Part shown: positions 1 to 46,410 of the stretch, one piece after another | How positions within the stretch are numbered: the stretch's first letter is position 1 | How the letters are laid out: the number at the start of each line of letters is the position of its first letter | Source: a virus | Lineage: Duplodnaviria; Heunggongvirae; Uroviricota; Caudoviricetes | Reading direction: 5' to 3' (one strand) | IMG/VR virus record: IMGVR_UViG_2721755497_000002 | Coordinates: 1-46,410 of that record | Length of the DNA: 46,410 nt | The notes under the pieces: generated by a model | What the model saw: the letters and a program-made list of their open reading frames with translations, nothing else | What the model was told of the DNA's origin: nothing | The model's database searches: none | Made by a program: the position numbers and the translations under genes

Positions 1-798
1 TTAATGAACATTCGTCGCCGAAAACGAGTCTGTATCATTAGTGCGATGCAGTCTCTGCAAAGGATCTTGTTGATAAAATTGGCAGAAACGTTGCCACAAT
101 GAAGGGAAACGAGGAGCAAAAAGTTCTGGGGCGCTAAAGAAATATTCAGAAAGTACGGCAAAACATTCAGCAGGATCACTGGCAGCATAAGCATCAATGC
201 TCGCCGCATTCTCGCCAACCAATTCGATTTCTTCCTGAATGTTGTTCATTGCAGCATGAAGATCGTGTTCCCAGCCAGCAACCTCACGCAACGGAATAAA
301 GGGAACTCCGCTGGCGCGATCGCCGTTACGGGTGTCCAGCTTATGAGCGACTTCATGAATAATCAGGTTAAAACCAGAAGCATCAAAAGAATCTTGTATA
401 TCCAACCAGTTCAAAACGATAGGCCCTTGCTGCCAGCTCTGACCTGACTGAACAATACGTTGGTTATGCACCAGACCGATATCGTCTTCCCATTCATCAT
501 CGACCACAAATGGCGCAGGATAAATTAAGACTTCATGAAAACCATCCAGCCATTCCAGTCCTAACTCCAGAACGGGTAGGCAAAATAGAAGTGCTATCCG
601 GCAGCTTCTTAATGAATCCAGTTCAAAGCCCTGTAAAGGAACAAGCCGCTTTTGCTGTAAAAAACGTTCGGCAAGAGTGACTAATTTGCTTTGTTCCTGT
701 TCCGTCAGACACGTTAAAAGGGGGATCGATAGTGCTTCCTGCCAGGGAAGGGCAGTTTGATGTGCTGATTCTTGTACTTTCCAGGGCCACTTAATCAT
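1..798 (-). CDS. mtfA: MtfA (Mlc titration factor A, zinc peptidase-like); host gene flanking the prophage
   Basis: ORF 1..837 minus; translation matches MtfA end to end; likely start at internal Met (MIKWPWK...) giving 265 aa; zinc-binding HEVAH motif present; stop at window position 1-3. Confidence 0.85.
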
Positions 799-891
799 CG
801 TTTTGCTCGCAAACTCGTCACTTGAACAAAATTGCACGGACAGGGACTGTTAAAATGCCAAATTTCCTGGCATCATGGCAACCATCTGAAC

Positions 892-981
892 GGAGAGATG
901 CCGGAGCGGCTGAACGGACCGGTCTCGAAAACCGGAGTGGGGGCAACTCCACCGGGGGTTCAAATCCCCCTCTCTCCGCCA
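892..981 (+). tRNA. serU: tRNA-Ser, anticodon CGA; prophage integration target
   Basis: 90-nt sequence GGAGAGATGCCGGAGCGGCTGAACGG...TTCAAATCCCCCTCTCTCCGCCA with long variable arm, anticodon loop CTCGAAA, 3' CCA; sits between mtfA and the phage integrase. Confidence 0.9.
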
Positions 982-1063
982 AAATTCAATCACTTACACA
1001 TCATTAAGTCAGTGACAAAAATCACACTTGGAATTACTTGGAATATTTTCTTGGAATATTTTC
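982..1063. repeat. attL candidate: tRNA 3' flank with tandem direct repeats (CTTGGAAT x3, including TTGGAATATTTTC x2) overlapping the int 3' end; possible arm-type Int binding sites
   Basis: Direct repeats visible at about 1027-1063, immediately between the tRNA and the integrase stop codon. Confidence 0.3.
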
Positions 1064-2059
1064 AGGTAACGGGACATCAAGTGTTGGTGAAACTTTAACC
1101 TTCCTGTCATAGATTAGCACTTGCCCTTCGGTTTTGTGACCAGAGAAAAGTTGCTTATCCCGGCTGCTTCCTTCATAGTCTGAAATTCCTTTCGCCTTCA
1201 GATCATGAAAGGTGAAGTCGGATAAAATACCTGAAATTTTTCCAGCACGATTTCTTGCTTCTACCCACATTTCGTTAAAGCCTTTGTACATATATCGGTT
1301 GCCGTATTGATTGCTGATCACATAGGCAGATTTTGGTAACTGTTTTGCTTTTTCGATCGCTGCCTGTAATCGTGGACTCCATGCTTTTATCTGTTTTTTT
1401 CCGGTTTTCCCTTGCTGGATGAATATCCCGTCGTTTCCAATCTGTTCCCATTTCAGCGATAACACATCGGAAACCCTCGCTGCACACAGATAGGCAATTT
1501 CCATTGCGATAAAAACAGGAAGAGGTGCAACGCTTAATACTGCCTGGTATTCTTTGTCGGTTACATATCGTTCGCGGTTTTTGGCCTTGAATTTACTTAC
1601 ACCTGCACATGGGTTAGCCTTGACGTACCCTCGCTCATACCCCCAACTGTAAACACGGGACATACTGCTTTTTTCATGGTTGGCTTGCGTTTTACTCTGC
1701 TCCCCTCTTTTGTCCATGTATCGACGGATGTGTTCTGGTTTTATGGAATCCGCTGGTACCTTACCGAATACGGCAAGCAACTTTTTTTGATGTTGCAGAT
1801 AATCTTTTTGTGTTCTTGGACTAAGGTCACTGTAATAGGCGCTGGCGAGGAATTTTTCCCACAAGCGACCGAATGTCATTGCACGATCGCGATTATTTAC
1901 AGTTTCCTCATACTTTTTCCATAAAGCAGCTAAACCATCCTTGATGGCGGTTAGTGTGACAGATTCTCTGGATGTTGGTTTCCATACATAACTATATTTA
2001 TTTGGGTATACATTTGGAGGTAATTTTTCGTGTTCAGGATTTTTCCTTCGTCTTCCCAT
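1034..2059 (-). CDS. int: Tyrosine integrase, lambda Int family
   Basis: 341-aa ORF; N-terminus MGRRRK...LPPN resembles lambda Int; directly adjacent to the tRNA integration site. Confidence 0.9.
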   Translation of the reverse strand: MGRRRKNPEHEKLPPNVYPNKYSYVWKPTSRESVTLTAIKDGLAALWKKYEETVNNRDRAMTFGRLWEKFLASAYYSDLSPRTQKDYLQHQKKLLAVFGKVPADSIKPEHIRRYMDKRGEQSKTQANHEKSSMSRVYSWGYERGYVKANPCAGVSKFKAKNRERYVTDKEYQAVLSVAPLPVFIAMEIAYLCAARVSDVLSLKWEQIGNDGIFIQQGKTGKKQIKAWSPRLQAAIEKAKQLPKSAYVISNQYGNRYMYKGFNEMWVEARNRAGKISGILSDFTFHDLKAKGISDYEGSSRDKQLFSGHKTEGQVLIYDRKVKVSPTLDVPLPENIPRKYSK

Positions 2060-2262
2060 CAGATCGCACCAAAATTCGGCTCTACCTCGCGTGGTGGTAA
2101 AGTTTTATTGCAGGTAAATAGATCCCGGCTGACAATCGGTTTGCCACTACGATTGGTATAGAACGGAAGCCCGTTTTCCATTAACCATTTTCGCTGGTGG
2201 CTTGCATATTTGCAGCCCGTTAATATTAGCAATTCATCTTCGGTTAAAAATAAGCTGCTCAT
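2059..2262 (-). CDS. xis: Excisionase-like protein
   Basis: 67-aa ORF immediately upstream of int with overlapping stop/start; size and position typical of lambdoid Xis. Confidence 0.55.
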   Translation of the reverse strand: MSSLFLTEDELLILTGCKYASHQRKWLMENGLPFYTNRSGKPIVSRDLFTCNKTLPPREVEPNFGAI

Positions 2263-2320
2263 AGCTATATCTCATAACCGCCGCTAACTATATACGGTTA
2301 GCGGCAATTAGGGTTGAACA

Positions 2321-4762
2321 TTAAAAATCAGCCTGACTCGGGATCAGTTTTTGCCAGATAGCTGAAACGTATTTTGCCTGGTAACGAGCGTCATCAAGTG
2401 CATTATGGCGCTCACCTTCGAATGGGATAGCAGTTCTGGCATCGAAGTCTATGGCTTTCCCCAGCTCAACGATTGTGCGTACATCGCGATCGTTGCAGTA
2501 GCGCCATGGGCAGGGGATACCCTGTCGTTCGTATGAACGGCGTAAAATCACGTTGTCGAAGTTGGCCCCATTACCCCAGACCTGAACAAAAAATTCACCG
2601 GAGTTTTCGTCGATAAATTCCCGCAATTGCAGTAGTGCATCATCTAACGGGATTTCATCGGTCATAATGGCAGACTGCGCTTCACGTGATTGCTTCAGCC
2701 ACCATTTAATGACGTCACGATCAATGACTCCGCCAGCAGTATCCAGATCGATGGTCTTGCTAAATTCCGGTCCCATATCTCCGGTTTGTGGATCGAAAAA
2801 TATTGCGCCTATTGAGATAATCGGGGCATCGGGATTTATTCCCATGGTTTCAAGGTCGATCATCAGATGAATCCCCGCTCTGCTGGTGGATGTGAGATTA
2901 TGATGACCGTTCGCCTTAATTAAGGGATCTGACGCCTCGCCAGTTTCACTATCGCTGGCATGATGCTGATTGCCGCCAGTGTTCTCCTTGTGCTGATGCG
3001 CAGTGCCTTCCATTTCCTCCGGATCATTTTCCTGAACTTCAGGCTGATTCTCTCCATCGAATATTTCCTGGTATGTTGCGTCACCCATCACCGCACCACA
3101 ATCAGGGCAGTTGCCGCCACCGCTATGACCGCAGGCGGTGCAGATCTTTTCCGGTTCCTGTTGCACTACTGGTTCAGGTTGTTTCGTTTCTGGCTCGTTT
3201 TGTTGCGTATTTGGGCTGTTTTGTTCCGCTTTCTGGTCGTTCTGTTCCGTTTCTTGCTGGTTCTGGTTCACAGAATCGCGAGTCTGGATCCCCTTGACCC
3301 ATTTCGGATCATTAGGGTCGCTAATCCCCTCAACAAATTCACCACGCGATACAGCAAGTAACTTATCGGCGTCAGGCTGGCTGATATTGGCTGCCTGCAT
3401 AATTTTGTTTACTTCGTCAGCGGTGACTTTTACCTGGTTAGCGGAACTCACCTGCGACTGAGCATCCAGCGACTGCGCGTTCTGGCAATGTTCAGTTGTA
3501 TCCGGTTCCATTGTTTCAGTTGTTGCCTGTTCACCTGCCATTGCGTCAGATGGTTGTGGTTTTTCTTCCTCTGTTTCACGTTCAGTAACCACCTCGCGGT
3601 TAATTTCTTCCAGGATATCTTTTTCCGGCGTATGCCGGGCAGCTGTGAGAGTTTCCTTGCTGGGGTTCTCGTGATCAGTTTCCGTCAAATAGGCGTTGAT
3701 ATACCCCTGAAGGCGTCCCGGGTAGTGATAAAATTCAGGGTGTGCGCTTCGGATAAGTGCAAAAATAGCGGCGCGGGAATAGTCCAGAATACCCGGGGTT
3801 GCACGAAGTGCTGAGGACCATTCTTTGAACGGACTTTCTTTTTTCAGGACTACTTCTTTTGCGCGACGATAAACGCTGCCCGGAATTTCATAAATATTAA
3901 AATCCATCGGAAGTGTGGCTGCTGCAATCTCCACATCCAGTGTGTCGAGGGTGTGTACTAAATTCGGATTGCGATCGGTTTTGTTCCCACCGCCAGCATT
4001 AGCACCGGAAGCCGTGCGGGTGATGCGTGAAACACGATTTCCTTTCATCCACTCTTTTGTCAGCAGACCCCGATCAATGTAGTCAGCGTCCAGGTATGCT
4101 TCGAAAAAAGCAGTTATTAGTCCCAGGTCTGAATTACCAGGATTAGGGAAAACTTTGTCAGTGTCACGAACCAGTTTGTGGAGGTCGCGAATCTCCAGCG
4201 AGTCGAGCAGACTGGTTTTATGCGAAATAGCCAGGGCAGTAACAGCCGGTAGTTCTTCAGCCCGTGCAATGTGTAATGCCTGGAGTTCGTCGCGTGAAAC
4301 GTGCGTTACTGGTTTTTCGCTGCCGTGTTGAGCAAGCCAACGAATGGGCAGTTCCTGACCGGAGACAGGCAGAAGCATGCTCTCCTCAATCTCAGTCATG
4401 TCTTCGCCGTTGATGTTGGTATTGTCAGTGCTGGCTGGTTTGTCCTGAACAGAGGGGGAAGGGCCGATAAATGTCATTGTGATGCCATCTTTCCCGCCTT
4501 TTTCATAGCGGTTGCAGAATTCAGTATCAAACACGCCTTCTGGCGGAAGGTCGTCAACAACGGGCAAATTGACGCGGACGGGTTTTTTAAAGTCGTCTTC
4601 ATCATAATCGTTGTCATCCATTGCGGTAATGCAGCGGGAGATTGCAACAGATAATTTTTTTGCTGTAGTCCAGTAAAAACCACCTTTAATTCCCAGGCGT
4701 TTTCTTACTTTGTCATTTTTTGCTTCGCAATATAGTGCAAATTCTTCTTTATCAGTGCTCAT
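2321..4762 (-). CDS. Large phage exonuclease: long acidic N-terminal region with a C4 zinc ribbon and a C-terminal DnaQ-like (DEDDh) 3'-5' exonuclease domain; the type often annotated exodeoxyribonuclease VIII-like in lambdoid prophages
   Basis: 813-aa ORF; C-terminal motifs IDLETMG (Exo I), WGNGANFD (Exo II), HNALDDARY (Exo III); zinc ribbon CTACGHSGGGNCPDCG. Confidence 0.75.
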   Translation of the reverse strand: MSTDKEEFALYCEAKNDKVRKRLGIKGGFYWTTAKKLSVAISRCITAMDDNDYDEDDFKKPVRVNLPVVDDLPPEGVFDTEFCNRYEKGGKDGITMTFIGPSPSVQDKPASTDNTNINGEDMTEIEESMLLPVSGQELPIRWLAQHGSEKPVTHVSRDELQALHIARAEELPAVTALAISHKTSLLDSLEIRDLHKLVRDTDKVFPNPGNSDLGLITAFFEAYLDADYIDRGLLTKEWMKGNRVSRITRTASGANAGGGNKTDRNPNLVHTLDTLDVEIAAATLPMDFNIYEIPGSVYRRAKEVVLKKESPFKEWSSALRATPGILDYSRAAIFALIRSAHPEFYHYPGRLQGYINAYLTETDHENPSKETLTAARHTPEKDILEEINREVVTERETEEEKPQPSDAMAGEQATTETMEPDTTEHCQNAQSLDAQSQVSSANQVKVTADEVNKIMQAANISQPDADKLLAVSRGEFVEGISDPNDPKWVKGIQTRDSVNQNQQETEQNDQKAEQNSPNTQQNEPETKQPEPVVQQEPEKICTACGHSGGGNCPDCGAVMGDATYQEIFDGENQPEVQENDPEEMEGTAHQHKENTGGNQHHASDSETGEASDPLIKANGHHNLTSTSRAGIHLMIDLETMGINPDAPIISIGAIFFDPQTGDMGPEFSKTIDLDTAGGVIDRDVIKWWLKQSREAQSAIMTDEIPLDDALLQLREFIDENSGEFFVQVWGNGANFDNVILRRSYERQGIPCPWRYCNDRDVRTIVELGKAIDFDARTAIPFEGERHNALDDARYQAKYVSAIWQKLIPSQADF

Positions 4763-4855
4763 TATTGGTAAACCTCATCACAGATTTAAGGGTGAACAAA
4801 TCTCTGCCATTGCTGACATATAAGAATGAAACTGGATATTTATTACGGTGCTGTT

Positions 4856-5047
4856 TTAAAATCCTGCCGGGATTTCGTTATTATCCTGGTGAATAACTTT
4901 ATCGACCGGATAACAGTTGCCTGGAATTTTCTGTTCGGTTGCTGCTGCCATACATTCCTGCATTGTTCTGTGAACACTGACTGCAATATCAACTGGCTCT
5001 CCGGAAACAAGAAAAACCGTCAGAATAAGTGCAAATACTGGATTCAT
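4856..5047 (-). CDS. ydfD: YdfD, small membrane lysis protein of the dicB operon
   Basis: Internal Met of ORF 4856..5101 gives 63 aa MNPVFALILTVFLVSGEPVD... matching YdfD as recalled; start overlaps dicB stop (ATGA). Confidence 0.75.
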   Translation of the reverse strand: MNPVFALILTVFLVSGEPVDIAVSVHRTMQECMAAATEQKIPGNCYPVDKVIHQDNNEIPAGF

Positions 5048-5232
5048 TGTGCACATCCCTTTGGCATCAGACGTAAACGGGCCAGCATTGAAACAATGCA
5101 TACTTTATTTAATAACTCCCGTTCGTGTTTTCTTTTGTTAATGGCATCTTCAGTAAATACAGGATTACTGATAGTGACACCAATTTCAAAACAACCTTCA
5201 GACGTATTAACGTTTGGTAATAACGTTTTCAT
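5044..5232 (-). CDS. dicB: DicB cell division inhibitor (MinC-activating)
   Basis: Internal Met of ORF 5044..5337 gives 62 aa MKTLLPNVNTSEGCFEIGVTISNPVFTEDAINKRK...MPKGCAQ, matching DicB of Qin prophage. Confidence 0.85.
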   Translation of the reverse strand: MKTLLPNVNTSEGCFEIGVTISNPVFTEDAINKRKHERELLNKVCIVSMLARLRLMPKGCAQ

Positions 5233-5406
5233 TATCGCGCCCTCAACAATGAGTTTTGTGATGCGGTGCCTGGTGCCTCCAGGTGACGTTAACCAGTTAA
5301 CAATTAACGCCGGATACAGAGAATCCACCCATAACACTGTTTTTGGTTTTAACTGTTCCGCGTGCGCTTAGTCGCATTCACCGCATCACAAAATTCACTT
5401 TAAAAA

Positions 5407-5459
5407 GGGCGGCAGAGCAGTCACGGAGTAAAACTGATACCGCCAAACGTCACCAGAAA
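5407..5459 (-). ncRNA. dicF: DicF small RNA (Hfq-dependent, represses ftsZ)
   Basis: Reverse complement reads TTTCTGGTGACGTTTGGCGGTATCAGTTTTACTCCGTGACTGCTCTGCCGCCC followed by a U-tract; lies between ydfC and dicB as in Qin. Confidence 0.8.
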
Positions 5460-5799
5460 ATTGATAACAGAGGGCGTTGCAGCGGGGTTGTCACTTAAGC
5501 GTATGGTCAACCTGACAACCCGGTGTCCTCAACGGGGAAGGAATAACCCCGCCATACTTACCGCCGCGTCATTTCGCGGAGTGCCACAACCGGAAGCGCA
5601 CGGTCGACGAAAATTTAACGACAGGCTATCTATGAACCAGCTACCTCGCCGTGCGCTTTCGCGTTATGGTCTGACTTTTCATGGAAATATCCTTTCAGTA
5701 AACTGTCAGTGCCGGATGCTCACCCGTGTCCGGCGCACGCACTCCACCTCACCCGTGGAGAACTCCTTAATTACCAACCTTAGCTTCGTTGGTTAGCTA

Positions 5800-6018
5800 T
5801 TAACGCGGGTATGTAATCATTCTGGCAATGCTTAATGCCGCTGCTTTTTCCAGATTGGTGATATCCTGCTCCAGAGCGGACAGATTTTCAGCCTGCTTAG
5901 CCCTGGCTTCATTGGCCCATTTCAGATCCTGCGCTGCATTAATTTTCTGGCGCATCCACTCATAAAGTTCATCATCGGTATAGTCTGGCGCGATGATGAC
6001 GGGTTCTCGTTTCTGCAT
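5800..6018 (-). CDS. ydfC: YdfC-like protein of the dicB operon
   Basis: 72-aa ORF MQKREPVIIAPDYTDDELYEWMRQKINAAQ... in the expected operon position. Confidence 0.7.
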   Translation of the reverse strand: MQKREPVIIAPDYTDDELYEWMRQKINAAQDLKWANEARAKQAENLSALEQDITNLEKAAALSIARMITYPR

Positions 6019-6047
6019 ACTGATTCCTCGCGGTGCTGCTTCGCTTA

Positions 6048-6176
6048 TCAGCCATTAGATTTTGCCGAACTGGAAAGCGCCTGTTTAAACTCACTGAAGC
6101 TGAGAGCTTCTTCGCCTTCGGCAAGGCCTTCGAAGTATTCTTCGTAAGCCTTTTCCATGACTGTGTTGAAATCCAT
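6048..6176 (-). CDS. ydfB: YdfB-like small protein (42 aa)
   Basis: Not in ORF track (under 60 aa); minus strand reads MDFNTVMEKAYEEYFEGLAEGEEALSFSEFKQALSSSAKSNG; adjacent to ydfA stop. Confidence 0.65.
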   Translation of the reverse strand: MDFNTVMEKAYEEYFEGLAEGEEALSFSEFKQALSSSAKSNG

Positions 6177-6177
6177 A

Positions 6178-6333
6178 TCACTCACCTGGATTTCTTTCTA
6201 GCCAGCGACGCGCGCCAGATTCGGTTTTAAACGTTTTACTTTTGGTATACGTCATCGCGGTGAACGTGCCGTCCTGGTTGGGAAACACGCCGTACACCAG
6301 AGATTCGTTGTTGCCAAGATCGATAGTATCCAT
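6178..6333 (-). CDS. ydfA: YdfA-like small protein (51 aa)
   Basis: Internal Met of ORF 6178..6414 gives MDTIDLGNNESLVYGVFPNQDGTFTAMTYTKSKTFKTESGARRWLERNPGE. Confidence 0.7.
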   Translation of the reverse strand: MDTIDLGNNESLVYGVFPNQDGTFTAMTYTKSKTFKTESGARRWLERNPGE

Positions 6334-6622
6334 GCTGACCTCATTTCCCCTTAACGCCGGGGTAGCGGAACAAAAACCTGCTGCATAGTTATTAAAGTTG
6401 AACCCTGCCGTCATGTTCTTACGCCTCGGGCTGGCTACTTAACCCCTGACCACTGCCTGGTAACTCGAAGTATTGCCCGGCGTTCTGTGGGGCGGGGTGG
6501 GTTGGTAGATTCAGTTTAATAAACATTAAACTGAAGTCAAGTAAAAACTAAATCATGGGGCGTAACAAACACAACGCTTTTGATAAAGTCGTTGCGGTTG
6601 TTATTTCTATTGGTAGTGAAAG

Positions 6623-6901
6623 TTAGGGAAACTGGCGTCTTGCGTGGATCACGTTTACTACTTCAACGCTTGATGTTGTTACGCGGTATAGAATTATATA
6701 GTTAGGGTGGGCCACAATCTCACGCAAGCCAGGTACTCTGTCGCTTGGTGGGTATAAATACGGATGTTCGGATAATGGCAGCACACAACCCCTTAATCGC
6801 TGCCATAAGCGTTCAGCCGCATCTACGTCGAAACGAGCAATATAACTAGTTATATCATCTAGGTCGGTATCTGCGCTTTCAAGCCATAACACGGGTAACA
6901 T
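6623..6901 (-). CDS. ParE/RelE-family type II toxin (candidate)
   Basis: About 92 aa from internal Met (MLPVLWLESADTDLDDITSYIARF...IHARRQFP); size and composition typical of ParE/RelE toxins; start is 1 nt after the stop of the upstream small gene. Confidence 0.65.
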   Translation of the reverse strand: MLPVLWLESADTDLDDITSYIARFDVDAAERLWQRLRGCVLPLSEHPYLYPPSDRVPGLREIVAHPNYIILYRVTTSSVEVVNVIHARRQFP

Positions 6902-6902
6902 T

Positions 6903-7094
6903 TTACTGCTTGCTCCGTTCCTTCCGCATTTTAGCAAAGCGTTCTGCCATTCTGCGCTCAACTTCGTCATGGGGAATTGCTGGGCGCGGATCTGCAAGGC
7001 TTGTTGCTACTTTCGCACGCAGCCATTCGTTGTAACTGTTTTCTTGTTCAATGGTTTCAAATTCAGAAACCATTGGTGAAAGGGCTCTATTCAT
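6903..7094 (-). CDS. Cognate antitoxin candidate (small DNA-binding protein)
   Basis: 63 aa from internal Met (MNRALSPMVSEFETIEQENSYNEWLRAK...); GGAGG Shine-Dalgarno 4 nt upstream; immediately upstream of and coupled to the toxin gene. Confidence 0.55.
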   Translation of the reverse strand: MNRALSPMVSEFETIEQENSYNEWLRAKVATSLADPRPAIPHDEVERRMAERFAKMRKERSKQ

Positions 7095-7114
7095 GTTTCC
7101 TCCGGTTTTATAAC

Positions 7115-7486
7115 TCAGGCGCGGCGGCATTTTTGCGCCGCAATCCATCTCGCTATGAGATCTTCCATTGATTCTTTTTTCTGCTTTAACTCGCTGATTA
7201 TCTGGCGTTGCTCATCCTCAGGGAAGGCTGAAAAAATCTGCAATAATTCCAGTTGATTAGACGTTAACCCTGCATGTGGTGGAGAAACCTCAGGTTGTTC
7301 TGCGTATTCCACATCTAGATACCCATCCGGCATCCCGTATGTTTGCTCTATTCTTCTGGCAGCCTTTTCTCCAAACGAGGCTCTCCCACTCATTAGTTGA
7401 GATAGGTAGCTCTTCTCTTTGGGTGGCAGAGTTTTATCTTTAAACCACTCCTTGAGACGTAAACGGCGAATTTCTTTTTTTTGCAT
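7115..7486 (-). CDS. Phage repressor, cI/DicA-like (HTH XRE family)
   Basis: 123 aa from internal Met MQKKEIRRLRLKEWF...; HTH region SYLSQLMSGRASFGEKAARRIEQ; divergent from the cro-like gene across an operator-rich spacer. Confidence 0.8.
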   Translation of the reverse strand: MQKKEIRRLRLKEWFKDKTLPPKEKSYLSQLMSGRASFGEKAARRIEQTYGMPDGYLDVEYAEQPEVSPPHAGLTSNQLELLQIFSAFPEDEQRQIISELKQKKESMEDLIARWIAAQKCRRA

Positions 7487-7582
7487 GTGGTAATTATCTT
7501 TAGTAATCACTAAACAAGCAAATACTTGACTTAATGGTTTATTAAACACTAAACTCGCAAAAAACACTAAACCGAGGAAGGT
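7487..7582. promoter_or_regulatory. Immunity-region divergent promoter/operator spacer with three ACTAAAC-containing direct repeats and a rightward TTGACT-N18-TAAACT promoter
   Basis: Repeats atcACTAAACaag, aacACTAAACtcg, aacACTAAACcga; sigma70-like -35/-10 upstream of the cro-like gene. Confidence 0.45.
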
Positions 7583-7885
7583 ATGACATTAAAAGAGTTT
7601 ATTAAATCATTGAGGGTTGGTGATGCTAAGAAATTCGCGGCCAGACTTGGTGTATCGCCATCTTACTTATCGCAAATGGCGTCTGGACGAGCAGCTATAT
7701 CTCCAACCCGCGCCCTTATGATCGAATCTGCTACGGAAGGCCAAGTAAGTAGGGCGGAGCTACGACCCCATGATTGGGAACTTATTTGGCCTGAGTATGC
7801 GAGCGGCATTCGTTTGGGGCAAACGCATGTAGTTCATGCTGAAGGTGATTGTAGTGCATGCTTATCTGATGGAGTTGATTCATGA
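7583..7885 (+). CDS. Cro-like HTH regulator (YdaS family)
   Basis: 100-aa ORF; HTH motif AARLGVSPSYLSQMASGRAAIS; first gene of the rightward early operon. Confidence 0.7.
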   Translation: MTLKEFIKSLRVGDAKKFAARLGVSPSYLSQMASGRAAISPTRALMIESATEGQVSRAELRPHDWELIWPEYASGIRLGQTHVVHAEGDCSACLSDGVDS

Positions 7886-8307
7886 AAATCAAGCATGAGC
7901 ATATTCGCATGGCGATGAATGCCTGGGCGCGTCCGGATGGTGAAAAAGTTCCGGTAGCCGAGATAACCAGGGTTTATTTCGAGCTGGGCATGACGTTTCC
8001 TGAGCTGTATGACGACAGCCATCCGGAAGCCCTGGCCCGTAATACCCAGAAAATTTTCCGCTGGGTGGAGAAAGACACCCCTGATGCGGTTGAAAAAATT
8101 CAGGCGTTACTGCCAGCGATCGAAAAGGCAATGCCGCCTTTGCTGGTGGCCAGAATGCGTAGTCACAGCTCAGCCTATTTCAGGGAGCTGCTGGAGACAC
8201 GAGAACGGCTGGTGAGAGACGCTGATGATTTTATCGCAGTGGCAATCGCCGGTTTCAATCAGATGAACCGTGGTGGCCCTGCAGGAAATATTGTGGCTGT
8301 GCATTGA
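7882..8307 (+). CDS. YdaT-family protein (CII-like functional analogue)
   Basis: 141-aa ORF overlapping the cro-like stop; size and position match Rac YdaT. Confidence 0.6.
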   Translation: MKIKHEHIRMAMNAWARPDGEKVPVAEITRVYFELGMTFPELYDDSHPEALARNTQKIFRWVEKDTPDAVEKIQALLPAIEKAMPPLLVARMRSHSSAYFRELLETRERLVRDADDFIAVAIAGFNQMNRGGPAGNIVAVH

Positions 8308-8372
8308 CTCGCAATATTCATACCGGATCACTTCCGGCAATTTGTGAGTAAAAAGATTCGGTATCAAAAGAG

Positions 8373-9449
8373 GTGAGTATGGCTAACGCCTGGCTCAGAT
8401 TATGGCATGACATGCCAAATGACCCTAAGTGGCGAACAATTGCCAGGGTGTCAGGGCAGCCAATTGCAACAGTGATGGCAGTGTATATCCACCTATTGGT
8501 GAGCGCGTCACGAAATGTCACGCGAGGTCACATTGATGTCACGACAGAAGATTTGGCAAGTGCGCTCGACGTGACAGAAGAGGTAATTGATTCAATTTTG
8601 CAGACGATGCAGGGGCGGTTACTTGATGGTGATTTAATCACTGGATGGGAAAAACGCCAGGTGCTTAAAGAGGACAACGGCAATATTTCGCAAACCGCAA
8701 AATCTCCTGCAGAGCGCAAGAGGGCGCAGCGAGAGAGGGAAAGAAAGCGGGAACAAAATGGCGATTGTCACGGCGCGTCACGAAATGTCACGCACATGTC
8801 ACGACAAGTCACGACAGATAAAGATACAGATAAAGATACAGATCAAGAAGATCAAAACACTATGGTCCATGGCGTAAAAAATGCCACGAACCAGGCAGGG
8901 GATGTTCAGACCGTCAATCTTGGTCAGCCAGCAGGCACGACACCGGAAGCCGATTCAGCGTATGTGCTGAAAGCCGATTCGGGCGCTGTGCAGCAGGTGA
9001 TGACCGCAAGGCCGGAGCAATCACACCAACTGCAGCAGCCTGAAGCCGATTCCGCCATTCAGCGGGAAGCCGATCGGGTAGTCCCGGAAAAAAACGGGCA
9101 GTCTGTGGGACGAGTGGATTATCCGGATGTGTTCGAACAGGTCTGGCGGGAGTACCCGTTGCGTGCCGGGGCAAACCCGAAGAAATCCGCTTTCAGTGCC
9201 TGGAAGGCCAGATTACGCGAGGGGGTGCCACCAGAGGCCATGCTGGATGGCGTGAGGCGTTACGCAAGATACCTGGCGGCTACCGGGAAAACGGGAACGG
9301 AATTTGTTCAGCGAGCGACGACGTTTTTTGGACCGGACCGGAATTTTGAAAACCCCTGGTTGCTCCCGGTAAGCGGCACGAACAACCTGCGTTGTGTGAA
9401 TCATATTTCTGAACCGGATACCGAAATTCCGCCGGGTTTCAGGGGGTAA
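8373..9449 (+). CDS. Replication initiator / replisome organizer (O-like) with a C-terminal DnaC-interaction-type domain
   Basis: 358-aa ORF; N-terminal WLRLWHDMPNDPKW replisome-organizer-like motif; contains internal iteron DNA repeats; directly precedes the DnaC-like loader. Confidence 0.75.
   Translation: MSMANAWLRLWHDMPNDPKWRTIARVSGQPIATVMAVYIHLLVSASRNVTRGHIDVTTEDLASALDVTEEVIDSILQTMQGRLLDGDLITGWEKRQVLKEDNGNISQTAKSPAERKRAQRERERKREQNGDCHGASRNVTHMSRQVTTDKDTDKDTDQEDQNTMVHGVKNATNQAGDVQTVNLGQPAGTTPEADSAYVLKADSGAVQQVMTARPEQSHQLQQPEADSAIQREADRVVPEKNGQSVGRVDYPDVFEQVWREYPLRAGANPKKSAFSAWKARLREGVPPEAMLDGVRRYARYLAATGKTGTEFVQRATTFFGPDRNFENPWLLPVSGTNNLRCVNHISEPDTEIPPGFRG
8505..8858. repeat. Candidate origin of replication: iteron clusters (GTCACG repeats; 19-bp element GCGTCACGAAATGTCACGC present twice) plus an AT-rich GATAAAGATACA tandem repeat, inside the initiator gene
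   Basis: At least eight GTCAC(G/A) copies in two clusters (about 8505-8546 and 8775-8815), followed by gataaagatacagataaagataca. Confidence 0.5.
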
Positions 9450-9455
9450 CTGACC

Positions 9456-10208
9456 ATGAAAGATATCGCGACAGTTGCAGTTGGTATTCTGGAACGCATC
9501 CGCAGACTGGCTCCTGAGCACGTTCCCGTGCCGTACAGTACGACGGAGGAGTGGCGCGAGTGGCAACTTGCCGAAGGCCGGAAATGCTGCGAGGAGATTA
9601 ACCGCCGGAATCGTCAGTTGCGGGTGGAAAAAATCCTGAACCGTTCGGGCATCCAGCCGCTGCACCGCAAATGTTCGTTCGCGAATTACCAGGTGCGGAA
9701 CGACGGGCAGAAACATGCGCTGAGCCAGGCCAAATCCATCGCTGAGGAAATGATAACCGGTTATACAAACTTCGTGTTCAGCGGGAATCCGGGAACCGGA
9801 AAAAATCATCTGGCGGCGGCTGTGGGTAATCGTCTGCTGAAGGCCGGTAAATCCGTGATAGTGGTCACCGTGGCGGATGTGATGAGCGCGTTACATGCCA
9901 GCTATGACGATGGGCTGTCAGGGGAAAAATTTTTGCGGGAACTGTGTGAAGTGGACCTCCTGGTTCTTGACGAAATTGGCATTCAGCGCGAGACAAAAAA
10001 CGAGCAGGTGGTACTGCACCAGATTGTTGACCGCCGGACGGCATCACTGCGCAGTGTCGGGATGCTGACAAACCTGAATCATGCCGCAATGAGCACGCTT
10101 CTTGGTAAGAGGATTATGGACCGGATGACCATGAACGGTGGTCGCTGGGTGAGTTTTAACTGGGAAAGCTGGCGTCCCAATGTCAGCCATCTGAGTGTGG
10201 CGAAGTAA
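9456..10208 (+). CDS. DnaC-like helicase loader (IstB-like AAA+ ATPase)
   Basis: 250-aa ORF; Walker [14 protein letters not shown], Walker B LLVLDEIG. Confidence 0.85.
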
Positions 10209-10230
10209 TTTTTATCCGGAGGAAAATTTA

Positions 10231-10944
10231 ATGGAAACCGTTTTTGACGCACTGAAAGCACTGAAAAAAGCCTCGTCGCACGAGATTGCAGCCCGTCTTG
10301 AAATCAGCCGTGACGATGCTGTTACCGAACTCTGGAAGCTGAAGCGTCGTGGTGAGGCTGATAACAAGGGGTCGATGTGGTGGCCGACGAGTGAGGCAAG
10401 TGAAGCGGTCCCAAAAACCACAGCAGAGATGCTGATTAACGCGATTGAACAGCATGGTCCTCAGTCGGCTGACGAACTGGCGTTAATGTTCGGGATTACC
10501 TCCCGCCGGGCGAATTCATCACTGGCGATGGCAATCAGCAAAGGTCGTCTGATTCGCGTTAATCAGGACGGTAAATATCGTTACTGCATACCGGGCGATA
10601 ATTTACCGACAGAGCCGAAAGCTGCATCGGTAACGGAAACCGATGGTAAAGCCTTTCCTCAGCCAGCAGGTGTTGCGTTACCAGTCCGGGAAGCGGAAAC
10701 ACAGGAAGAAATTAAAACTGAAAGTGTGGCGGTCACAGTGCAGTCACAGCCGTCGTTCACCAGAAAGCATCCGGATAGTCTGATTTTACCATCGCTGCAT
10801 GTGGCTAACCGCGAACTGCGCCGGGCAAAAGGTCAGGTTCAGAAGTGGGAGCGAGTCTGTGCTGCGCTGCGTGAGCTGAACAAGCACCAGGATATTGTTC
10901 GACAGATTACTGATTCATCCTGTTGTGTTGCATCAGAAAAGTGA
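10231..10944 (+). CDS. Hypothetical protein (nin-like region), possible winged-helix repeats
   Basis: ATG at 10231 with GGAGG Shine-Dalgarno; 237 aa; no recognisable catalytic motif. Confidence 0.55.
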
Positions 10945-10959
10945 TTGCAGGGGACGCTG

Positions 10960-11382
10960 ATGGCAAGAGTATTTACACCAGAAGAGCGGGAAAAAATTAA
11001 GGGGCAGGTTGTTGAACTCGTACGCCAGAGCGGTCGCGAGACGTTACGGCAACTGGAAGCTAAAACAGGTGCAACAAGATATCTGATGAGCGTTCTCGCC
11101 AGAGAGCTGGTTGCCAGTGGTGATGTATACAACTCTGGCTACGGGTTATTTCCGTCTGAACAGGCTCGTAAAGACTGGCAAAACGCCCGCAAAAAACTTT
11201 CAAGGGCAAAGGTGAAGAAACCGGCTGTGGTTGATCCGGACCTTATCTGGTCATTACCAGACGGAGAAATACGCCGCTACGACAGGCGCCTGAACATAAT
11301 CTGTCGCGAGTGCCGGAATAGTGAAGTTATGCAGCGTGTGCTGGCGTTTTATCAGGGTAATTTTCAGGAGGTGATGGCGTGA
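10960..11382 (+). CDS. Hypothetical protein
   Basis: ORF 10945..11382 (track start is TTG); first ATG at 10960 (MARVFTPEE...). Confidence 0.5.
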   Translation: MARVFTPEEREKIKGQVVELVRQSGRETLRQLEAKTGATRYLMSVLARELVASGDVYNSGYGLFPSEQARKDWQNARKKLSRAKVKKPAVVDPDLIWSLPDGEIRRYDRRLNIICRECRNSEVMQRVLAFYQGNFQEVMA

Positions 11383-11678
11383 GGGTGAGAGTTTATATTG
11401 CCGGTCCAATGACCGGGTATAAAAATTTCAACCGTGAGGCGTTCCACAAGGCGGAAGAGGAACTGAAACGGGAAGGGCATACAGTCTTAAACCCGGCAGT
11501 ACTTCCGGACGGGCTGACACAGCCACACTACATGGATATTTGCATGGCAATGATTCGTTGTGTTGATGCGATTTACATGCTGAAAGGCTGGCAGCGGTCA
11601 GCAGGCGCTAAGGCAGAACTGGCGCTGGCGGAGAAGCTGGGGCATGCAGTTATTTTTCAGGAGGCAAACAGTGAGTAA
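11379..11678 (+). CDS. DUF4406-like protein (nucleoside 2-deoxyribosyltransferase-like fold)
   Basis: 99 aa; GTG start with GGAGG upstream; N-terminal VYIAGPMTG motif typical of the family. Confidence 0.6.
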   Translation: MRVRVYIAGPMTGYKNFNREAFHKAEEELKREGHTVLNPAVLPDGLTQPHYMDICMAMIRCVDAIYMLKGWQRSAGAKAELALAEKLGHAVIFQEANSE

Positions 11679-12207
11679 CCAATGGCGACCAGATATTTGC
11701 CCTATAACCGGACGTGCATTTTTCATGTGGATTGAGCATCCGACATTGGGAAATGTGCCGACGTATGGTGGCCCATTAGATAGCTACACCATCCCAACAA
11801 AGGACAGCGACGGTGAGTTTTCATGTGAGCGTTACGATCATGATTTCGGTGGCTGGGTAGAAAGCGAATGTCTTGGGTTATATCTGATTGATGATAAAGA
11901 ACAATGCAGAGTCTACGAACTCGAGGAGCGCGTTAAAGAGCTGGAAGCGCGGGAAATAAAACCGGCCAAGGGCGAAGTTCTTGTCGTTGTATCTGGTTTT
12001 ACTGGTTGCGGAAAAAGCGCCATTGCCGGGGAAATAGAAATCGCGATGAAGGCTATTGGTGTACCGGTTCAGTGGACTAATGGCGATGCAGAAAAGCGCA
12101 TGACAGGAGCTGACTGGCTGACAGCAATTGAGATGTACAAACCAACTGTGCGCATTGTGGAAGTTAATGTGCCACGCGTCGCTGGCATTCGCATCAAAGG
12201 AGAGTGA
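11671..12207 (+). CDS. Hypothetical protein with Walker A-like P-loop (SGFTGCGKS)
   Basis: GTG at 11671 preceded by AGGAGG (alternative ATG at 11644); overlaps upstream stop. Confidence 0.5.
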   Translation: MSNQWRPDICPITGRAFFMWIEHPTLGNVPTYGGPLDSYTIPTKDSDGEFSCERYDHDFGGWVESECLGLYLIDDKEQCRVYELEERVKELEAREIKPAKGEVLVVVSGFTGCGKSAIAGEIEIAMKAIGVPVQWTNGDAEKRMTGADWLTAIEMYKPTVRIVEVNVPRVAGIRIKGE

Positions 12208-12208
12208 C

Positions 12209-12565
12209 GTGGAAATAAATCCAGAAGATGAGTTAAGCAATATCGTTTTATTTCCGGTAAAAGAGGATGACCCACGTAATCAGGTTAATTTTATTTATGA
12301 GCCATCGGAAAGACCATACTGCCATCACGCCTCTGTCCGGGTTGATGAAAAAGAGCGTCAGGTCCGGTGCAAAATATGCGGTGCGGTGGTGGAACCATTT
12401 GACTTGATGCTCTCTGTGGCGAAAAGAGAAACCAGACTGGCGGATGATGTAAAGCTATTGAGGCAGGAGGAACGGGAAAGGCGTAAAAATATAGAAAAGC
12501 TAATCCAGATTGAGCGTAATGCGAAAGCGCGGATACGCAGGGCGACAAAAACCAGGCCAGAATAA
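12209..12565 (+). CDS. Hypothetical protein with zinc-ribbon-like motif and basic coiled-coil tail
   Basis: GTG at about 12209 after AAAGGAGAG; motif CHH...CKIC; ORF track 12128..12565. Confidence 0.45.
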   Translation: MEINPEDELSNIVLFPVKEDDPRNQVNFIYEPSERPYCHHASVRVDEKERQVRCKICGAVVEPFDLMLSVAKRETRLADDVKLLRQEERERRKNIEKLIQIERNAKARIRRATKTRPE

Positions 12566-12610
12566 ACAATATTATTATCGAAAATAAAATACTTAACCGG
12601 ATGAATATCT

Positions 12611-12823
12611 ATGTCAAATATTCAGAAAACCATTAACACTGAAAAATATAACGAGTGGGTGAAAAAATTCTCTGAGCAGGTTTTTAAAATTACTGGTGAC
12701 GAGAATGCGGCAAAAAATGAATTAGAACCGTGGACACTTGAAGGAACCGACCCAAATTATTGCTGGTGGGAGGTTGATCCGGTTGATGCTGCAAATGAAG
12801 CCATGAGTTATTACGACGATTAA
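12611..12823 (+). CDS. Hypothetical small acidic protein
   Basis: 70-aa ORF with compact spacing in the operon. Confidence 0.45.
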   Translation: MSNIQKTINTEKYNEWVKKFSEQVFKITGDENAAKNELEPWTLEGTDPNYCWWEVDPVDAANEAMSYYDD

Positions 12824-12858
12824 TGTCTGGAGGCAGCCCGAAAGGGCGGTAATGAAAA

Positions 12859-13527
12859 ATGAATGAATTAACCAAAGAATGGTTACAGAACACGATTACC
12901 GGAATTGAATCGATAATGGACGATACATCGTTTGTATGTAGCGAAATAGCATTCGAAATCGGTAAGGTTAAAAACGTACTTACCGCATTTAAAATTGCGC
13001 TGGCATCGCTGGAAGAAGAGCCGATAGCGTGGCGATATCGCTACGTGAAAAAAGGTGTTACGGACTATCAGGGGGAGCTGTGGGTTGGTGACTGGAAATA
13101 TGTACCGACAAAAGAGGATTGCAACGACAGGCCGAACTATGAAATTCAGGCGTTATTCACTTCCCCGCCTGTGCCAGTAGTACCTGAAGAAAAACCAATG
13201 CCTAACCCTCTTAAAATGTACGCGGTCGATGCTGTTGCCGCTATTGCAGAGGTGAGAGGCTGGAACGCCTGCCGCGCCGCTATGCTTCAGAGTCAAGATA
13301 GTGGCATCAAAGATGGTTGGATAAGCTGTAGCGAGCGAATGCAGGATAGCAAAACAGGTGTTCTTGTTGCGCGCGAGCTTGACGGGAAAGGTGACTGGCG
13401 AATGAAATGGGCGACTTACATCCCGGGTCATCCTGACGCTAATGACGGGTGGCTAATTCCTGGGGCGTCATGGAAACCGTCACACTGGATGCCACTGCCA
13501 GAACCGCCGCAGGAGGTGAATCAATGA
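12859..13527 (+). CDS. Hypothetical protein, DUF551-like C-terminus (WMPLPEPP)
   Basis: 222-aa ORF; C-terminal motif typical of phage nin-region DUF551 proteins. Confidence 0.55.
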   Translation: MNELTKEWLQNTITGIESIMDDTSFVCSEIAFEIGKVKNVLTAFKIALASLEEEPIAWRYRYVKKGVTDYQGELWVGDWKYVPTKEDCNDRPNYEIQALFTSPPVPVVPEEKPMPNPLKMYAVDAVAAIAEVRGWNACRAAMLQSQDSGIKDGWISCSERMQDSKTGVLVARELDGKGDWRMKWATYIPGHPDANDGWLIPGASWKPSHWMPLPEPPQEVNQ

Positions 13528-13607
13528 CCTGGCCTGAAGCATTCACCACGGTAGGGATTGCAATGGCGGTGGCACTGGTGGTGTATTCGATTTGCAGCTG
13601 GGGATGA
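13524..13607 (+). CDS. Possible 27-aa hydrophobic peptide (MTWPEAFTTVGIAMAVALVVYSICSWG)
   Basis: ATG overlaps upstream stop (ATGA); single predicted transmembrane helix; not in ORF track. Confidence 0.25.
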   Translation: MTWPEAFTTVGIAMAVALVVYSICSWG

Positions 13608-13617
13608 TAAGTAGCAC

Positions 13618-13645
13618 GGTGCGGGGCATTGTTTGCCCCGCTAAT
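13618..13645. terminator. Hairpin GCGGGGCattgtttGCCCCGC between convergent genes; candidate bidirectional terminator
   Basis: Perfect 7-bp GC stem followed by T-rich tract. Confidence 0.45.
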
Positions 13646-13653
13646 TTGATTAT

Positions 13654-13821
13654 TTATTTGGGGGTAATATCCTGAAGTGTAGCGTTTATTTCTTCGCCTG
13701 TATCTGTATTTCTGAGTTGATATGTAATGTCGTCGTTTCTAATAATTTGCACTAAAAGCCATTCTCCATTTTTTTCACGTAAGTGAACAGTACTGTTTTC
13801 TGATATACCATGAACAGTCAT
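13654..13821 (-). CDS. Hypothetical small protein on the opposite strand (about 55 aa from internal Met MTVHGISEN...)
   Basis: ORF 13654..13956 minus in an AT-rich stretch convergent with the nin-like operon; weak support. Confidence 0.3.
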   Translation of the reverse strand: MTVHGISENSTVHLREKNGEWLLVQIIRNDDITYQLRNTDTGEEINATLQDITPK

Positions 13822-14088
13822 TTTTATACCTTTTGTGTTGTGTGAACGATGAGTATAGTCAGAAATGAGACTGTGAAGGGGGATAGAAAATAATAGTTTG
13901 TTTTTGTAGAATCGCTGCGGGTGCTTGGGGCTATCTGTCTCAGGCATGAACACCAAAAGGCAGATAGAGAAAAGCCCCAGTTAACATTACGCGTCCGGCA
14001 AGACGCTTAACATTAATCTGAGGCCATATCTATGACTTGCACGCGTAGGTTAGCCTCTTACGTGCCGAAAGGCAAGGAGAAGCAGGCT

Positions 14089-14244
14089 ATGAAGCAGCAA
14101 AAGGCGATGTTAATCGCCCTGATCGTCATCTGTTTAACCGTCATAGTGACGGCACTGGTAACGAGGAAAGACCTCTGCGAGGTACGAATCCGAACCGGCC
14201 AGACGGAGGTCGCTGTCTTCACAGTCTACGAACCTGAGGAGTAA
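14089..14244 (+). CDS. hokD: Hok/Gef-family type I toxin
   Basis: Internal Met of ORF 14032..14244 gives MKQQKAMLIALIVICLTVIVTALVTRKDLCEVRIRTGQTEVAVFTVYEPEE, a near match to HokD/RelF as recalled; upstream in-frame extension is consistent with a mok-like leader. Confidence 0.8.
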   Translation: MKQQKAMLIALIVICLTVIVTALVTRKDLCEVRIRTGQTEVAVFTVYEPEE

Positions 14245-14312
14245 GAGACCAGGCGGGGGAGAAATCTCCCGCCACCTCTGATGTGTCAGGCATCCTCAAC
14301 GCACCCGCGCTT

Positions 14313-14340
14313 AACCCGCTTCGTCGGGTTTTGTTTTTTC
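14313..14340 (+). terminator. Rho-independent terminator after hok (CCCGcttcgtCGGG + TTTTGTTTTTT)
   Basis: Hairpin followed by T-tract; preceded by a second hairpin GGCGGGGGAGaaatCTCCCGCC. Confidence 0.5.
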
Positions 14341-14411
14341 CTGGCATTCTGGTTTACAATTCGCACGTCAGCCTGAACAACTGGCACCTGCTGCGCCAGC
14401 AGAGACAACCG

Positions 14412-14690
14412 ATGGCGCACGATACCAAATTACACAATTCTGATGATTCTGCCGTCTTTGCCAGCAGGCACGGGCGGCGTTCCCGCACTTTCAAATCTGA
14501 CTGGTTCCAGCATGACCCATGTACTGAAGAACAGGCCGAATGGCTAATTCATAACTATCGCAGACGCGGATACGAGATTAAGAAAGCCCTCAGCCTCGAT
14601 TATCGTCACTGGATAATCTATGTCAGGCTCCCTTATTCCGAACGCCCACCGCGCCCATCCCGCACATACCAGCAACGGATCTGGAGGTAA
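14412..14690 (+). CDS. Rem-like hypothetical protein
   Basis: Internal Met (MAHDTKLHNSDD...) downstream of the hok terminator; position between hok and DUF968 gene mirrors Qin rem. Confidence 0.45.
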   Translation: MAHDTKLHNSDDSAVFASRHGRRSRTFKSDWFQHDPCTEEQAEWLIHNYRRRGYEIKKALSLDYRHWIIYVRLPYSERPPRPSRTYQQRIWR

Positions 14691-14691
14691 C

Positions 14692-15747
14692 GTGCGGATA
14701 TTACTTCGACCTGTTCTGGTACCGGAACTCGGGCTGGTGGTCCTTAGGCCGGGCCGTGAATCCATGCAAGTATTTCATAACCCTCGAGTGCTGGTGGAGC
14801 CTGAACCGAAAAGCATGCGCGGTCTGCCGTCCGGAGTCGTCCCTGCCGTTCGCCAGCCGCTGGCGGAGGATAAATCATTACTGCCATTTTTCAGCGATGA
14901 GCGGGTGATTCGTGCTGCTGGCGGCGCTGGGGCACTGTCTGACTGGCTGTTGCGTCATGTCAAATCCTGCCAGTGGCCTCATGGTGACTATCATCACAGT
15001 GAAATCGTCATACATCGTTACGGTACCGGCGCGATGGTGTTGTGCTGGCACTGCGACAACCAGTTGCGTGACCAGACATCCGAATCACTCGGGCAACTTG
15101 CTCATCAAAACCTGTCAGCATGGATGATTGACGTCATCGGTCACGCAATAAGCGGTACGCAGGAGCGTGAATTATCTCTGGCTGAATTATCCTGGTGGGC
15201 GGTCCGCAATCAGGTGGCGGACGCGCTACCGGAAGCGGTATTACGTCGTTCGCTGGGGTTGCGTGCGGAAAAAATCCGTTCAATGTACCGTGAAAGCGAC
15301 ATCGTACCGGGAGAGCAGACCTCCACCAGCATACTGAAGCAGCGCACAAAAAATCTTGCGCCGCTGCCTCACGCCCACCAGCAAAACCCGCCACAGGAAA
15401 AGACGGTGGTCAGCATTGCTGTTGATCCGGAGTCACCGGCTCAGTATCTCCAGCGCCAGAAACCACAACGGGAAGAGATGCCTGTATACACGCGCTGGGT
15501 AAAAACGCAGAAATGCATGACGTGCGGTAATCAGGCAGATGATCCGCATCACATCATTGGTCATGGACTGGGAGGGACGGGAACAAAGGCTGATGATTTG
15601 TTTGTTATTCCGCTGTGCCGTAAATGTCATAACGAACTGCATGCCGGGGTAAAAGATTTTGAAGAAAAACACGGCAGCCAGCTGTTGTTGCTGATTCGTT
15701 TTTTAATGCACGCGAGAAATTCGGGTGTCCTGAAGTGGAAAGCATGA
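14692..15747 (+). CDS. DUF968 protein (YdfU-like; HNH-like zinc finger CMTCGNQADDPHHIIGHG...CRKCHNELH)
   Basis: ORF 14620..15747; probable GTG start at 14692 with GGAGG overlapping upstream stop (alternative ATG 14620); 352 aa. Confidence 0.65.
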   Translation: MRILLRPVLVPELGLVVLRPGRESMQVFHNPRVLVEPEPKSMRGLPSGVVPAVRQPLAEDKSLLPFFSDERVIRAAGGAGALSDWLLRHVKSCQWPHGDYHHSEIVIHRYGTGAMVLCWHCDNQLRDQTSESLGQLAHQNLSAWMIDVIGHAISGTQERELSLAELSWWAVRNQVADALPEAVLRRSLGLRAEKIRSMYRESDIVPGEQTSTSILKQRTKNLAPLPHAHQQNPPQEKTVVSIAVDPESPAQYLQRQKPQREEMPVYTRWVKTQKCMTCGNQADDPHHIIGHGLGGTGTKADDLFVIPLCRKCHNELHAGVKDFEEKHGSQLLLLIRFLMHARNSGVLKWKA

Positions 15748-16125
15748 ATGACTGAACGCATAGAATTTGTTTTGCCTTACCCGCCGACGGTGAATACCTA
15801 CTGGCGACGTCATGGCAATACGTATTTCATCTCGGAGGCCGGAAAGCGTTATCGCCGTGATGTGGCGCTAATTGTTCGCCAGCAGCGGCTGAAATTAAAC
15901 CTGTCCGGAAGGCTGGCAATAAAAATTACTGCAGAGCCGCCGGATAAGCGCCGTCGGGACCTGGACAATATCCTGAAAGCACCGCTGGATGCACTGACGC
16001 ATGCGGGGCTTCTCATAGACGACGAGCAGTTTGATGAAATCAATATTGTGCGCGGTCAGCTCGTTCCTGGTGGGCGACTGGGCGTGAAGATTTGCGAAAT
16101 CAGAGGTGATGGTAATGGGGCGTGA
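15748..16125 (+). CDS. rusA: RusA Holliday junction resolvase
   Basis: 125 aa; motifs PPTVNTYWR and RRRDLDN...LDAL...AG match the RusA family. Confidence 0.85.
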   Translation: MTERIEFVLPYPPTVNTYWRRHGNTYFISEAGKRYRRDVALIVRQQRLKLNLSGRLAIKITAEPPDKRRRDLDNILKAPLDALTHAGLLIDDEQFDEINIVRGQLVPGGRLGVKICEIRGDGNGA

Positions 16126-16465
16126 TATGTATGAGGTTTTAGATCGCTGGGGGGCATGGGCTGCAGCAGAAAATAGCGGTGTCGATTGGCAACCGATAGC
16201 AGCGGGCTTCAAGGGGCTTTTGCCACATGGCAAAAAGTCACGTCTCCAGTGTGATGATGATGAAGGCATCATGATAGACGGTTGTGTGGCTCGGTTGCGA
16301 AAGTATAAACCAGAGGAATATGAGCTGCTCATAGCTCACTTTGTTATTGGTGTTTCTCTACGCTCAATCGCGAAGAAACGCAGGTGCTCAGATGGAACTA
16401 TAAGAAAGGAGCTGCAAACTGCATTAGGCTTTATTGATGGATGTATATGCTTGATTCTATCATAA
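16115..16465 (+). CDS. Late antiterminator Q (QuuD / phage 82 Q family)
   Basis: ORF 16106..16465; LDRWGAWAA...IAAGFKGL...RLQCDDDEG...DGCVARL resembles QuuD; likely start ATG 16115 after GAGGTGA. Confidence 0.75.
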   Translation: MGRDMYEVLDRWGAWAAAENSGVDWQPIAAGFKGLLPHGKKSRLQCDDDEGIMIDGCVARLRKYKPEEYELLIAHFVIGVSLRSIAKKRRCSDGTIRKELQTALGFIDGCICLILS

Positions 16466-16478
16466 GTTATGACTGTTA

Positions 16479-16865
16479 CTACTCGTTTGCTTGAGCTTTC
16501 GATTCGGCGTCAGATAAAGCATCAATACGAATATTTATGTTTTTTAATAGCTTATTGTCTAGATCGATAAGACATTGGTTGTAGTGCGCAATTTGGTCTG
16601 GTGTTAGGTTAGGGTTGGCCAGGCAGTTCGTGATGAATTTTCTGGCCGTTTTTATTTCCCTTTTCATTCTTACATCATTAAGCGTAGGCAAACCTATGTA
16701 AGCGATAAGAAGAATTACCACATGAGATAAGCCGACAGCAGCTCCAGGCGCCAATGATTTGAAGAAGGCTAATTGAGGAAGCCAGTCAAAAAGGAAATTC
16801 AATCCCGCAGTGATAAGGGTGGTAAACCATGCCTGCATTGCCAGGTAGGATTTAGTGTTCGCCAT
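16479..16865 (-). CDS. Uncharacterised membrane protein (cargo gene 3 of 3), two predicted TM helices plus helical C-terminus
   Basis: 128-aa ORF; hydrophobic segments WFTTLITAGLNFLF and VGLSHVVILLIAYIGL; start abuts stop of upstream gene; convergent with Q, 13-bp gap. Confidence 0.6.
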   Translation of the reverse strand: MANTKSYLAMQAWFTTLITAGLNFLFDWLPQLAFFKSLAPGAAVGLSHVVILLIAYIGLPTLNDVRMKREIKTARKFITNCLANPNLTPDQIAHYNQCLIDLDNKLLKNINIRIDALSDAESKAQANE

Positions 16866-17111
16866 TCACCTTCCTGCACTTGCTTCGTTGCGAGTTTTGA
16901 GTTCGCGTAGCAGTAGCGCCAACTCTTCTGCGTCATTTTCGTTTCTAACGCTGACTTTCCTTTTAGCGGTTCTGCCTTCAGGATCGGTGTAGGTTAGTTC
17001 AATATACGCATTCGGCTTTACCCAAACCAAGAACCTAAGCACAGCATATCTGACCGTCGCTGCGACAGCCATGAATACAGTGATGTAAAGCATAATGCTT
17101 AGGATTGACAT
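16866..17111 (-). CDS. Uncharacterised small membrane protein (cargo gene 2 of 3), one N-terminal TM helix
   Basis: 81-aa ORF; ILSIMLYITVFMAVAATV hydrophobic segment; translationally coupled to neighbours. Confidence 0.6.
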   Translation of the reverse strand: MSILSIMLYITVFMAVAATVRYAVLRFLVWVKPNAYIELTYTDPEGRTAKRKVSVRNENDAEELALLLRELKTRNEASAGR

Positions 17112-17114
17112 GAT

Positions 17115-18026
17115 TTAAAGTAGTTTCCTATCTGCCGCCGCTCTGTGGCGTATAACCTTAGTAATACTATAGCGTGGTTTAGACAGCGCGCCATTTGTTT
17201 CTTTTGTTGTTTCTGTCAGTTCTACAACAAAAAGATCACCCTTACAGAATGCTGCTTGGTTGTGTTCAACCCGTTCAAGAAAAGCCTCATCTTTCATAGA
17301 TGCGCTAACTTCTTCGCCATTTGGCAGGATGATATCCCAGCTTTTGCCTTGCTTGAATCGAACATTAGCAAAATGTACATTAGCTTGGCGTGTCGTTACG
17401 TGCGTTTTCTCGACAAAGGTGGATTTTGCAGTTTTAAAACTTACTGCTTCAGCTTGCGTCACCCTGACTACCTTATGCTTCTGCTGTGAAACTGAGAACG
17501 TGGATGGTTTTTCAGTCTGCAGGGGTTTATAGATTAATTTATCCAGTTCTTTTCGGATGATTGGACTGGTTATTAATTTTTGAATGTCGTTACTGCATTT
17601 AACCTTCTCACCATCCACTTCGATTTCTGCTGTATCTTTTTGTTCATCGACGACAATGGAGCTGATTTTACGCCCTTTGAGCCATTCGATTATCCCGAGT
17701 ACGCCACCTGCGGCAACTCCACCACCTGCAACGAGGCCAAGGGCGTTAATAGTTTTTATGCTCCCCATCACAGCAACAAGCAAAGTAAATGAACCTTCTT
17801 TTGTTGCCTTGATGTTGACTTTCGGCTCTGCTGTTTCGCCATTAATTATTTTTTCGGCGTGTTCAATCAGGGCACTAAGAGAGGTTAAGGCTTCGCCTAA
17901 TGTTTTCGCGTCGATCTGATTATCTGCGTATGCCTCTCCACCGTAGGCAATTTCGATTTCTGTTATTGGCATGTTTTCGAGTTGCTGCGTCATCAAAAGC
18001 ATCCTTTGCGCAAGAGAAATAGCCAC
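17115..18026 (-). CDS. Uncharacterised protein (cargo gene 1 of 3) with central Gly/Ala-rich hydrophobic segment
   Basis: 303-aa ORF (track start is GTG; probable true start ATG at 17993 after AAGGA, giving 292 aa); hydrophobic LLVAVMGSIKTINALGLVAGGGVAAGGVLGII; no recognisable catalytic motif. Confidence 0.6.
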   Translation of the reverse strand: MAISLAQRMLLMTQQLENMPITEIEIAYGGEAYADNQIDAKTLGEALTSLSALIEHAEKIINGETAEPKVNIKATKEGSFTLLVAVMGSIKTINALGLVAGGGVAAGGVLGIIEWLKGRKISSIVVDEQKDTAEIEVDGEKVKCSNDIQKLITSPIIRKELDKLIYKPLQTEKPSTFSVSQQKHKVVRVTQAEAVSFKTAKSTFVEKTHVTTRQANVHFANVRFKQGKSWDIILPNGEEVSASMKDEAFLERVEHNQAAFCKGDLFVVELTETTKETNGALSKPRYSITKVIRHRAAADRKLL

Positions 18027-18115
18027 AGGATACAGATAATTATGAAAAAATCACTAACGCGTACGCAAAAACTATCTTAATCTGTTAAGAGTGGTCGCTT
18101 CGCCACACAACTTAA

Positions 18116-18140
18116 ACCCGCATCAAGCGGTTTTTTTTGT
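18116..18140 (+). terminator. Weak intrinsic terminator (CCGCatcaaGCGG + T8) upstream of the tRNA cluster; possible tR'
   Basis: Short GC stem followed by eight T residues on the plus strand. Confidence 0.35.
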
Positions 18141-18243
18141 GCCACTTATCTCGGATAGACATGGTGAATGCGCTGGTGGAGGAGATAAGGGTGATTTTTG
18201 AATGCTTGCAACATTGATTTCGTAACGTTATTATCCTGCGCCC

Positions 18244-18319
18244 GGCCCTTTAGCTCAGTGGTGAGAGCGAGCGACTCATAATCGCCAGGTCGCTGGTTCA
18301 AATCCAGCAAGGGCCACCA
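18244..18319 (+). tRNA. tRNA with CAU anticodon (Met or lysidine-dependent Ile2; ileZ-like phage tRNA)
   Basis: 76 nt GGCCCTTTAGCTCAGTGGTGAGAGC...ACTCATAATCG...GGTTCAAATCCAGCAAGGGCCACCA; canonical cloverleaf. Confidence 0.8.
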
Positions 18320-18326
18320 TCTCATA

Positions 18327-18403
18327 CCGCCATTAGCTCATCGGGACAGAGCGCCAGCCTTCGAAGCTGGCGGCGCGGGGTTCGGGTCCTCGATGGCGGT
18401 CCA
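18327..18403 (+). tRNA. tRNA-Arg, anticodon UCG (argN-like phage tRNA)
   Basis: 77 nt; acceptor CCGCCAT/ATGGCGG, anticodon loop CTTCGAA, T-arm CGGGG-TTCGGGT-CCTCG, CCA end. Confidence 0.75.
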
Positions 18404-18416
18404 TTATCTGCACCAT

Positions 18417-18490
18417 GCGGTCATCGTATAATGGCTATTGCATCAGCCTTCCTGGCTGATTATGCGGGGCAATTCCCGCTGACCGCTCCA
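18417..18490 (+). tRNA. tRNA-like element, argO-like but degenerate (non-canonical anticodon loop CTTCCTG and shortened T-loop GCAATT)
   Basis: Acceptor GCGGTCA/TGACCGC with CCA end; anticodon and T-loops deviate from consensus; may be a pseudo-tRNA. Confidence 0.4.
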
Positions 18491-18675
18491 TAGTGGATTA
18501 TGGGTACTGTATGTTAAGCATTTTTCTTCGTTACCCTTCATCGGTAAAAAAGCGTACAACAACTATTTATGCTGCCATTAGCGATGATAGTATAGTTACT
18601 GGTTCTTTCGTAGTGTGTTTATTTGTTTGCTATATTTTTATCGATAATTGACATTCTTCAGATGGGGATGAATAA

Positions 18676-19104
18676 ATGTATTGCCGTGGTTTGCCAGTTC
18701 TTGTTTTGATATTCGCCTGCCTGGCAGCAGGCTGCACAAAAGATGTATCAACAAATTATCATGATAGTGCGCCATATCACGCAGGTGAATTAACAAAGGT
18801 TAAGAATGTTAATCCATCTGAAAGTACTGCTGATGTTAGTGAAGACATTCGTCATTATGCCGGTCAAATCAAAAAAGCCATTGAAGAACAGTTCAGGGAA
18901 CCGGGTAAGTATTCCGGGAAAGTGTGTTCACTGAGAATGAATATGGCTCCGAATGGTCTTCTGTTGCAGGTTAAAAGAGAAGGTGGAGACCCCGATTTAT
19001 GTCGTGAAGCGATGAATGCGGTGAAGCATGCTGATATACCAGCACCGCCGTCTCCGGAAGTATATAAAGTATTTCACAATGGAGTGCTGGATTTTAAACC
19101 GTGA
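18676..19104 (+). CDS. Lipoprotein carrying a TolA C-terminal (domain III)-like domain
   Basis: 142 aa; signal peptide with lipobox LAAGC; C-terminal 85 aa (YAGQIKKAIEEQF...GKVCSLRMNMAPNGLLLQVKREGGDPDLC...IPAPPSPEVYKVFHNGVLDFKP) closely parallels E. coli TolA domain III as recalled. Confidence 0.7.
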   Translation: MYCRGLPVLVLIFACLAAGCTKDVSTNYHDSAPYHAGELTKVKNVNPSESTADVSEDIRHYAGQIKKAIEEQFREPGKYSGKVCSLRMNMAPNGLLLQVKREGGDPDLCREAMNAVKHADIPAPPSPEVYKVFHNGVLDFKP

Positions 19105-19304
19105 TTCTACATCTTTGCAGTAAACAATAATCATAATTGCATGTTTTTTCTGTGGTGGGGCATTTGGCTTCTGTTGCCTGCGATGTATTGTGGACCTGGT
19201 ATCAGCCTGCAGAAAATGCACACAGGTGTGAAGTGTTAAATTCCTCACAACTCAGAACGCAGAATGTTGTCCTGCTTGCGGGGAATTTGTTAAAAGAGTA
19301 CAGC

Positions 19305-19423
19305 ATGGTGAATCCCCCTGAGCGGAGGGGCATAATGACAGATGTTTGGTCGTGTTATCGTATAGGCAAGTTGCGGATTCTGTCTGGTCATTGCAGAATT
19401 CACCGGGAGGCACCCGGCACCAT
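19305..19423. repeat. Repeat unit copy 1 (about 119 bp): ATGGTGAATCCCCCTGAGCGGAGGGGC ... CACCGGGAGGCACCCGGCACCAT with two GC-rich hairpins
   Basis: Termini shared with copy 2 and mutually reverse-complementary (ATGGTG / CACCAT). Confidence 0.45.
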
Positions 19424-19558
19424 GTATTTTCAATATGTTATTGATCATTCTCTTTTTCGGAATACTCTGGTTATGTTTTCCTGTAACTGATAATTAAATC
19501 ACATTTTGTGTAACTGCATATTGTCTGAACGGGATAAGTTTCAGTATCTTCTGAATGT

Positions 19559-19678
19559 ATGGCGAATCCCCCTGTGCGGCGGGGCGTACTGATTTAAGTA
19601 GTCATCCAAGAATGCAGCTGAATGAAAACGCGCTCCATATTAATCAGTGGTGGAGCACCGGGAGGCACCCGGCGCCAT
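19559..19678. repeat. Repeat unit copy 2 (about 120 bp): ATGGCGAATCCCCCTGTGCGGCGGGGC ... CACCGGGAGGCACCCGGCGCCAT
   Basis: Same terminal hairpin modules as copy 1, divergent interior. Confidence 0.45.
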
Positions 19679-19707
19679 ACCGATGATGAAAGTAAATGCG
19701 TCCATCC

Positions 19708-19732
19708 GCCCCTCTCCGGAGGGGCTTTTTTA
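19708..19732 (+). terminator. Strong rho-independent terminator (GCCCCTCtccgGAGGGGC + TTTTTT) upstream of nanS-p
   Basis: 7-bp GC stem, 4-nt loop, T-tract. Confidence 0.6.
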
Positions 19733-19913
19733 TGGGCAAAAAAAGCCCGCTACGAATGGTAACGGGCTGCACAAAATAACAAAATGTGAAGTATTCTAAT
19801 CAGCCGCTGAATAATACCCGACAGTAATTAATCTGTGCAACGGTGCTTTTTCCCGCCTTGCAGGCACCGACTCTCTCATTTGATTTAACGCATTATCCCG
19901 TCCGGGAGGATTC

Positions 19914-21857
19914 ATGACATTTAAATATTATGATGTGGTTTCGGCCAGAACAACTGATGAATTAAAGCGGAAACTGAACGAAAAAATCCGTGAAGGATGG
20001 CAGCCTTATGGAACAATATCTGTTTCATCTGTGAGTGGTACTGAAGACATATATCATCAGCCAGTTGCTGCTGAGGGGGAGGTGAGTACGCCGGTGATAC
20101 GTCCTGATGCCGGTGATGATTCATCTGTGGCCGTCTCCGGATCGCCTGATTATTACTACGTGGTGGTACTGGCGGGGCAGTCAAATGGCATGGCCTATGG
20201 TGAAGGGTTTCCGTTACCGGATTCATTTGACCGCCCGGACCCACGGATTAAGCAACTGGCACGCCGCAGCACGGTCACGCCAGGTGGTACGCCGTGTAAA
20301 TACAATGACATCATTCCGGCAGACCACTGCCTGCATGATGTGCAGGACATGAGCGGGATAAACCACCCAAAAGCTGACCTGAACAAGGGGCAGTATGGTT
20401 GTGTGAGTCAGGGGCTGCATATTGCCAAAAAACTGCTGCCTTATATCCCGCAGAATGCCGGGATACTTCTGGTGCCCTGTTGCCGTGGCGGGTCAGCATT
20501 CACCACCGGGCCGGACGGTTCATTCAGTGAGGCCAGCGGTGCTTCCGCTGATTCTTCACGCTGGGGAGTCGGTAAACCTCTGTATCAGGACCTGGTAAGC
20601 CGCACCAAAGTCGCGCTGGCGAAGAACCCGAAAAACAAACTTCTGGCTGTGGTCTGGATGCAGGGAGAGGCAGACCTTGCATCGGGAAGTCAGCAGCATA
20701 ATGGTTTATTCACTGCCATGGTTCAGCAGTTCAGAGCCGACCTGTCTCCGCTTGCTGCGCAGTGCGTGAGTGGAAATGCTGGCACGGTACCGTGGATTTG
20801 TGGTGATACCACGTATTACTGGAAAAACGCTGGCACCGATAAATATGAGGCGGTATACGGTGGCTACAAAGGCAAGGAAACTCAGAATATTTTCTTTGTA
20901 CCGTTCCTGACGGATGAGAATGGACAGAACACGCCAACGAATGCTCCGACGGAAGATCCGGATATTGTGGCTGTCGGGTATTACGGTGCGGCATCCCGTA
21001 CCCAGGGCAGTTTTGTCTCGACACAGCGTGACAGCCATTTCAGTTCATGGGCACGCAGGGGCATCATTTCTGACCGTCTGGCCTCCTCTATTCTGCTCCA
21101 TGCAGGGCGCACGGCTGAACTGCTGGGCGGGCAGGCCGTGACACCACCGGATGAGAAGCCATCACCTGACACTCCATCAACATCACCGGGTGAAACTACC
21201 GGGATGACAACACTGTTTGCATACAGGGCCAGCGATTCGGAAGGACAACTGACTCCACAGGGCTGGGGGGCTGGCGGAGGTAGTGCCGCTGTTGTGGATG
21301 ATGCCGGAGCCAGTGGAGGTAAGGCGATGAAGCTTACCAAAGCGACGGGAAAATCCTCCTGGTACCTGGAACATGATGCCGGTAATGGTGCCGACCTGCT
21401 GGGCAAAGGCGGCCTTGTCAGTTGTCGTTTTAAACTTGATGGCGCGCTTACGGCTAATCAGTACGCACTGGCGCTGTACTGGCCGGTTTCTGCCCTGCCA
21501 CAAGGGGTTACCCTGGAAGGTAATGCTGGTCATAACCTGCTGGCATCTTTTTACGTTCAGAGCGATGCGACAGACCTTAACGTGATGTACCACAAGGGCG
21601 ATACGGCGCAAAACATGAAACTGGGGTCATTCGGTGCATTTGACAACGAGTGGCATACGTTGGGCTTCCGTTTCGCCGGTAACAACAGTATTGAGGTGAC
21701 GCCGGTCATTGATGGTCAGGACGGGACGCCGTTCATGCTGTCGCAGTTACCTGTCGGTTCTTTTGCGGCAGACAAGTTGCGCGTGACCGATATTACCAGT
21801 GCAGCAACGTATCCGGTGCTGATTGACAGCATAGTGGTGGAAGTGAATAACGCGTAA
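19914..21857 (+). CDS. nanS: NanS-p-type sialate O-acetylesterase (DUF1737 N-domain + SGNH/SASA esterase domain)
   Basis: 647 aa; N-terminus MTFKYYDVVSARTTDELKRKLNEKIREGWQPYGTISVSS (DUF1737-like); GQSN motif (VLAGQSNGMAYGEG); position between tRNAs and lysis genes as in EHEC prophages. Confidence 0.8.
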   Translation: MTFKYYDVVSARTTDELKRKLNEKIREGWQPYGTISVSSVSGTEDIYHQPVAAEGEVSTPVIRPDAGDDSSVAVSGSPDYYYVVVLAGQSNGMAYGEGFPLPDSFDRPDPRIKQLARRSTVTPGGTPCKYNDIIPADHCLHDVQDMSGINHPKADLNKGQYGCVSQGLHIAKKLLPYIPQNAGILLVPCCRGGSAFTTGPDGSFSEASGASADSSRWGVGKPLYQDLVSRTKVALAKNPKNKLLAVVWMQGEADLASGSQQHNGLFTAMVQQFRADLSPLAAQCVSGNAGTVPWICGDTTYYWKNAGTDKYEAVYGGYKGKETQNIFFVPFLTDENGQNTPTNAPTEDPDIVAVGYYGAASRTQGSFVSTQRDSHFSSWARRGIISDRLASSILLHAGRTAELLGGQAVTPPDEKPSPDTPSTSPGETTGMTTLFAYRASDSEGQLTPQGWGAGGGSAAVVDDAGASGGKAMKLTKATGKSSWYLEHDAGNGADLLGKGGLVSCRFKLDGALTANQYALALYWPVSALPQGVTLEGNAGHNLLASFYVQSDATDLNVMYHKGDTAQNMKLGSFGAFDNEWHTLGFRFAGNNSIEVTPVIDGQDGTPFMLSQLPVGSFAADKLRVTDITSAATYPVLIDSIVVEVNNA

Positions 21858-21988
21858 GCAGGACAAAAAAATGCCGCCGGGAAAGGGAAAACAAGGAAAC
21901 CGGCGGCAAAGGTCGTCACATCTAAAGCAAAAATGCAGGACGCCTTTTTAACCAACAGGTATTAACGATGTCAACACCATGTCGATAA

Positions 21989-22177
21989 TTGGGAGGGATA
22001 ATGACATTTTTACAGCTTATTTTATTGTATTTCTGTACGGCGGTGTGTGCACTGTATCTGGTGAGTGGTGGGTACAAAATTATACGCAACTACATCCGTA
22101 AAAAGATTGATGCCATGGCGGCTGAAAAAATCAGTGCCGGTCAGTCAGCAGAGCCAAAGTCCACGTCCCTCCCGTAA
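21989..22177 (+). CDS. Hypothetical small membrane protein
   Basis: 62-aa ORF with hydrophobic N-terminus FLQLILLYFCTAVCALYLV. Confidence 0.35.
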   Translation: MGGIMTFLQLILLYFCTAVCALYLVSGGYKIIRNYIRKKIDAMAAEKISAGQSAEPKSTSLP

Positions 22178-22202
22178 TCACATCTCACAGCGAGAAAAAA
22201 CC

Positions 22203-22508
22203 ATGACAGAAATGAAAAAACTGGTCACTGCTGATGCAGTGAAGTCAGCGCTGCGCACTGAAGAAGTCCGCGGGACGCTGAAAGCATCTATCCGTAAAAC
22301 GTTTGAGGCTCAGATTGATGCGGATGTGGAAGCGATTCTGGATGAGCTTATCGGACCTGCTGAGGGGGCATCTGCGCCACAGGTAGGGGATGGTGAGAAT
22401 ACAGCAGACTCTCCGGTGGAAAACAGCAGCGAACAACCTGAGGCACAACCCGCTGCTGGAGAACAACCAGCTGATGTACTGCAGCCTGAACCAGCGACCA
22501 TGCTGTGA
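22203..22508 (+). CDS. Hypothetical acidic protein upstream of holin
   Basis: Internal Met ([14 protein letters not shown]...) of ORF 22065..22508; about 101 aa. Confidence 0.45.
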
Positions 22509-22585
22509 TACATGACGCACAGGCCACCAGCATATCGCGGTGGTCTTTTATTATCGTGCGCTTCCGGTTAACGGGAGGCGGGGAT

Positions 22586-22801
22586 ATGTACCAGATGGAA
22601 AAAATCACAACAGGTGTGTCATACACCACGTCTGCGGTGGGGACGGGATACTGGTTTCTGCAGTTGCTGGACAGGGTATCCCCGTCTCAGTGGGCGGCAA
22701 TAGGCGTGCTGGGGAGTCTGCTGTTTGGTCTGCTGACGTACCTGACCAACCTGTATTTTAAAATCAGAGAGGACCGGCGCAAGGCGGCGCGGGGAGAATG
22801 A
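22586..22801 (+). CDS. Holin, phage 21 S21-like pinholin with dual-start motif
   Basis: 71 aa [26 protein letters not shown]...[22 protein letters not shown] resembles S21; GGGAGG Shine-Dalgarno; two Met within first four codons. Confidence 0.8.
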
Positions 22802-22805
22802 ACTG

Positions 22806-23339
22806 GTGAGTAAAAAACTCCGCTACGGTTTATCTGCGATCGTTCTGGCGCTGATTGCCACAGGTGCTTCTGCGCCTGAAATCCTTGACCAGTTTCTGGA
22901 TGAAAAGGAAGGTAACCACACCACGGCATACCGTGATGGCGCGGGTATCTGGACTGTCTGCCGGGGAGCCACTCGGGTGGATGGCAGACCTGTAGTTCCC
23001 GGTATGAAGCTGACGAAGGAAAAATGCGCTCAGGTTAATGCCATTGAACGGGATAAGGCACTGGCATGGGTGGAGAAAAATATCAGAGTGCCACTGACCG
23101 AACCGCAGAAAGCGGGGATAGCGTCATTCTGCCCGTACAACATTGGTCCCGGTAAGTGTTTTCCGTCGACGTTTTATAAACGAATTAATGCAGGTGATCG
23201 AAAAGGTGCCTGTGAGGCGATTCGCTGGTGGATTAAGGATGGTGGCAGAGACTGCCGTATTCGCTCAAACAACTGCTACGGTCAGGTGTCCCGTCGTGAC
23301 CAGGAGAGCGCGCTGGCGTGCTGGGGAATCGACAGATAA
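22806..23339 (+). CDS. SAR endolysin (T4 lysozyme-like muramidase with N-terminal signal-anchor-release domain)
   Basis: 177 aa; GTG start; N-terminal Gly/Ala-rich hydrophobic SAR segment LSAIVLALIATGASA; resembles phage 21 R21. Confidence 0.85.
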   Translation: MSKKLRYGLSAIVLALIATGASAPEILDQFLDEKEGNHTTAYRDGAGIWTVCRGATRVDGRPVVPGMKLTKEKCAQVNAIERDKALAWVEKNIRVPLTEPQKAGIASFCPYNIGPGKCFPSTFYKRINAGDRKGACEAIRWWIKDGGRDCRIRSNNCYGQVSRRDQESALACWGIDR

Positions 23340-23430
23340 GCAGAATATTTTGCTGAAAAATGCCGTTTGCTCACGCGGGTGGATAACACGATATTCTGCG
23401 AACTGGCAAAAGGTAAGTGAATAAAAGTAA

Positions 23431-23462
23431 AAACCCCGTTTGTTGGCTGCAAGCGGGGTTTT
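23431..23462 (+). terminator. Hairpin AAACCCCG...CGGGGTTT with T-tract inside the lysis cassette (candidate terminator/attenuator)
   Basis: GC stem with long loop followed by TTTTG. Confidence 0.35.
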
Positions 23463-23498
23463 GTGTTTCCTGACTCCGGAAAAGTCAAAGGAGAAAGT

Positions 23499-23636
23499 GT
23501 GTTTGATTTTAGCAAACTGATTCGGGAGATTCGAGTGATGGCTGAAAAATTATCCACCTGGAAGTTCATCCTTATCTGGCTGGTGTTTGTGATTATGGCC
23601 TCCGGTTATTTCATCGGTCAGATACGCTGGTGGTGA
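23499..23636 (+). CDS. Possible small membrane protein between endolysin and Rz (45 aa, [45 protein letters not shown])
   Basis: GTG start 5 nt after AGGAG; stop 1 nt before Rz ATG; one predicted TM helix; not in ORF track. Confidence 0.35.
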
Positions 23637-23637
23637 A

Positions 23638-24105
23638 ATGAACCGCGTTCTGTGTGTGATCATCATTGCCCTGCTGGTGGCCTGTGGTGTGCTGTGGGTG
23701 GCAACAGACTATTACCGCGATAATGCCATCACCTACAAGGCGCAGCGCGATAAAAAAGCCAGGGAGCTGCGGCTGGCAAACGCAACCATTACTGACATGC
23801 AGCAGCGTCAGCGTGATGTTGCTGCACTCGATGCAAAATACACAAAGGAGTTAGCCGATGCGAGAGCTGAAAATGAAACTCTGCGCGTTGATGTTGCCGC
23901 TGGTCGTAAGCGCCTGCGGGTCAACGCCACCTGTGTGTCCGCCACAGACAAAAACACCAGAACCGCCAGCGTGGATAATGCAGCCCGCCCCAGACTGGCA
24001 GACGCCGCTGAACGGAATTATTTCACTCTCAGCGACCGGCTGATGACGATGCAGAAGCAGCTGGAAGGGGCGCAGGAATATATCCGCGCTCAGTGCCTGA
24101 AATAA
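23638..24105 (+). CDS. Rz i-spanin
   Basis: 155 aa; N-terminal TM helix, coiled-coil-rich periplasmic domain; Rz1 embedded in +1 frame. Confidence 0.8.
23873..24043 (+). CDS. Rz1 o-spanin lipoprotein (embedded in Rz)
   Basis: Internal Met of ORF 23858..24043: [32 protein letters not shown]... lipobox VVSAC, proline-rich. Confidence 0.7.
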
Positions 24106-25169
24106 GTTTTGCTGATGCGCAGTATCGTCGCCGTATTCCCGCATTAACAGAGACCGCAGCCCTTGCGGGATACTCCTCTGCGCGAGTGTGCGGGAATAAT
24201 CAGAAACGATGCACGCCGGGTTTTGCAGCGCGAACTGAACGGGGCGCGGATTGTACCCTCATAATCGCCCATCCGGTGCGATGGTGGAAGAAACCGGAAT
24301 GATGAATTGTGAATGCAAAATATGGTTCTGCATTGAATAATACTGGCATTGTTTCCTGTTTACATCCAGAACATATTTAAATATGCCTGCCTGGGACAGA
24401 GTAAGATGGCTACGGAAAAAAGGTATGCTACCGGATAAATGTTTTTTGATAACCAGTTTTGTCCAGATATTGTTTGATCTGTGGTTTATATAAACTGGTC
24501 TTTTTTGGGTCTGTACCGTGATCATACTATGGTTATGTGTGGTAAACCGTATATTTCCTGTAGACAGGAAATAAAAACAATGCGAGATATCATTTTTTTT
24601 AAGATAGTCAGTGACGGAAATAATATCGCTATTGTGTGATGAAATAAGCAAGGATATAACAGAGCTAAGCCGGTTGTTCTCTGTGGTGACACAATCTGGT
24701 GGCGATAAATCAGAATGCGTGATGTAAAGATTAAGCATGTAAAACCATGGTGTTTAACTGAAGGTTACTGTGCGGCGGGAAAATAATGAAGTGAAAAGGT
24801 AATGTCTATTTGTTATTTTCGCATGATAAAGCAGAGGTATTATTTTTTTTGCTAATTTATTCTTTTGATATATCTTATCTGTATTTGTGGTTGATTGTAA
24901 ACCACTATTGCAACTGACATCGTCAGCAATGTTGCATACTCATTCAGGTACAACATGGCGTGGAAGAAAGAATGCAGGTATCAAGATATTTGAGTGGATG
25001 ATAAAAAAAGCCGCAGGTGGTATGCGGCATGAAATGGCACGAATTAGTGGATGTATCTTTTCTCGTTTGTATTTTTATCTTATTTCCTGAGGTGTAATCA
25101 ATTCGAAAAATACGTGAGAACAGAGCGTGTATTTTCGACCTTTTTATGGGTCCTCCTGGTGGGGTGGCC

Positions 25170-25200
25170 TGTCCACGGGGCGGGTCGGCGCGGAAAAAGG
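25170..25200. other. Candidate cos site (cosN-like GC-rich patch CACGGGGCGGGTCGGCGCGG in AT-rich DNA, followed by cosB-like sequence)
   Basis: Resembles lambda cosN region (ACGGGGCGGCGACCT ... CGTCAT ... AACTTA ... TGTTTTTA) as recalled; lies about 190 bp upstream of terS. Confidence 0.45.
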
Positions 25201-25381
25201 CGCATTTTTGTGATTTTATCGTCATCATCATCATGTGTGTAACTTATTGTTTTTAATTGTTTTGATGCAAAAAAGATGATGAATGTGGTTGATTTTTGTT
25301 CGATATCTTTGTGGGGGCGGTATTTCTTTACAAAAAAAACAGAGTCACTTCTGTTTTGCGGGTTACGTGGAGGACGTGTAA

Positions 25382-25858
25382 ATGGACGGCGAGCTGAAAA
25401 ATATGAAGTTAAATATTAATCAACTGGCATCCCTTTCAGGCCTGCACCGGCAGACTGTTACCGCAAGAATGGCAGATGTTCCTCTTGCACCAGGCAGCAA
25501 TGAGAAGAAAAAACTTTATTTCCTGACGGATTTGATTACCTCGCTGCTGGAAAAAACACCATCCACCGAAGATGAGGAGATGAATCCACACGATCGCAAG
25601 GCATGGTATCAGTCCGAGCGCGAGCGCCTTAAATTTCAGCATGAAACTGCTCAGCTTGTGCCCGTCAGTGATGTCAGGCGGTCGTTTTCCGTCGTGGTGA
25701 AAGCCATTGTGCAGATACTGGAAACCTGGCCTGACAGGCTGGAAAGGGACAGGGGGTGGACTGCATCACAACTGAACGAAGTGCAGATCGTTGTTGATGA
25801 GATCCGTGACACGCTGGAAAAGGCAGTGATTGCCTGCTGTGATGAGGCTGATATGTGA
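25382..25858 (+). CDS. Terminase small subunit (Nu1-like, winged HTH)
   Basis: 158 aa; GGAGG Shine-Dalgarno; stop overlaps terL start (ATGTGA). Confidence 0.75.
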   Translation: MDGELKNMKLNINQLASLSGLHRQTVTARMADVPLAPGSNEKKKLYFLTDLITSLLEKTPSTEDEEMNPHDRKAWYQSERERLKFQHETAQLVPVSDVRRSFSVVVKAIVQILETWPDRLERDRGWTASQLNEVQIVVDEIRDTLEKAVIACCDEADM

Positions 25859-27978
25859 ATCCGGTTAACGAGTGCCATAGCCGCGCATCCGATATCTGGC
25901 GCGAAGTGGCCTCGCTGTTTCGCCCACCTGGCCGGTTACCTGTGGCGGAAGCCATCAGGCGTTATATGCGGGTACCACGGGGAGCCAATACTTCCGGTCC
26001 GTGGGAGTCATCGCTGACGCCCTATATGATTGACCCCATTAATACATTATCAGCCCGTGAATATGACGCGGTGGTGTTTGTGGGACCGGCGCGAACCGGG
26101 AAAACCGAAGGGCTGATTGATGGCTGGATTGTGTACGGCATCATCTGTGATCCGGCGGATATGCTGGTGGTGCAGATGACCGAGACCAAGGCGCGTGAGC
26201 ATTCCAGAACGCGTCTTTCCAGGACGTTTCGTCACAGCCCGGAGGTCTGCAAACGCCTCAGTCCTTCCCGTAATGACAACAACGTCCACGATAAAATGTT
26301 TCTTGACGGCTCCTTCCTGAAGATTGGCTGGCCGTCGATCACCGTATTTTCCTCTTCGGATTACCGTCGTGTGGCGCTGACGGATTATGACCGTTTTCCT
26401 GAGAACGTTGACGGTGAAGGGGATGCCTTCACCCTGGCATCAAAGCGTACCACCACCTTTATGTCCTCAGGGATGACCCTGGTCGAAAGTTCACCCGGGC
26501 GGGATATCACTGACACCAAATGGCGATGTGGTGGTGCACATGAGGCTCCGCCAACAACGGGGATCCTGTCGCTGTATAACCGGGGAGACCGCCGCCGGTG
26601 GTACTGGCCGTGTCCGCACTGCGGGGAATATTTTCAGCCGGTGATGGATAACATGACCGGCTACCGGAATAACCCCGATTTTGTGGCTGCAGGTCAGGCT
26701 GCCCGTCTGATGTGCCCGCACTGTCGTGGGCTGATTGCCCCGGAGCAGAAACGTGAACTGAATAACCAGGGGATCTGGCTTCGTGAAGGTGAACGGGCGG
26801 CGGCGGACGGCAGTATCACCGGAACACCACGAAATTCCAGGATTGCGTCATTCTGGATGGAGGGTCCGGCTGCGGCGTTTCAGACCTGGGAACAACTGAT
26901 TTTTAAACTGCTGGCGGCAGAAGAAGAGTATGAGCGAACCGGCAGTGAAGAGACCCTGAAAGCGGTGGTGAACACCGATATCGGACGGCCCTATCTGCCC
27001 CGTTCAGCCACGGAACAGCGCAAAAGTGAGCTGCTTGAACAGCGTGCGGAGCCGGTTCCACGGCGATGTGTGCCGGATGGCGTGCGCTTCATTGAGGCAA
27101 CAGTGGACGTACAGGGCGGTAAAAACAGACGTTTTGTGGTGCAGATCACCGGATACGGAGAACAGGGAGAACGCTGGATTGTTGATCGCTACAACATCCG
27201 GCATTCACTGCGATGCAGTCCCAACGGTGAAAGTCTGCTGGTTGATCCGGCGGCATATCCGGAGGACTGGGATTTGTTGCTGACGGATGTGTTCCATAAA
27301 ACATGGCCGCTGGCGTCTGATCCGGATGTGCGCATGCGGCTGATGGCCATGGCGGTGGATACGGGCGGTGAAGCCGGGGTGACGGATAACGCCTATCGTT
27401 TCTGGCGGCAGTGCCGCCGCGAAGGGCTGGGTAACCGGGTGTTTCTGTTCAAGGGTGATGGCCTGCGTCGCGACAGACTGATTAACCGTACTTTCCCGGA
27501 TAACACCGGCAGAAGTGCCCGCCGTGCCAGGGCCAGCGGTGATGTTGCCCTGTGGCTGGTGCAGACCGATGCGTTTAAGGACCGGGTGAATAATGCCCTG
27601 TGGCGTGACACACCTGGGCCTAACTATATCCACTTTCCCGACTGGCTGGGGCGGTGGTTTTTCGATGAACTGACCTATGAGGAGCGCGGCAGTGACGGAA
27701 AATGGCGAAAACCGGGCAGGGGCGCTAACGAAGCGTTTGACCTGCTGGTCTACGCGGATGCGCTTGCCGTTCTGCATGGTTACGAAAAGATCCGCTGGTC
27801 GTCTGCACCTGACTGGGCACAACGGGAAACGTGGCTTGTCGGTCCGGAGGAGCGTTCAGGGCTGACAACATCACGGGCGCTGCCGGGAAGGAAAGAAAAA
27901 CGCCGTCACCGGCAGGAAAAGCTGCGCACAGAGCGTGCAGAGGATAATCCGTGGATAACATCAGGAGGCTGGTTGTGA
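25855..27978 (+). CDS. Terminase large subunit (lambda gpA-like)
   Basis: 707 aa; Walker A VGPARTGKT; lambda A-like length and order. Confidence 0.9.
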   Translation: MNPVNECHSRASDIWREVASLFRPPGRLPVAEAIRRYMRVPRGANTSGPWESSLTPYMIDPINTLSAREYDAVVFVGPARTGKTEGLIDGWIVYGIICDPADMLVVQMTETKAREHSRTRLSRTFRHSPEVCKRLSPSRNDNNVHDKMFLDGSFLKIGWPSITVFSSSDYRRVALTDYDRFPENVDGEGDAFTLASKRTTTFMSSGMTLVESSPGRDITDTKWRCGGAHEAPPTTGILSLYNRGDRRRWYWPCPHCGEYFQPVMDNMTGYRNNPDFVAAGQAARLMCPHCRGLIAPEQKRELNNQGIWLREGERAAADGSITGTPRNSRIASFWMEGPAAAFQTWEQLIFKLLAAEEEYERTGSEETLKAVVNTDIGRPYLPRSATEQRKSELLEQRAEPVPRRCVPDGVRFIEATVDVQGGKNRRFVVQITGYGEQGERWIVDRYNIRHSLRCSPNGESLLVDPAAYPEDWDLLLTDVFHKTWPLASDPDVRMRLMAMAVDTGGEAGVTDNAYRFWRQCRREGLGNRVFLFKGDGLRRDRLINRTFPDNTGRSARRARASGDVALWLVQTDAFKDRVNNALWRDTPGPNYIHFPDWLGRWFFDELTYEERGSDGKWRKPGRGANEAFDLLVYADALAVLHGYEKIRWSSAPDWAQRETWLVGPEERSGLTTSRALPGRKEKRRHRQEKLRTERAEDNPWITSGGWL

Positions 27979-28187
27979 GTATTGATGATGTCAGGAACAT
28001 GATACAGAGGTACCGCGATGCGGAAATGGCGGTACTGGAGGGAAAATCTGTCACGTTTAACGGGCAGCAACTGACGCTGGAAAGTCTGTCCCAGATCCGC
28101 GCCGGTCGTCAGGAGTGGGAGCGAAGACTTACGGCGATGGTGAACCGCAGACGGGGGGAGCCCGGGTTTAAACTGGCGAGGTTCTGA
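27975..28187 (+). CDS. W: Head-tail joining protein W-like
   Basis: GTG start overlapping terL stop after GGAGG; C-terminus RRRGEPGF resembles lambda gpW. Confidence 0.65.
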   Translation: MSIDDVRNMIQRYRDAEMAVLEGKSVTFNGQQLTLESLSQIRAGRQEWERRLTAMVNRRRGEPGFKLARF

Positions 28188-29692
28188 TGGCGATTAGCGA
28201 TGATGTGATTGGTTTTTTCTCGCCCGGCTGGAAAGCAGCGCGATTACGCTCAAGGGCGTTAATTATGGCCTATGAGGCCGTGAAACCCACCAGGACGCAT
28301 AAAGCACGCCGGGAAAACCGTTCTGCTGATCAGCTCAGTAAATACGGTGCGGTTTCCCTTCGGGAGCAGGCCCGCTTTCTGGATATCAATCATGACCTGG
28401 TGATAGGCGTGTTTGACAAGCTGGAGGAGCGGGTGATTGGTGCTAAGGGGATCACCGTTGAGCCTCATCCGGTACTGAAAAACGGGAAGATTGCGGCGGA
28501 GCTGGCAGCGGATATCCGGCGGCTGTGGGCGGAATGGTCTGTCAGTCCGGATGTGACCGGACAGTACACCCGTCCCATGCTTGAACGTCTTCTGCTGCGC
28601 ACCTGGCTGCGGGACGGGGAAGTGTTTGCGCAGATGGTCAGTGGTGCGGCAGGCGGTCTTAAGCGGTCTGCCGGTGTGCCTTTCTGGCTTGAGGCGATGG
28701 AGCCGGATTTTGTGCCCATGCGCAGTGATGAGTCTGCCGGACTGAATCAGGGCGTTTTTCTGGATGAGTGGGGCAGGCCGAAAAAATATCTGGTTTACAA
28801 AAATTATCCGGTTTCCGGGATACAGAGTGATACCAAAGAGATCGCCGCAGACAATATGGTGCATCTGAAATTCACCCGCCGCCTGCACCAGACGCGCGGT
28901 GCGTCCATGCTGTCCGGCGTGATGGTGCGTATCAGTGCCCTTAAGGAATATGAAGATGCCGAACTGACAGCGGCGCGTATTGCTGCGGCGCTGGGGCTGT
29001 ATATCCGTAAGGGGGATGGACAGGATTACGACGATCAGGGAGCAGATAAAAAAGAAGAGCGTGAAGTGCATATCACCCCGGGCATTATCTATGACGATTT
29101 GCGCAAGGGTGAGGATATCGGCATGGTCAAATCCGACCGTCCTAATCCCAATCTTGAAAATTTTCGTAATGGTCAGTTGCGTGCGGTGGCTGCAGGCAGT
29201 CGTCTGAGCTTTTCCAGTACCGCACGCAACTACAACGGCACCTACAGTGCCCAGCGGCAGGAACTGGTGGAGTCCACTGACGGTTATCTTATCCTGCAGG
29301 ACTGCTTTATTGGCGCGGTAACCCGACCGGTGTACCGGGCATGGCTGAATATGGTGGTTGCTGCCGGTCTGCTGAAAATCCCGTCTGGCCTGGATATGAA
29401 GACGTTATATAACGCGACGTATTCCGGTCCGGTGATGCCGTGGATAGATCCGGTTAAGGAGGCTGAAGCCTGGCGGATACAGATCCGGGGCGGTGCCGCG
29501 ACGGAATCCGACTGGGTACGTGCCGGCGGACGTCATCCGGATGAGGTTAAACGTCGCCGCAAGGCTGAAATTGATGAAAACAGCAGACTGGGGCTGGTCT
29601 TTGATACTGACCCCGTCAACGACAAAGGAGGCAACAGTGCCGGAACTGAACGACAGCATCAGCGCGACACCGAAAGCCAGCATGAAGAATAA
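28187..29692 (+). CDS. B: Portal protein (lambda gpB-like)
   Basis: 501-aa ORF following W with overlapping TGATG; lambda B-like. Confidence 0.85.
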   Translation: MAISDDVIGFFSPGWKAARLRSRALIMAYEAVKPTRTHKARRENRSADQLSKYGAVSLREQARFLDINHDLVIGVFDKLEERVIGAKGITVEPHPVLKNGKIAAELAADIRRLWAEWSVSPDVTGQYTRPMLERLLLRTWLRDGEVFAQMVSGAAGGLKRSAGVPFWLEAMEPDFVPMRSDESAGLNQGVFLDEWGRPKKYLVYKNYPVSGIQSDTKEIAADNMVHLKFTRRLHQTRGASMLSGVMVRISALKEYEDAELTAARIAAALGLYIRKGDGQDYDDQGADKKEEREVHITPGIIYDDLRKGEDIGMVKSDRPNPNLENFRNGQLRAVAAGSRLSFSSTARNYNGTYSAQRQELVESTDGYLILQDCFIGAVTRPVYRAWLNMVVAAGLLKIPSGLDMKTLYNATYSGPVMPWIDPVKEAEAWRIQIRGGAATESDWVRAGGRHPDEVKRRRKAEIDENSRLGLVFDTDPVNDKGGNSAGTERQHQRDTESQHEE

Positions 29693-31661
29693 ATCCTGGT
29701 TCAGGATGCAGGCTGGGGGGCCGGGTGACGCGGATATTTATATTTATGACGAGATTGGTTTCTGGGGAGTTACCGCGAAGCAGTTTGTCTGCGATCTGAA
29801 TGCTCTGGGTGATATCACCCACATTAATCTCCATATCAACTCACCGGGTGGCGATGTCTTTGAAGGCATCGCCATTTTTAATGCCCTGAAAAATCAGGGG
29901 GCGACCATTACCGTGTATGTGGATGGCGTTGCCGCATCGATGGCATCCGTGATTGCGATGGCCGGTGATACGGTCATTATGCCGGAAAATTCTTTCATGA
30001 TGATCCATAAGCCATGGGGCTTCAGTGGGGGGGATGCTGAGGATATGCGCAGTTATGCCGATCTGCTGGATAAAGTCGAATCGGTACTGTTGCCAGCCTA
30101 TGCGCAAAAAACAGGAAAAACCACCGATGAAATTGCCGCCATGCTGGCGGATGAGACCTGGATGTCAGGTGCCGAGTGTCTGGCACACGGATTTGCTGAC
30201 CAGGTGACGCCAGCCGTTAAGGCAATGGCATGTATTCAGTCAAAACGTACAGAGGAATTTAAAAAGATGCCGGAATCCATCCGAAACATGATTACTCCGC
30301 CACGCAACAGTGCCCCGCATGATACCACAGTGACAATCCCTGCACCGGCGGTAACCGAACCATCGCCGGTACCGGCAGTGGCTGATGAAGCGACCATTCG
30401 CGCCGGTGTTCTGGCGGAGCAGAAAGCCCGTATGTCAGGCATTAACGATCTGTTCGCCATGTTTGGCGGTCGCTATCAGGCGCTTCAGGCACAGTGCGTG
30501 GCCGATCCTGACTGTTCGCTGGAAATGGCCCGTGAACGTCTGCTGAATGAAATGGGCAAGGAGTCCTCGCCGACCAACAAAAACACACCGGCCCATATTT
30601 ATGCCGGAAACGGTAATTTTGTGGGAGACGGGATCCGCCAGGCGCTGATGGCCCGCGCCGGATTTGAGACTACGGAGAAGGATAATGCCTATAACGGTAT
30701 GACCCTGCGTGAATGCGCCCGTATGTCACTGACAGAGCGGGGGATCGGGGTGGCCAGTTATAACCCCATGCAGATGGTGGGGCTGGCGCTGACGCACAGT
30801 ACCTCAGATTTTGGCAATATTCTGCTGGATGTGTCGAATAAGGGGTTAATCCAGGGCTGGGAGGAATCAGAAGAAACCTTCCAGAAATGGACCCGCAAAG
30901 GTCGCCTGTCTGACTTCAAAACGGCATACCGTGTGGGGATGGGGGGCTTTGGCTCACTGCGTCAGGTACGGGAAGGGGCGGAGTACAAATACATCACCAC
31001 CTCAGACCGCAAGGAGACCATTGCACTGGCGACCTACGGGGAAATTTTCTCCATCACCCGTCAGGCCATTATCAATGATGACCTGAATATGCTGGTGGAT
31101 GTCCCGATGAAGATGGGGCGTGCCGCGAAGGCAACGATTGGCGATCTAGTGTATGACGTGCTGACAAAAAATCCGAAACTGTCAGACGGTAAGGCGTTGT
31201 TCCATGCCGATCACCAGAATATTGCCACCGGCGGGATCTCCGTTTCCGGTCTGGATGCGGCACGGCAGATGATGCGCCTGCAGAAAGAGGGCAATCGTGC
31301 GCTGAATATCCGTCCGGCCTTCATGCTGGTACCGGTGGCGCTGGAGACGGTGGCAAACCAGACCATCAAATCGGTCAGTGTGAAAGGGGCGGATGCAAAC
31401 GCCGGTGTCATTAACCCGATCCAGAACTTTGCCGAAGTGATTGCGGAAGCGCGTCTTGATGCGGCAGATCCGAAAACCTGGTACCTGGCTGCGGCACAGG
31501 GGACCGACACCATTGAAGTGGCCTGGCTCGATGGTGTGGACACCCCCTACATTGACCAGCAGGAGGGTTTCACCACTGACGGTATTGCCACAAAAATCCG
31601 TATCGATGCCGGTGTGGCACCGCTTGACTGGCGCGGACTGGTACGTTCATCCGCTGCCTGA
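29637..31661 (+). CDS. Prohead protease (ClpP/S49-like) fused to major capsid protein
   Basis: ORF 29493..31661; probable GTG start 29637 after AAAGGAGG; N-terminal ClpP-like motifs (NSPGGDVFEGIAIFNAL), C-terminal capsid-like domain. Confidence 0.75.
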   Translation: MPELNDSISATPKASMKNKSWFRMQAGGPGDADIYIYDEIGFWGVTAKQFVCDLNALGDITHINLHINSPGGDVFEGIAIFNALKNQGATITVYVDGVAASMASVIAMAGDTVIMPENSFMMIHKPWGFSGGDAEDMRSYADLLDKVESVLLPAYAQKTGKTTDEIAAMLADETWMSGAECLAHGFADQVTPAVKAMACIQSKRTEEFKKMPESIRNMITPPRNSAPHDTTVTIPAPAVTEPSPVPAVADEATIRAGVLAEQKARMSGINDLFAMFGGRYQALQAQCVADPDCSLEMARERLLNEMGKESSPTNKNTPAHIYAGNGNFVGDGIRQALMARAGFETTEKDNAYNGMTLRECARMSLTERGIGVASYNPMQMVGLALTHSTSDFGNILLDVSNKGLIQGWEESEETFQKWTRKGRLSDFKTAYRVGMGGFGSLRQVREGAEYKYITTSDRKETIALATYGEIFSITRQAIINDDLNMLVDVPMKMGRAAKATIGDLVYDVLTKNPKLSDGKALFHADHQNIATGGISVSGLDAARQMMRLQKEGNRALNIRPAFMLVPVALETVANQTIKSVSVKGADANAGVINPIQNFAEVIAEARLDAADPKTWYLAAAQGTDTIEVAWLDGVDTPYIDQQEGFTTDGIATKIRIDAGVAPLDWRGLVRSSAA

Positions 31662-31663
31662 TA

Positions 31664-31703
31664 AGCCCTGCGACACAATCCCTGCCCGAAAGGGCTTTTT
31701 TTA
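31664..31703 (+). terminator. Terminator-like hairpin + T7 after the capsid gene
   Basis: AGCCCT...AGGGCT followed by TTTTTTT; second hairpin CAGCCCCCCCGGGGGCTG just downstream. Confidence 0.5.
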
Positions 31704-31748
31704 TGCCTGAAAACAGCCCCCCCGGGGGCTGTCCGGAGAGACAGCATT

Positions 31749-32075
31749 ATGGCTAAAAATTTTGTACAGGACGGCACCACCATTGAACTAGTGAATGCCG
31801 GGGATCAGACCATTCTGAGCGGTGCCGCTGTGGTGGTTGGCAGCATGGTGGCGGTGGCCATTACCGATATTCCTGCCGGGGAAACCGGTGACGGGTTCGC
31901 CGAAGGCGTGTTCCTGCTGCCAAAACAGTCTGCCGACGATATTCAGGCCGGTGTGGCGGTTTATCTGAAGGACGGGACTGTGCAGCCTGTCGCAGACGGC
32001 GCTGTGGCGGCGGGGATGGCATGGGAGCATGCGCCGTCAGGCACCACCACGGTGGCGGTCAAAATCAATGCCTGA
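31749..32075 (+). CDS. DUF2190-like head decoration/stabilisation protein (candidate)
   Basis: 108-aa Gly/Ala/Val-rich ORF immediately after the capsid gene. Confidence 0.55.
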   Translation: MAKNFVQDGTTIELVNAGDQTILSGAAVVVGSMVAVAITDIPAGETGDGFAEGVFLLPKQSADDIQAGVAVYLKDGTVQPVADGAVAAGMAWEHAPSGTTTVAVKINA

Positions 32076-32349
32076 TCTGTTTGCGCGAATGTGCCACCGG
32101 ATGGACCTGGCGACCGTACGCATGATGGGGAAAACGGCGGAGATTAACGGCATCAGTTATGACGTGATACCGGAGTATGAGTCTGCGGATATGGGGGCGC
32201 TTTCCGGCAGTCAGTTATCACTGGTGGTGTTTTCAGCGCAGTACCGGCCTGCCCGCGATGATGTGGTTGTGTTTGACGGTCGCTCACTGGTGGTGACCCG
32301 TTATGACACGTACAACGGTAAACCCCGGATTTTTGTCGAACAGGAGTAA
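32068..32349 (+). CDS. Head-tail joining protein (FII-position)
   Basis: Internal ATG of ORF 32029..32349 overlapping upstream stop; position as lambda FII. Confidence 0.5.
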   Translation: MPDLFARMCHRMDLATVRMMGKTAEINGISYDVIPEYESADMGALSGSQLSLVVFSAQYRPARDDVVVFDGRSLVVTRYDTYNGKPRIFVEQE

Positions 32350-32351
32350 GT

Positions 32352-32978
32352 ATGGCGATAAAAGGTCTGGCGCAGGCCATGAAAAATCTGGATGCGATTA
32401 ACCGCCGTGCCGTTCCCCGGGCTGCCGCCACGACGCTTAACCGCGTGGCGGAGTCCATCATCGCGAAAACGGCCTCTTCGGTTGCCCGGGATCTGGCGGT
32501 CCCACGCCGTCTTATCCGTGAGCGTATCCGCCTGCAACGGGCCAGCGAAGACAGGGTTTATGCGAAGGTCATCATCAACACCGGTAATCTGCCCGCCATA
32601 AAACTGGGGACGGCCAGCGTGCGGCTTTCCCGCAGAAAGCGGCGAAAGAAAGGCGAGCGATCGGTCACGAAAGGCGGTGGCAGCGTGCTGATTGTCGGGA
32701 AACGGCGGATCCCGAATGCCTTTATTACCCGGCTGGAAAATGGCCGGTGGCATGTGATGCAGCGTATGCCGTGGGCGTCGTCGTCAACCGGTGTTGACCG
32801 TAAGGGCAGGCCAGCGCGTTATCGTCTGCCGGTTGAAGTGGTGAAAATACCGACGGTAAAACCGCTGACAGAAACCTTTGAGCGTGAACGTGACCGGATG
32901 TACCGGGAAAAATTACCGGAACAGATGATGAAAGCCATGGCGTATCAGTTGCGTCTTGTTATGAAACGAAAACTGTAA
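32352..32978 (+). CDS. Tail completion protein (Z-position)
   Basis: 208-aa basic protein between FII-like and U. Confidence 0.5.
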   Translation: MAIKGLAQAMKNLDAINRRAVPRAAATTLNRVAESIIAKTASSVARDLAVPRRLIRERIRLQRASEDRVYAKVIINTGNLPAIKLGTASVRLSRRKRRKKGERSVTKGGGSVLIVGKRRIPNAFITRLENGRWHVMQRMPWASSSTGVDRKGRPARYRLPVEVVKIPTVKPLTETFERERDRMYREKLPEQMMKAMAYQLRLVMKRKL

Positions 32979-32987
32979 GGAGGTGGA

Positions 32988-33386
32988 ATGAAACACCGGG
33001 AAATACGGGCGGCAGTTCTGTCTGCCCTGAAGGCAAATATTACTGAGCAGGTGACCTGGTTTGACGGGCGACCTGTTTTTATTGACGAGCAGGAACTTCC
33101 GGCAGTGGCGGTCTATCTGACTGACGCGTCAGCGGCTGACGAGTTCGTGGATGAGGACACCTGGGAGGCGGTACTGCATATCGAAGTGTTTCTCAGGGCG
33201 AAAGAGACGGACTCGGCAATGGATACATGGATGGAAGAAAAAATTTTTCCGGCGATGGAAGGGGGGCCCGGTCTCAGTTCGTTACTGCTGAAAATGAACC
33301 TTCAGGGGTACGACTACCGCCGCGATGATGAGTTCATGATGTGGGGATCGGCAGATCTCCGGTGGAATATTACCTACGAAATGTGA
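32988..33386 (+). CDS. U: Tail terminator protein U
   Basis: 132 aa; [14 protein letters not shown]...GYDYRRDDE...ITYEM closely parallels lambda gpU. Confidence 0.85.
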
Positions 33387-33393
33387 GGACGCT

Positions 33394-34152
33394 ATGCCAA
33401 CACCTAATCCCCTTGAGCCGGTAAAAGGCTCAGGCACCACACTCTGGCTTTATTCCGGGCAGGGTGACCCATATGCAAATCCGCTTTCTGATGATGACTG
33501 GACGCGACTGGCGAAAATCAAGGATCTGACACCGGGAGAAATGACGGCAGAATCCTACGACGATAACTATCTGGATGATGAGGATGCCGACTGGGTATCC
33601 ACCGGGCAGGGGCTTAAATCAGCCGGTGACACCAGTTTTACGCTGGCCTGGAAACCCGGCGAAGCTGGTCAGCAGGCGCTGTTACGGTGGTTTGATGAGG
33701 GCGATTCCAGAGCCTACAAAATTCGTTTTCCCAATGGGACGGTGGATGTGTTCCGTGGCTGGGTGAGCAGTATCGGCAAGGCCGTCACCGCAAAAGAGGT
33801 GATCACCCGCACGGTGAAAGTCACCAATATCGGACGCCCGTCGCTGGCGGAGGACAGCGGGACCATCACGCCGGTGACGGGGATCACTGTCACACCGGCC
33901 ACGGCCTCAGTTGAGGCCGGGAAAACGGTGGAACTGACGGTGGCCGTACAGCCGGATACGGCATCGGACAAAACCTTCCGGGTGTCATCTGATCACAATA
34001 ATGTGGCGACGGTGACCGTGAAGGATAACGTCATCACGGTGAAAGGGGTGGCAAAAGGCACTGCACTTATTCCCATCATGAGCAATGGCGGCGCTTTTGC
34101 TGCAGTGGCCACCGTAACGGTCACCGTCCCTGCAGCACAACCCACCACGTAA
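33394..34152 (+). CDS. V: Major tail protein V with C-terminal Ig-like (Big_2) domain
   Basis: 252 aa; long runs identical to lambda gpV (e.g. [39 protein letters not shown]). Confidence 0.9.
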
Positions 34153-34170
34153 TTATCCCGGAGTGAATTC

Positions 34171-34587
34171 ATGTTTCTGAAAACTGAACCGTTTGAATAT
34201 AACGGGCAGAGCGTCACGCTCAGCGAACTGTCCGCCCTGCAGCGCCTTGAGTATCTTGCCTGGGTGAAGGAGAAGGAAGAACAGCGGGGTGATGCAGTCA
34301 GTGAGCAGCAGGCGCTTGATGATCTCGTCAGAGAGGGTGCCCTGCTGGTGGCGATGTCGCTCTGGCATAATCATGCGCTGAAAGGCACGTTACCCTCCCT
34401 GCGTCAGGAGACTGACAGGATCATGCAGGAGGTGCTGACCACCTGGCCTGTGGAGGCCATCGCCGCAGGCCGAAACGTGGTGGCCAGACTGAGCGGTATG
34501 TCCGCGCCTGTTGATGAATCCTCCGGGAAACAGGAGAAAAAACCGGCTGAACCGGTAACGGCAAAAAAGCGTACGAAGGCGAGCTGA
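34171..34587 (+). CDS. G: Tail assembly chaperone G
   Basis: 138 aa; MFLKTEPFEYNGQSVTLSELSALQR...VAMSLWHNH lambda G-like. Confidence 0.85.
   Translation: MFLKTEPFEYNGQSVTLSELSALQRLEYLAWVKEKEEQRGDAVSEQQALDDLVREGALLVAMSLWHNHALKGTLPSLRQETDRIMQEVLTTWPVEAIAAGRNVVARLSGMSAPVDESSGKQEKKPAEPVTAKKRTKAS
34563..34569 (+). promoter_or_regulatory. Programmed -1 ribosomal frameshift slippery heptamer A_AAA_AAG producing the G-T fusion
   Basis: Heptamer in G frame near G 3' end; -1 frame continues into the T ORF. Confidence 0.6.
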
Positions 34588-34613
34588 ATTTTGCCCTGAA
34601 ACTGGCGCGCGAG

Positions 34614-35003
34614 ATGGGGCGTCCTGACTGGCGCGCCATGCTTGCCGGGATGTCATCAACTGAATATGCCGACTGGTGTCATTTTTACCGCACGCATTAT
34701 TTTCACGATGCACAACTGGACATGCATTTTGCCGGGCTGACGTACGCTGTGCTCAGCCTGTTTTTTGCCGATCCACAGATGCATCCGTCTGACTTCAGTC
34801 TCCTGCGAGCGACGGAGAACGGGGAGGAAGAGGACGATGATGTGCTGATGCAAAAAGCAGCAGGGCTGGCTGGTGGTGTCCGTTATGGTCCGGATGGTGT
34901 GGTGGTGGAATATGACCGCCTGACACCCTTCGTGCATGAAGATGACGCCATGCTGATGACGGTATCAGAAGGTATCGCAGGAGGTGTCCGCTATGTCGGG
35001 TAA
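34614..35003 (+). CDS. T: Tail assembly protein T (expressed as G-T fusion by -1 frameshift)
   Basis: 129-aa ORF in -1 frame relative to G; lambda T-like. Confidence 0.8.
   Translation: MGRPDWRAMLAGMSSTEYADWCHFYRTHYFHDAQLDMHFAGLTYAVLSLFFADPQMHPSDFSLLRATENGEEEDDDVLMQKAAGLAGGVRYGPDGVVVEYDRLTPFVHEDDAMLMTVSEGIAGGVRYVG

Positions 35004-46410: not shown

Follow-up and report, generated by a model that had tools for sequence, protein, structure and literature searches.

Gene organization and insertion site of the A-B-C cassette

Three open reading frames lie on the minus strand of the window (the whole 46,410-nt stretch of DNA analyzed here, from an E. coli prophage). Gene A extends over positions 17115–17993 and encodes 292 aa from an ATG, its frame being open up to a GTG at 18026 (303 aa), while gene B spans 16866–17111 (81 aa) and gene C 16479–16865 (128 aa). 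The ATG at 17993, which has the Shine-Dalgarno sequence AAGGA (18006–18002) 8 nt to its 5' side and agrees with both PGAP and the homologues, is the likelier start of gene A; gene B is missing from the PGAP annotation. The stop codon of A is separated from the start of B by 3 nt, and the stop of B abuts the start of C. Gene C converges with the gene of a small Q antiterminator (Phage_antitermQ type; plus strand, 16106–16465, found both as an ORF and by PGAP), with 13 bp between the two stop codons, and the 5' end of gene A faces the tRNAs, the first of which begins at 18244. The initial annotation had described three tightly coupled, inverted genes in this position and DNA visibly richer in AT than its surroundings. 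These descriptions hold, although the GC content of the cassette (43.4%, against 51.6% in the window and 49–50% in the 5-kb flanks) places it only about 1.8 standard deviations under the mean, within the lowest 3.2% of windows of the same size.

All three genes are under strong purifying selection. Per-gene dN/dS values in unsaturated comparisons ranged from 0.03 to 0.10 overall, with 0.06–0.10 for B and 0.04–0.10 for C. The order A-B-C is the same at each of the 28 proteobacterial loci that could be assessed, even where A was only 24–34% identical. A, B and C are thus shown to be real genes, coupled and kept as a unit.

The cassette is a 1.6-kb insertion bounded by the stop codon of Q on one side and by a late regulatory region (18045–18138, plus strand) on the other. 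In strain 2012C-4431, which has an empty site, the late regulatory region begins at the Q stop codon, and it likewise follows directly upon related Q genes in other E. coli, with no cassette between them. Read against the empty site, the left junction is ATAAGTTATGA (16462–16472, plus strand), an imperfect direct repeat of ATAATTATGA at the right junction (18036–18045). The late regulatory region is present in 1159 of 5426 E. coli genomes and is also conserved in cassette-bearing relatives. It contains the palindrome GCGTACGC (18059–18066) and a hairpin with eight consecutive T after it (18114–18138), which is probably tR'; -35 and -10 elements of pR' could not be discerned in it by eye. The cassette itself is rare, with about 41 carriers among 5426 complete E. 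coli genomes. The allele of Q seen here is present at 99% identity or more in 38 E. coli genomes, and 37 carry the cassette. Q and the A-B-C genes also occur together as a unit, with the same 13-nt gap, in prophages of Citrobacter and Salmonella whose replication modules differ. Lodged between Q and its target promoter, the cassette moves with this pair when lambdoid phages swap late-control modules.

The 5' untranslated region of gene A and a candidate promoter, as read by consensus, occupy 17994–18068 on the minus strand. The promoter is divergent from the late regulatory region and overlaps it. It would consist of a -35 element TTGCGT (18068–18063), an 18-nt spacer and a -10 element CATAAT (18044–18039), the latter being TATAAT in the Salmonella copy. 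This is a plausible but weak consensus reading; the promoter scan did not list it, because the -35 element agrees with the consensus at only 3 of 6 positions. A stretch of about 110 bp on the 5' side of A is almost invariant among the window, Citrobacter, Salmonella and metagenome copies. Expression from a promoter of its own had previously been deduced from the orientation of the operon. The conserved upstream region and the plausible promoter agree with this. The reverse orientation is confined to the Q-linked clade; other relatives are co-directional with their neighbours.

Predicted products of genes A, B and C

The product of gene A belongs to an already catalogued family. It matches the PADLOC candidate PDC-S42 (model PDLC05015) at 3.3e-53, with residues 22–299 of the 303-aa form covering profile positions 4–294 of 302, and scores 225.3 bits against NCBIfam NF053583 (LAPAL), well above the curated cutoff of 60; a protein identical to A is named 'LAPAL motif-containing putative phage structural protein' in RefSeq. 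A has TLGEAL where other members of NF053583 have LAPAL. A profile built from 142 sequences of the A family aligned with gp29 of mycobacteriophage MichelleMyBell over 269 columns (hhalign probability 98.9%, E 2.4e-17), and A and gp29 are detectable to one another by pairwise BLASTP (E 5e-7) at 22% identity. On sequence evidence, A is a distant full-length homologue of gp29, which itself matches the PDC-S42 model (1.6e-16), as does ORF19 of Lactobacillus phage A2 (6.6e-77). The initial annotation had found no nameable relative for any of the products and had proposed an undescribed system. Both statements fail for A, which is PDC-S42, LAPAL and gp29-like. A database profile search with the 142-sequence alignment added little, and a literature search on PDC-S42, 'LAPAL motif', DUF7946 and two RefSeq protein accessions found nothing.

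The AlphaFold2 model of A (pLDDT 92.9) predicts with high confidence a compact, non-enzymatic protein with a C-terminal OB-fold, and a cytoplasmic location is predicted for it. In this model an N-terminal strand and a long helix are followed by a small-residue-rich hydrophobic helix-loop-helix, a basic LKGRK motif, a middle part of mixed alpha/beta structure and the OB-fold barrel. Residues W219, D235 and F238 are invariant. A catalytic motif is absent from the predicted protein, as had been noticed from the translation. The central Gly/Ala-rich segment (residues 84–102), earlier taken for a hydrophobic hairpin and a membrane segment, is not clearly transmembrane: as a membrane helix it is marginal (+1.8 kcal/mol in a simplified Hessa-scale sum), AlphaFold2 packs it inside the globular body, and the corresponding segment of gp29 is not hydrophobic (+5.3).

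Membrane segments had been assigned to all three products, and the assignment stands best for B. B has a single clear N-terminal membrane helix (-0.6 kcal/mol), and the part after it, about 45 aa long and predicted to be cytoplasmic, has a beta hairpin and a conserved P..I..T..D..G motif. Of the two hydrophobic helices of C, the second is the stronger; one is marginal (about +1.2 kcal/mol in the simplified Hessa-scale sum) and the other weaker. They precede a predicted cytoplasmic tail of about 65 aa whose beginning is K/R-rich, with 6 K/R after the second helix. The soluble parts of both proteins are placed in the cytoplasm because K/R-rich stretches come after the hydrophobic helices. Searches of Pfam, PHROGs, NCBIfam and PADLOC with B, C and distant relatives returned only PHROGs of unknown function, among them phrog_27630 for B. 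Neither C nor its distant relatives matched a holin family in Pfam or PHROGs, and a role of C as the phage's own holin was rejected, as the prophage already has a class II holin.

Family distribution and comparison with known systems

Clustered at 50% identity, the A family amounts to about 2,900 clusters. They occur in temperate phages of Proteobacteria, Firmicutes and Actinobacteria, and the family travels as cargo of lambdoid, P2-like, Mu-like and tectivirus-like prophages and of an integrative island. In Gram-positive members A stands alone, the two single-gene loci seen being those of a Lactobacillus phage and a Bifidobacterium phage, and actinobacterial members are paired with an unrelated small membrane protein. 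The genomic contexts are diverse. The Plesiomonas relative lies on the same strand directly 3' of a cI-type repressor, a position that in lambda is the site of rexAB, and that of a Wohlfahrtiimonas P2-like prophage lies a few genes 3' of the repressor, also on the same strand. In Enterobacter, a copy terminates an integrative island that carries a serine recombinase, and a Vibrio copy adjoins the integrase of a tectivirus-like (Vinavirales, non-tailed) element. In Lactobacillus phage A2 and MichelleMyBell the family gene is found between lysin and integrase, in some marine Mu-like phages the cassette sits among head genes, and in several phages it is co-directional with lytic genes and adjoins lysis genes. 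These positions, after repressors and at other cargo sites, bear out the proposal that the operon occupies a moron (cargo) site. No convincing match to a known defence family was found among the cassette neighbours in five related loci, so that support from defence islands is limited to the cargo position.

The nearest system with a described function is the validated prophage defence formed by gp29 and gp30 (DefenseFinder system MMB_gp29_gp30), reportedly described by Dedrick et al. in 2017, whose phenotype is given here second-hand. One report describes a toxic protein and a putative membrane protein that together defend against lytic phages (PMC11856565), and another characterizes the MichelleMyBell prophage defence as typical of abortive infection, in which adsorption and DNA injection proceed (PMC6426606). 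DefenseFinder hits to the two-gene system were confined to Actinobacteria (bioRxiv 10.1101/2023.03.30.534874). A (292 aa) and gp29 (310 aa) are homologous over their full length, a small membrane-protein gene lies immediately 3' in both systems with its start overlapping or abutting, and both are temperate-phage cargo outside the core modules. They differ in their partners: here there are two, B with one helix and a cytoplasmic part and C with two helices and a tail, whereas MichelleMyBell has a single two-helix protein of 67 aa. The central segment is also more hydrophobic in A than in gp29. hhalign alignments of B and C against gp30 gave probabilities below 1%, that is, no detectable homology, so the partner logic may differ. 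As for PDC-S42, A matches the model almost over its full length, but this system is catalogued as a single-gene candidate, whereas three genes make up the conserved proteobacterial operon and PADLOC lists neither B nor C.

The cassette resembles RexA/RexB in joining a cytoplasmic protein of about 280–290 aa to a small polytopic membrane protein, in the positions of its Plesiomonas and Wohlfahrtiimonas relatives, and in the proposed logic of a sensor coupled to membrane-directed abortive infection. The window copy, however, adjoins Q rather than cI, and homology was rejected (hhalign 0.2% for A against RexA and 0.6% for C against RexB). A further likeness concerns EACC1 (PF19953), a protease-activated pore-forming effector that has a helix with a central small-residue patch and forms pores once its inhibitory part is removed. 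Residues 81–140 of A, a Gly-rich hydrophobic helix followed by a basic motif and beta strands, show a weak alignment with the toxic C-terminal portion of its profile. Membership was rejected, the score being 15.6 bits against the Pfam threshold of 23.6 and the weak match recurring in only 4 of 142 family members; moreover, A is three times larger, and no adjacent (caspase-like) protease gene is annotated in the prophage or the related loci. GiPD474, the Gifsy prophage defence protein, is an ATPase and unrelated.

Possible function of the operon

A-B-C is best regarded as a self-contained temperate-phage cargo operon, which most likely, with a probability of roughly 0.6, acts by abortive infection to shield the lysogen from other phages. 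The prophage does not need it, having its own holin, lysozyme and Rz genes and full sets of head and tail genes. Since A is a distant relative of gp29, the cassette is most likely a candidate Gram-negative version of the gp29-type defence, and the best reading by this analogy is a membrane-linked, lysogen-expressed three-gene variant of a known defence type. The full-length gp29 match also gives homology support to the earlier hypothesis of a module for superinfection exclusion or abortive infection. The operon would be transcribed in the lysogen from its own promoter at about 18068–18039, with a start expected near 18033, and during lytic growth rightward transcription through Q would enter it antisense. 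By analogy with toxic gp29 and its partner gp30, A may be both sensor and effector, with its membrane partners restraining or anchoring it. The trigger would be infection by a heterologous phage, possibly through binding of phage nucleic acid or protein by the OB-fold, and the outcome would be membrane-directed toxicity, through the hydrophobic hairpin of A, the holin-like two-helix C or both, so that phage production is halted after DNA entry. Several points weigh against abortive infection: PDC-S42 has only candidate status, A and gp29 share 22% identity, the cassette is rare, the promoter is a weak consensus reading, and several copies are co-directional with lytic genes and adjoin lysis genes.

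A block to DNA entry by a constitutive inner-membrane A-B-C complex, in the manner of P22 SieA, T4 Imm or mycobacteriophage Charlie gp32, would suit two small inner-membrane products encoded at prophage cargo sites, and cluster N mycobacteriophages also bear a membrane protein of the exclusion type (PMC9262239). Such superinfection exclusion is nonetheless rather unlikely, as the core of the family is the cytoplasmic A, the only component present in Gram-positive phages, B and C are predicted to have their soluble parts on the cytoplasmic side, and DNA injection is reported to proceed with the homologous MichelleMyBell system (PMC6426606). Lysogenic conversion of another kind, aiding the host in envelope stress tolerance or colonization and unrelated to phages, is unlikely. 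The integrase and one tail-fibre gene of the prophage are frameshifted, and the persistence of the cassette as cargo of so degraded an element suggests retention by the host; yet A is homologous to a defence component, and the occurrence of the family across very different hosts and envelopes points to a target shared by phage infections, not to a host-specific trait. That the operon is an addiction or toxin-antitoxin-like module stabilizing the prophage, with A as toxin, B and C as neutralizers and defence secondary or absent, appears quite unlikely. The tight translational coupling of the genes, the presence of relBE, hokD and a Hok/Gef gene as other toxin modules in the same prophage, and the reported toxicity of gp29 next to a small membrane protein (PMC11856565) speak for it, but the Gram-positive members consisting of A only have no neutralizing partner, and both reports describe gp29/gp30 as a defence (PMC11856565, PMC6426606).

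Two further readings take the operon as serving the phage itself. An accessory role in lysis, controlling holin timing or lysis inhibition, is suggested by the cassette lying directly 5' of an endolysin gene or a holin-SLT pair in several phages, by the family gene following directly upon the lysis genes in A2 and MichelleMyBell, and by the holin-like layout of C (two helices and a charged tail). It is nevertheless very unlikely, given that A, B and C match no holin, spanin or endolysin family, that the lysis cassette of the prophage is complete, that the operon is antisense to the late operon here, and that other copies lie after repressors, beside integrases or in an island without lysis genes. 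A structural protein, as the name of NF053583 has it and as the location among head genes of some marine Mu-like phages might indicate, is scarcely credible: the operon runs opposite to the late genes here, the partners are membrane proteins, the A homologue is a defence component, and copies lie in lysogeny modules, in the non-tailed element of the Vinavirales and in an island that lacks structural genes, genomic contexts that speak against such a role.

A more specific mechanism may be put forward as a tentative speculation, with the odds clearly against it in this detailed form. The gp29/PDC-S42 family could be a widespread, hitherto unrecognized class of sensor-effectors in which the OB-fold senses an infection cue, such as single-stranded DNA or a DNA-protein intermediate, and frees a buried glycine-zipper hairpin. 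The inner membrane would then be permeabilized directly or by gating of the holin-like C, so that activation would resemble that of EACC1 or gasdermins but involve no proteolysis.

The present comparison newly joins gp29/gp30, PDC-S42, the NCBI 'LAPAL structural protein' family and about 2,900 clusters, and shows the proteobacterial form to be a conserved three-gene operon whose two membrane partners are in no catalogue. The mechanism of gp29/gp30 has been unsolved since 2017, and the three-gene E. coli form would make it tractable if the sensor-effector reading is true. Should the E. coli cassette prove to protect against coliphages, the product name used by NCBI would have to be corrected, a model with three genes would have to be added to defence-finding tools, and the family would be open to E. 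coli genetics and standard phage collections.

Operon structure and host prophage

The window corresponds to a lambdoid prophage with 100% identity to Escherichia coli strains M1 and M3, and in the PGAP annotation of M3 it adjoins a tRNA-Ser gene and mtfA. The initial annotation had described an inverted, tightly spaced three-gene operon next to the antiterminator gene Q, and this arrangement was confirmed. On the minus strand, ORF A occupies 17115–18026 in its long form (303 aa from GTG), followed by ORF B at 16866–17111 (81 aa) and ORF C at 16479–16865 (128 aa). For A, the ATG at 17993 (292 aa) is the more likely start because AAGGA lies 8 nt upstream and both the choice of PGAP and the starts of homologues point to it. 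The stop codon of A and the start of B are separated by 3 nt, the start of C abuts the stop of B, and 13 bp lie between the stop codons of C and the convergent Q. B was not called by PGAP. The AT-richness that had been noted was borne out as well, the GC content of the A-B-C cassette being 43.4% against 51.6% for the window (lowest 3.2% among windows of the same size). In comparisons with unsaturated synonymous sites, dN/dS was 0.03–0.10 for each of the three genes.

The integrase gene and one tail-fibre gene are frameshifted in the M3 annotation (about 1009–2059 and 44098–45505), therefore the prophage is probably defective. Its other cargo includes relBE, dicB, hokD, a Hok/Gef gene, a TolA-like gene and a DUF6645 gene. 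A third tRNA gene (18417–18487, plus strand; Gly according to PGAP) was found by Rfam and PGAP and missed by ARAGORN, and the first tRNA (anticodon CAT) is assigned to Ile by PGAP and to Met by ARAGORN. In addition, the sRNA family STnc100 (RF02076, 119 bits) is matched over its full length at 19274–19478 on the plus strand, between the TolA-like gene (18676–19104) and the DUF6645 gene (19914–21857).

Insertion between Q and the late regulatory region

A block homologous to window positions 18045–18113 is present in 1159 of 5426 complete E. coli genomes. Because in strain 2012C-4431 the stop codon of a related small Q marks the start of this block, and a strong hairpin with a T-run behind it forms its far end, it is read from sequence as the putative late regulatory region (pR'/qut/tR') for this Q type. 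In the window, Q and the block are about 1.57 kb apart, and the cassette is an insertion between the two. An imperfect direct repeat at the ends of the insert, ATAAGTTATGA (16462–16472) and ATAATTATGA (18036–18045), may have been left by the recombination event that inserted the cassette.

The 110 bp located 5' of A are nearly invariant among the copies of the window, Citrobacter, Salmonella and metagenomes; the coding regions of these copies have diverged to 75–92% protein identity. The invariant block contains the palindrome GCGTACGC and, on its opposite strand, a tR'-like hairpin. It also holds a plausible sigma-70 promoter of A-B-C (TTGCGT, 18 nt, CATAAT; TATAAT in Salmonella), which was read by eye and is unlisted by a consensus promoter scan. 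The unit of Q and cassette, with the identical 13-nt gap, recurs in prophages with unrelated replication modules, and in E. coli the Q allele (at least 99% identity) is found in 38 genomes and the cassette in 37. Lodged between Q and its cognate site, the cassette is inherited jointly with the two.

Positions 18114–18250 form a mosaic junction, where the DNA as far as the first tRNA shares 95.7% identity with that downstream of the 229-aa lambda-type Q of PPompW and Stx2a phages; the Q of the window is nonetheless of the small Phage_antitermQ type. A 36-aa 'antiterminator' CDS called by PGAP at 18091–18201 (plus strand) overlaps both the tR'-like hairpin and an intergenic stretch whose counterpart in PPompW phages is located at least 65 bp downstream of the lambda-type Q gene, and is probably a spurious call rather than a Q remnant. 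In E. coli SCU-387 (L060, 1499–3324), a related small Q (86% identity) has no cassette behind it; in its place stand a DNA cytosine methyltransferase gene and then a HEPN-like nuclease gene, so the site downstream of this Q type may be a hotspot for defence-like cargo.

Protein A and its relationship to gp29

The three products had initially been said to resemble no nameable protein, which does not hold for A. It matches the PADLOC phage-defence candidate PDC-S42 (3.3e-53), the NCBIfam family NF053583 'LAPAL motif-containing putative phage structural protein' (225 bits, cutoff 60) and phrog_3243 of unknown function. An exhaustive profile search recovered 2937 cluster representatives of the family at E ≤0.001 and 1497 at ≤1e-10, with a length of mostly 280–320 aa among the 150 matches listed.

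In the AlphaFold2 model of A, built with 142 diverse sequences (pLDDT 92.9, pTM 0.87), the 'LAPAL' region (TLGEAL in the window protein) is predicted as a strand plus a long helix. Two strands come next, then a short helix, Gly-rich loop and short helix (residues 79–105) with LKGRK behind them, a middle part of mixed alpha/beta structure and a canonical OB-fold (about residues 195–284). Positions Y17, L32, G67, S68, G86, R147, P157, W219, D235, F238 and V280 are nearly invariant and form no recognisable catalytic motif, in agreement with the initial annotation. The hydrophobic segment proposed earlier does exist but is marginal as a membrane segment: its Kyte–Doolittle score in a 19-residue window is 1.97 (family median 1.61, about half above 1.6), and the simplified Hessa-scale sum is +1.8 kcal/mol versus +5.3 kcal/mol for gp29 of mycobacteriophage MichelleMyBell. 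Given this marginal hydrophobicity and the model confidence (pLDDT 81–94 for residues 61–90 and 73 for 91–100), A is more likely to be soluble or peripheral than to be integral to the membrane. In 56 of 142 aligned family members, the stretch corresponding to the N-terminal strand and LAPAL helix weakly matches the first ~37 positions of Pfam DUF7946 (PF25678), and this domain may be common to both uncharacterised families.

The A homologue of a Vibrio element was labelled 'MMB_gp29_gp30__gp29' by its depositor, and a Foldseek search of viral models matched a protein of mycobacteriophage Pipsqueaks that shares 99.5% identity with part of MichelleMyBell gp29. The Pipsqueaks homologue (L071, 6395–7304) is annotated as 184 aa with its N-terminal part apparently in another frame (ORF 6395–6886), and may carry a frameshift compared with the 310-aa gp29 (RefSeq). 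Alignment of the A-family profile with gp29 covered 269 columns (98.9% probability, E 2.4e-17), BLASTP of window A against gp29 gave E 5e-7 with 22% identity over 274 residues, and gp29 itself matches PDC-S42 at 1.6e-16. These comparisons place the cassette, through A, in a gp29/PDC-S42 superfamily. According to one paper (PMC11856565), gp29/gp30 consists of a toxic protein and a putative membrane protein and gives defence against lytic phages by an unknown mechanism; another (PMC6426606) describes the MichelleMyBell system as typical of abortive infection, with phage adsorption and DNA injection still taking place. Detection of the two-gene system by DefenseFinder is confined to Actinobacteria (bioRxiv 10.1101/2023.03.30.534874).

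The start of gp30 (67 aa, two hydrophobic helices) overlaps the end of gp29, and no relationship of B or C to gp30 was detectable. In Lactobacillus phage A2 the family is represented by a single gene that sits between those for lysin and integrase and matches PDC-S42 at 6.6e-77; Bifidobacterium phage Bbif-1 has a single-gene member too. Since B and C show no detectable relation to gp30 and A can stand alone, A is the conserved core of the family, with membrane partners that vary by lineage. The cassette shares A with both catalogued systems but has no detectable homologue of the gp30 of the one and is not the single gene of the other. Residues 81–140 of A resemble the toxic half of EACC1, but membership was rejected because the match is below threshold (15.6 bits versus 23.6), only 4 of 142 members have it and no protease gene is adjacent. 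Rex family membership was likewise rejected, the RexA/RexB homology test being negative.

Cargo behaviour and proposed function

Behind A homologues of 45–62% identity lie homologues of B and C (23–39%), as they do in IMG/VR relatives (29–34%) and a Wohlfahrtiimonas relative (24%); a systematic count found all three genes in 28 of 28 assessable proteobacterial loci. The cassette follows Q convergently in E. coli (the window), Citrobacter and Salmonella, and in another E. coli form it lies in the nin region with neighbours on the same strand. On the same strand as the repressor gene, it directly follows a cI-type repressor in Plesiomonas, the slot of rexAB in lambda, and comes a few genes after the repressor in a P2-like prophage of Wohlfahrtiimonas. 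Elsewhere it is found upstream of holin and SLT genes in Mu-like prophages of Orbaceae, upstream of a GH108-type endolysin gene (our reading of the sequence) in two viral contigs, beside tail or tail-fibre genes in Pantoea and Serratia, at the end of an Enterobacter hormaechei island with a serine recombinase, and beside the integrase of a 14-kb tectivirus-like Vibrio element. Such varied positions indicate that it is cargo, not a core phage function. It is rare in E. coli, this form being carried by 37 and the nin-region form by 4 of 5426 complete genomes. In the Enterobacter island, the cassette adjoins a divergent 250-aa gene (L066–L068, 5747–6499, minus strand) with a tRNA_anti-like OB-fold domain, which matches no PADLOC model.

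We give a probability of 0.6 to the cassette being a gp29/gp30-type defence against phages. In B there is a single good membrane helix, and in C six K/R residues come after the second helix, suggesting that the soluble parts of both face the cytoplasm. The lysogen would express the operon from its own promoter, and rightward transcription through Q would run antisense to it during lytic growth. A would be sensor and effector, with B and C tethering it, restraining it or executing its action; infection by another phage would be sensed, perhaps via the OB-fold, and lead to membrane-directed toxicity and abortive infection. This specific sensor-to-membrane mechanism is tentative, and we consider it doubtful in its particulars.

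Superinfection exclusion at the cell surface is unlikely, since abortive infection fits better with the inferred placement of every soluble part in the cytoplasm, with the Gram-positive members that consist of one gene and with the phenotype reported for the MichelleMyBell system. Some other lysogenic-conversion function is a shade less probable again, and an addiction or toxin-antitoxin-like module lower still. The repeated adjacency to lysis genes speaks for an accessory role in lysis, but those positions are also standard cargo sites, other copies have no lysis gene nearby and none of A, B and C matches a lysis family, so this role is quite improbable. A virion structural protein, whose sole basis is the NCBIfam name, is scarcely credible. 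Moreover, holin, lysozyme and Rz genes and a full head and tail gene set are present elsewhere in the prophage, so the cassette is dispensable for lysis and virion building.

New defence systems are common. The cassette is rated as a proteobacterial three-gene form of a validated prophage defence. It links four catalogue entries that had stood apart, brings to light two partner genes missing from the catalogues (B and C), calls the RefSeq product name of A into question and offers a way to approach the mechanism of gp29/gp30 in E. coli.

What the first reader, a model, noticed from the sequence alone, without database searches (positions are those of the whole stretch)
18030..18142. Late-control region displaced from Q: possible PR'/tR' just upstream of the tRNAs
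In lambdoid phages Q is normally followed directly by PR', a short leader and tR'. Here Q is followed by the inverted cargo operon, and the only plus-strand terminator-like element before the tRNAs is the weak CCGCatcaaGCGG + T8 at about 18118-18140. If PR' lies at about 18030-18100 it would overlap the promoter region of the divergent cargo operon, coupling its expression to late transcription. A stronger terminator lies at 19708-19732 before nanS-p.
Basis: inference. Interest (0 to 1): 0.35.

Follow-up and report, generated by a model that had tools for sequence, protein, structure and literature searches.

The report
Phage late-gene switch displaced by cargo
The stretch just before the tRNA genes is very probably the late-gene promoter, Q-protein docking site and terminator of this prophage, separated from the Q gene by an inverted defence-gene cassette, an arrangement that turns out to be the rule for this family of Q proteins.

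Summary
CCGC-atcaa-GCGG plus T8 lies at 18118-18138 and is a weak hairpin (-5.9 kcal/mol). Window 18045-18138 is a single-copy, about 95-nt module. It is conserved across Enterobacterales and always lies downstream of a PF06530 (Q21-family) Q gene on the same strand (74 of 80 species-level loci). In a minority it abuts the Q stop codon. In about 85% an inverted cargo of 0.6-2.9 kb sits between Q and the module, as here and in E. coli K-12 DLP12 (quuD-nmpC-module-essD).

Published Cappable-seq data place a K-12 start exactly 7 nt after the invariant TAnnnT hexamer. That corresponds to A18090 here, with the -10 hexamer TAATCT at 18078-18083. An upstream palindrome (GCGTACGC, 18059-18066) covaries perfectly with the helix-turn-helix region of Q, although cargo and downstream DNA are shuffled. 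I take it as the likely Q-binding element.

The reverse complement of the same box gives a -35 (TTGCGT) for a divergent cargo promoter. A -10-like hexamer lies exactly 17 bp from it in 26 of 61 cargo-bearing loci.

Q dependence, the pause element and any coupling to cargo expression remain inferred.

The parts
16115..16465 (+). Late antiterminator Q gene (116 aa from the ATG at 16115; the mechanical ORF starts at GTG 16106). It belongs to the PF06530 / Q21 family. Its helix-turn-helix region carries the motif SLRSIAKKRRCSDGTIRKELQ.
   Evidence: Pfam PF06530 E=3.8e-45; phrog_79 'anti-termination protein Q-like'; weak match to solved Q21 structures 6jnx/6p18, E=0.002; 50% identity to K-12 QuuD; RefSeq 'antiterminator Q family protein'.
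16479..18001 (-). Inverted three-gene cargo filling the slot between Q and its target. The genes are 17115-18001 (295 aa, PADLOC candidate defence family PDC-S42; NCBIfam LAPAL_fam), 16866-17111 (81 aa, hydrophobic N-terminus) and 16479-16865 (128 aa, hydrophobic segments).
   Evidence: ORF list; PADLOC PDC-S42 E=2.9e-53; NCBIfam NF053583 E=9e-67; PHROGs families of unknown function; no Pfam hit.
18039..18068 (-). Candidate divergent cargo promoter: -35 TTGCGT (18068 to 18063, the reverse complement of the box plus the start of the A-tract), an 18-bp spacer, and -10 CATAAT (18044 to 18039). The predicted start is near 18032 and the cargo ATG is at 18001.
   Evidence: Sequence. In 61 cargo-bearing species-level loci a -10-like hexamer lies exactly 17 bp from TTGCG[TG] in 26, against about 2.8 per other offset; in cargo-less loci it does so in 2 of 12. 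No start has been mapped.
18045..18138 (+). The whole conserved late-control module: A-tract, box, -10 hexamer, start, leader and terminator. It occurs once in the window.
   Evidence: blastn to phages; alignments A1 and A3; a profile search finds it downstream of Q, on the same strand, in 74 of 80 species-level loci; the composite pattern occurs once, with 0 expected.
18059..18066 (+). Palindromic box GCGTACGC, the candidate Q-binding element. It spans -31 to -24 relative to the inferred start.
   Evidence: Q allele and box type match one-to-one in 96 of 96 IMG/VR loci, across 11 or more cargo size classes for this Q type. In 72 species-level loci the match is also complete: SLR..CSDGT[IV]RK goes with GCGTACGC in 55 of 55, and SKR..[DS]E[KR].IRI goes with GCGGTCCGC in the 15 loci with an exact box plus 2 single-base variants of it. 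DNA just after the terminator is shuffled relative to box type.
18078..18083 (+). PR' -10 hexamer TAATCT. T-12, A-11, T-7 and the following G are invariant in 62 modules. A weak -35-like CTAACG lies at 18054-18059 (18-bp spacer, 3 of 6 matches).
   Evidence: Invariant columns T3 A4 T8 G9 of alignment A3. The K-12 start lies 7 nt after the homologous hexamer TATGCT. The site was not found by the consensus promoter scan.
18090..18090 (+). Inferred late transcription start (the A in TGTTAAG-A-GTGG).
   Evidence: Cappable-seq lists a plus-strand start at U00096.2:576452. This equals NC_000913.3:577229 and L009 position 4730, the same A in the DLP12 copy of the module (PMC4782308 supplement; sequence). 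The offset of 777 is from memory, not checked against a .2/.3 coordinate table. The only check made here is that the neighbouring strong start (576081) also lands exactly 7 nt after a TATTAT hexamer.
18087..18092 (+). Candidate sigma-dependent pause element AAGAGT, a -10-like hexamer overlapping the start (compare lambda AACGAT). This assignment is inference only.
   Evidence: Columns 12-17 of A3 are invariant or nearly so: A12 invariant, A13, G14, A15 and T17 at 90% or more. The box would lie at about -40 to -33 from it, similar to the Q21 geometry described in PMC6606751. No pausing data exist.
18091..18106 (+). 5' leader hairpin P1 (GUGGUCGCUUCGCCAC) in the short leader RNA.
   Evidence: Predicted in the minimum-free-energy folds of the window and of relatives. 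Read by eye from alignments A3, not counted: G-C, A-U and G-U alternatives appear at the fourth pair, and a register shift accompanies GACAC variants. RNAalifold gave no consensus structure on A3.
18118..18138 (+). tR' intrinsic terminator: CCGC-AUCAA-GCGG plus U8. One base is weaker than in the sibling copies, which have GCGGG.
   Evidence: The stem sequence varies among relatives but pairing is kept (CCCGC/GCGGG, CCGCC/GGCGG, CCUCGC/GCGGGG). The predicted leader RNA is about 45-49 nt.
18206..18234 (+). Separate sigma-70-like promoter TTGCAA-17-TATTAT, directly before the first tRNA. It is not part of the Q module.
   Evidence: Promoter scan, 9 of 12 matches. The segment 18114-18243 is 95% identical in PPompW prophages, whose Q belongs to a different family, PF06323.

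Best explanation
Window 18045-18138 is the cognate Q-utilisation cassette of the Q gene at 16115-16465. It holds the late promoter PR', a Q-binding box, a short leader and the terminator tR'.

Proposed mechanism:
1. RNA polymerase with sigma-70 starts at about A18090 from the -10 hexamer TAATCT (18078-18083).
2. Without Q it makes a leader of about 45-49 nt, with a 5' hairpin at 18091-18106, and stops at the weak terminator at 18118-18138.
3. After induction, Q binds the palindrome GCGTACGC (18059-18066), probably as a symmetric pair of subunits.
4. Q loads onto the polymerase held near the start, plausibly through the -10-like AAGAGT at 18087-18092.
5. Q then carries the polymerase through tR' into the tRNAs, nanS-p and the lysis and morphogenesis genes.

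Q and this cassette are separated by a slot that holds an inverted cargo, here a PDC-S42 candidate defence gene plus two small membrane-protein genes. The cargo is read leftwards from a promoter whose -35 (TTGCGT) is the other strand of the Q box. The two promoters therefore sit back to back and share the Q site.

Shown: the conservation, position and orientation of the module; the start in the K-12 homologue; the Q-box covariation; the terminator.
Inferred: Q binding, the pause element, Q-dependent read-through, and any effect of Q on the cargo promoter.
For: 1. The module sits at the Q stop codon in cargo-less phages, and after inverted genes in cdtI, SfIV, mEp460, Stx2a_1447, a Stx1a phage and K-12 DLP12.
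2. In a sample chosen through Q alone (one genome per species), a profile of the module hits downstream of Q on the same strand in 74 of 80 loci. Of these, 11 are adjacent and 63 have inserts of 0.6-2.9 kb, whose ORFs total 32,053 aa on the opposite strand against 377 aa on the same strand.
3. The IMG/VR sample gives 10 adjacent against 92 with inserts, and 20 or more unrelated cargo sets.
4. T-12, A-11, T-7 and G-6 are invariant in 62 modules. A published Cappable-seq start in K-12 lies exactly 7 nt after that hexamer.
5. Q allele and box type match without exception: 96 of 96 and 72 of 72. Q divergence is concentrated in the helix-turn-helix region. Meanwhile the cargo between them and the DNA 80 bp downstream are shuffled.
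6. A hairpin plus T-run follows 30-55 nt after the start in nearly all relatives, with the stem sequence changed but pairing kept.
7. The module is single-copy in the window, and there is no space for a promoter after Q.
8. The divergent -10-like hexamer is sharply positioned at 17 bp.
Against: - No experiment on this prophage exists.
- The consensus promoter scan does not call PR'; its -35 is only 3 of 6.
- The K-12 start is weak (relative read score 1.7, threshold 1.5). It comes from a homologue with a better -35 (TTTACG). The coordinate offset used to map it (777) is from memory.
- No 3' end at the K-12 terminator appears in the Term-seq tables of PMC7815308.
- The window's terminator is weak (-5.9 kcal/mol) and may leak.
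- The pause element is only a guess. The window lineage has TCGC where most relatives have TTAC in the leader.
- A conserved inverted repeat (TTAAG 18085-18089 / CTTAA 18111-18115) would need a start upstream of 18085 if it acted in RNA, and remains unexplained.
- The Q-box association could in part reflect descent, since there are only about 5-7 independent box types.
Confidence: 0.8

Rival explanations
1. The invariant TAnnnT hexamer (18078-18083) is not the promoter -10. It is the sigma-dependent pause element, and the real PR' start lies 10-25 nt further upstream, in or left of the box. The leader would then include TTAAG (18085-18089), which pairs with CTTAA (18111-18115) to form a long hairpin.
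For: - The box-to-hexamer distance (box at -31 to -24 from the hexamer-bound sigma) resembles the distance between the Q-binding element and the pause element in lambda and phage 21 (PMC6606751).
- The inverted repeat shows compensated variants: TAGG/CCTA, TATG/CATA, TATT/AATA.
- A pause element can itself act as a weak promoter, which would explain the weak K-12 start.
Against: - No conserved -10-like hexamer exists upstream of 18078, and any -35 would fall in the non-conserved, cargo-specific DNA.
- Cappable-seq lists no other plus-strand start between 576081 and 576452 in K-12.
Confidence: 0.1
2. The module is an autonomous small-RNA gene (promoter, leader of about 47 nt, terminator). It is conserved for the function of the RNA itself, as with the StxS RNA of Stx phages, and is not the entry point of Q-dependent late transcription.
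For: - The leader sequence is almost invariant across genera and Q types, more than a promoter-terminator pair needs.
- In Stx phages the PR'-tR' RNA is a regulatory sRNA (PMC7547250).
Against: - The two roles are not exclusive; StxS is itself the PR' leader.
- The module is always downstream of Q on the same strand and upstream of lysis, late or stx genes.
- The box covaries with the DNA-binding region of Q.
- No Rfam family matches.
Confidence: 0.07
3. The late promoter is the better consensus match TTGCAA-17-TATTAT at 18206-18234, and the 18118-18138 hairpin merely ends some other transcript.
For: It is the only plus-strand promoter-like hit in the intergenic region, with 9 of 12 matches.
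Against: - It lies 3 nt-scale upstream of the first tRNA, with no terminator after it before the tRNAs.
- It is 95% identical in PPompW prophages, which have a different Q family (PF06323) and their own phage-82-like PR' directly after Q. It is therefore independent of Q type.
- It is best read as a tRNA promoter.
Confidence: 0.03
4. The region encodes a 36-aa protein. RefSeq annotates WP_433914360.1 'antiterminator' at window 18091-18201.
For: The RefSeq annotation, and a cluster of 36-39 aa entries with the same name.
Against: - The ORF starts at the second base of the inferred transcript, with no ribosome-binding site, and runs through the terminator.
- In 62 homologous modules the start codon is GTG in only 44, and stop codons interrupt the frame within 3-11 codons in roughly half.
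- No NCBIfam model matches.
Confidence: 0.02

Closest known systems
Phage 21 late regulatory cassette (Q21, PR'21, Q-binding element, sigma-dependent pause element, terminator)
   Same: The Q protein belongs to the same Pfam family (PF06530) and shows weak sequence similarity to the solved Q21 structure. Its DNA-binding region is sigma-region-4-like. The candidate binding element lies between the -35 and -10 positions of the late promoter, and a short leader ends at an intrinsic terminator.
   Different: - Q21 is 162 aa and binds two direct repeats (TGAGCA at -25 to -12). Here Q is 116 aa and the candidate site is an 8-14 bp palindrome at -31 to -24.
- The Q gene and its target are usually separated by an inverted cargo slot.
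- The pause element has not been identified experimentally.
E. coli K-12 DLP12 cryptic prophage: quuD - nmpC (inverted) - essD/rrrD/rzpD
   Same: It has the same module (L009 4696-4778), the same order (Q, inverted cargo, module, late genes) and a Q 50% identical to this one. A mapped start lies at the homologous A.
   Different: The cargo is a porin gene (disrupted by IS5) rather than a defence candidate. The box is TTTACGTACGTAAA, which gives a better -35. The terminator is stronger. Lysis genes, not tRNAs, follow directly.
Lambda and phage 82 PR'-tR' cassettes (Q families PF03589 and PF06323)
   Same: The logic is the same: a constitutive promoter, a short terminated leader (6S RNA in lambda), and Q loading near the promoter. 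The PPompW prophage, with an 82-type Q, even shares the DNA from the terminator to the tRNAs with this window.
   Different: In those phages PR' follows Q directly, with the -35 inside the end of the Q gene in the 82 type. The 82-type pause element TGaTATTTT-GCC is absent here, and the Q proteins are unrelated in sequence.
StxS, the PR'-tR' leader RNA of Stx phages (PMC7547250)
   Same: It is also a short RNA made constitutively from the late promoter and ended at tR'. The module studied here also precedes stx1AB or stx2 in some Stx phages (Stx1_14040, Stx2a_1447, Stx2_EH2201).
   Different: StxS is 258 nt, binds Hfq and comes from the 933W-type Q cassette. The leader here is about 47 nt, and no function or Hfq binding is known for it.

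Membership tests
Lambdoid Q-dependent late regulatory cassette (Q gene + PR' + Q-binding element + pause element + tR') | A Q antiterminator gene upstream on the same strand | tested here: met
   PF06530 E=3.8e-45 for 16106-16465. The module lies downstream of Q on the same strand in 74 of 80 species-level loci.
Lambdoid Q-dependent late regulatory cassette (Q gene + PR' + Q-binding element + pause element + tR') | A sigma-70 promoter with a transcription start just upstream of a short leader | tested here: met
   T-12, A-11 and T-7 are invariant in 62 modules. A Cappable-seq start lies 7 nt after the homologous hexamer in K-12 DLP12. The test is indirect, since the start was mapped in a homologue. 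The -35 is weak and the site is not called by the consensus scan.
Lambdoid Q-dependent late regulatory cassette (Q gene + PR' + Q-binding element + pause element + tR') | A Q-binding element at the promoter, specific for the cognate Q | tested here: met
   Box type and Q helix-turn-helix type match in 96 of 96 and 72 of 72 loci, despite shuffled cargo and downstream DNA. This is a comparative test only; binding was not measured.
Lambdoid Q-dependent late regulatory cassette (Q gene + PR' + Q-binding element + pause element + tR') | A -10-like sigma-dependent pause element in the initial transcribed region | tested here: inconclusive
   The candidate AAGAGT (18087-18092) is nearly invariant, but it overlaps the start. 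No other conserved nAnnnT lies early in the leader, and no pausing data exist.
Lambdoid Q-dependent late regulatory cassette (Q gene + PR' + Q-binding element + pause element + tR') | An intrinsic terminator shortly downstream of the start | tested here: met
   Hairpin plus U8 at 18118-18138. Relatives keep a hairpin plus T-run with changed stem sequences. The window copy is weak (-5.9 kcal/mol).
Lambdoid Q-dependent late regulatory cassette (Q gene + PR' + Q-binding element + pause element + tR') | Q-dependent read-through of the terminator into late genes | not testable with these tools
   This needs reporter fusions or RNA-seq with and without Q.
Q21 / Q933W protein family (PF06530) with a Q21-type binding site | Protein matches PF06530 and the Q21 fold | tested here: met
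   Pfam 153 bits against a cut-off of 26. Match to PDB Q21 (6jnx, 6p18) at E=0.002 over residues 12-90. Weak ECF sigma region-4 matches. The fold itself was not modelled.
Q21 / Q933W protein family (PF06530) with a Q21-type binding site | Binding element made of two direct repeats (TGAGCA N2 TGAGCA) | tested here: not met
   No TGAGCA repeats are present. The covarying element is a palindrome: GCGTACGC, GCGGTCCGC or TTTACGTACGTAAA.
Phage 82-type PR' (Q family PF06323) | A PF06323 Q, followed by an extended -10-like pause element with a GCC discriminator at +15 to +17 | tested here: not met
   Q is PF06530, not PF06323. The 82-like TGaTATTTT-GCC is present in PPompW (L004) but not in the window (description in PMC5001585).

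The most novel reading that the evidence does not exclude
In this Q family the Q-binding palindrome doubles as the -35 of a built-in outward-facing promoter that expresses whatever cargo occupies the slot between Q and PR'. When Q accumulates after induction, it would occupy the box. That would switch late transcription on and, at the same time, shut off the prophage's own defence or abortive-infection cargo, which would protect the phage's own lytic cycle. This would be a dual-function antiterminator and repressor site, and a promoter-equipped, recombination-prone cargo slot conserved across Enterobacterales, including upstream of stx genes in some Stx phages.
Probability: 0.2. Interest if true: 0.7.

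Novelty: new variant of a known kind. Interest (0 to 1): 0.5.

Why it matters
It gives a concrete, testable map for a large Q family whose targets are usually left unannotated: -10 hexamer, start, candidate Q-binding element and terminator. One paper read here reported finding no PR' or qut site for Stx prophages with non-933W Q proteins (PMC9729726).

The same module precedes stx1 or stx2 in some Stx phages, so locating it bears on predicting toxin expression.

The work also shows that the gap between Q and its target is a widespread slot for inverted cargo. Among the contents are Kiwa, PDC-S20, PDC-S42, an HNH nuclease and the NmpC porin. The slot has its own promoter, which overlaps the Q site. 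This is useful for mining defence systems, and it suggests a simple way for a prophage to silence its cargo when it goes lytic.

Tried and rejected
- **Rfam.** A scan of 14000-24000 at E<=1 gave no family for 18030-18142.
- **Consensus promoter scan.** It does not detect PR'.
- **Sequence strings in papers.** Searching the module sequence in full texts gave only irrelevant hits.
- **Phage 82 identity.** I first suspected that the DLP12 module was phage 82's PR'. I rejected this: the published 82 features (extended -10-like element, GCC at +15 to +17, pause at U25) fit PPompW's PF06323 cassette, not this module.
- **-10 assignment.** The TATCTT hexamer at 18073-18078 was my first candidate. It is not conserved in 1720a-02 or DLP12, so I dropped it.
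- **K-12 3' ends.** The Term-seq tables show no 3' end at the DLP12 terminator. The RNA is short and low in abundance, so this is uninformative.
- **K-12 minus-strand start.** The Cappable-seq supplement lists no start at 576370-576429, but the stored file is truncated, so this is also uninformative.
- **RNAalifold.** On A3 it returned no consensus structure because of indels, so I assessed the helices by hand and by script.
- **Literature on a defence hotspot next to Q.** Searches found no description of this slot. Absence from this library does not prove novelty.
- **The RefSeq 36-aa 'antiterminator' CDS.** Rejected as a conserved coding sequence.
- **Thomason dRNA-seq paper.** Not held in the library.
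Full report
**What is in the window**

The window is 100% identical to a prophage in the chromosome of E. coli strain M3, from a mouse. Reading rightwards, the region holds:
- a DUF968 gene and RusA;
- a Q antiterminator gene at 16106/16115-16465 (PF06530, E=3.8e-45);
- three minus-strand genes at 16479-18001;
- a 242-bp intergenic region;
- tRNA genes from 18244;
- a TolA-like gene, two STnc100 copies and nanS-p.

Only 13 bp separate the Q stop codon from the stop codon of the last cargo gene. No promoter can sit directly after Q.

**Check of the observation**

The hairpin is CCGC (18118-18121), AUCAA, GCGG (18127-18130), followed by T8 (18131-18138). This pattern occurs once in the window, against 0.02 expected by chance. 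The hairpin alone folds at -5.9 kcal/mol. That compares with -12.2 for the closest relatives, which carry GCGGG, and with -16.5 for the terminator at 19708-19725.

The consensus terminator scan did not list it, because the stem has fewer than five pairs. The same scan found no other plus-strand terminator-like site before the tRNAs, and it confirmed the strong one at 19708-19725. The consensus promoter scan found nothing in 18030-18100, so any claim for a promoter there has to rest on other evidence.

**The stretch is a conserved module tied to Q**

- *Phage records.* blastn against phage records matched window 18045-18141 at about 77-86% identity in many lambdoid phages.
- *Cargo-less phages.* In 1720a-02, PhiR49_2 and Stx2_EH2201 the match starts at the stop codon of a 126-aa PF06530 Q.
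- *Cargo-bearing phages.* In cdtI, SfIV, mEp460 and Stx2a_1447 the match follows minus-strand genes, as it does here. A Stx1a phage has Q, three inverted genes, the module and then stx1AB.
- *K-12.* DLP12 has quuD, the inverted nmpC gene, the module (L009 4696-4778) and then essD. QuuD is 50% identical to the window Q.

The alignment shows an A-tract, a palindromic box, a TAnnnT hexamer, an almost invariant stretch TGTTAAGAGTGGTYRCTTCGCCACACARCTTAAA, and then a hairpin plus T-run whose stem sequence varies while pairing is kept.

**How general the arrangement is**

*IMG/VR sample.* A scan for the module core returned 129 loci. A PF06530 Q was found upstream on the same strand in 102 of them.
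- The 27 without a detected Q all had less than 2.5 kb of upstream sequence.
- Ten of the 102 have Q adjacent to the module.
- Ninety-two have 0.6-2.9 kb in between.
- The inserts are at least 20 unrelated gene sets. In 29 of 30 size classes all genes are on the opposite strand.

*Species-level sample.* To avoid bias from searching with the module, I also collected Q relatives from one genome per species (80 loci). They come from Escherichia/Shigella, Citrobacter, Enterobacter, Klebsiella, Serratia, Yersinia, Xenorhabdus, Erwinia, Pantoea, Providencia, Proteus and others. I then searched these loci with a profile of the module.
- The profile hit downstream of Q on the same strand in 74 of 80.
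- Eleven are adjacent to Q or overlap its end.
- Sixty-three have inserts. Their ORFs total 32,053 aa on the opposite strand and 377 aa on the same strand.

*Contents of the slot.* The 295-aa window protein matches the PADLOC candidate defence family PDC-S42 (E=2.9e-53). NCBIfam names the same protein differently: LAPAL_fam, a "putative phage structural protein". So its role in defence is not established. Elsewhere the slot holds Kiwa (KwaB E=2e-150, next to a KwaA-sized membrane protein), PDC-S20, an HNH nuclease related to PDC-M68A, the NmpC porin and lipoproteins.

**Where transcription starts**

In 62 non-redundant species-level modules the invariant positions are T and A, then three variable bases, then T and G, one variable base, and T and A. 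AGA and T are nearly invariant after that. The pattern TAnnnT is what a sigma-70 -10 hexamer looks like when only its critical bases are constrained. In the window it is TAATCT at 18078-18083.

The supplement of the published Cappable-seq study of E. coli K-12 lists a plus-strand start at U00096.2:576452 (PMC4782308).
- *Mapping.* Adding 777, the coordinate offset between the two K-12 genome versions in this region, gives NC_000913.3:577229, which is L009 position 4730. This is the A in TGTTAAG-A-GTGG, exactly 7 nt after the DLP12 hexamer TATGCT.
- *Check of the offset.* The offset is from memory. The only check made here is that the neighbouring strong start (576081) also lands exactly 7 nt after a TATTAT hexamer.
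- *Strength.* The start is weak, with a relative read score of 1.7 against a threshold of 1.5. A terminated RNA of about 47 nt would be poorly captured, which may explain this.

The equivalent base in the window is A18090. The -35 is poor: CTAACG at 18054-18059, 3 of 6 matches, with an 18-bp spacer. No other conserved -10-like hexamer lies upstream.

**The box is the likely Q-binding element**

The box is GCGTACGC in the window (18059-18066, -31 to -24). Other lineages have GCGGTCCGC, TTTACGTACGTAAA, ACAATCGT or TGTTATAACA. All are palindromic or nearly so.

*IMG/VR sample.* Q clusters at 80% identity map one-to-one onto box types.

| Q type | Box | Loci | Insert size classes |
|---|---|---|---|
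| window type | GCGTACGC | 25 of 25 | 11 |
| cdtI type and 1720a type | GCGGTCCGC | 24 of 24 | 8, or none |
| QuuD type | ACGTACGT (39) or ACAATCGT (3) | 42 | several |
| a fifth type | TGTTATAACA | 5 of 5 | one |

*Species-level sample.* The association is again complete.
- Q proteins with ...SLR.IA[KR].R.CSDGT[IV]RK... all have GCGTACGC (55 of 55).
- Those with ...SKR..A....[DS]E[KR].IRI... have GCGGTCCGC in 15 loci, and a single-base variant of it in 2 more.
- Two odd Q sequences have odd boxes.

Q proteins of different clusters are nearly identical over the first 60 residues and diverge in residues 62-100. That stretch gives weak matches to ECF sigma region 4. In Q21 the corresponding part is the DNA-binding helix-turn-helix (bioRxiv 651190 and PMC6606751).

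The DNA just after the terminator, about 80 bp from the box, is freely shuffled relative to box type. Box a joins at least six downstream classes, and class D1 joins four box types. The window itself shares everything from the terminator to the tRNAs with PPompW prophages. Those have a PF06323 Q and an 82-like PR' directly after it. Recombination is evidently frequent on both sides of the box, yet Q and box are never mismatched. That is best explained by functional pairing.

The number of independent box types is small (about 5-7), so shared descent contributes to the association. Binding was not measured.

**The rest of the mechanism is inference**

In lambda and phage 21, Q loads onto a polymerase held by sigma at a -10-like element early in the transcript, with the Q site about 24-40 bp upstream of that element. 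The best candidate here is the nearly invariant AAGAGT at 18087-18092, which overlaps the start. The box would then lie at -40 to -33 from it. I rate this assignment as no better than one in three.

The leader has a 5' hairpin at 18091-18106, which appears in the minimum-free-energy folds. By eye, the alignments show G-C, A-U and G-U alternatives at one of its pairs. I did not count these.

**An unexplained inverted repeat**

An inverted repeat, TTAAG (18085-18089) and CTTAA (18111-18115), encloses that hairpin.
- The core complement is present in 58 of 62 modules, against 12.5% in shuffles.
- Five of eight variant cores are compensated.

Its 5' arm lies upstream of the mapped start. Three readings are open: starts are heterogeneous or lie upstream; the repeat acts in DNA; or it acts in a minus-strand RNA. 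I could not decide among these. It is the main reason I keep a rival in which TAnnnT is the pause element and the true start lies upstream.

**The divergent cargo promoter**

On the minus strand the box plus the start of the A-tract reads TTGCG[TG]. In 61 cargo-bearing species-level loci a -10-like hexamer (A at position 2, T at position 6, at least 4 of 6 matches) lies exactly 17 bp from it in 26. The other offsets between 10 and 29 average about 2.8. In cargo-less loci the count is 2 of 12.

The window has TTGCGT (18068 to 18063), an 18-bp spacer and CATAAT (18044 to 18039). That predicts a start near 18032 and a 31-nt leader to the cargo ATG at 18001. The two promoters are back to back, with starts about 58 bp apart, and they share the box.

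Whether Q binding represses the cargo promoter is untested.

**Rivals considered**

- *TTGCAA-17-TATTAT at 18206-18234.* This promoter sits directly before the first tRNA and is shared with prophages of another Q family. It is best read as a tRNA promoter.
- *The RefSeq 36-aa CDS "antiterminator" at window 18091-18201*. Its frame is broken by stops within 3-11 codons in about half of 62 homologous modules, and its start codon is not conserved. It is an ORF call over a non-coding element.
- *An autonomous small-RNA role for the leader.* This is possible and does not conflict with late control, as StxS shows.

**Verdict**

The finding is right in substance. The module is a member of the known Q-dependent late-control kind. 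It differs from the studied examples in three ways: a palindromic candidate Q site, a very short leader, and a promoter-equipped slot for inverted cargo between Q and its target. The slot is common across Enterobacterales and is present in K-12 DLP12 and in some Stx phages. I found no paper in the held library that defines this module or the slot, which does not prove that none exists.

Noticed in passing
window 18172-18179: A Chi site (GCTGGTGG) lies on the plus strand about 35 nt after the terminator. CGCTGGTGG is invariant or nearly so in the eight-phage alignment A1, even though the surrounding DNA varies.
   Followed up: no
window 18085-18089 and 18111-18115: An inverted repeat TTAAG/CTTAA flanks the inferred start and encloses the leader hairpin. 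It shows compensated variants in other genera (TAGG/CCTA, TATG/CATA, TATT/AATA). The 5' arm lies upstream of the mapped start, so its role is unclear.
   Followed up: partly
window 18091-18201: RefSeq annotates a 36-aa CDS named 'antiterminator' (WP_433914360.1) over the leader, terminator and Chi site. The reading frame is not conserved among homologous modules, so it looks like a spurious gene call.
   Followed up: yes
window 18130-18131: The terminator stem is polymorphic within the window's own lineage. Two of four near-identical copies have GCGGG (hairpin -12.2 kcal/mol). The window and one other have GCGGT (-5.9 kcal/mol), which predicts a leakier terminator here.
   Followed up: partly
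window 18114-18243 and L004 2501-2631: From the terminator to the tRNAs the window is 95% identical to PPompW prophages. Their Q is of the phage 82 family (PF06323), with an 82-like PR' (TTGCAA-17-TATATT, then TGaTATTTT-GCC). The mosaic joint lies at the terminator.
   Followed up: yes
window 18417-18487: A third, degenerate tRNA-like sequence is detected by Rfam (42.8 bits) but not by ARAGORN. RefSeq calls it tRNA-Gly, whereas relatives have a second tRNA-Arg at this position.
   Followed up: no
window 19274-19478 and 19529-19737: Two tandem copies of the Rfam sRNA family STnc100 (119 and 98 bits) lie between the TolA-like gene and nanS-p. The strong terminator at 19708-19725 belongs to the second copy.
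   Followed up: no
window 18676-19104: A 142-aa protein with a TolA C-terminal domain (Pfam E=1.8e-23) is encoded between the tRNAs and the STnc100 copies. It is a possible moron acting on Tol-dependent entry.
   Followed up: no
L020/L058, L095, L050, L009 (slot between Q and the module): The same slot carries Kiwa (KwaB plus a KwaA-sized membrane protein), PDC-S20 (a KAP-type NTPase), an HNH nuclease related to PDC-M68A, the NmpC porin, lipoproteins and many gene pairs with no match in PADLOC. It could be a source of undescribed defence systems.
   Followed up: partly
L130 (Stx1a phage Stx1_14040), L003 (Stx2a_1447), L007 (Stx2_EH2201): The module precedes stx1AB or the stx2 region in some Shiga-toxin phages, in two cases after inverted cargo. 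It is therefore probably the late promoter that drives toxin expression there.
   Followed up: partly
L180 5456-6089 and L182 5455-5673 (Serratia): Two or three tandem copies of a divergent module follow Q directly. These copies lack the TAAG/CTTA repeat.
   Followed up: no
window 14000-14094: A partial match to the Rfam sok antitoxin RNA (41 bits, cut off by the search boundary) lies next to a gene RefSeq annotates as hokD. This is a hok/sok-type module inside the prophage.
   Followed up: no

What the first reader, a model, noticed from the sequence alone, without database searches (positions are those of the whole stretch)
18244..18490. Phage tRNA cluster: CAU tRNA, Arg(UCG), and a degenerate third tRNA-like element
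Two canonical tRNAs are followed by a third with good acceptor stem and CCA but an anticodon loop CTTCCTG (pyrimidine at position 37) and a 6-nt T-loop GCAATT lacking the TTCRA consensus. It looks like an argO-type tRNA that has decayed or been repurposed, perhaps as a tRNA-derived regulatory RNA or processing signal.
Basis: seen in the sequence. Interest (0 to 1): 0.45.

Follow-up and report, generated by a model that had tools for sequence, protein, structure and literature searches.

The report
Decaying glycine tRNA in prophage cluster
The odd third element is a damaged copy of the glycine tRNA (anticodon UCC) that many lambda-like prophages carry next to their isoleucine and arginine tRNAs. 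It is not a decayed arginine tRNA, and it is most likely a dying gene in a decaying prophage rather than a new kind of RNA.

Summary
18244-18319 is tRNA-Ile2(CAU) and 18327-18403 is tRNA-Arg(UCG). 18417-18490 is a 74-nt cloverleaf with a 7-bp acceptor stem, U73-CCA, anticodon loop CUUCCUG (U37, G38) and a 6-nt T loop GCAAUU.

The element is not argO-type (54% identity). It is a homologue of tRNA-Gly(UCC): 87% identical to host glyT and 88-92% to prophage copies. RefSeq annotates it as tRNA-Gly. Rfam scores it 42.8 bits, against about 63-65 for intact copies. ARAGORN cannot see it, solely because of the T loop.

The argO-type Arg(UCU) gene is absent. Its loss from an ancestral Ile2-Arg(UCG)-Arg(UCU)-Gly cluster is inferred, since such a cluster exists elsewhere with the same 3' flank.

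Among 130 homologues the 6-nt T loop is unique, and the U37G38 loop occurs three times: one otherwise intact copy, one with a broken acceptor stem, and this one. Changes specific to the window's lineage are as dense in the gene as in the non-coding flank. The prophage has a frameshifted integrase and tail fibre.

Best reading: a pseudogenising tRNA-Gly (about 0.7). All helices remain paired, so a residual or altered function cannot be excluded. Interest is low.

The parts
18206..18234 (+). Sigma-70-type promoter-like element TTGCAA-17 nt-TATTAT, ending 9 nt upstream of the first tRNA. Presumed promoter of the tRNA cluster.
   Evidence: Consensus scan. The scan alone is no more than chance: 1 site found against 1.4 expected. 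The same hexamers and spacing are kept upstream of 123 of 143 homologous Ile2 genes despite spacer variation.
18244..18319 (+). tRNA-Ile2 (anticodon CAU, ileZ-type).
   Evidence: ARAGORN. Rfam 72.5 bits. PGAP tRNA-Ile. Identical to the gene in Stx2 phage PA12 and phage 606R7.
18327..18403 (+). tRNA-Arg(UCG), argN-type, with T loop TTCGGGT (G58) and a private variable-loop G.
   Evidence: ARAGORN. Rfam 51.3 bits, against 54.8 for PA12 argN. Variant table of 117 homologues.
18404..18416 (+). 13-nt spacer TTATCTGCACCAT. It equals the usual argN-argO spacer with one change. Its last 7 nt also equal the 3' end (GCACCA) plus 1 nt of the Arg(UCU) gene that precedes Gly in related clusters. It is the junction left by the inferred loss of the Arg(UCU) gene.
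   Evidence: Comparison with PA12, the O157:H16-type clusters, 117 argN downstream flanks and the four-tRNA cluster L232.
18417..18490 (+). Degenerate tRNA-Gly(UCC) gene, 74 nt, all four helices intact.
   Evidence: Rfam 42.8 bits. PGAP tRNA-Gly. 86.7-92% identity to tRNA-Gly(UCC) genes. Not called by ARAGORN.
18448..18454 (+). Anticodon loop CUUCCUG: anticodon UCC, U37, G38. C32-G38 and A26-U44 can extend the stem to 7 bp with a 5-nt loop.
   Evidence: Sequence. Minimum-free-energy fold. The loop is CUUCCAA in 125 of 130 homologues and CUUCCUG in 3.
18469..18474 (+). 6-nt T loop GCAAUU, lacking T54/Psi55 and with A at position 57. Alternatively a 6-bp stem (G.U) with tetraloop CAAU.
   Evidence: Sequence. 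Unique among 130 homologues, of which 123 have TTCGATT. Restoring this loop alone makes ARAGORN call tRNA-Gly.

Best explanation
The third element is a pseudogenising copy of the phage-borne tRNA-Gly(UCC) gene. This gene is a glyT homologue that many lambdoid prophages carry at the 3' end of the tRNA cluster between the Q antiterminator and the lysis genes.

Inferred history, in order:
1. An ancestral cluster Ile2(CAU)-Arg(UCG)-Arg(UCU)-Gly(UCC) lost the Arg(UCU) gene. The likely route was recombination across the near-repeat GCA(T/C)CATGCG that flanks it.
2. The Gly gene belongs to a rare allele lineage with A37U/A38G.
3. In this prophage it then picked up A24G, C26A, G45U and a three-change lesion of the T loop (loss of one T, T to G, G57A).

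Shown:
- homology to tRNA-Gly(UCC)
- the derived state and uniqueness of the lesions
- a divergence rate equal to that of the non-coding flank
- a defective prophage background

Inferred:
- The element is still co-transcribed with the two upstream tRNAs from the conserved promoter.
- It is probably still cut by RNase P, since the acceptor and T helices and the CCA are intact.
- Without the T54-A58/Psi55-G18 elbow and without a purine at 37, the product is unstable or useless in decoding GGA/GGG. It therefore contributes little or nothing to translation.
For: 1. Identity. It is 86.7% identical to host glyT, 88% to O157:H16-type prophage Gly, 92% to the U37G38 allele L026, and only 53.8% to argO. 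PGAP labels it tRNA-Gly.

2. Lesions at otherwise invariant sites. Among 130 homologues the T loop is TTCGATT in 123 and never 6 nt except here. The anticodon loop is CUUCCAA in 125. In intact copies, stems vary by compensatory changes, which shows what a constrained copy looks like.

3. Score loss. Rfam gives 42.8 bits against 62.7-64.9 for intact copies. ARAGORN fails at every threshold, and an in-silico T-loop repair rescues the call.

4. No visible purifying selection. Changes specific to the window's lineage number 8 of 75 in the gene and 20 of 168 in the adjacent non-coding flank (Fisher p=1.0).

5. Relatives are decaying too:
   - The other U37G38 copy, L022, has four broken acceptor pairs plus G54.
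   - The copies sharing this 3' flank, L018 and L232, carry G38 plus stem mismatches and score 46.6 and 38.2 bits.
   - G54 occurs only in copies with broken acceptor stems.

6. The cluster and prophage are eroding:
   - Arg(UCU) is absent here.
   - argO is truncated in 20 of 117 other clusters.
   - The integrase and tail-fibre genes are frameshifted.

7. Demand has not gone away. GGA+GGG make up 41% of the prophage's Gly codons against 25% in a host sample, and AGA+AGG 17% against 3%. The loss therefore looks like decay rather than adaptation.
Against: All four helices remain fully paired, and the two in-stem changes preserve pairing. Under random substitution, the chance of breaking no pair depends on how events are counted:
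- 0.01-0.02 for 9 events
- 0.05-0.08 for 6 events
- 0.13-0.18 for 4 events

This is a weak-to-moderate hint of constraint on the fold.

Other points against simple decay:
- The nucleotides known as GlyRS identity elements (G1:C72, C2:G71, G3:C70, U73, C35, C36; established knowledge) are all intact.
- One otherwise perfect gene carries the same U37G38 loop (L026; ARAGORN calls it, Rfam 55.5 bits). That loop alone need not be inactivating.
- The 'neutral' flank used for calibration is itself conserved among relatives and may not be neutral.
- Only two near-identical genomes (E. coli M1 and M3) carry this allele, so no covariation test is possible.
Confidence: 0.7

Rival explanations
1. It is still a working, unusual tRNA-Gly(UCC). 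The anticodon-loop change A37U/A38G would be an adaptive variant, for example making the phage tRNA insensitive to an anticodon-arm nuclease of a competing defence system. The T-loop change would be tolerated.
For: - The U37G38 loop is shared by three copies in three different cluster contexts, one of them otherwise perfect (L026).
- The GlyRS identity nucleotides, acceptor stem and CCA are intact.
- Published work proposes that phage tRNAs carry anticodon-loop changes that evade host tRNA nucleases (PMC10264068).
- P2-OLD, which acts against lambda, cuts tRNAs that share an invariant A37 and CNG motifs at 28-30 and 40-42 (PMC12445682). The glyT-type arm has C28-A29-G30, C40-U41-G42 and A37, and this allele has U37.
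- A candidate defence gene (PADLOC PDC-S42, E=3e-53) lies directly upstream of the cluster.
Against: - tRNA-Gly is not among the P2-OLD substrates named in that paper's text, and I found no nuclease reported to target tRNA-Gly(UCC).
- Two of the three U37G38 copies carry further damage.
- The allele is extremely rare: 1 of more than 120 copies in IMG/VR, 1 metagenome contig, and 2 of 5,426 E. coli genomes.
- A 6-nt T loop without T54/Psi55 removes the elbow contacts used by RNase P, the CCA-adding enzyme and the ribosome (established knowledge).
- C32-G38 and A26-U44 allow the loop to close to 5 nt.
- The divergence rate equals that of the flank.
Confidence: 0.14
2. It is a repurposed tRNA-like RNA. 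One version is a processing and insulation module: RNase P and 3' trimming at a tRNA-shaped hairpin set would release the Arg tRNA and define the 5' end of the downstream transcript. Another version is a decoy or sponge for a tRNA-binding protein. Either way it would be selected for its helices and not for decoding.
For: - The substitutions spare the helices.
- Two of the changes (C26A, A38G) add Watson-Crick pairs to the anticodon arm, and the T arm can become a 6-bp hairpin with a tetraloop.
- No intrinsic terminator was found between it and the downstream conserved region and gene, so it probably lies inside a longer transcript.
Against: - Any intact tRNA in this position would provide the same processing sites, so no change is needed for that role.
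- There is no conservation of the altered loops beyond one clone.
- The relatives' copies decay in different, stem-breaking ways.
- The statistical signal is weak and post hoc.
Confidence: 0.1
3. One reading: a decayed argO-type tRNA-Arg(UCU).
For: - It occupies the argO slot directly after the argN-argO spacer.
- The loop CTTCCTG superficially resembles the argO loop CTTCTGA.
Against: - 53.8% identity to argO against 87-92% to tRNA-Gly(UCC).
- The D arm, T stem, acceptor stem and discriminator are all glyT-type.
- Related clusters have both Arg(UCU) and this Gly gene side by side.
Confidence: 0.01
4. Sequencing or assembly artefact in the T loop.
For: The defect includes a 1-nt length change.
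Against: - The lesion is a deletion plus two substitutions, not a homopolymer slip.
- Two separately assembled genomes, M1 and M3, are identical over the region.
Confidence: 0.01

Closest known systems
ileZ-argN-argO tRNA cluster of Stx-converting lambdoid phages (for example phage PA12, KP682376; 933W-type)
   Same: - Same place in the genome, downstream of Q and upstream of the moron/lysis region.
- Same promoter-like element.
- Ile2(CAU) gene identical.
- Arg(UCG) gene differs at two positions.
- Same 13-nt spacer after argN (one change).
   Different: The third gene there is Arg(UCU). Here that gene is missing and a Gly(UCC)-type gene follows the spacer. Here a TolA-C-domain lipoprotein gene sits where stx sits.
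Prophage Arg(UCU)-Gly(UCC) clusters (E. coli O157:H16 Res13-Lact-PEA12-26, JKHS016, SHP24, 2012C-4221) and the four-tRNA cluster L232 (IMG/VR)
   Same: - The Gly gene has the same GCGGTCA acceptor 5' strand.
- The same 'GCACCAT' precedes it.
- The roughly 160-nt 3' flank is homologous, with 12% window-specific differences over 168 alignment columns.
- STnc100 lies downstream.
   Different: The O157:H16-type copies are canonical (62.7 bits). The window copy has 9 differences from them, including U37, G38 and the 6-nt T loop, and it lacks the Arg(UCU) gene. L018 and L232 copies are damaged in other ways.
E. coli glyT (tRNA-Gly UCC, thrU-tyrU-glyT-thrT-tufB operon)
   Same: - 86.7% identical.
- Same anticodon, D arm, anticodon stem and T stem.
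- Same discriminator and GlyRS identity nucleotides.
- Some prophage copies are 100% identical to glyT.
   Different: G5:C68 is replaced by U5:A68. Also A24G, C26A, A37U, A38G, G45U, and T loop TTCGATT replaced by GCAATT.
Nuclease-resistant phage tRNAs (anticodon-loop or anticodon-arm variants; PMC10264068; phage tRNA-Thr against P2-OLD, PMC12445682)
   Same: A phage-borne isoacceptor that differs from the host's in the anticodon loop, including loss of A37, a feature shared by P2-OLD substrates.
   Different: No nuclease is known to target tRNA-Gly(UCC). The resistant tRNAs in those studies are otherwise functional, whereas this one also has a defective T loop. This is a resemblance only and was not tested.

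Membership tests
Canonical bacterial elongator tRNA (Rfam RF00005) | Score at or above the family gathering threshold (29 bits) | tested here: met
   42.8 bits, E=1.8e-8 when the region is searched alone. Not reported in the whole-window scan.
Canonical bacterial elongator tRNA (Rfam RF00005) | Cloverleaf helices: 7-bp acceptor, D stem, 5-bp anticodon stem, 5-bp T stem | tested here: met
   All pairs are standard except the U13.U22 mismatch, which every homologue has. The fold has z=-4.3.
Canonical bacterial elongator tRNA (Rfam RF00005) | 7-nt anticodon loop with U33 and a purine at position 37 | tested here: not met
   The loop is CUUCCUG. U33 is present, but position 37 is U (18453). 127 of 130 homologues have A37.
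Canonical bacterial elongator tRNA (Rfam RF00005) | 7-nt T loop with T54-Psi55-C56 and A58 | tested here: not met
   The loop is GCAAUU, 6 nt. It is unique among 130 homologues and is the sole cause of ARAGORN's failure.
Canonical bacterial elongator tRNA (Rfam RF00005) | Aminoacylation and use on the ribosome | not testable with these tools
   Needs tRNA-seq, an acid-urea northern or genetic complementation.
tRNA-Gly(UCC), glyT type | Anticodon UCC | tested here: met
   TCC at 18450-18452. PGAP labels it tRNA-Gly.
tRNA-Gly(UCC), glyT type | Sequence homology to glyT and prophage Gly genes over the whole length | tested here: met
   86.7% to glyT, 88% to L015, 92% to L026.
tRNA-Gly(UCC), glyT type | GlyRS identity nucleotides G1:C72, C2:G71, G3:C70, U73, C35, C36 (set taken from established knowledge) | tested here: met
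   All are present in the sequence. Charging itself was not tested.
argO-type tRNA-Arg(UCU) | Anticodon UCU and homology to argO | tested here: not met
   The anticodon is UCC. Identity to PA12 argO and to O157:H16 Arg(UCU) is 53.8%, no better than to unrelated tRNAs.
Lambdoid late-region tRNA cluster (ileZ-argN-argO type) | Located between the Q antiterminator and the lysis genes, headed by Ile2(CAU) with a conserved promoter-like element | tested here: met
   Q at 16115-16465 (Pfam PF06530). Holin and lysozyme at 22586-23339. Promoter-like element.
Lambdoid late-region tRNA cluster (ileZ-argN-argO type) | Presence of all three genes ileZ, argN and argO | tested here: not met
   argO is absent. 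Only the spacer and junction remain.
Nuclease-evading phage tRNA | Anticodon-loop or anticodon-arm substitution relative to the host isoacceptor | tested here: met
   A37U and A38G relative to glyT.
Nuclease-evading phage tRNA | A nuclease that cuts the host isoacceptor and spares the variant | not tested
   None is known for tRNA-Gly(UCC). tRNA-Gly is not named among P2-OLD substrates in the text of PMC12445682.
Nuclease-evading phage tRNA | An otherwise functional tRNA body | tested here: inconclusive
   The helices and identity elements are intact, but the T loop is defective.

The most novel reading that the evidence does not exclude
The CUUCCUG (U37/G38) allele is a selected phage tRNA-Gly(UCC) lineage that escapes a still unidentified anticodon-arm nuclease of the P2-OLD/Toprim or HEPN kind, whose substrates need A37. 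The window's copy, with both arms turned into tighter hairpins, would be either a still-chargeable variant or a tRNA-shaped decoy for that nuclease. It would be kept next to a candidate defence gene (PDC-S42).
Probability: 0.07. Interest if true: 0.6.

Novelty: new member of a known kind. Interest (0 to 1): 0.17.

Why it matters
The practical value is mainly for annotation.
- A RefSeq 'tRNA-Gly' in E. coli M1 and M3 is very probably not a working tRNA.
- Different tRNA finders disagree about it for one identifiable reason, the 6-nt T loop.
- It should not be counted when inferring a prophage's decoding capacity.

The case also gives a small, clean picture of how lambdoid prophage tRNA clusters erode:
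- a whole gene (Arg(UCU)) is missing, and its loss between near-repeats at tRNA boundaries is the inferred cause
- the terminal Gly gene has decayed stepwise, with an inferred ancestral architecture and differently damaged sister copies recoverable from public data

If the minority reading were true, with U37 as a nuclease-evasion change, it would add tRNA-Gly to the list of tRNAs fought over by phages and defence systems. Nothing here demonstrates that.

Tried and rejected
1. Exact scan for the odd T arm (TGCGGGGCAATTCCCGCTG). There were 0 hits in IMG/VR. There were 9 hits in GTDB genomes, all in unrelated taxa with no tRNA context, so they are chance matches.

2. Scan for the anticodon arm (TCAGCCTTCCTGGCTGA) in IMG/VR. 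Of 7 hits, 6 were chance palindromes and only L022 was tRNA-like.

3. Hypothesis that the 'GCACCAT' before the element proves a remnant of a tRNA-Thr gene (from the Thr-Gly clusters). I rejected this in favour of the Arg(UCU)-Gly junction and the argN-argO spacer once the closer relatives were found.

4. Compensatory change U5:A68 as evidence of selection in this lineage. Rejected, because GCGGTCA/TGACCGC is an ancestral allele shared by at least 17 canonical copies.

5. Integration-site origin, with the 3' half of the tRNA replaced by an attP copy. Rejected, because the 3' flank continues colinear with relatives for about 160 nt.

6. Literature:
   - Searches for ileZ/argN/argO found nothing usable.
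   - 'PDC-S42' gave no papers.
   - A lambdoid tRNA-Gly/Thr search returned only unrelated papers.
   - The P2-OLD supplementary table listing all cleaved tRNAs is not held, so whether tRNA-Gly(UCC) is a substrate could not be checked.
   - HepS (PMC13043305) targets Thr, Ile and Ser tRNAs, not Gly.

7. Staphylococcal cell-wall tRNA-Gly species with non-standard T loops (recalled from memory) were considered as an analogy. I dropped it, since E. coli has no Fem-type transferases and nothing here points that way.

8. ARAGORN with lowered thresholds (95% to 70%) never recovers the element. At 70% it only adds spurious overlapping calls.
Full report
**Where the window comes from.** The window is identical to E. 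coli strain M3 (mouse isolate, NZ_CP010183.1, 4074694-4121103), and strain M1 carries the same sequence. It is a lambdoid prophage integrated next to a tRNA-Ser gene. RefSeq annotation places the finding between the Q antiterminator (16115-16465; Pfam Phage_antitermQ, E=3.8e-45) and the holin and lysozyme genes (22586-23339). This is the position where Stx phages carry ileZ-argN-argO and stx. The prophage is defective in at least two genes, since the integrase (1009-2059) and a tail-fibre gene (44098-45505) are frameshifted.

**Checking the observation.**
- tRNA 1 (18244-18319, anticodon CAU) scores 72.5 bits with Rfam's tRNA model. ARAGORN calls it Met(cat). PGAP calls it tRNA-Ile (Ile2).
- tRNA 2 (18327-18403) is Arg(UCG), 51.3 bits.
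- The third element (18417-18490, 74 nt) has these parts:
  - a perfect 7-bp acceptor stem, discriminator U and CCA
  - a 5-bp anticodon stem with loop CUUCCUG (anticodon UCC, U at 37, G at 38)
  - a 5-bp T stem with the 6-nt loop GCAAUU

The third element is not a chance hairpin set. Rfam RF00005 gives 42.8 bits (E=1.8e-8) when the region is searched alone. The fold has z=-4.3, with none of 200 shuffles as stable.

The tools disagree about it.
- ARAGORN does not call it at any threshold down to 70%.
- The whole-window Rfam scan at gathering threshold did not list it, although its score exceeds the threshold. Speed filters are the likely cause.
- RefSeq/PGAP annotates it as tRNA-Gly with no pseudogene flag.
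- In-silico edits show the T loop alone explains ARAGORN's failure. Restoring TTCGATT, or merely adding one T, gives a tRNA-Gly(tcc) call. Restoring the anticodon loop does not. Putting the window's T loop into a canonical copy abolishes the call.

**What it is.** It is not argO-type. Global identity to Stx2-phage argO and to the O157:H16-type Arg(UCU) is 53.8%, the same as to any other tRNA in the cluster. Identity is 86.7% to host glyT, 88% to the closest prophage tRNA-Gly(UCC) and 92% to a metagenomic allele, L026. Host glyT was confirmed as the gene in the thrU-tyrU-glyT-thrT-tuf operon. Some prophage copies are 100% identical to it.

tRNA-Gly(UCC) is a common last member of lambdoid late-region tRNA clusters. 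About 900 of 5,426 complete E. coli genomes have a prophage-type copy that aligns past the gene's 5' end into the upstream tRNA. ARAGORN on the fetched loci gives these architectures:

| Architecture | Count |
|---|---|
| Ile2-Arg(UCG)-Arg(UCU) | 67 (plus 8 at contig edges) |
| Ile2-Arg(UCG) | 38 (plus 5 at contig edges) |
| Thr-Gly | 33 |
| Ile2-Lys-Thr-Gly | 23 |
| Ile2-Arg(UCU)-Thr-Gly | 12 |
| Arg(UCU)-Gly | 6 |
| Ile2-Arg(UCG)-Arg(UCU)-Gly (L232) | 1 |

**How the window's arrangement arose.** Twelve E. coli prophages share the window's 3' flank (about 85% identity over about 250 nt). They carry Arg(UCU) immediately followed by Gly(UCC), in the form ...GGCGCACCA-T-GCGGTCATCG.... In Stx-type clusters argN is followed by the spacer TTATCTGCAT(C/T)AT and then argO (GCGTTG...). 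The window reads ...argN-TTATCTGCACCAT-GCGGTCATCG.... That is the argN-argO spacer with one change, fused at GCA(C/T)CATGCG to the start of the Gly gene. L232 has all four genes and the same 3' flank as the window. The simplest history is therefore loss of the Arg(UCU) gene from a four-tRNA cluster, by recombination across the short near-repeat at its two boundaries (inference). Erosion at this spot is common, since 20 of 117 argN-bearing contigs have argO truncated after about 10 nt.

**Is the Gly gene functional?** I collected 130 copies (24 distinct sequences) of phage, prophage and host tRNA-Gly(UCC).
- In intact copies the stems vary by compensatory changes: G5:C68, U5:A68, U5.G68 and C5:G68; C6:G67 and U6:A67; T stems GCGGG/CCCGC, GTGGG/CCCAC, ACGGG/CCCGT and CTCGG/CCGAG.
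- The loops are nearly frozen. The anticodon loop is CUUCCAA in 125, CUUCCAG in 2 and CUUCCUG in 3. The T loop is TTCGATT in 123, TTCGATC in 3, TTCGACT in 1, GTCGATT in 2 and GCAATT in 1, the window.
- The two GTCGATT copies both have broken acceptor stems.
- The three CUUCCUG copies are the window, L026 and L022.
  - L026 is otherwise perfect. ARAGORN calls it and Rfam gives 55.5 bits.
  - L022 has four acceptor pairs broken plus G54, and neither tool calls it.

Relative to the O157:H16-type relatives the window has nine differences: A24G, C26A, A37U, A38G, G45U, loss of one T-loop T, T to G, G57A and G68A. All are derived states when judged against glyT and the other prophage copies. G38 is shared with L018 and L232. 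U5:A68 is an ancestral allele present in canonical copies.

Rfam scores fall stepwise:

| Copy | Rfam bits |
|---|---|
| Canonical copies | 62.7-64.9 |
| L026 | 55.5 |
| L018 | 46.6 |
| Window | 42.8 |
| L232 | 38.2 |

In a three-way comparison, window-specific changes number 8 of 75 in the gene and 20 of 168 in the adjacent non-coding flank (Fisher p=1.0). The gene has therefore diverged as fast as its flank in this lineage.

The prophage still over-uses the relevant codons:

| Codons | Prophage | Host sample |
|---|---|---|
| GGA+GGG, share of Gly | 41% | 25% |
| AUA, share of Ile | 16% | 5% |
| AGA+AGG, share of Arg | 17% | 3% |

Loss of Arg(UCU) and damage to Gly(UCC) therefore look like decay, not relaxed demand. 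With the frameshifted integrase and tail fibre, the picture is a grounded prophage whose accessory tRNA cluster is eroding from its 3' end.

**Mechanistic expectation (inference from established tRNA biology).**
- The conserved T loop forms the T54-A58 reverse-Hoogsteen pair. Its Psi55 and C56 bond with G18 and G19 to build the elbow. A 6-nt loop GCAAUU cannot form this motif. It may instead close as a 6-bp stem with a tetraloop.
- Position 37 is almost always a purine that stacks on the codon-anticodon helix.
- C32-G38, a Watson-Crick 32-38 pair of the sort natural tRNAs avoid, together with A26-U44, lets the anticodon arm fold as a 7-bp helix with a 5-nt loop. This is the minimum-free-energy structure.
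- The element is probably still transcribed. A TTGCAA-17-TATTAT element lies at 18206-18234, and the same hexamers and spacing are kept in 123 of 143 homologous clusters. No terminator-like site was found up to 18750.
- It is probably still recognised at its acceptor and T helix by RNase P. The product is expected to be unstable or useless for decoding.

**What keeps the verdict from being certain.** None of the changes breaks a base pair. By simulation the probability of that depends on the ancestor chosen and on how the clustered T-loop changes are counted:
- 0.01-0.02 for nine independent events
- 0.05-0.08 for six events
- 0.13-0.18 for four events

The GlyRS identity nucleotides are intact. 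One otherwise perfect gene (L026) carries the same U37G38 loop.

Published work proposes that phage tRNAs carry anticodon-loop changes that evade host tRNA nucleases (PMC10264068). P2-OLD, the effector of P2-lambda interference, cuts tRNAs sharing an invariant A37 and CNG motifs at 28-30 and 40-42 (PMC12445682). The glyT-type arm has CAG, CUG and A37, and this allele has U37. That is a lead, not evidence, for three reasons:
- tRNA-Gly is not named among the substrates in that paper's text.
- Its full table was not available.
- I found no nuclease reported to target tRNA-Gly(UCC).

I therefore give about 0.7 to pseudogenisation, about 0.14 to a still-functional unusual tRNA, about 0.1 to a repurposed tRNA-like RNA, and about 0.01 each to the argO reading and to a sequencing artefact.

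**Comparison with what is known, and novelty.** The cluster is a member of the well-known lambdoid late-region tRNA clusters.
- tRNA genes downstream of Q are reported in lambdoid phages (PMC3636060).
- Two tRNA-Arg genes plus one CAU tRNA lie around stx2a in Stx2 phages (PMC7946995).

The Ile2-Arg(UCG)-Gly order is rare, found in 2 of 5,426 complete E. coli genomes. The allele with a 6-nt T loop is unique in the data searched. As a kind of thing, though, it is a degenerate member of a known tRNA gene family that is already annotated as tRNA-Gly in RefSeq. Interest is low. The useful outcomes are a corrected identity (Gly, not Arg), a warning about the annotation, and a clear example of stepwise tRNA-cluster erosion.

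Noticed in passing
window 16479-18026 (- strand): Three minus-strand ORFs (128, 81 and 303 aa) are inserted between Q and the tRNA cluster. The 303-aa product matches the PADLOC candidate defence family PDC-S42 (E=3.3e-53). It has no Pfam match, and no literature was found. It is a candidate anti-phage gene directly beside the tRNA cluster.
   Followed up: partly
window 18676-19104 (+): A 142-aa predicted lipoprotein (sequence LAAGC) with a TolA C-terminal domain (Pfam PF06519, E=1.8e-23). It sits where stx lies in Stx phages and is absent from the closest relatives, which run straight from the conserved 3' flank into STnc100. It could be a moron affecting Tol-dependent colicin or phage entry.
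   Followed up: partly
window 19274-19478 and 19529-19737 (+): Two tandem copies of the sRNA family STnc100 (118.9 and 98.5 bits) lie downstream of the tRNA cluster. Relatives have one copy at the same relative position, and one relative also has a weak AsxR-like match.
   Followed up: no
L002, L022, L026, L037, L038, L039, L069, L126 (second tRNA slot); window 18327-18403: The second slot of these clusters keeps an argN-like body, but its anticodon arm is hypervariable. It reads UCG, UUU or UCU, or has irregular or short loops that ARAGORN reads as Leu(UAA), Leu(UAG), Phe(AAA) or '???'. This may be serial decay or anticodon switching.
   Followed up: partly
window 18327-18403: The window's Arg(UCG) gene has T loop TTCGGGT (G at position 58, normally A), seen in 5 of 117 homologues. 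It also has a private variable-loop G. Rfam gives 51.3 bits against 54.8 for the Stx-phage gene. It may be starting to decay too.
   Followed up: partly
window 18091-18201 (+): PGAP annotates a 36-aa 'antiterminator' fragment just upstream of the tRNA promoter, in addition to the full Q gene at 16115-16465. In phage 606R7 the same upstream sequence follows a different, full-length Q. The tRNA module probably arrived by recombination with another Q-type late region. A T-run after a short GC hairpin at about 18120-18140 may be the old tR'.
   Followed up: no
window 1009-2059 and 44098-45505: The integrase and a tail-fibre gene are annotated as frameshifted pseudogenes, so the prophage is probably no longer able to excise or to make infectious particles.
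   Followed up: no
window 18417-18490, whole-window Rfam scan: Method note. Rfam's gathering-threshold scan of the whole 46-kb window did not report this 42.8-bit tRNA match, although the threshold is 29 bits. It appeared only when a 126-nt stretch was searched. Degenerate tRNAs can be lost to the speed filters.
   Followed up: yes
window 5407-5458 (-), 6623-7094 (-), 13919-14244 (+): DicF sRNA, a relBE pair and a sok/hokD module are present, giving a Qin-like early region.
   Followed up: no
window 18491-18655 (+): The roughly 160-nt region after the Gly element is conserved (about 85-88%) among the related prophages, although it is non-coding by annotation. It contains a 52-aa GTG-start ORF with no Pfam match. 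It may belong to a processed 3' trailer or a small gene.
   Followed up: no

What the first reader, a model, noticed from the sequence alone, without database searches (positions are those of the whole stretch)
18676..19104. Phage lipoprotein mimicking TolA domain III in the position Stx phages use for stx
The 142-aa product has a lipoprotein signal peptide (lipobox LAAGC, no Asp at +2, so probably outer-membrane sorted). Its last 85 residues parallel the C-terminal domain III of host TolA nearly residue for residue in conserved blocks (YAGQIK.AIE, GK.C.LR...AP.G.LL..K.EGGDP.LC, IP.PPS..VY.VF.N..LDFKP). TolA domain III contacts Pal/TolB/CpoB and is the import handle for group A colicins and filamentous phage pIII. 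A membrane-anchored decoy could block Tol-dependent entry or modulate envelope integrity during lysogeny. The gene has its own AT-rich upstream region and sits between the tRNAs and nanS-p.
Basis: partly seen in the sequence, partly recalled or inferred. Interest (0 to 1): 0.75.

Follow-up and report, generated by a model that had tools for sequence, protein, structure and literature searches.

The report
Prophage lipoprotein copy of TolA's tip
A lambdoid prophage of E. coli carries, in the slot where Shiga-toxin phages carry stx, a small lipoprotein that is just the C-terminal "hook" domain of the host envelope protein TolA; it most likely acts as an uncoupled decoy against colicins and filamentous phages that enter through TolA, and uncharacterised relatives turn out to be common on colicin and conjugative plasmids.

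Summary
ORF 18676-19104 (+) encodes 142 aa in three parts: a signal peptide with a lipobox (Cys20, Thr at +2), a 32-residue predicted-disordered linker, and a complete TolA C-terminal domain. That domain scores Pfam PF06519 E=2e-23. It aligns without gaps to E. coli TolA 332-421 (E~6e-29, 55% identity) and superposes at TM 0.96 on PDB 2x9a_B.

The disulfide cysteines and the terminal strand LDFKP, which binds TolB, colicin N and phage g3p, are identical. TolA domains I and II are absent, so the protein cannot couple to TolQR. PGAP's name "TolA" is therefore an over-annotation.

The gene lies between the Q/tRNA block and nanS-p. The same flanks bracket stx2AB in an Stx2d phage.

Homologues occur in at least 907 of 5,426 complete E. 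coli genomes and 60 IMG/VR contigs. More distant lipidated TolAIII-only proteins sit on small colicin plasmids and on IncF/IncI plasmids. One is pO157 L7092, which has been detected by proteomics.

Ten literature searches found no functional study. Best reading (about 0.5): an outer-membrane-tethered decoy for Tol-dependent colicins and filamentous phages. Main rival: a late-expressed Tol-Pal inhibitor that aids lysis. Expression timing and function remain untested.

The parts
18676..19104 (+). CDS of the 142-aa TolAIII-only lipoprotein (stop codon included)
   Evidence: ORF list; Pfam PF06519; PDB TolA domain III E~6e-29; PHROG 5772, function unknown; annotated WP_053265055.1 'TolA' in E. coli M3
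18676..18735 (+). Signal peptide plus lipobox, residues 1-20 (LAAG-Cys20); +2 Thr, +3 Lys
   Evidence: Sequence; lipobox rule; Gly19-Cys20 invariant in the family while Cys15 is not; pLDDT <50
18736..18831 (+). Linker or tether, residues 21-52, predicted disordered
   Evidence: pLDDT <50 for residues 18-49; fastest-evolving part, dN 0.07-0.38 against 0.02-0.12 in the domain
18832..19101 (+). TolA domain III homologue, residues 53-142 (= TolA 332-421); disulfide Cys84/Cys109; terminal strand LDFKP
   Evidence: Gapless alignment; pLDDT >90 with helix/strand order as in TolAIII; Foldseek 2x9a_B TM 0.96, rmsd 0.6 A; residue map
18490..18675 (+). AT-rich (33% G+C) upstream region with GGGGA Shine-Dalgarno at 18664-18668; possible extended -10 TGcTATATT at 18628-18636 (unsupported)
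   Evidence: Composition; sequence; the consensus promoter scan found nothing convincing here; only about 50 bp upstream is shared with the AR_0017 variant and none with the mEp460 type
18244..18490 (+). Context: three phage tRNA genes (CAT 'Ile2/Met', Arg-TCG, and a third that only PGAP and Rfam call)
   Evidence: ARAGORN; PGAP; Rfam tRNA hits
19274..19737 (+). Context: two tandem STnc100 sRNA copies (19274-19478, 19529-19737); the second ends in a terminator-like hairpin at 19708-19725
   Evidence: Rfam RF02076, 118.9 and 98.5 bits against gathering 47; repeats; terminator scan
19914..21857 (+). Context: nanS-p type sialate O-acetylesterase
   Evidence: Pfam SASA + DUF6645 + DUF1737; nanS-p lies downstream of stx in 933W (PMC8065619)
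16115..16465 (+). Context: antiterminator Q gene; a 111-bp Q remnant lies at 18091-18201
   Evidence: PGAP annotation of the identical M3 region, window = locus - 1601
22586..24105 (+). Context: lysis cassette (holin, lysozyme, Rz-type lysis protein)
   Evidence: PGAP annotation

Best explanation
[quoted passage not shown] It hangs there on a flexible tether of about 32 residues and displays a folded copy of TolA domain III. That domain is the hub bound by the TolB N-terminus and parasitised by group A colicins (A, N, K, E1 directly; E2-E9 through TolB) and by the g3p N1 domain of filamentous phages.

The protein lacks TolA domains I and II, so it is not coupled to the TolQR motor. Anything that binds it is held non-productively. 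It is therefore most likely a decoy, or competitive inhibitor, that intercepts incoming colicin translocation domains and filamentous-phage g3p just under the outer membrane. This would give the lysogen broad Tol-pathway tolerance. Because invaders bind TolAIII at about 1 uM and TolB at about 40 uM, moderate decoy levels could block invaders while sparing Tol-Pal function.

Shown here: domain composition, homology, predicted fold, conservation of binding strands, purifying selection, position, and distribution on mobile elements. Inferred: lipidation and outer-membrane sorting, ligand binding, protective phenotype, and expression in the lysogen.
For: Homology and fold.

Binding elements. The terminal strand L417-D418-F419-K420-P421 is identical. 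The backbone amides of D418 and K420 are needed for TolB, ColN and g3p binding and for ColA/ColE9 killing (PMC4339652). Y340, I344, I348, F412 and both cysteines are conserved. The ColA box LLDIKP becomes LLQVKR, where the main contacts are backbone. KD is 1 uM for ColN against 40 uM for TolB.

No domains I or II: the NCBIfam TolA models match only their last ~93-109 positions.

Periplasm-targeted recombinant TolAIII perturbs the envelope in vivo.

Selection and conservation: dN/dS in the domain is 0.09-0.51 between variants. The lipobox Cys is invariant.

Family context fits bacteriocin and phage warfare. Lipidated TolAIII-only genes sit on small ColE1/CloDF13-like bacteriocin plasmids, outside the colicin-immunity-lysis operon. 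They also sit on IncF/IncI plasmids whose pili are the receptors of TolA-dependent filamentous phages.

pO157 L7092 is detected in normally growing EHEC at an abundance similar to host TolA, so such proteins can be made constitutively without obvious harm.

A PADLOC defence candidate (PDC-S42) lies 650 bp upstream. A related prophage carries an analogous TonB C-terminal-domain lipoprotein as well.
Against: There is no experimental or expression data for this gene.

It lies inside the Q-dependent late region, so it may be made mainly after induction, when colicin tolerance is of little use. No convincing own promoter or terminator was found.

Identity to host TolAIII is only 55%. The Tyr implicated in TolB binding (Walburger's Y352, here Y353) is Arg or Gly, and the ColA box has three substitutions.

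Some family members are frameshifted and lose the last helix and strand, so the gene is dispensable in some lineages.

PADLOC has no model for it.

A decoy that also binds TolB would be expected to cost envelope integrity.
Confidence: 0.5

Rival explanations
1. Late-expressed Tol-Pal inhibitor. The gene is transcribed with the late operon after induction. The outer-membrane-tethered TolAIII sequesters the TolB N-terminus, so host TolA cannot pull TolB off Pal. This produces a transient tol phenotype (leaky, blebbing outer membrane) that helps lysis and release of virions, periplasmic contents or vesicles.
For: The position is between Q/tRNAs and the lysis cassette, the slot whose cargo (stx, nanS-p) is co-induced with late genes. 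No clear own promoter or terminator was found. Periplasmic TolAIII overproduction makes E. coli release periplasmic proteins. The TolB-binding strand is identical. On Col plasmids a leakier outer membrane could also help colicin release.
Against: On Col plasmids the gene lies outside the SOS-induced colicin-immunity-lysis operon and is divergently oriented. pO157 L7092 is present in ordinarily growing cells. IncI/IncF plasmids have no lysis step. TolB-TolAIII affinity is weak at about 40 uM, so high expression would be needed. Spanins already deal with the outer membrane.
Confidence: 0.22
2. Another envelope-modulating lysogenic-conversion function not centred on invaders. Examples are tuning vesicle production, bile or serum resistance, or division-site Pal dynamics through partial interference with Tol-Pal, analogous to Bor or Lom-type morons.
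For: It sits in a moron-rich locus with low G+C (43% against 52%) next to other host-adaptive cargo: nanS-p, tRNAs and sRNAs. Strains carrying it come from mouse and human gut and from extraintestinal sources. The Tol-Pal review notes that vesiculation could be regulated through TolB interactions.
Against: There is no direct evidence. This reading does not explain the enrichment on bacteriocin plasmids and pilus-encoding plasmids as naturally as the decoy model does.
Confidence: 0.15
3. Non-functional relic: a fragment of a bacterial tolA gene picked up by a phage and drifting, mis-called as a gene.
For: PGAP labels it TolA. Frameshifted variants exist. The prophage integrase is frameshifted.
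Against: The N-terminus is not TolA-derived; it is a conserved signal peptide and lipobox. dN/dS is below 1 in the domain. The position is conserved in hundreds of genomes and 60 viral contigs. At least 47 of 68 short representatives from an exhaustive search carry lipoboxes. The protein is not nested in the E. coli TolA clade, which has 97% bootstrap support and excludes it.
Confidence: 0.03

Closest known systems
E. coli TolA domain III (residues ~332-421; PDB 1TOL, 1S62, 2X9A, 3QDP/3QDR)
   Same: Same Pfam family. Gapless 55% identical alignment, the same predicted alpha/beta fold, the same disulfide and an identical C-terminal strand LDFKP.
   Different: No transmembrane domain I (the TolQR-coupled SHLS anchor) and no helical domain II. 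Anchored instead by a lipid at the N-terminus, probably to the outer rather than the inner membrane. Encoded in a prophage late region rather than the tol-pal operon. Not within the E. coli TolA clade.
Recombinant periplasmic TolAIII (signal-sequence fusions; Levengood-Freyermuth et al. 1993; Wan & Baneyx 1998)
   Same: An isolated TolA domain III delivered to the periplasm and uncoupled from TolQR. It is known to make cells leaky and, from my recollection of the 1993 paper, which I could not read here, tolerant to group A colicins.
   Different: Those are laboratory constructs: soluble, overexpressed and identical to host TolAIII. This is a natural, diverged, lipid-tethered version under selection on mobile elements.
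Phage outer-membrane exclusion lipoproteins Cor (phi80/N15/HK022) and Llp (T5)
   Same: [quoted passage not shown] They block an entry route shared by phages and colicins.
   Different: No sequence relationship. Cor and Llp bind and inactivate the receptor FhuA. This protein copies a host periplasmic hub domain and would act by titrating the invader or TolB, not by plugging a receptor.
Plasmid TolAIII-only lipoproteins: pO157 L7092, and ColRNAI/ColE1-like bacteriocin plasmid 'tolA' (pKP424-7, pMS-37d, pEh65_4)
   Same: Same architecture (signal peptide, lipobox, linker, PF06519 domain with two Cys), 123-143 aa, on mobile elements.
   Different: Only 27-44% identical to the window protein. Carried on plasmids, next to colicin/exc/mob genes or in transfer or leading regions, rather than in a phage late operon. 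Also uncharacterised.
TonB C-terminal-domain lipoprotein of phage 21, Stx1a phages and the AR_0017 prophage
   Same: The analogous design for the other envelope energy transducer: LVMGC lipobox plus a Pfam TonB_C domain, 108 aa, in lambdoid phages. It co-occurs with a tolA-like gene in one prophage.
   Different: Different domain family (TonB_C). Located after the Rz gene. Absent from this window.
stx and other cargo at the Q-tRNA-nanS-p locus of lambdoid phages
   Same: Same insertion slot with homologous flanks.
   Different: Unrelated product. Stx is a secreted AB5 toxin that depends on late transcription and lysis for release.

Membership tests
TolA C-terminal domain (Pfam PF06519 / TolA domain III fold) | Sequence match above the curated threshold | tested here: met
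   83 bits against a cut-off of 25, E=1.8e-23, profile positions 6-96 of 96
TolA C-terminal domain (Pfam PF06519 / TolA domain III fold) | Alpha/beta fold superposable on solved TolAIII, with the conserved disulfide pair | tested here: met
   AF2 pLDDT >90 for residues 50-142. Foldseek 2x9a_B TM 0.96 and rmsd 0.6 A; 3qdr and 3qdp TM 0.85. Cys84/Cys109 = TolA Cys363/Cys388. Caveat: the templates were in AF2 training data.
TolA C-terminal domain (Pfam PF06519 / TolA domain III fold) | Binding of TolB N-terminus, colicin T-domains or g3p N1 by beta-strand augmentation | not testable with these tools
   Only inferred from the identical beta3 strand LDFKP and the conserved alpha2 core
Full-length TolA (cell envelope integrity protein, TolQRA-TolB-Pal system) | N-terminal transmembrane anchor (domain I) that couples to TolQ-TolR | tested here: not met
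   The N-terminus is a cleavable lipoprotein signal. The NCBIfam TolA models align only to their last ~93-109 positions, and PRK09510 scores 111.6 bits against a cut-off of 213.
Full-length TolA (cell envelope integrity protein, TolQRA-TolB-Pal system) | Long helical periplasm-spanning domain II | tested here: not met
   142 aa in total. Residues 21-52 are a short, low-confidence linker.
Full-length TolA (cell envelope integrity protein, TolQRA-TolB-Pal system) | Encoded in the tol-pal operon | tested here: not met
   Lies between phage tRNAs and nanS-p in a lambdoid prophage
Bacterial lipoproteins (Lgt/LspA/Lnt substrates, Lol-sorted) | Signal peptide with lipobox and invariant Cys | tested here: met
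   MYCR + hydrophobic core + LAAG-C20. Passes a PS51257-style rule. Cys20 is invariant in the family. 47 of 68 short relatives have lipoboxes.
Bacterial lipoproteins (Lgt/LspA/Lnt substrates, Lol-sorted) | Outer-membrane sorting (no Asp at +2) | tested here: met
   +2 is Thr. None of the lipobox-bearing relatives has Asp at +2. The actual localisation is not testable here.
Phage superinfection-exclusion lipoproteins (Cor/Llp type) | Sequence or profile homology to Cor or Llp, or membership of a catalogued defence family | tested here: not met
   Only PF06519/TonB_2 in Pfam. PHROG 5772 has unknown function. No PADLOC hit.
Phage superinfection-exclusion lipoproteins (Cor/Llp type) | Confers exclusion of phages or colicins on the lysogen | not testable with these tools
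   Requires sensitivity assays
PHROG 5772 (phage protein family, function unknown) | Profile match over the full length | tested here: met
   E=1.9e-51, residues 7-142 against profile positions 3-128 of 128

The most novel reading that the evidence does not exclude
Mobile elements of Enterobacteriaceae (lambdoid prophages, small colicin plasmids, IncF/IncI conjugative plasmids including pO157) routinely deploy periplasmic copies of the C-terminal domains of the two envelope energy transducers, TolA and, in parallel, TonB. These copies are mostly lipid-tethered and cut off from their motors. They would act as broad-spectrum decoys that make the carrier cell tolerant to whole classes of Tol- or Ton-dependent bacteriocins and phages. 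This would be a general, so far unrecognised 'import-hub decoy' layer of immunity, distinct from receptor masking and from cognate immunity proteins.
Probability: 0.35. Interest if true: 0.85.

Novelty: new variant of a known kind. Interest (0 to 1): 0.68.

Why it matters
Group A colicins and filamentous phages all funnel through TolA domain III. Resistance to them is usually explained by receptor loss, tol mutations (which are costly) or specific immunity proteins. A horizontally transferred, uncoupled copy of the hub domain would be a cheap, dominant and broad tolerance determinant.

Such a determinant would affect colicin-based competition in the gut, the design of colicin and pyocin-like therapeutics, and M13/Ff-based tools. 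It would also explain a gene that PGAP currently mislabels as TolA in about one in six complete E. coli genomes and in more than a thousand plasmids, including pO157 L7092.

If the protein instead inhibits Tol-Pal at lysis, it would be a new accessory step in Gram-negative phage lysis and a natural regulator of vesiculation. Either way it gives a natural probe of TolA-TolB force transduction.

Tried and rejected
- Literature: all ten searches found no paper on natural phage or plasmid TolAIII-only proteins. The two classic papers (PMC196117, PMC1272985) are not held, so the colicin-tolerance phenotype of periplasmic TolAIII rests on my recollection plus indirect citation.
- PADLOC gives no hit for the protein.
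- The promoter and terminator consensus scan is uninformative. It found 5 promoter-like sites against 4.1 expected and none convincingly upstream of the gene. Upstream regions differ between variants, so expression timing could not be settled.
- The search for related loci with the diverse alignment A5 failed for lack of a conserved stretch. A single distant member found only one viral contig.
- Origin of the domain: NJ trees resolve only that the phage group (100%) lies outside the E. coli TolA clade (97%). Deeper nodes have under 55% support. A recent capture from E. coli tolA is rejected; the older origin stays open.
- A TonB-domain lipoprotein was looked for in this window and is absent. 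Its co-occurrence with tolA-like genes could not be measured because the fetched flanks were too short.
- Complex prediction with TolB, ColN or g3p peptides is not possible with the structure tool, which takes single chains from the window only.
- The gene-remnant reading was rejected on selection, conservation and the non-TolA N-terminus.
Full report
**1. What is in the sequence**

The window is a lambdoid prophage. It is 100% identical to one integrated beside tRNA-Ser/mtfA/yeeJ in the mouse E. coli strains M3 and M1.

The ORF at 18676-19104 (+) exists exactly as reported: 142 aa, ATG start, GGGGA 7 nt upstream. Its product has three parts.

- Residues 1-20 are a signal peptide ending in LAAG-Cys20. 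A PROSITE-style lipobox rule is satisfied. That rule can also be read at Cys15, but only Gly19-Cys20 is invariant across relatives, so Cys20 is the lipidation site. The +2 residue is Thr. Under the established "+2 Asp = inner-membrane retention" rule this predicts Lol-dependent sorting to the outer membrane. That is an inference; it was not tested.
- Residues 21-52 have pLDDT below 50 in the AlphaFold model and are the fastest-evolving segment. They form a flexible tether.
- Residues 53-142 are a complete TolA domain III.

**2. The TolA match is real and strong**

- Pfam TolA C-terminal (PF06519) matches at E=1.8e-23, 83 bits against a cut-off of 25.
- phmmer against solved structures gives E. 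coli TolA domain III (3qdp, 1s62, 2x9a, 1tol and the recent full Tol complexes) at E~6e-29. The alignment is gapless, query 53-142 = TolA 332-421, with 50 of 91 residues identical.
- The AlphaFold model has pLDDT above 90 over residues 50-142, with the TolAIII order of helices and strands.
- Foldseek places it on 2x9a_B (TolAIII bound to IF1 g3p) at TM 0.96 and rmsd 0.6 A. Next come 3qdr, 3qdp, 1tol, then Vibrio and Pseudomonas TolAIII and TonB C-terminal domains. These E. coli structures were in the predictor's training data, so the fold result adds little beyond the sequence match.

**3. What is conserved and what is not**

The numbering below was checked against the mutants listed in PMC4339652.

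Conserved:
- The C-terminal strand beta3 (L417 D418 F419 K420 P421) is identical. This strand pairs with the TolB N-terminus, colicin N and g3p-N1. Single D418P or K420P changes abolish all three interactions and give a full tol phenotype.
- Y340, I344 and I348 (alpha2 core), F412, and Cys363/Cys388.

Changed:
- The colicin A box on beta2, LLDIKP(375-380), is LLQVKR. Contacts there are largely backbone.
- The Tyr implicated genetically in TolB binding (Walburger's Y352, here Y353) is Arg in this protein and Gly in the mEp460 type.
- Several surface lysines are replaced. The domain pI is 7.0 against 8.6 for the host domain.

The scaffold and the two strand-augmentation edges are therefore kept, while the surface has diverged.

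**4. It is not TolA**

The NCBIfam full-length TolA models align only through their last ~93-109 positions. PRK09510 fails its cut-off (111.6 against 213 bits), while TIGR02794 passes (79.6 against 59.45), which explains why PGAP names the gene "cell envelope integrity protein TolA".

Domain I (the TolQR-coupled membrane anchor) and domain II (the spanning helix, which is also the CpoB/YbgF site) are absent. The protein therefore cannot transduce force or complement a tolA mutant.

**5. Genomic setting**

The order of features is as follows.

- Q (16115-16465).
- Three minus-strand ORFs. The largest (17115-18026) matches the PADLOC defence candidate PDC-S42 at E=3e-53.
- A 111-bp Q remnant (18091-18201).
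- Three tRNAs (18244-18490).
- A 185-bp region of 33% G+C.
- The TolAIII lipoprotein gene.
- Two tandem STnc100 sRNA copies (19274-19478 and 19529-19737); the second ends in a terminator-like hairpin.
- nanS-p (19914-21857).
- DUF1378, DUF826, holin, lysozyme and Rz.

The same position, after the antiterminator and usually after the tRNAs and before nanS-p or the lysis genes, holds in E. coli AR_0017 and M19, in phage mEp460_ev081, and in a 48%-identical relative on a Logan contig.

In Stx2d phage LC567830 the homologous tRNA block and nanS-p bracket stx2A/stx2B. In all, 287 phage records, mostly Stx2 phages, share these flanks. The "stx slot" statement is correct.

**6. Distribution and evolution**

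- Megablast finds the gene, at 80-92% DNA identity, in 907 of 5,426 complete E. coli genomes. Nearly all copies are chromosomal. This is a lower bound.
- Sixty IMG/VR viral contigs carry close relatives.
- Only one deposited phage genome (mEp460_ev081) has it.
- Between four variants, dN/dS in the domain is 0.09-0.51 and in the linker 0.21-0.89. This indicates purifying selection.
- A few database variants are frameshifted near the C-terminus.
- An exhaustive HMMER search of 1.8 billion representatives found 319 hits. Among the top 150 were 68 short proteins (110-165 aa). At least 47 of these have a lipobox, none has Asp at +2, and a few have ordinary signal peptides.
- In bootstrapped NJ trees the E. 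coli phage group (100%) lies outside the E. coli TolA clade (97%). It groups weakly (52%) with other short lipoproteins, and deeper nodes are unresolved. The domain is not a recent capture from E. coli tolA.

**7. The family is also on plasmids**

tblastn finds TolAIII-like ORFs in 1,316 PLSDB records. This is an upper bound, because a few records are mislabelled chromosomes carrying genuine tolA. A spread sample shows three large groups.

- (a) ColRNAI plasmids of 10-12 kb in Klebsiella, with a cloacin-like bacteriocin, its immunity and lysis genes, and a 123-aa lipoprotein (LLLTAC|K) divergent from that operon.
- (b) ColE1-like plasmids of 6-7 kb in Enterobacter, encoding a pore-forming colicin, with the gene next to exc1, exc2 and mbeD.
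- (c) Large IncF, IncI-gamma/K1 and MOBH plasmids of E. coli, Shigella and Klebsiella, where the gene lies near ssb-psiB-psiA or just after the relaxase.

All of these match PF06519.

The pO157 member is L7092: 143 aa, lipobox VAGC31A, calculated mass 16,108.3 Da against a published 16,107.8-16,108 Da. Shotgun proteomics of EHEC 86-24 detected it at a mean APEX value of 103.5. Host TolA scored 109.6 (PMC3210124 supplement). At least one distant family member is therefore made in ordinarily growing cells at a level comparable to TolA.

**8. Mechanism**

Steps shown here:
- an exported, probably lipidated, isolated TolA domain III;
- the strand used by TolB, ColN and g3p is intact;
- the gene is under selection and sits on mobile elements.

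Established knowledge:
- Group A colicins and Ff/If1 phages need TolAIII.
- Their affinities for TolAIII are far higher than TolB's: about 1 uM for ColN against about 40 uM for TolB.
- Recombinant TolAIII directed to the periplasm causes release of periplasmic proteins.
- From my memory of Levengood-Freyermuth 1993, it also confers tolerance to group A colicins.

Inference: the natural protein is a decoy tethered under the outer membrane, exactly where colicin T-domains and g3p emerge. It binds them without coupling to the proton-motive force, so import stalls. The affinity gap would let moderate levels protect without crippling Tol-Pal.

The plasmid distribution fits this reading. Colicin plasmids take part in colicin warfare, and F and I pili are the primary receptors of TolA-dependent filamentous phages. 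A neighbouring defence candidate is weak corroboration. So is a parallel TonB C-terminal-domain lipoprotein found in a related prophage, phage 21 and Stx1a phages.

I put this reading at about 0.5.

**9. Rivals**

- The main rival (about 0.22) is a late-expressed Tol-Pal inhibitor. Placement in the late region and the known leakiness caused by TolAIII argue for it. It would sequester the TolB N-terminus to loosen the outer membrane at lysis. Against it: the plasmid contexts, the constitutive presence of L7092, and the weak TolB affinity.
- A more diffuse envelope-modulating conversion function gets about 0.15.
- A dead relic is effectively excluded.

Expression timing is the key unknown. Consensus scans found no convincing promoter or terminator, and the upstream sequences differ between variants.

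**10. Novelty and verdict**

The gene is catalogued (PGAP "TolA", PHROG 5772 "unknown function"). Ten full-text searches found no study of natural TolAIII-only proteins on phages or plasmids. The library lacks most subscription journals, so older work may have been missed.

I classify it as a new variant of a known kind: mobile-element envelope-protection lipoproteins, and host-domain mimicry.

Noticed in passing
window 17115-18026 (-), with small ORFs at 16866-17111 (-) and 16479-16865 (-): A 303-aa minus-strand ORF between Q and the tRNAs matches the PADLOC candidate defence family PDC-S42 (E=3e-53). It and its two small neighbours have no Pfam domain. Together they interrupt the Q-to-late-operon path.
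   Followed up: partly
window 19274-19478 and 19529-19737 (+): Two tandem copies of the sRNA family STnc100 (Rfam RF02076, 118.9 and 98.5 bits) lie between the TolAIII gene and nanS-p. They contain repeated hairpins (CACCGGGAGGCACCCGG, CCCCTG.GCGG.GGGG). The same hairpin motif also occurs upstream of the gene in the M19 and mEp460 variants.
   Followed up: partly
window 18417-18490 (+): A third tRNA-like gene is called tRNA-Gly by PGAP and matches Rfam tRNA at 42.8 bits, but ARAGORN does not call it. The first tRNA (anticodon CAT) is called Met by ARAGORN and Ile by PGAP.
   Followed up: no
window 16115-16465 and 18091-18201 (+): An intact 116-aa Q antiterminator and, 1.6 kb downstream, a 111-bp remnant of another antiterminator gene just before the tRNAs. 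A promoter-like TTGCAA-17-TATTAT sits at 18206-18234. This is a mosaic junction, and it is unclear which promoter drives the tRNA/TolAIII block.
   Followed up: no
window 1009-2059 (-): PGAP marks the prophage integrase as frameshifted in the identical M3 genome, so the prophage may be unable to excise.
   Followed up: no
L072 2234-2560 (-) (E. coli AR_0017 prophage); also phage 21 OL657228 41842-42165 and Stx1a phages LC744181-4: A 108-aa lipoprotein (LVMGC|T) consisting of a TonB C-terminal domain (Pfam TonB_C, E=1e-14) sits after the Rz gene in a prophage that also has the tolA-like gene. The same protein is in phage 21, Stx1a-converting phages, JLK-2012 and ev017. It may be a TonB-pathway counterpart of the TolAIII decoy. 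It is absent from this window.
   Followed up: partly
L070 6947-7378 (+) (pO157-type plasmid p611-1): pO157 ORF L7092 is a 143-aa TolA C-terminal-domain lipoprotein located between psiA/hok and toxB. Published proteomics detected it in EHEC 86-24 at an abundance similar to host TolA.
   Followed up: yes
L067 9591-9962; L068 2446-2865; L069 4406-4828: Small bacteriocin plasmids of Klebsiella and Enterobacter (ColRNAI/ColE1-like) each carry a lipidated TolAIII-only gene outside the colicin-immunity-lysis operon. In pMS-37d it follows exc1 and an Exc2-family lipoprotein.
   Followed up: partly
L004 3698-4780 (-) (AR_0017 prophage): A phage-borne OmpC-type porin gene lies between quuD (Q) and the tRNAs, immediately upstream of the tolA-like gene. 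This is another envelope-remodelling cargo gene in the same hotspot.
   Followed up: no
proteins P0020, P0022, P0024, P0027, P0028 (alignment A1): Several database variants of the family carry a frameshift after IPAP(P/L). It replaces the last helix and the LDFKP strand with an unrelated tail. These are presumably inactivated copies.
   Followed up: no
E. coli M3 / M1 genomes (H2, H3): The megablast table reports two places per genome for the 901-bp query in M3 and M1. This suggests a second, different tolA-like copy in another prophage of the same strain.
   Followed up: no

What the first reader, a model, noticed from the sequence alone, without database searches (positions are those of the whole stretch)
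19305..19678. Two copies of a ~120-bp structured repeat upstream of nanS-p
Each unit begins ATGG(T/C)GAATCCCCCTG(A/T)GCGG(A/C)GGGGC and ends CACCGGGAGGCACCCGGC(A/G)CCAT. The termini are reverse complements of one another and each unit carries two GC-rich hairpins, while the roughly 70-bp interiors are unrelated. The first 10 nt resemble the ERIC terminal motif GTGAATCCCC, but the rest does not. Options include a MITE-like element pair, transcribed structured RNAs, or protein-binding modules in the late leader. The region has no convincing ORF; ORF 19137..19490 looks spurious.
Basis: seen in the sequence. Interest (0 to 1): 0.5.

Follow-up and report, generated by a model that had tools for sequence, protein, structure and literature searches.

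The report
Two tandem STnc100 prophage small-RNA genes
The two ~120-bp "structured repeats" are neighbouring copies of a known prophage small-RNA family (Rfam STnc100; relatives PasD and EcOnc27 in pathogenic E. coli), so the finding is real but largely already explained.

Summary
Both units exist at the stated coordinates and are far beyond chance. They are not MITEs or ERIC/REP repeats. Each matches Rfam RF02076 (STnc100) well above the curated threshold: 118.9 and 98.5 bits against 47. This family consists of transcribed, Hfq-bound sRNAs that sit between the late promoter and the lysis genes of lambdoid and Stx prophages. Known members include EcOnc27/sRNA103 downstream of stx2B and the distant relative PasD1/2.

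Across 96 relatives from many Enterobacterales, every helix shows compensatory changes. G·U outnumbers A·C by 186 to 38, so the structure is RNA read on the + strand. The two interiors share no sequence but build the same pseudoknotted arm, which the Rfam model does not annotate.

Copy 2 looks like a complete gene of about 175 nt, with a promoter-like site, the structured domain, a 27-nt linker and a terminator. Copy 1 has a weak promoter and no terminator, so it probably reads into copy 2 or is decaying.

A convergent minus-strand sRNA candidate occupies the slot that AgvB/AsxR holds in EHEC. A third, divergent copy of the domain lies between dicF and dicB.

Function is inferred from homologues: a base-pairing sRNA built on a conserved scaffold. 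Interest is low to moderate.

The parts
19267..19296 (+). Weak promoter-like region of copy 1 (TTGTCC, 17 nt, TGtTAAAAG). It is homologous in position to the TTGACT...TTAAAAAAA promoter of the O157 orthologue.
   Evidence: Read from the sequence and compared with L124. It does not pass the consensus scan. Inferred only.
19303..19425 (+). STnc100 structured domain, copy 1. P1 19303-10/19418-25; P2 19315-19/19326-30; P3 (pseudoknot) 19334-39/19387-92; conserved GCG 19373-75; P4 19375-83/19393-19401; P5 19403-17.
   Evidence: Rfam RF02076, 118.9 bits, E 1.6e-26. Own model R1, 88.3 bits. Helix covariation across 96 relatives.
19426..19556 (+). Spacer between the copies. It has no intrinsic terminator and contains the promoter-like site of copy 2 (TTGTCT 19521-26, 18 nt, TATCTT 19545-50).
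   Evidence: No terminator-like site in the scan. The Rfam terminator positions are unpaired for copy 1. Promoter score 8/12 at the family-typical distance.
19557..19680 (+). STnc100 structured domain, copy 2. P1 19557-64/19673-80; P2 19569-73/19580-84; P3 19587-94/19642-49; P4 19632-38/19650-56; P5 19658-72.
   Evidence: Rfam RF02076, 98.5 bits, E 2.6e-21. R1, 86.3 bits. P3/P4 identified.
19681..19707 (+). Linker that is mostly unpaired in the MFE fold (CGAUGAUGAAAGUAAAUGCGUCCAUCC), with only a weak local hairpin. It is the candidate seed region, lying where the PasD seed lies.
   Evidence: Position by analogy with PasD2. Linkers differ between relatives. Median linker length in the family is 27.5 nt. 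Inferred.
19708..19731 (+). Intrinsic terminator of copy 2 (GCCCCTCTCCGGAGGGGC + TTTTTT). Predicted 3' end of a ~175-nt RNA from 19557, or a ~429-nt two-domain RNA from 19303.
   Evidence: Terminator scan: 7 pairs, 6 G-C. Matches the Rfam terminator stem. Fold.
19735..19839 (-). Convergent minus-strand candidate sRNA. Promoter-like TGCACA-17-TATTAT (19839-19811), a ~70-nt RNA (about 19806-19735), and a terminator hairpin at 19768-19744 followed by a U-run. It occupies the slot of AgvB/AsxR in EHEC 'sRNA dyads'.
   Evidence: Promoter and terminator scan. Fold z = -3.17. In the O157 locus, AgvB (RF02702, 56.6 bits) sits in exactly this position and orientation after STnc100. No AgvB/AsxR match in the window at E<=10.

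Best explanation
The two units are the structured 5' bodies of two tandem genes of the STnc100 family of prophage small RNAs. They lie in the late-region 'moron' slot of a lambdoid prophage (Q, late promoter, tRNAs, TolA-like ORF, sRNAs, nanS-p, lysis genes).

Shown here: both match the curated family model, and the fold is an RNA fold on the + strand. It consists of an 8-bp closing helix P1 (one terminal G.U pair in each window copy), two near-invariant hairpins (P2 CCCCU-NNGCGG-AGGGG and P5 CCGGG-AGGCA-CCCGG), and a variable arm. In that arm the segment just 3' of P2 pairs with the loop of hairpin P4, forming an H-type pseudoknot.

Inferred from homologues (PasD2, EcOnc27, the O157 orthologue): transcription starts at the first nucleotide of P1 from a sigma-70 promoter. 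The domain acts as a constant scaffold, giving 5'-end protection and/or protein binding; PasD is stabilised by Hfq, and PasD2 is the most abundant RNA in CsrA-bound chimeras. The variable ~27-nt linker plus terminator U-tail would be the Hfq-dependent base-pairing module that acts on mRNAs in trans.

In this window copy 2 is a complete ~175-nt gene. Copy 1 has a weakened promoter and no terminator. It therefore either reads through to give a ~430-nt two-domain RNA ending at the copy-2 terminator, as in the multi-domain arrays seen in other species, or it is decaying. During lytic growth, Q-modified polymerase would read through the whole cluster.
For: Rfam RF02076 gives 118.9 and 98.5 bits against a gathering score of 47. 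Own covariance model: 96 matches in 71 sources across many Enterobacterales genera.

Pair counts: P1 89.5% paired, with 7 of 8 pairs changed on both sides. P4, which was not part of the model, is 84.6% paired with 8 of 8. P3 is 92.3% with 5 of 5. The whole structure is 89.0% paired against 71.2% in shuffles and 38-46% when slid by 1-3 columns. On the MAFFT-only alignment, P1 is 91% and outer P4 is 91%. G.U 186 against A.C 38.

The two window copies have chance-level interior identity yet identical P3/P4 geometry.

Promoter-like sites are enriched at a fixed distance upstream in the family: 29/92 against 8.7 expected. Terminators lie a median 27.5 nt downstream in at least 38/93.

The PasD2 5' end maps to the first nucleotide of P1 and its 3' end to the terminator U-run. 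PasD is Hfq-dependent on Northern blots and its seed lies in the linker. The PasD2 chimera is the most abundant with CsrA. EDL933 has 11 transcribed STnc100 loci, one Northern-verified. EcOnc27/sRNA103 is Hfq-bound downstream of stx2B. The STnc100 + convergent AgvB dyad is seen in the O157 orthologous locus.
Against: No expression data exist for this strain, so transcription, ends and Hfq binding are all by homology. MFE folding of each unit alone is not significantly better than shuffles (z -1.2 and -1.6). Copy 1 lacks a convincing -10 element and any terminator. No target is known for any STnc100 proper, and the only reported effects (fimZ/espA) have an unclear mechanism. P3 support comes partly from an alignment fitted to P3: in the unfitted MAFFT alignment only 51% of P3 cells pair, and a partner-swap control still finds a 5/5 match in 21% of non-self loops. 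The near-invariant hairpin loops suggest a function beyond scaffolding a seed.
Confidence: 0.8

Rival explanations
1. The conserved domain is itself the functional part. It would be a protein-binding handle or sponge (for CsrA, Hfq, ProQ or a phage protein), and base pairing by the linker would be secondary or absent. Tandem or multi-domain transcripts would then raise the valency.
For: P2 and P5 loops are near-invariant across genera, while the stems of P1, P3 and P4 and the linkers vary freely. P5 carries a CGGGA (MNGGA-type) motif. The PasD2-yjbJ 3'UTR pair is the most abundant CsrA-bound chimera. Arrays of three to six or more domains without intervening promoters or terminators occur on a Pantoea plasmid. 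The same domain occurs in the dicF-dicB spacer, with no sRNA-like 3' module.
Against: PasD targets share a motif complementary to the linker seed, and PasD stability depends on Hfq. The GGA of P5 lies half inside the stem, which is not the canonical loop presentation. No binding data exist for STnc100 proper.
Confidence: 0.25
2. The units act in cis on the late transcript, as processing, stability or attenuation elements for nanS-p and the lysis genes, rather than as independent sRNAs.
For: They lie between the late promoter-like site (18206-18234) and nanS-p on the same strand. A related domain sits directly upstream of dicB and other small ORFs. Copy 1 has no terminator of its own.
Against: Family members are followed by unrelated genes, or by none. 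Many carry their own promoter-like site and terminator. The copy-2 terminator and a convergent terminator separate the units from nanS-p by about 180 nt. Homologues accumulate as discrete ~170-210-nt RNAs in uninduced lysogens.
Confidence: 0.1
3. Copy 1 is a decaying duplicate: a pseudogene left by recombination between two STnc100 variants. Only copy 2 is functional.
For: In copy 1, TTGACT...AAAAAT of close relatives is replaced by TTGTCC...AAAAGA, and the linker plus terminator present in the O157 and E. ruysiae orthologues are missing.
Against: All helices of copy 1 are intact and it scores higher than copy 2. Terminator-less domains feeding into a downstream domain occur in other species. 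The pair is conserved at >=97.9% in 12 genomes.
Confidence: 0.3
4. The units are a pair of MITE-like or ERIC/REP-type DNA repeats with terminal inverted repeats.
For: Short complementary termini are present, and the first 10 nt equal the ERIC end GTGAATCCCC.
Against: The ERIC 22-mer has no match with <=3 mismatches. The termini covary as an RNA helix with a G.U bias. No flanking direct repeats are visible in the sequence. The position in prophages is syntenic. The match to the sRNA family is strong.
Confidence: 0.02

Closest known systems
Rfam RF02076 STnc100 (Gammaproteobacterial sRNA; includes EHEC EcOnc27/sRNA103 downstream of stx2B and the 11 STnc100 loci of EDL933)
   Same: Both copies match the whole 206-position model above threshold. 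They share the closing helix, the P2 and P5 hairpins and, for copy 2, the terminator. The prophage late-region location next to tRNAs, nanS-p and the lysis genes is the same.
   Different: Here two genes lie in tandem, 254 nt apart, and the first lacks a terminator. The interiors differ from all common E. coli variants: copy 1 is 86% identical to the O157 type, and the copy-2 type is found in only about 27 genomes. The stx slot holds a TolA-C-terminal-domain ORF instead of a toxin.
PasD1/PasD2 of EPEC E2348/69 (= EcOnc13 homologues)
   Same: Same architecture (5' domain starting at +1, linker, terminator). Same position directly upstream of the SASA esterase gene. P1, P2, P3 and P4 are all recognisable.
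   Different: PasD scores below the Rfam threshold (41.4 and 37.7 bits), its P5 hairpin is degenerate, and its seed UGUGAG is absent from the window's linkers. The window copies are therefore not PasD.
sRNA 'dyads' of EHEC lambdoid prophages (EcOnc06/AgvB, EcOnc27/AsxR; Tree et al. 2014 as summarised in PMC7873438)
   Same: A + strand STnc100-type sRNA is followed by a convergent minus-strand short RNA with back-to-back terminators, between the late promoter and the lysis genes.
   Different: The window has two + strand genes, not one. Its minus-strand candidate does not match the AgvB or AsxR models.
ERIC/IRU enterobacterial repeats
   Same: Ten identical bases at one end (GTGAATCCCC). Both are about 120 bp and able to fold.
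   Different: There is no further similarity. ERIC is a long imperfect palindrome scattered in intergenic regions, whereas this is a multi-helix junction with a pseudoknot at a fixed prophage position.

Membership tests
Rfam RF02076 STnc100 | Score at or above the curated gathering threshold (47 bits) against the family covariance model | tested here: met
   118.9 bits (19274-19478) and 98.5 bits (19529-19737), full-length matches.
Rfam RF02076 STnc100 | Closing helix plus internal hairpins conserved as RNA structure (covariation) | tested here: met
   P1, P2, P4 and P5 are 82-98% paired with compensatory changes. 0/500 shuffles reach the observed values, and slid controls give 38-46%. G.U 186 against A.C 38.
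Rfam RF02076 STnc100 | Own promoter and Rho-independent terminator (independent sRNA gene) | tested here: inconclusive
   Copy 2 has a promoter-like site at 8/12 and a strong terminator. Copy 1 has a weak promoter-like site and no terminator. These are pattern matches only.
Rfam RF02076 STnc100 | Transcribed and Hfq-associated | not testable with these tools
   Shown only for homologues: Northern and RNA-seq in EDL933, Hfq-CRAC for EcOnc27, RIL-seq and Northern for PasD.
PasD (EPEC) | PasD sequence including the linker seed UGUGAG and its terminator | tested here: not met
   The window linkers and spacer contain no UGUGAG. PasD is only a sub-threshold relative of the family model.
ERIC/IRU repeat | Match to the conserved ERIC end/core sequence | tested here: not met
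   GTGAATCCCCAGGAGCTTACAT has 0 matches with up to 3 mismatches. The consensus was recalled from the standard ERIC1R primer.
MITE | Terminal inverted repeats flanked by target-site duplications; dispersed near-identical copies | tested here: not met
   The complementary termini are 8 nt and covary as RNA. The flanks (GTACA|...|ATTTTC and CTGAAT|...|CGATGA) show no duplication. The interiors of the two copies are unrelated in sequence.
tRNA / tRNA-like gene | Cloverleaf recognised by a tRNA finder | tested here: not met
   ARAGORN finds tRNAs only at 892-981, 18244-18319 and 18327-18403. Rfam tRNA hits are only at 18244-18487. The four-arm topology resembles a tRNA only loosely.
AgvB / AsxR anti-sRNAs (for the minus-strand partner at 19735-19806) | Match to RF02702 or RF02703 | tested here: not met
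   No match at E<=10 in 17000-22000. The O157 orthologous slot gives AgvB at 56.6 bits. Same position and layout, different sequence.

The most novel reading that the evidence does not exclude
The ~120-nt STnc100 domain may be more than a decorative 5' structure. It could be a discrete, widely spread RNA module: a P1-closed four-way junction with two invariant hairpin loops and a covarying H-type pseudoknot that the Rfam model lacks. Such a module would recruit a specific protein (CsrA or another factor) or block 5'-end-dependent decay. Prophages would combine it with interchangeable 3' seeds, string it into multi-domain arrays, and place it in front of dicB in about three quarters of E. coli genomes. 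That would make it a modular 'handle + programmable seed' platform.
Probability: 0.3. Interest if true: 0.6.

Novelty: new member of a known kind. Interest (0 to 1): 0.3.

Why it matters
For annotation, this resolves an unannotated intergenic region. The identical RefSeq record lists no feature there. The region is an sRNA cluster of a type already linked to virulence regulation in EHEC and EPEC. In this prophage the TolA-domain ORF sits in the usual toxin slot, and in this search the copy-2 variant was found almost only in mouse-derived E. coli (12 genomes).

The added value lies in the family-wide picture. There is strong covariation support, evidence for a pseudoknot missing from the curated model, tandem and multi-domain arrays in several genera, and a divergent copy in the dicF-dicB spacer. 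If the domain proves to be a protein-binding handle, it would explain why so many prophage sRNAs share one scaffold with different seeds.

Tried and rejected
- **Single-sequence MFE folding.** z-scores of -1.2 and -1.6 on the + strand are not discriminating, so thermodynamics alone does not show structure.
- **tRNA finder.** Nothing found in the units.
- **ERIC end search.** No match.
- **Pfam on ORF 19137-19490.** Only a sub-threshold chance hit, so the ORF was rejected.
- **Consensus promoter scan.** It misses both sRNA promoters at its 9/12 cut-off, so I used a position-restricted scan with shuffled controls instead.
- **Testing P3 on the MAFFT alignment.** Only 51% of cells paired, because the register is not fixed. 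A strict test requiring the last 6 loop nucleotides to pair gave 21/70 against 5% non-self. A duplex-energy self versus non-self test was significant but gave modest ranks. P3 is therefore supported but less firmly than P1 and P4.
- **PasE, the CsrA-guiding sRNA.** It is an unrelated 56-nt RNA, so it was not used as a homologue.
- **Hammerhead-like CUGAUGA...GAA strings.** These appear in some long variants (seen). They occur only in a subset and were judged coincidental.
- **Sampling bias from the 17-mer scan of genome contigs.** Covariation in P5 therefore rests only on the few extra hits the model found: CCTGG/CCAGG, CCGTG/CACGG and TCGGG/CCCGA.

Full report
**What is there.** The window is a lambdoid prophage 100% identical to E. 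coli M3, a mouse isolate (NZ_CP010183). Around the finding, all on the + strand, the order is:
- an antiterminator Q gene (16106-16465, Pfam Phage_antitermQ);
- a short annotated antiterminator remnant, followed by a promoter-like site at 18206-18234;
- a tRNA cluster at 18244-18487;
- a 142-aa ORF with a TolA C-terminal domain (18676-19104);
- the two repeat units;
- a NanS-p-type esterase (19914-21857; DUF1737 + SASA + DUF6645);
- holin, lysozyme and Rz.

The RefSeq record annotates nothing between the TolA-like ORF and the esterase.

**Checking the observation.** Both motifs occur far more often than in shuffled sequence. The complementary termini extend to 8 bp, one of them a terminal G.U wobble pair. 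The interiors have no sequence similarity beyond chance: 38 identical of 79 aligned columns, against 39.1 +/- 2.8 for shuffles. The description is therefore accurate.

**Identification.** A scan of Rfam 15 gives two full-length matches to RF02076 (STnc100):
- 19274-19478, 118.9 bits, E 1.6e-26;
- 19529-19737, 98.5 bits, E 2.6e-21.

The gathering score is 47. No other family fits. tRNA finders, an ERIC-end search and Pfam on the overlapping ORF are all negative.

**What the literature says about the family.**
- EDL933 has 11 transcribed STnc100 loci, one confirmed by Northern blot (PMC5331693).
- A copy lies 75 nt downstream of stx2B and is found in outer-membrane vesicles (PMC12370729).
- The Hfq-bound sRNA EcOnc27/sRNA103 overlaps that copy. 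Its overexpression raises fimZ and espA transcripts by an unclear mechanism (PMC12711010 and PMC7873438).
- Salmonella LT2 has several copies with RpoD/RpoN ChIP-exo signal (PMC10794520).
- PasD1/PasD2 of EPEC are Hfq-dependent, about 172 nt, and carry a linker seed UGUGAG. Others have recently recognised them as structural relatives (bioRxiv 10.64898/2026.05.13.724894 and PMC8550237).
- The PasD2-yjbJ 3'UTR pair is the most abundant CsrA-bound chimera in EPEC (bioRxiv 10.64898/2026.08.12.744399).

**Family-wide structure.** I scanned one genome per species for the 3' hairpin 17-mer. About 74 genuine units were recovered from many Enterobacterales, including Kosakonia, Enterobacter, Klebsiella, Raoultella, Salmonella, Pantoea, Erwinia, Rahnella, Superficieibacter and E. 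ruysiae. There were also chance hits in GC-rich Actinobacteria.

A covariance model built from these units found 96 matches in the fetched loci. These include both window copies (88.3 and 86.3 bits), PasD1/2 (33.2 bits) and a third window site. Pair counts on that alignment are:

| Helix | Cells paired | Pairs changed on both sides | Note |
|---|---|---|---|
| P1 | 89.5% | 7 of 8 | |
| P2 | 81.9% | 4 of 5 | |
| P3 | 92.3% | 5 of 5 | alignment fitted to this helix |
| P4 | 84.6% | 8 of 8 | deliberately left out of the model |
| P5 | 98.5% | 3 of 5 | largely invariant by selection |

Overall, 89.0% of cells pair. Column shuffles give 71.2%, and sliding partners by 1-3 columns gives 38-46%. On the plain MAFFT alignment, P1 and the outer half of P4 already pair in 91% of cells. 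In P1, P3 and P4, G.U pairs outnumber A.C by 186 to 38. This points to an RNA read on the + strand, not a DNA-level palindrome.

**The pseudoknot.** In nearly every unit, the 5-9 nt just 3' of P2 are complementary to the 3' part of the P4 loop. The two window copies illustrate this with completely different sequences:

| | P3 | P4 |
|---|---|---|
| Copy 1 | AAUGAC / GUCAUU | GGAUUCUGU / GCAGAAUUC |
| Copy 2 | UACUGAUU / AAUCAGUG | GCUCCAU / GUGGAGC |

Both copies have a 3-nt 5' loop segment and no spacer before P4b.

Controls:
- Interior shuffles give both helices of at least 6 bp in 7% of cases, against 61% for real units.
- A unit's P3a finds a perfect 5-mer partner in its own loop in 82% of cases, against 21% in unrelated loops.
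- Self duplex energy is better than permuted energy in 5000 of 5000 permutations.

P3 is less secure than P1 and P4. It pairs in only 51% of cells in the unfitted alignment, and the 92% figure comes from an alignment fitted to it. The Rfam model does not annotate this helix, and PasD2 has it too.

**Gene anatomy.** The experimentally estimated PasD2 5' end is the first nucleotide of P1, and its 3' end is the terminator U-run. Across the family, sigma-70-like sites are enriched, with the -10 element ending 5-8 nt before P1: 29 of 92 units against 8.7 expected. A terminator follows after a median 27.5-nt linker in at least 38 of 93 units. The first ~30 positions of the Rfam model therefore probably describe promoter DNA.

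- **Copy 2** fits this pattern: TTGTCT-18-TATCTT, predicted start 19557, linker 19681-19707, terminator 19708-19731. That gives about 175 nt.
- **Copy 1** does not. Its O157 orthologue has TTGACT, its own 26-nt linker and its own terminator. In the window the -35 and -10 elements are degraded and no terminator precedes copy 2.

Copy 1 must therefore read through, giving about 429 nt with two domains, or be silent. Multi-domain transcripts are plausible, because arrays of three to six or more domains without intervening signals occur on a Pantoea plasmid, and triplets occur in Superficieibacter.

The linkers of relatives are unrelated in sequence. This fits a constant scaffold carrying variable seeds.

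**Locus context.** A minus-strand terminator (19768-19744) lies immediately after the copy-2 terminator. It is preceded by a promoter-like site (19839-19811). Together they predict a ~70-nt convergent RNA that folds better than all shuffles tested (z = -3.17). In the O157 orthologous locus, this slot holds AgvB (RF02702, 56.6 bits). This matches the published 'dyads' of Hfq-binding sRNAs between the late promoter and the lysis genes. The window's candidate matches neither AgvB nor AsxR.

**Distribution.** Single-copy relatives occur in about 1,080 of 5,426 complete E. coli genomes, with a median of 2 places per genome. The full tandem region occurs in only 12 genomes. No phage record among 50,697 covers 80% of it. 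The copy-2 variant at >=97.9% identity is confined to 12 genomes, nearly all from mice.

**Verdict.** The finding is real, but it rediscovers a curated sRNA family. The MITE and ERIC readings are rejected.

The most likely mechanism is a trans-acting, Hfq-associated sRNA made of a conserved structured 5' domain plus a variable seed and terminator. Copy 2 would be the complete gene, and copy 1 would be read-through or decaying. This mechanism is inferred from homologues and has not been shown for this locus.

What the invariant domain itself does remains open. Options are protein handle, sponge, 5'-end protection or cis processing. That question is the only part with real novelty potential.

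Noticed in passing
window 5261-5386 (- strand): A third, divergent copy of the same structured domain lies between DicF (Rfam RF00039, 5407-5458 '-') and the dicB start codon. It scores 38 bits against STnc100, below threshold, but 61.1 bits against my family model. Its P1 extends to about 17 bp, its P5 carries a compensatory change (CCTGG/CCAGG), and P3 and P4 are present. The same 'subfamily' (5' hairpin GAATGCGNCTNAGCGCACGCG) precedes small ORFs in Citrobacter, Lelliottia, Klebsiella, Pantoea and others. The dicF-dicB segment is present in 4028 of 5426 E. coli genomes.
   Followed up: partly
window 18676-19104 (+): A 142-aa ORF with a TolA C-terminal domain (Pfam PF06519, 83 bits; annotated 'tolA' in RefSeq) occupies the moron slot where Stx phages carry stxAB, between the tRNA cluster and the sRNAs. 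A phage-borne TolA domain III could interfere with Tol-dependent colicin or filamentous-phage entry.
   Followed up: partly
window 19735-19839 (- strand): Candidate ~70-nt convergent sRNA. It has a promoter-like TGCACA-17-TATTAT and a terminator AGCCCGUUACCAUUCGUAGCGGGCU + U7, in the position AgvB/AsxR hold in EHEC, but it matches neither Rfam model.
   Followed up: partly
window 16106-18490: An intact Q gene (16106-16465) is separated from the late promoter-like site (18206-18234) by two minus-strand ORFs without Pfam matches (16479-16865, 17115-18026) and a 37-aa 'antiterminator' remnant. This suggests an insertion into, or replacement of, an older Q region. The third tRNA-like element (18417-18487, Rfam 42.8 bits, PGAP 'tRNA-Gly') is not called by ARAGORN.
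   Followed up: no
L089, L066, L120 (Pantoea sp. App145 plasmid pAPP145_2); L086 (Superficieibacter electus); L075, L081, L048: Tandem arrays of STnc100 domains. At least six lie within ~1 kb in L089 and five in L066, with ~130-nt spacing and no intervening promoter or terminator. L086 has three complete genes ~260 nt apart. Tandem organisation is therefore not unique to the window.
   Followed up: partly
L124 2800-2868 (E. coli O157:H7 FRIK2455): Downstream of the STnc100-AgvB dyad there is a + strand segment (…UCAUUUUUAUCGUGUGGAUU…GGCUGCGCAACUGCGCGGCCUUUUU) resembling the PasD linker and terminator. PasD may have arisen by fusion of an STnc100 domain to such a 3' module.
   Followed up: no
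window 13919-14094 (+): Sok antitoxin RNA (RF01794, 111.5 bits) next to the annotated hokD toxin gene. This is an ordinary hok/sok module in the prophage early region.
   Followed up: no
window 19500-19740 and relatives: The copy-2 sequence variant (>=97.9% identity) is found in only 12 complete E. coli genomes, almost all isolated from mice. Relatives at ~81% identity are also mostly from rodents.
   Followed up: no

What the first reader, a model, noticed from the sequence alone, without database searches (positions are those of the whole stretch)
19914..21857. nanS-p sialate O-acetylesterase without an adjacent toxin
The 647-aa protein has the DUF1737 N-domain and GQSN esterase motif of NanS-p, which in EHEC prophages sits just downstream of stx and lets the host use O-acetylated sialic acids from mucin. 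Here the gene is present but the stx slot upstream holds the TolA-like lipoprotein and repeat elements. A strong terminator at 19708-19732 directly precedes it, so it may have its own promoter in the about 180-bp AT-rich leader.
Basis: partly seen in the sequence, partly recalled or inferred. Interest (0 to 1): 0.4.

Follow-up and report, generated by a model that had tools for sequence, protein, structure and literature searches.

The report
Ordinary prophage sialic-acid esterase gene (nanS-p)
The gene is an intact, somewhat divergent copy of the known phage-borne sialic-acid de-acetylating enzyme NanS-p in a toxin-free prophage of a mouse gut E. coli, which is the usual situation for this gene, and the "terminator" in front of it is the end of a known small-RNA gene.

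Summary
ORF 19914-21857 (+) encodes a 647-aa protein with three domains: DUF1737, a SASA esterase domain (GQSN at residues 88-91) and DUF6645. It matches solved NanS (3pt5, E 2.8e-117) and the NanS-p C-terminal domain (6yp6, E 3.5e-99).

The window is 100% identical to a lambdoid prophage of mouse E. coli strain M3.

- **Lacking stx is the norm.** NanS-p C-domain DNA occurs at 2963 places in 1052 complete E. coli genomes, against 1103 stx places. Non-Stx prophage nanS-p genes are already published.
- **The "repeat elements" are two tandem STnc100 sRNA genes** (Rfam, 119 and 98.5 bits).
- **The "strong terminator" is the 3' end of the second STnc100 copy.**
- **The ~180-bp leader carries a candidate small RNA on the opposite strand**, at the position AsxR/AgvB hold in other phages. 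It has no convincing + strand promoter.

Stx2 phage Min27 has the same STnc100 / opposite-strand sRNA / nanS-p layout. Published work on Stx2a-positive strains shows nanS-p rising on prophage induction like stx2a, so Q-dependent late transcription is the best model here. This step is inferred.

The allele is 66% identical to Stx-phage NanS-p. Its DUF1737 variant occurs in only 12 genomes, all from mice. Verdict: a new member of a known kind, low interest.

The parts
16106..16465 (+). Q antiterminator gene (119 aa)
   Evidence: Pfam Phage_antitermQ, E 3.8e-45. RefSeq annotates it as an antiterminator Q family protein.
16479..18026 (-). Three opposite-strand ORFs inserted between Q and the late-promoter segment. 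Not part of the nanS-p unit, but late transcription depends on Q acting across this insertion.
   Evidence: The 303-aa ORF matches PADLOC candidate PDC-S42, E 3.3e-53. None of the 80 related loci has homologous DNA here.
18045..18143 (+). Inferred late promoter / Q-utilisation / tR' segment, with a hairpin plus U-run at about 18113-18139
   Evidence: It is homologous (79-86%) to the sequence that follows Q directly in L017 and L051. It is present in all four loci with a Q of this family. The hairpin folds at -10.7 kcal/mol. The promoter function is inferred from position only.
18244..18490 (+). Three tRNA genes (Ile2/CAT, Arg, Gly)
   Evidence: ARAGORN, Rfam tRNA hits and RefSeq annotation.
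18676..19104 (+). TolA C-terminal-domain lipoprotein, occupying the slot that holds stx in Stx phages
   Evidence: PF06519, E 1.8e-23. The position compares directly with Min27.
19274..19478 (+). STnc100 sRNA gene, copy 1 (terminator stem degenerate)
   Evidence: Rfam RF02076, 118.9 bits against a gathering score of 47, E 2.4e-26.
19529..19737 (+). STnc100 sRNA gene, copy 2.
   Evidence: Rfam RF02076, 98.5 bits, E 3.9e-21; model positions 178-206 are the hairpin. Terminator scan. Fold -20.5 kcal/mol.
19737..19839 (-). Candidate ~65-nt sRNA with its promoter, convergent with STnc100, at the position of AsxR/AgvB
   Evidence: Promoter-like TGCACA-17-TATTAT at 19839..19811 and a terminator at 19768..19744. 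Fold z-score -3.6. 96-97% identical in L003 and L044, and 76-82% in about 12 other loci. No Rfam family match.
19904..19909 (+). Ribosome-binding site GGGAGG of nanS-p
   Evidence: ATTATCCCG(T/G)CCGGGAGGATTCATG is conserved with Min27.
19914..21857 (+). nanS-p (647 aa). DUF1737 is at nt 19920-20069, the NanS-like esterase at nt 20142-21095 and the lectin-like C-terminal domain at nt 21201-21851.
22001..22508 (+). DUF1378 and DUF826 small genes that follow nanS-p, as in Stx phages
   Evidence: Pfam E 5e-31 and 1.3e-18. Small ORFs occupy the same positions in Min27.
22586..24105 (+). Lysis cassette: class II holin, lysozyme and Rz-type lysis protein
   Evidence: RefSeq annotation. The holin is 92-100% identical in nearly all lambdoid loci (79% in L005).

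Best explanation
What it is (shown): ORF 19914-21857 is an intact prophage-type sialate O-acetylesterase of the NanS-p family. It has three domains:
- an N-terminal DUF1737 domain;
- an SGNH/SASA esterase domain homologous to chromosomal NanS, with the GQSN serine (Ser90) and the SHFSS histidine (His375) present;
- a lectin-like DUF6645 C-terminal domain.

Where it sits (shown): the standard cargo region of the late operon of a lambdoid prophage in mouse commensal E. coli M3. The order is Q, an inserted opposite-strand cassette, the late-promoter/tR' segment, three tRNAs, the cargo slot (here a TolA-domain lipoprotein instead of stx), two STnc100 sRNA genes facing a candidate opposite-strand sRNA, nanS-p, DUF1378, DUF826 and holin-lysozyme-Rz.

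How it most likely works (inferred):
- The gene is transcribed as part of the Q-antiterminated late transcript. That transcript reads through the STnc100 terminator, as must happen in Stx phages with the same layout.
- The protein has no signal peptide, so it leaves the cell at phage-induced lysis. It may remain attached to capsids through DUF1737.
- It removes 9-O-acetyl groups from sialic acids of gut mucins, making them usable by sialidases and by E. coli sialic-acid uptake.
For: Identity:
- Pfam finds DUF1737, SASA and DUF6645.
- PDB 3pt5 NanS matches at E 2.8e-117 over residues 77-394, with GQSN, CCRGGSAF, WMQGE and SHFSS conserved. PDB 6yp6 (NanS-p C-terminal domain) matches at E 3.5e-99.
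- It is 66% identical over its full length to Min27 ORF46. tblastn finds 341 phage records with at least 80% coverage.

Context:
- The window is 100% identical to the E. coli M3 chromosome, where the neighbours are annotated.
- Min27 has the same gene order.
- STnc100 sits directly upstream in the window, in Min27 and in nearly all lambdoid loci, with or without stx.
- The ribosome-binding site and start are conserved.

Expression model:
- A segment homologous to the region just after Q lies at 18045-18143.
- No + strand promoter match was found in the leader.
- nanS-p expression rises on induction, like stx2a, in Stx2a-positive strains (PMC10462455), and it is among the most induced late genes (PMC8065619).

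Export: the highest Kyte-Doolittle 15-residue average in the first 75 residues is 0.25, so there is no signal peptide.

Function: all tested NanS-p alleles of EDL933 and O104:H4, including those of non-Stx prophages, were active esterases.

Virion link: in phi24B the DUF1737 domain of gp84 decorates the capsid (bioRxiv 10.64898/2026.04.10.717836).
Against: - No expression or activity data exist for this allele. It is only 66% identical to the characterised enzymes.
- Two STnc100 units, one with a strong terminator, lie between the inferred late promoter and the gene.
- A 1.6-kb cassette separates Q from its inferred target site.
- The late promoter is placed by homology of position, not by a consensus match.
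- The integrase is frameshifted. The early region carries dicB, ydfA-D and relBE, so whether this prophage can be induced is unknown.
- nanCMS, which includes chromosomal nanS, is present in about 93% of the E. coli isolates in one collection. Strain M3 also has three places with NanS-p C-domain DNA. The nutritional contribution of this copy may therefore be redundant.
Confidence: 0.75

Rival explanations
1. One reading: nanS-p is insulated from upstream transcription by the terminator at 19708-19732. It is expressed in the lysogen from its own promoter in the ~180-bp leader.
For: A stable terminator (-20.5 kcal/mol) directly precedes the leader. The leader is somewhat AT-richer than the window, 45.9% against 51.6% GC. 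The reviews read here report that EHEC lysogens can grow on Neu5,9Ac2 through their NanS-p enzymes. If that growth occurs without deliberate induction, some basal expression exists, but the primary papers were not held and this was not checked.
Against: - The terminator belongs to STnc100. The same layout exists in Stx2 phage Min27, and in Stx2a-positive strains nanS-p rises on induction like stx2a.
- No + strand sigma-70-like site reaches 9 of 12 matches in the leader. The best reach 8 of 12 and lie inside the opposite-strand sRNA unit.
- The leader is poorly conserved between alleles except for the ribosome-binding site.
Confidence: 0.12
2. The protein is mainly a virion component that serves the phage. 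DUF1737 anchors it on the capsid, and the esterase and lectin domains bind or modify mucus or O-acetylated surface glycans. Any host nutritional benefit is secondary. This overlaps with the best explanation rather than excluding it.
For: - In phi24B, gp84 is an abundant virion protein whose DUF1737 domain forms hexamers on capsid hexons.
- Among 80 related loci the DUF1737 variant follows the head-gene type. Meanwhile the same esterase body (at least 90% identical) and the same upstream stx2 are shared across head types.
- The same esterase body is fused to a different N-terminal domain in Mu-like prophages.
Against: - The phi24B capsid is a T=9 podovirus head. This prophage has a ClpP-protease/capsid fusion and a long tail.
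- The Tyr42 'tooth' is not conserved at the aligned position, where GYGAEF is replaced by GTEDIY.
- The window's DUF1737 variant also occurs, truncated, in KingRac-type prophages with lambda-like heads.
- One variant (N0) occurs with three head types.
- The association could reflect shared ancestry of the phage backbones.
Confidence: 0.25
3. The gene is a silent passenger in a decaying prophage and contributes nothing.
For: The integrase is frameshifted. In 10 of the 12 genomes that carry this N-terminal variant the gene is a 579-nt truncated pseudogene. Two other places in the same strain carry NanS-p C-domain DNA.
Against: The 647-codon frame is fully open, with all conserved esterase motifs. 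The Q gene, lysis cassette and head and tail genes are annotated as intact.
Confidence: 0.07

Closest known systems
NanS-p of Stx2a phages (933W z1466; phi24B vb_24B_21/gp84; Min27 ORF46)
   Same: - Same three-domain architecture, 66% identity over the full length, and a conserved ribosome-binding site and start.
- Same position, after the tRNAs, the cargo slot and STnc100, and before DUF1378, DUF826 and the holin and lysozyme genes.
- The C-terminal domain matches 6yp6 at E 3.5e-99.
   Different: - No stx upstream; a TolA-domain lipoprotein takes its place.
- STnc100 is duplicated.
- The opposite-strand sRNA is neither AsxR nor AgvB.
- The DUF1737 loop differs and Tyr42 is not conserved.
- The head is a siphovirus type with a ClpP-capsid fusion, not the 933W type.
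Chromosomal NanS (YjhS), PDB 3pt5
   Same: The catalytic domain is homologous (E 2.8e-117 over residues 77-394). The GQSN serine and SHFSS histidine are conserved. Ser and His were confirmed as catalytic by mutagenesis (PMC10017367).
   Different: The solved NanS chain (337 residues) aligns only to residues 77-394, so NanS has no counterpart of the DUF1737 and DUF6645 domains. NanS is encoded in the nanCMS operon. From general knowledge it is exported by a signal peptide, whereas this protein has none.
NanS-p alleles of non-Stx prophages in EHEC O157:H7 EDL933 and O104:H4 (Saile et al. 2016, 2018, as cited in PMC10462455 and PMC8065619)
   Same: These are nanS-p genes in lambdoid prophages without stx. 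All tested alleles were active esterases and supported growth on Neu5,9Ac2.
   Different: The host here is a mouse commensal, not a pathogen. The allele is divergent and untested.
Truncated nanS-p in KingRac-type Rac-locus prophages of mouse E. coli (Frazao et al. 2019, PMC6731689)
   Same: The leader plus DUF1737-coding DNA is 99% identical. A TolA-like gene lies upstream in the same position, and the DNA from the tRNAs through that region matches the window.
   Different: There the gene is cut to 579 nt and annotated as a pseudogene. The head genes are lambda-like, with a gpD-type decoration protein and a gpE-type capsid protein.
SASA-DUF6645 esterases of Mu-like prophages (e.g. L019 9677-11731)
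   Same: The esterase and C-terminal domains are 90% identical to residues 75-647. This is the closest enzyme body found.
   Different: The N-terminus is an unannotated ~113-aa domain instead of DUF1737. The gene lies between a Gin-type invertase and a Mom-like gene, next to baseplate and tail-fibre genes.

Membership tests
NanS-p (prophage sialate O-acetylesterase) | SASA/SGNH esterase domain homologous to NanS, with the GQSN serine and the catalytic histidine | tested here: met
   PF03629, E 5.5e-13. 3pt5, E 2.8e-117, with motifs conserved. Ser90 and His375 located.
NanS-p (prophage sialate O-acetylesterase) | N-terminal DUF1737 domain | tested here: met
   PF08410, residues 3-52, E 7.8e-7, 29.3 bits against a cut-off of 24.
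NanS-p (prophage sialate O-acetylesterase) | C-terminal lectin-like domain (DUF6645; fold of PDB 6yp6) | tested here: met
   PF20350, E 1.8e-67. 6yp6, E 3.5e-99 over residues 430-646.
NanS-p (prophage sialate O-acetylesterase) | Location in the late region of a lambdoid prophage, between Q and the lysis cassette | tested here: met
   RefSeq annotation of the identical M3 locus. Same order as Min27.
NanS-p (prophage sialate O-acetylesterase) | Esterase activity on Neu5,9Ac2 and O-acetylated mucin glycans | not testable with these tools
   Needs an enzyme assay. Inferred from conserved catalytic motifs and from the activity of all tested alleles.
NanS-p (prophage sialate O-acetylesterase) | Induction-dependent (Q-dependent) expression | not testable with these tools
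   Inferred from synteny and from published data on Stx2a-positive strains.
STnc100 sRNA (Rfam RF02076), for the 'repeat elements' and the terminator | Covariance-model score above the gathering threshold (47 bits) over the full model | tested here: met
   118.9 bits (19274-19478) and 98.5 bits (19529-19737), each spanning model positions 1-206.
AsxR/AgvB anti-sRNAs (Rfam RF02703 / RF02702), for the opposite-strand candidate | Position convergent with the STnc100-type sRNA, in the cargo site downstream of the late promoter | tested here: met
   Same position as AsxR in Min27 and AgvB in L060. Tree et al. describe these as convergent sRNA pairs.
AsxR/AgvB anti-sRNAs (Rfam RF02703 / RF02702), for the opposite-strand candidate | Match to the family covariance model, including the conserved 3' region | tested here: not met
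   A scan of 19690-19915 at E up to 10 gave no AsxR or AgvB hit. blastn with Min27 AsxR gave no hit in the window.
DUF1737 capsid-decoration protein, as shown for phi24B gp84 | Anchoring loop with the Tyr42 'tooth', and a 933W-type T=9 capsid as partner | tested here: not met
   The aligned loop is GTEDIY instead of GYGAEF. The head genes are of the ClpP-capsid fusion type, and no 933W-type terminase was found.
DUF1737 capsid-decoration protein, as shown for phi24B gp84 | Physical presence on virions | not testable with these tools
   Needs virion proteomics or cryo-EM.
TolA C-terminal domain proteins, for the gene in the stx slot | PF06519 match above the cut-off | tested here: met
   E 1.8e-23, 83 bits against a cut-off of 25, residues 51-140.

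The most novel reading that the evidence does not exclude
DUF1737 may be an exchangeable capsid anchor matched to the phage head type. On this reading NanS-p is a capsid-displayed, mucus-modifying enzyme of lambdoid phages in general, whether or not they carry stx. The window's rare DUF1737 variant would then display the esterase on a siphovirus capsid of the ClpP-capsid fusion type.

Evidence that allows this:
- The same esterase body and the same upstream stx2 are shared by loci with three different head types.
- The ~700-nt island holding the sRNA pair, the leader and DUF1737 differs between those loci and follows the head type.

A smaller possibility is that the opposite-strand RNA at 19737-19804 is a third allele class of the AsxR/AgvB anti-sRNAs.
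Probability: 0.2. Interest if true: 0.5.

Novelty: new member of a known kind. Interest (0 to 1): 0.17.

Why it matters
It matters little as a discovery. NanS-p esterases in prophages without stx are already known and have been assayed.

The check is useful mainly as a correction:
- The intergenic "repeats" and "terminator" upstream of nanS-p are a conserved pair of facing small-RNA genes that travels with nanS-p whether or not stx is present. Promoter or insulation arguments based on that terminator are therefore unsafe.
- The allele may have some use for people studying mouse-gut E. coli. This leader and N-terminal variant was seen only in mouse isolates, and M1 and M3 carry its only intact copies.
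- The loci gathered here also give a first, weak computational test of the recent claim that DUF1737 is a capsid-binding domain.

Tried and rejected
- NCBIfam gave no family for the protein. PADLOC gave none for NanS-p or for the TolA-like protein.
- An independent promoter was looked for in two ways. The standard scan and a relaxed 8-of-12 scan found nothing convincing on the + strand of the leader.
- The opposite-strand candidate could not be assigned to AsxR, AgvB or any other Rfam family. The best hit was RybB at 21 bits against a threshold of 40, driven by the terminator hairpin.
- A strict one-to-one match between DUF1737 variant and head type was considered and rejected:
  - variant N0 occurs with lambda-like, HK97-like and (once) window-like heads;
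  - the window's own variant also occurs in KingRac-type prophages with lambda-like heads.
- The 113-aa N-terminal domain of the Mu-like esterases has no Pfam, PHROGs or PDB match.
- The primary papers of Saile 2016, Feuerbaum 2018, Rangarajan 2011 and Rangel 2016 are not held. Statements about them come from papers that cite them.
- Two scripts failed because locus files are bundled several records to a file. This was resolved.
- Whether strain M3 has chromosomal nanS was not determined.
Full report
**1. Observation**

The ORF is exactly as described: 19914..21857 on the + strand, ATG start, 647 aa.
- Pfam finds DUF1737 (res 3-52), SASA (res 83-278) and DUF6645 (res 496-613, E 1.8e-67).
- Two solved structures match by sequence: E. 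coli NanS/YjhS (3pt5, E 2.8e-117, res 77-394) and the C-terminal domain of phi24B NanS-p (6yp6, E 3.5e-99, res 430-646).
- The esterase motifs GQSN (88-91), CCRGGSAF, WMQGE and SHFSS (374-378) are conserved against NanS. Ser and His of the SGNH fold were confirmed as catalytic in NanS (PMC10017367).
- The first 75 residues have no hydrophobic stretch, so there is no signal peptide.
- The TolA-like gene (PF06519, E 1.8e-23, lipoprotein-type N-terminus), the repeats and the terminator hairpin are all present.
- The leader is 181 nt and only mildly AT-rich, 45.9% against 51.6% GC.

**2. Source and context**

The stretch 18000-22600 is 100% identical to the chromosome of E. coli strain M3, a mouse isolate. 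RefSeq annotates a lambdoid prophage beside tRNA-Ser and mtfA, with a frameshifted integrase. Its late region runs in this order:
- a Q antiterminator;
- three opposite-strand ORFs;
- three tRNAs;
- "tolA";
- the 647-aa gene, annotated only as a "DUF6645 domain-containing protein";
- DUF1378 and DUF826;
- holin, lysozyme and a lysis protein;
- terminase, portal, a ClpP-protease/major-capsid fusion, and lambda-like tail genes.

Stx2 phage Min27 has the same order, with stx2AB where the TolA-like gene sits here. The two NanS-p proteins are 66% identical over their full length. The ribosome-binding site and start are conserved.

**3. The "repeat elements" and the "terminator"**

Rfam identifies two tandem copies of the STnc100 sRNA (RF02076). 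They lie at 19274-19478 (118.9 bits) and 19529-19737 (98.5 bits), against a gathering score of 47. The hairpin at 19708-19725 plus its U-run corresponds to model positions 178-206 of copy 2, so it is that sRNA's own terminator. Copy 1 has a degenerate terminator stem.

In Min27 a single STnc100 lies 75 nt after stx2B. It is followed on the opposite strand by AsxR, and then by nanS-p. Published work places STnc100 (also called EcOnc27) at the same spot (PMC12370729; PMC12711010). Tree et al. describe "convergent sRNA pairs 3' of PR' in the moron insertion site" (PMC4104026).

Among 80 IMG/VR loci with NanS-p relatives, STnc100 ends about 170-210 nt before the nanS-p start in most lambdoid loci, with or without stx. 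Two loci carry four tandem copies. [quoted passage not shown]

**4. The leader**

On the opposite strand the leader carries a promoter-like site (TGCACA-17-TATTAT, 19839..19811) and a terminator (19768..19744 plus a U-run). Together they predict an RNA of about 65 nt with a stable 3' hairpin (z-score -3.6). This is the position held by AsxR in Min27 and by AgvB in L060.

The window's version matches no Rfam family. It recurs at 96-97% identity in L003 and L044, and at 76-82% in about a dozen loci, some of them next to stx.

On the + strand there is no sigma-70-like site at 9 of 12 matches or better. The best reach 8 of 12 and lie inside this opposite-strand unit.

**5. How nanS-p is probably expressed (inferred)**

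The segment 18045-18143 is 79-86% identical to the sequence that follows Q directly in L017 and L051. It occurs in every locus that has a Q of this family. It ends in a hairpin plus U-run, like a tR' terminator. I take it to be the late promoter, Q-utilisation and tR' region. On that reading the 1.6-kb opposite-strand cassette (16479-18026) is an insertion between Q and its target.

In Stx2a-positive strains nanS-p expression rises on induction, as stx2a does, despite an STnc100 terminator lying between stx and nanS-p in Stx2 phages such as Min27. The simplest model is that Q-modified polymerase reads through the terminator here too. Lacking a signal peptide, the enzyme would be released by the downstream lysis genes.

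Caveats: the integrase is frameshifted and the early region is of the dicB/ydf type, so inducibility is unknown.

**6. Is "without an adjacent toxin" unusual? No.**

- DNA of the NanS-p-specific C-terminal domain is found at 2963 places in 1052 of 5426 complete E. coli genomes, with a median of 3 per genome.
- stx DNA is found at 1103 places in 759 genomes. At least 63% of nanS-p copies therefore cannot be next to stx.
- Of the 68 sequences with at least 1.9 kb upstream (66 IMG/VR loci plus the window and Min27), 51 have no stx and 17 do.
- The literature already states that nanS-p occurs in non-Stx prophages and that those alleles are active (PMC10462455; PMC8065619).

**7. What is particular to this allele**

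- The best phage-database match is 66.5% identical.
- The esterase and C-terminal domains are 90% identical to esterases of Mu-like prophages. Those carry a different, unannotated N-terminal domain and sit between a Gin-type invertase and a Mom-like gene.
- The leader plus DUF1737-coding DNA (19738-20150) occurs in only 12 of 5426 genomes, all from mice.
- In 10 of those genomes it is a 579-nt truncated pseudogene in a Rac-locus prophage with lambda-like head genes, preceded by the same TolA-like gene. This is the prophage called KingRac by Frazao et al.. Only M1 and M3 have the intact gene.

**8. Side test of the capsid-anchor idea**

A 2026 preprint shows that in phi24B the DUF1737 domain of the NanS-p homologue gp84 forms hexamers on capsid hexons, with Tyr42 as the anchor.

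I clustered the N-terminal, esterase and C-terminal segments of the 80 loci and typed their head genes. One esterase/C-terminal cluster (at least 90% identity) is joined to three DUF1737 variants:
- variant N2 with window-type heads (9 loci in this esterase cluster, plus L046 with a different C-terminal cluster);
- variant N3 with 933W-type heads (3 loci);
- variant N0 with lambda-like or HK97-like heads (5 loci in this esterase cluster; 11 of the 12 N0 loci with a typed head overall).

In L046, L051 and L079 the stx2 region is at least 97% identical and the gene from +387 onward is mostly 93% identical or better. An exception is a divergent patch at about +1187 to +1487 in L046. The stretch from -400 to +290 diverges and follows the head type.

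This fits a head-matched anchor, but shared backbone ancestry could also explain it. The window's own variant lacks the Tyr at the aligned position and occurs with two head types. I rate this reading as possible, not supported.

**9. Verdict**

This is a correctly spotted, intact nanS-p gene in its ordinary place in a non-Stx lambdoid prophage. It is a new, untested allele of a known family. The absence of stx is normal. The terminator is the end of an STnc100 sRNA gene. The own-promoter inference is unsupported.

Noticed in passing
window 19274-19737; L003 8680-9795: STnc100 is tandemly duplicated upstream of nanS-p in the window. Copy 1 has lost its terminator stem. L003 and L044 carry four tandem copies, so amplification of this sRNA gene recurs.
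   Followed up: yes
window 19737-19839, minus strand: A candidate ~65-nt sRNA with its own promoter and terminator, convergent with STnc100, sits at the locus that holds AsxR or AgvB in other prophages. It matches no Rfam family. It is conserved at 96-97% in two loci and 76-82% in about a dozen. It may be a third allele class of the anti-sRNAs.
   Followed up: partly
window 16479-18026 (minus strand); L052 about 6420-7930; L066 about 720-3690: The gap between the Q gene and the inferred late-promoter segment is a variable insertion slot.
- Window: a three-ORF cassette whose 303-aa protein matches PADLOC candidate PDC-S42 (E 3.3e-53).
- L066: a type II methyltransferase plus an NsnA/PD-T4-2-like protein.
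- L052: two unannotated ORFs.
- L017 and L051: no insert.
It looks like a defence-gene hotspot.
   Followed up: partly
window 18676-19104: A 142-aa predicted lipoprotein consisting of a TolA C-terminal domain occupies the stx slot. It also occurs in phage mEp460 and in KingRac-type prophages. It could act as a periplasmic decoy for colicins or filamentous phages that use TolA; this was not tested.
   Followed up: partly
window 19738-20150: The leader plus DUF1737-coding DNA is found in only 12 of 5426 complete E. coli genomes. All 12 are mouse isolates from several laboratories. In 10 of them the gene is truncated to 579 nt, inside the Rac-locus 'KingRac' prophage studied in mouse-gut evolution experiments.
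   Followed up: partly
L019 9677-11731 (also L007-L016 and L020-L026): The closest relatives of the esterase and C-terminal domains (90% identity) lie mostly in Mu-like prophages, between a Gin-type invertase and a Mom-like gene. Two of these loci (L020, L021) have a lambdoid holin nearby. Their N-terminus is a ~113-aa domain with no Pfam, PHROGs or PDB match, in place of DUF1737.
   Followed up: partly
L003-L082 (N-terminal 60 codons of the nanS-p homologues against downstream head genes): DUF1737 sequence variants follow the type of terminase, portal and capsid genes. The adjoining esterase body and the upstream stx2 are shared across head types. This is consistent with the recent report that DUF1737 binds capsids, but the match is not one-to-one.
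   Followed up: partly
window 1009-2059, minus strand: The prophage integrase next to tRNA-Ser is annotated as frameshifted, so excision may be defective. The early region carries dicB, ydfA-D, relBE and hokD.
   Followed up: no
window 18091-18201: RefSeq annotates a 36-aa 'antiterminator' CDS here. It overlaps the inferred tR' hairpin and has no Pfam match, so it is probably not a real gene.
   Followed up: no
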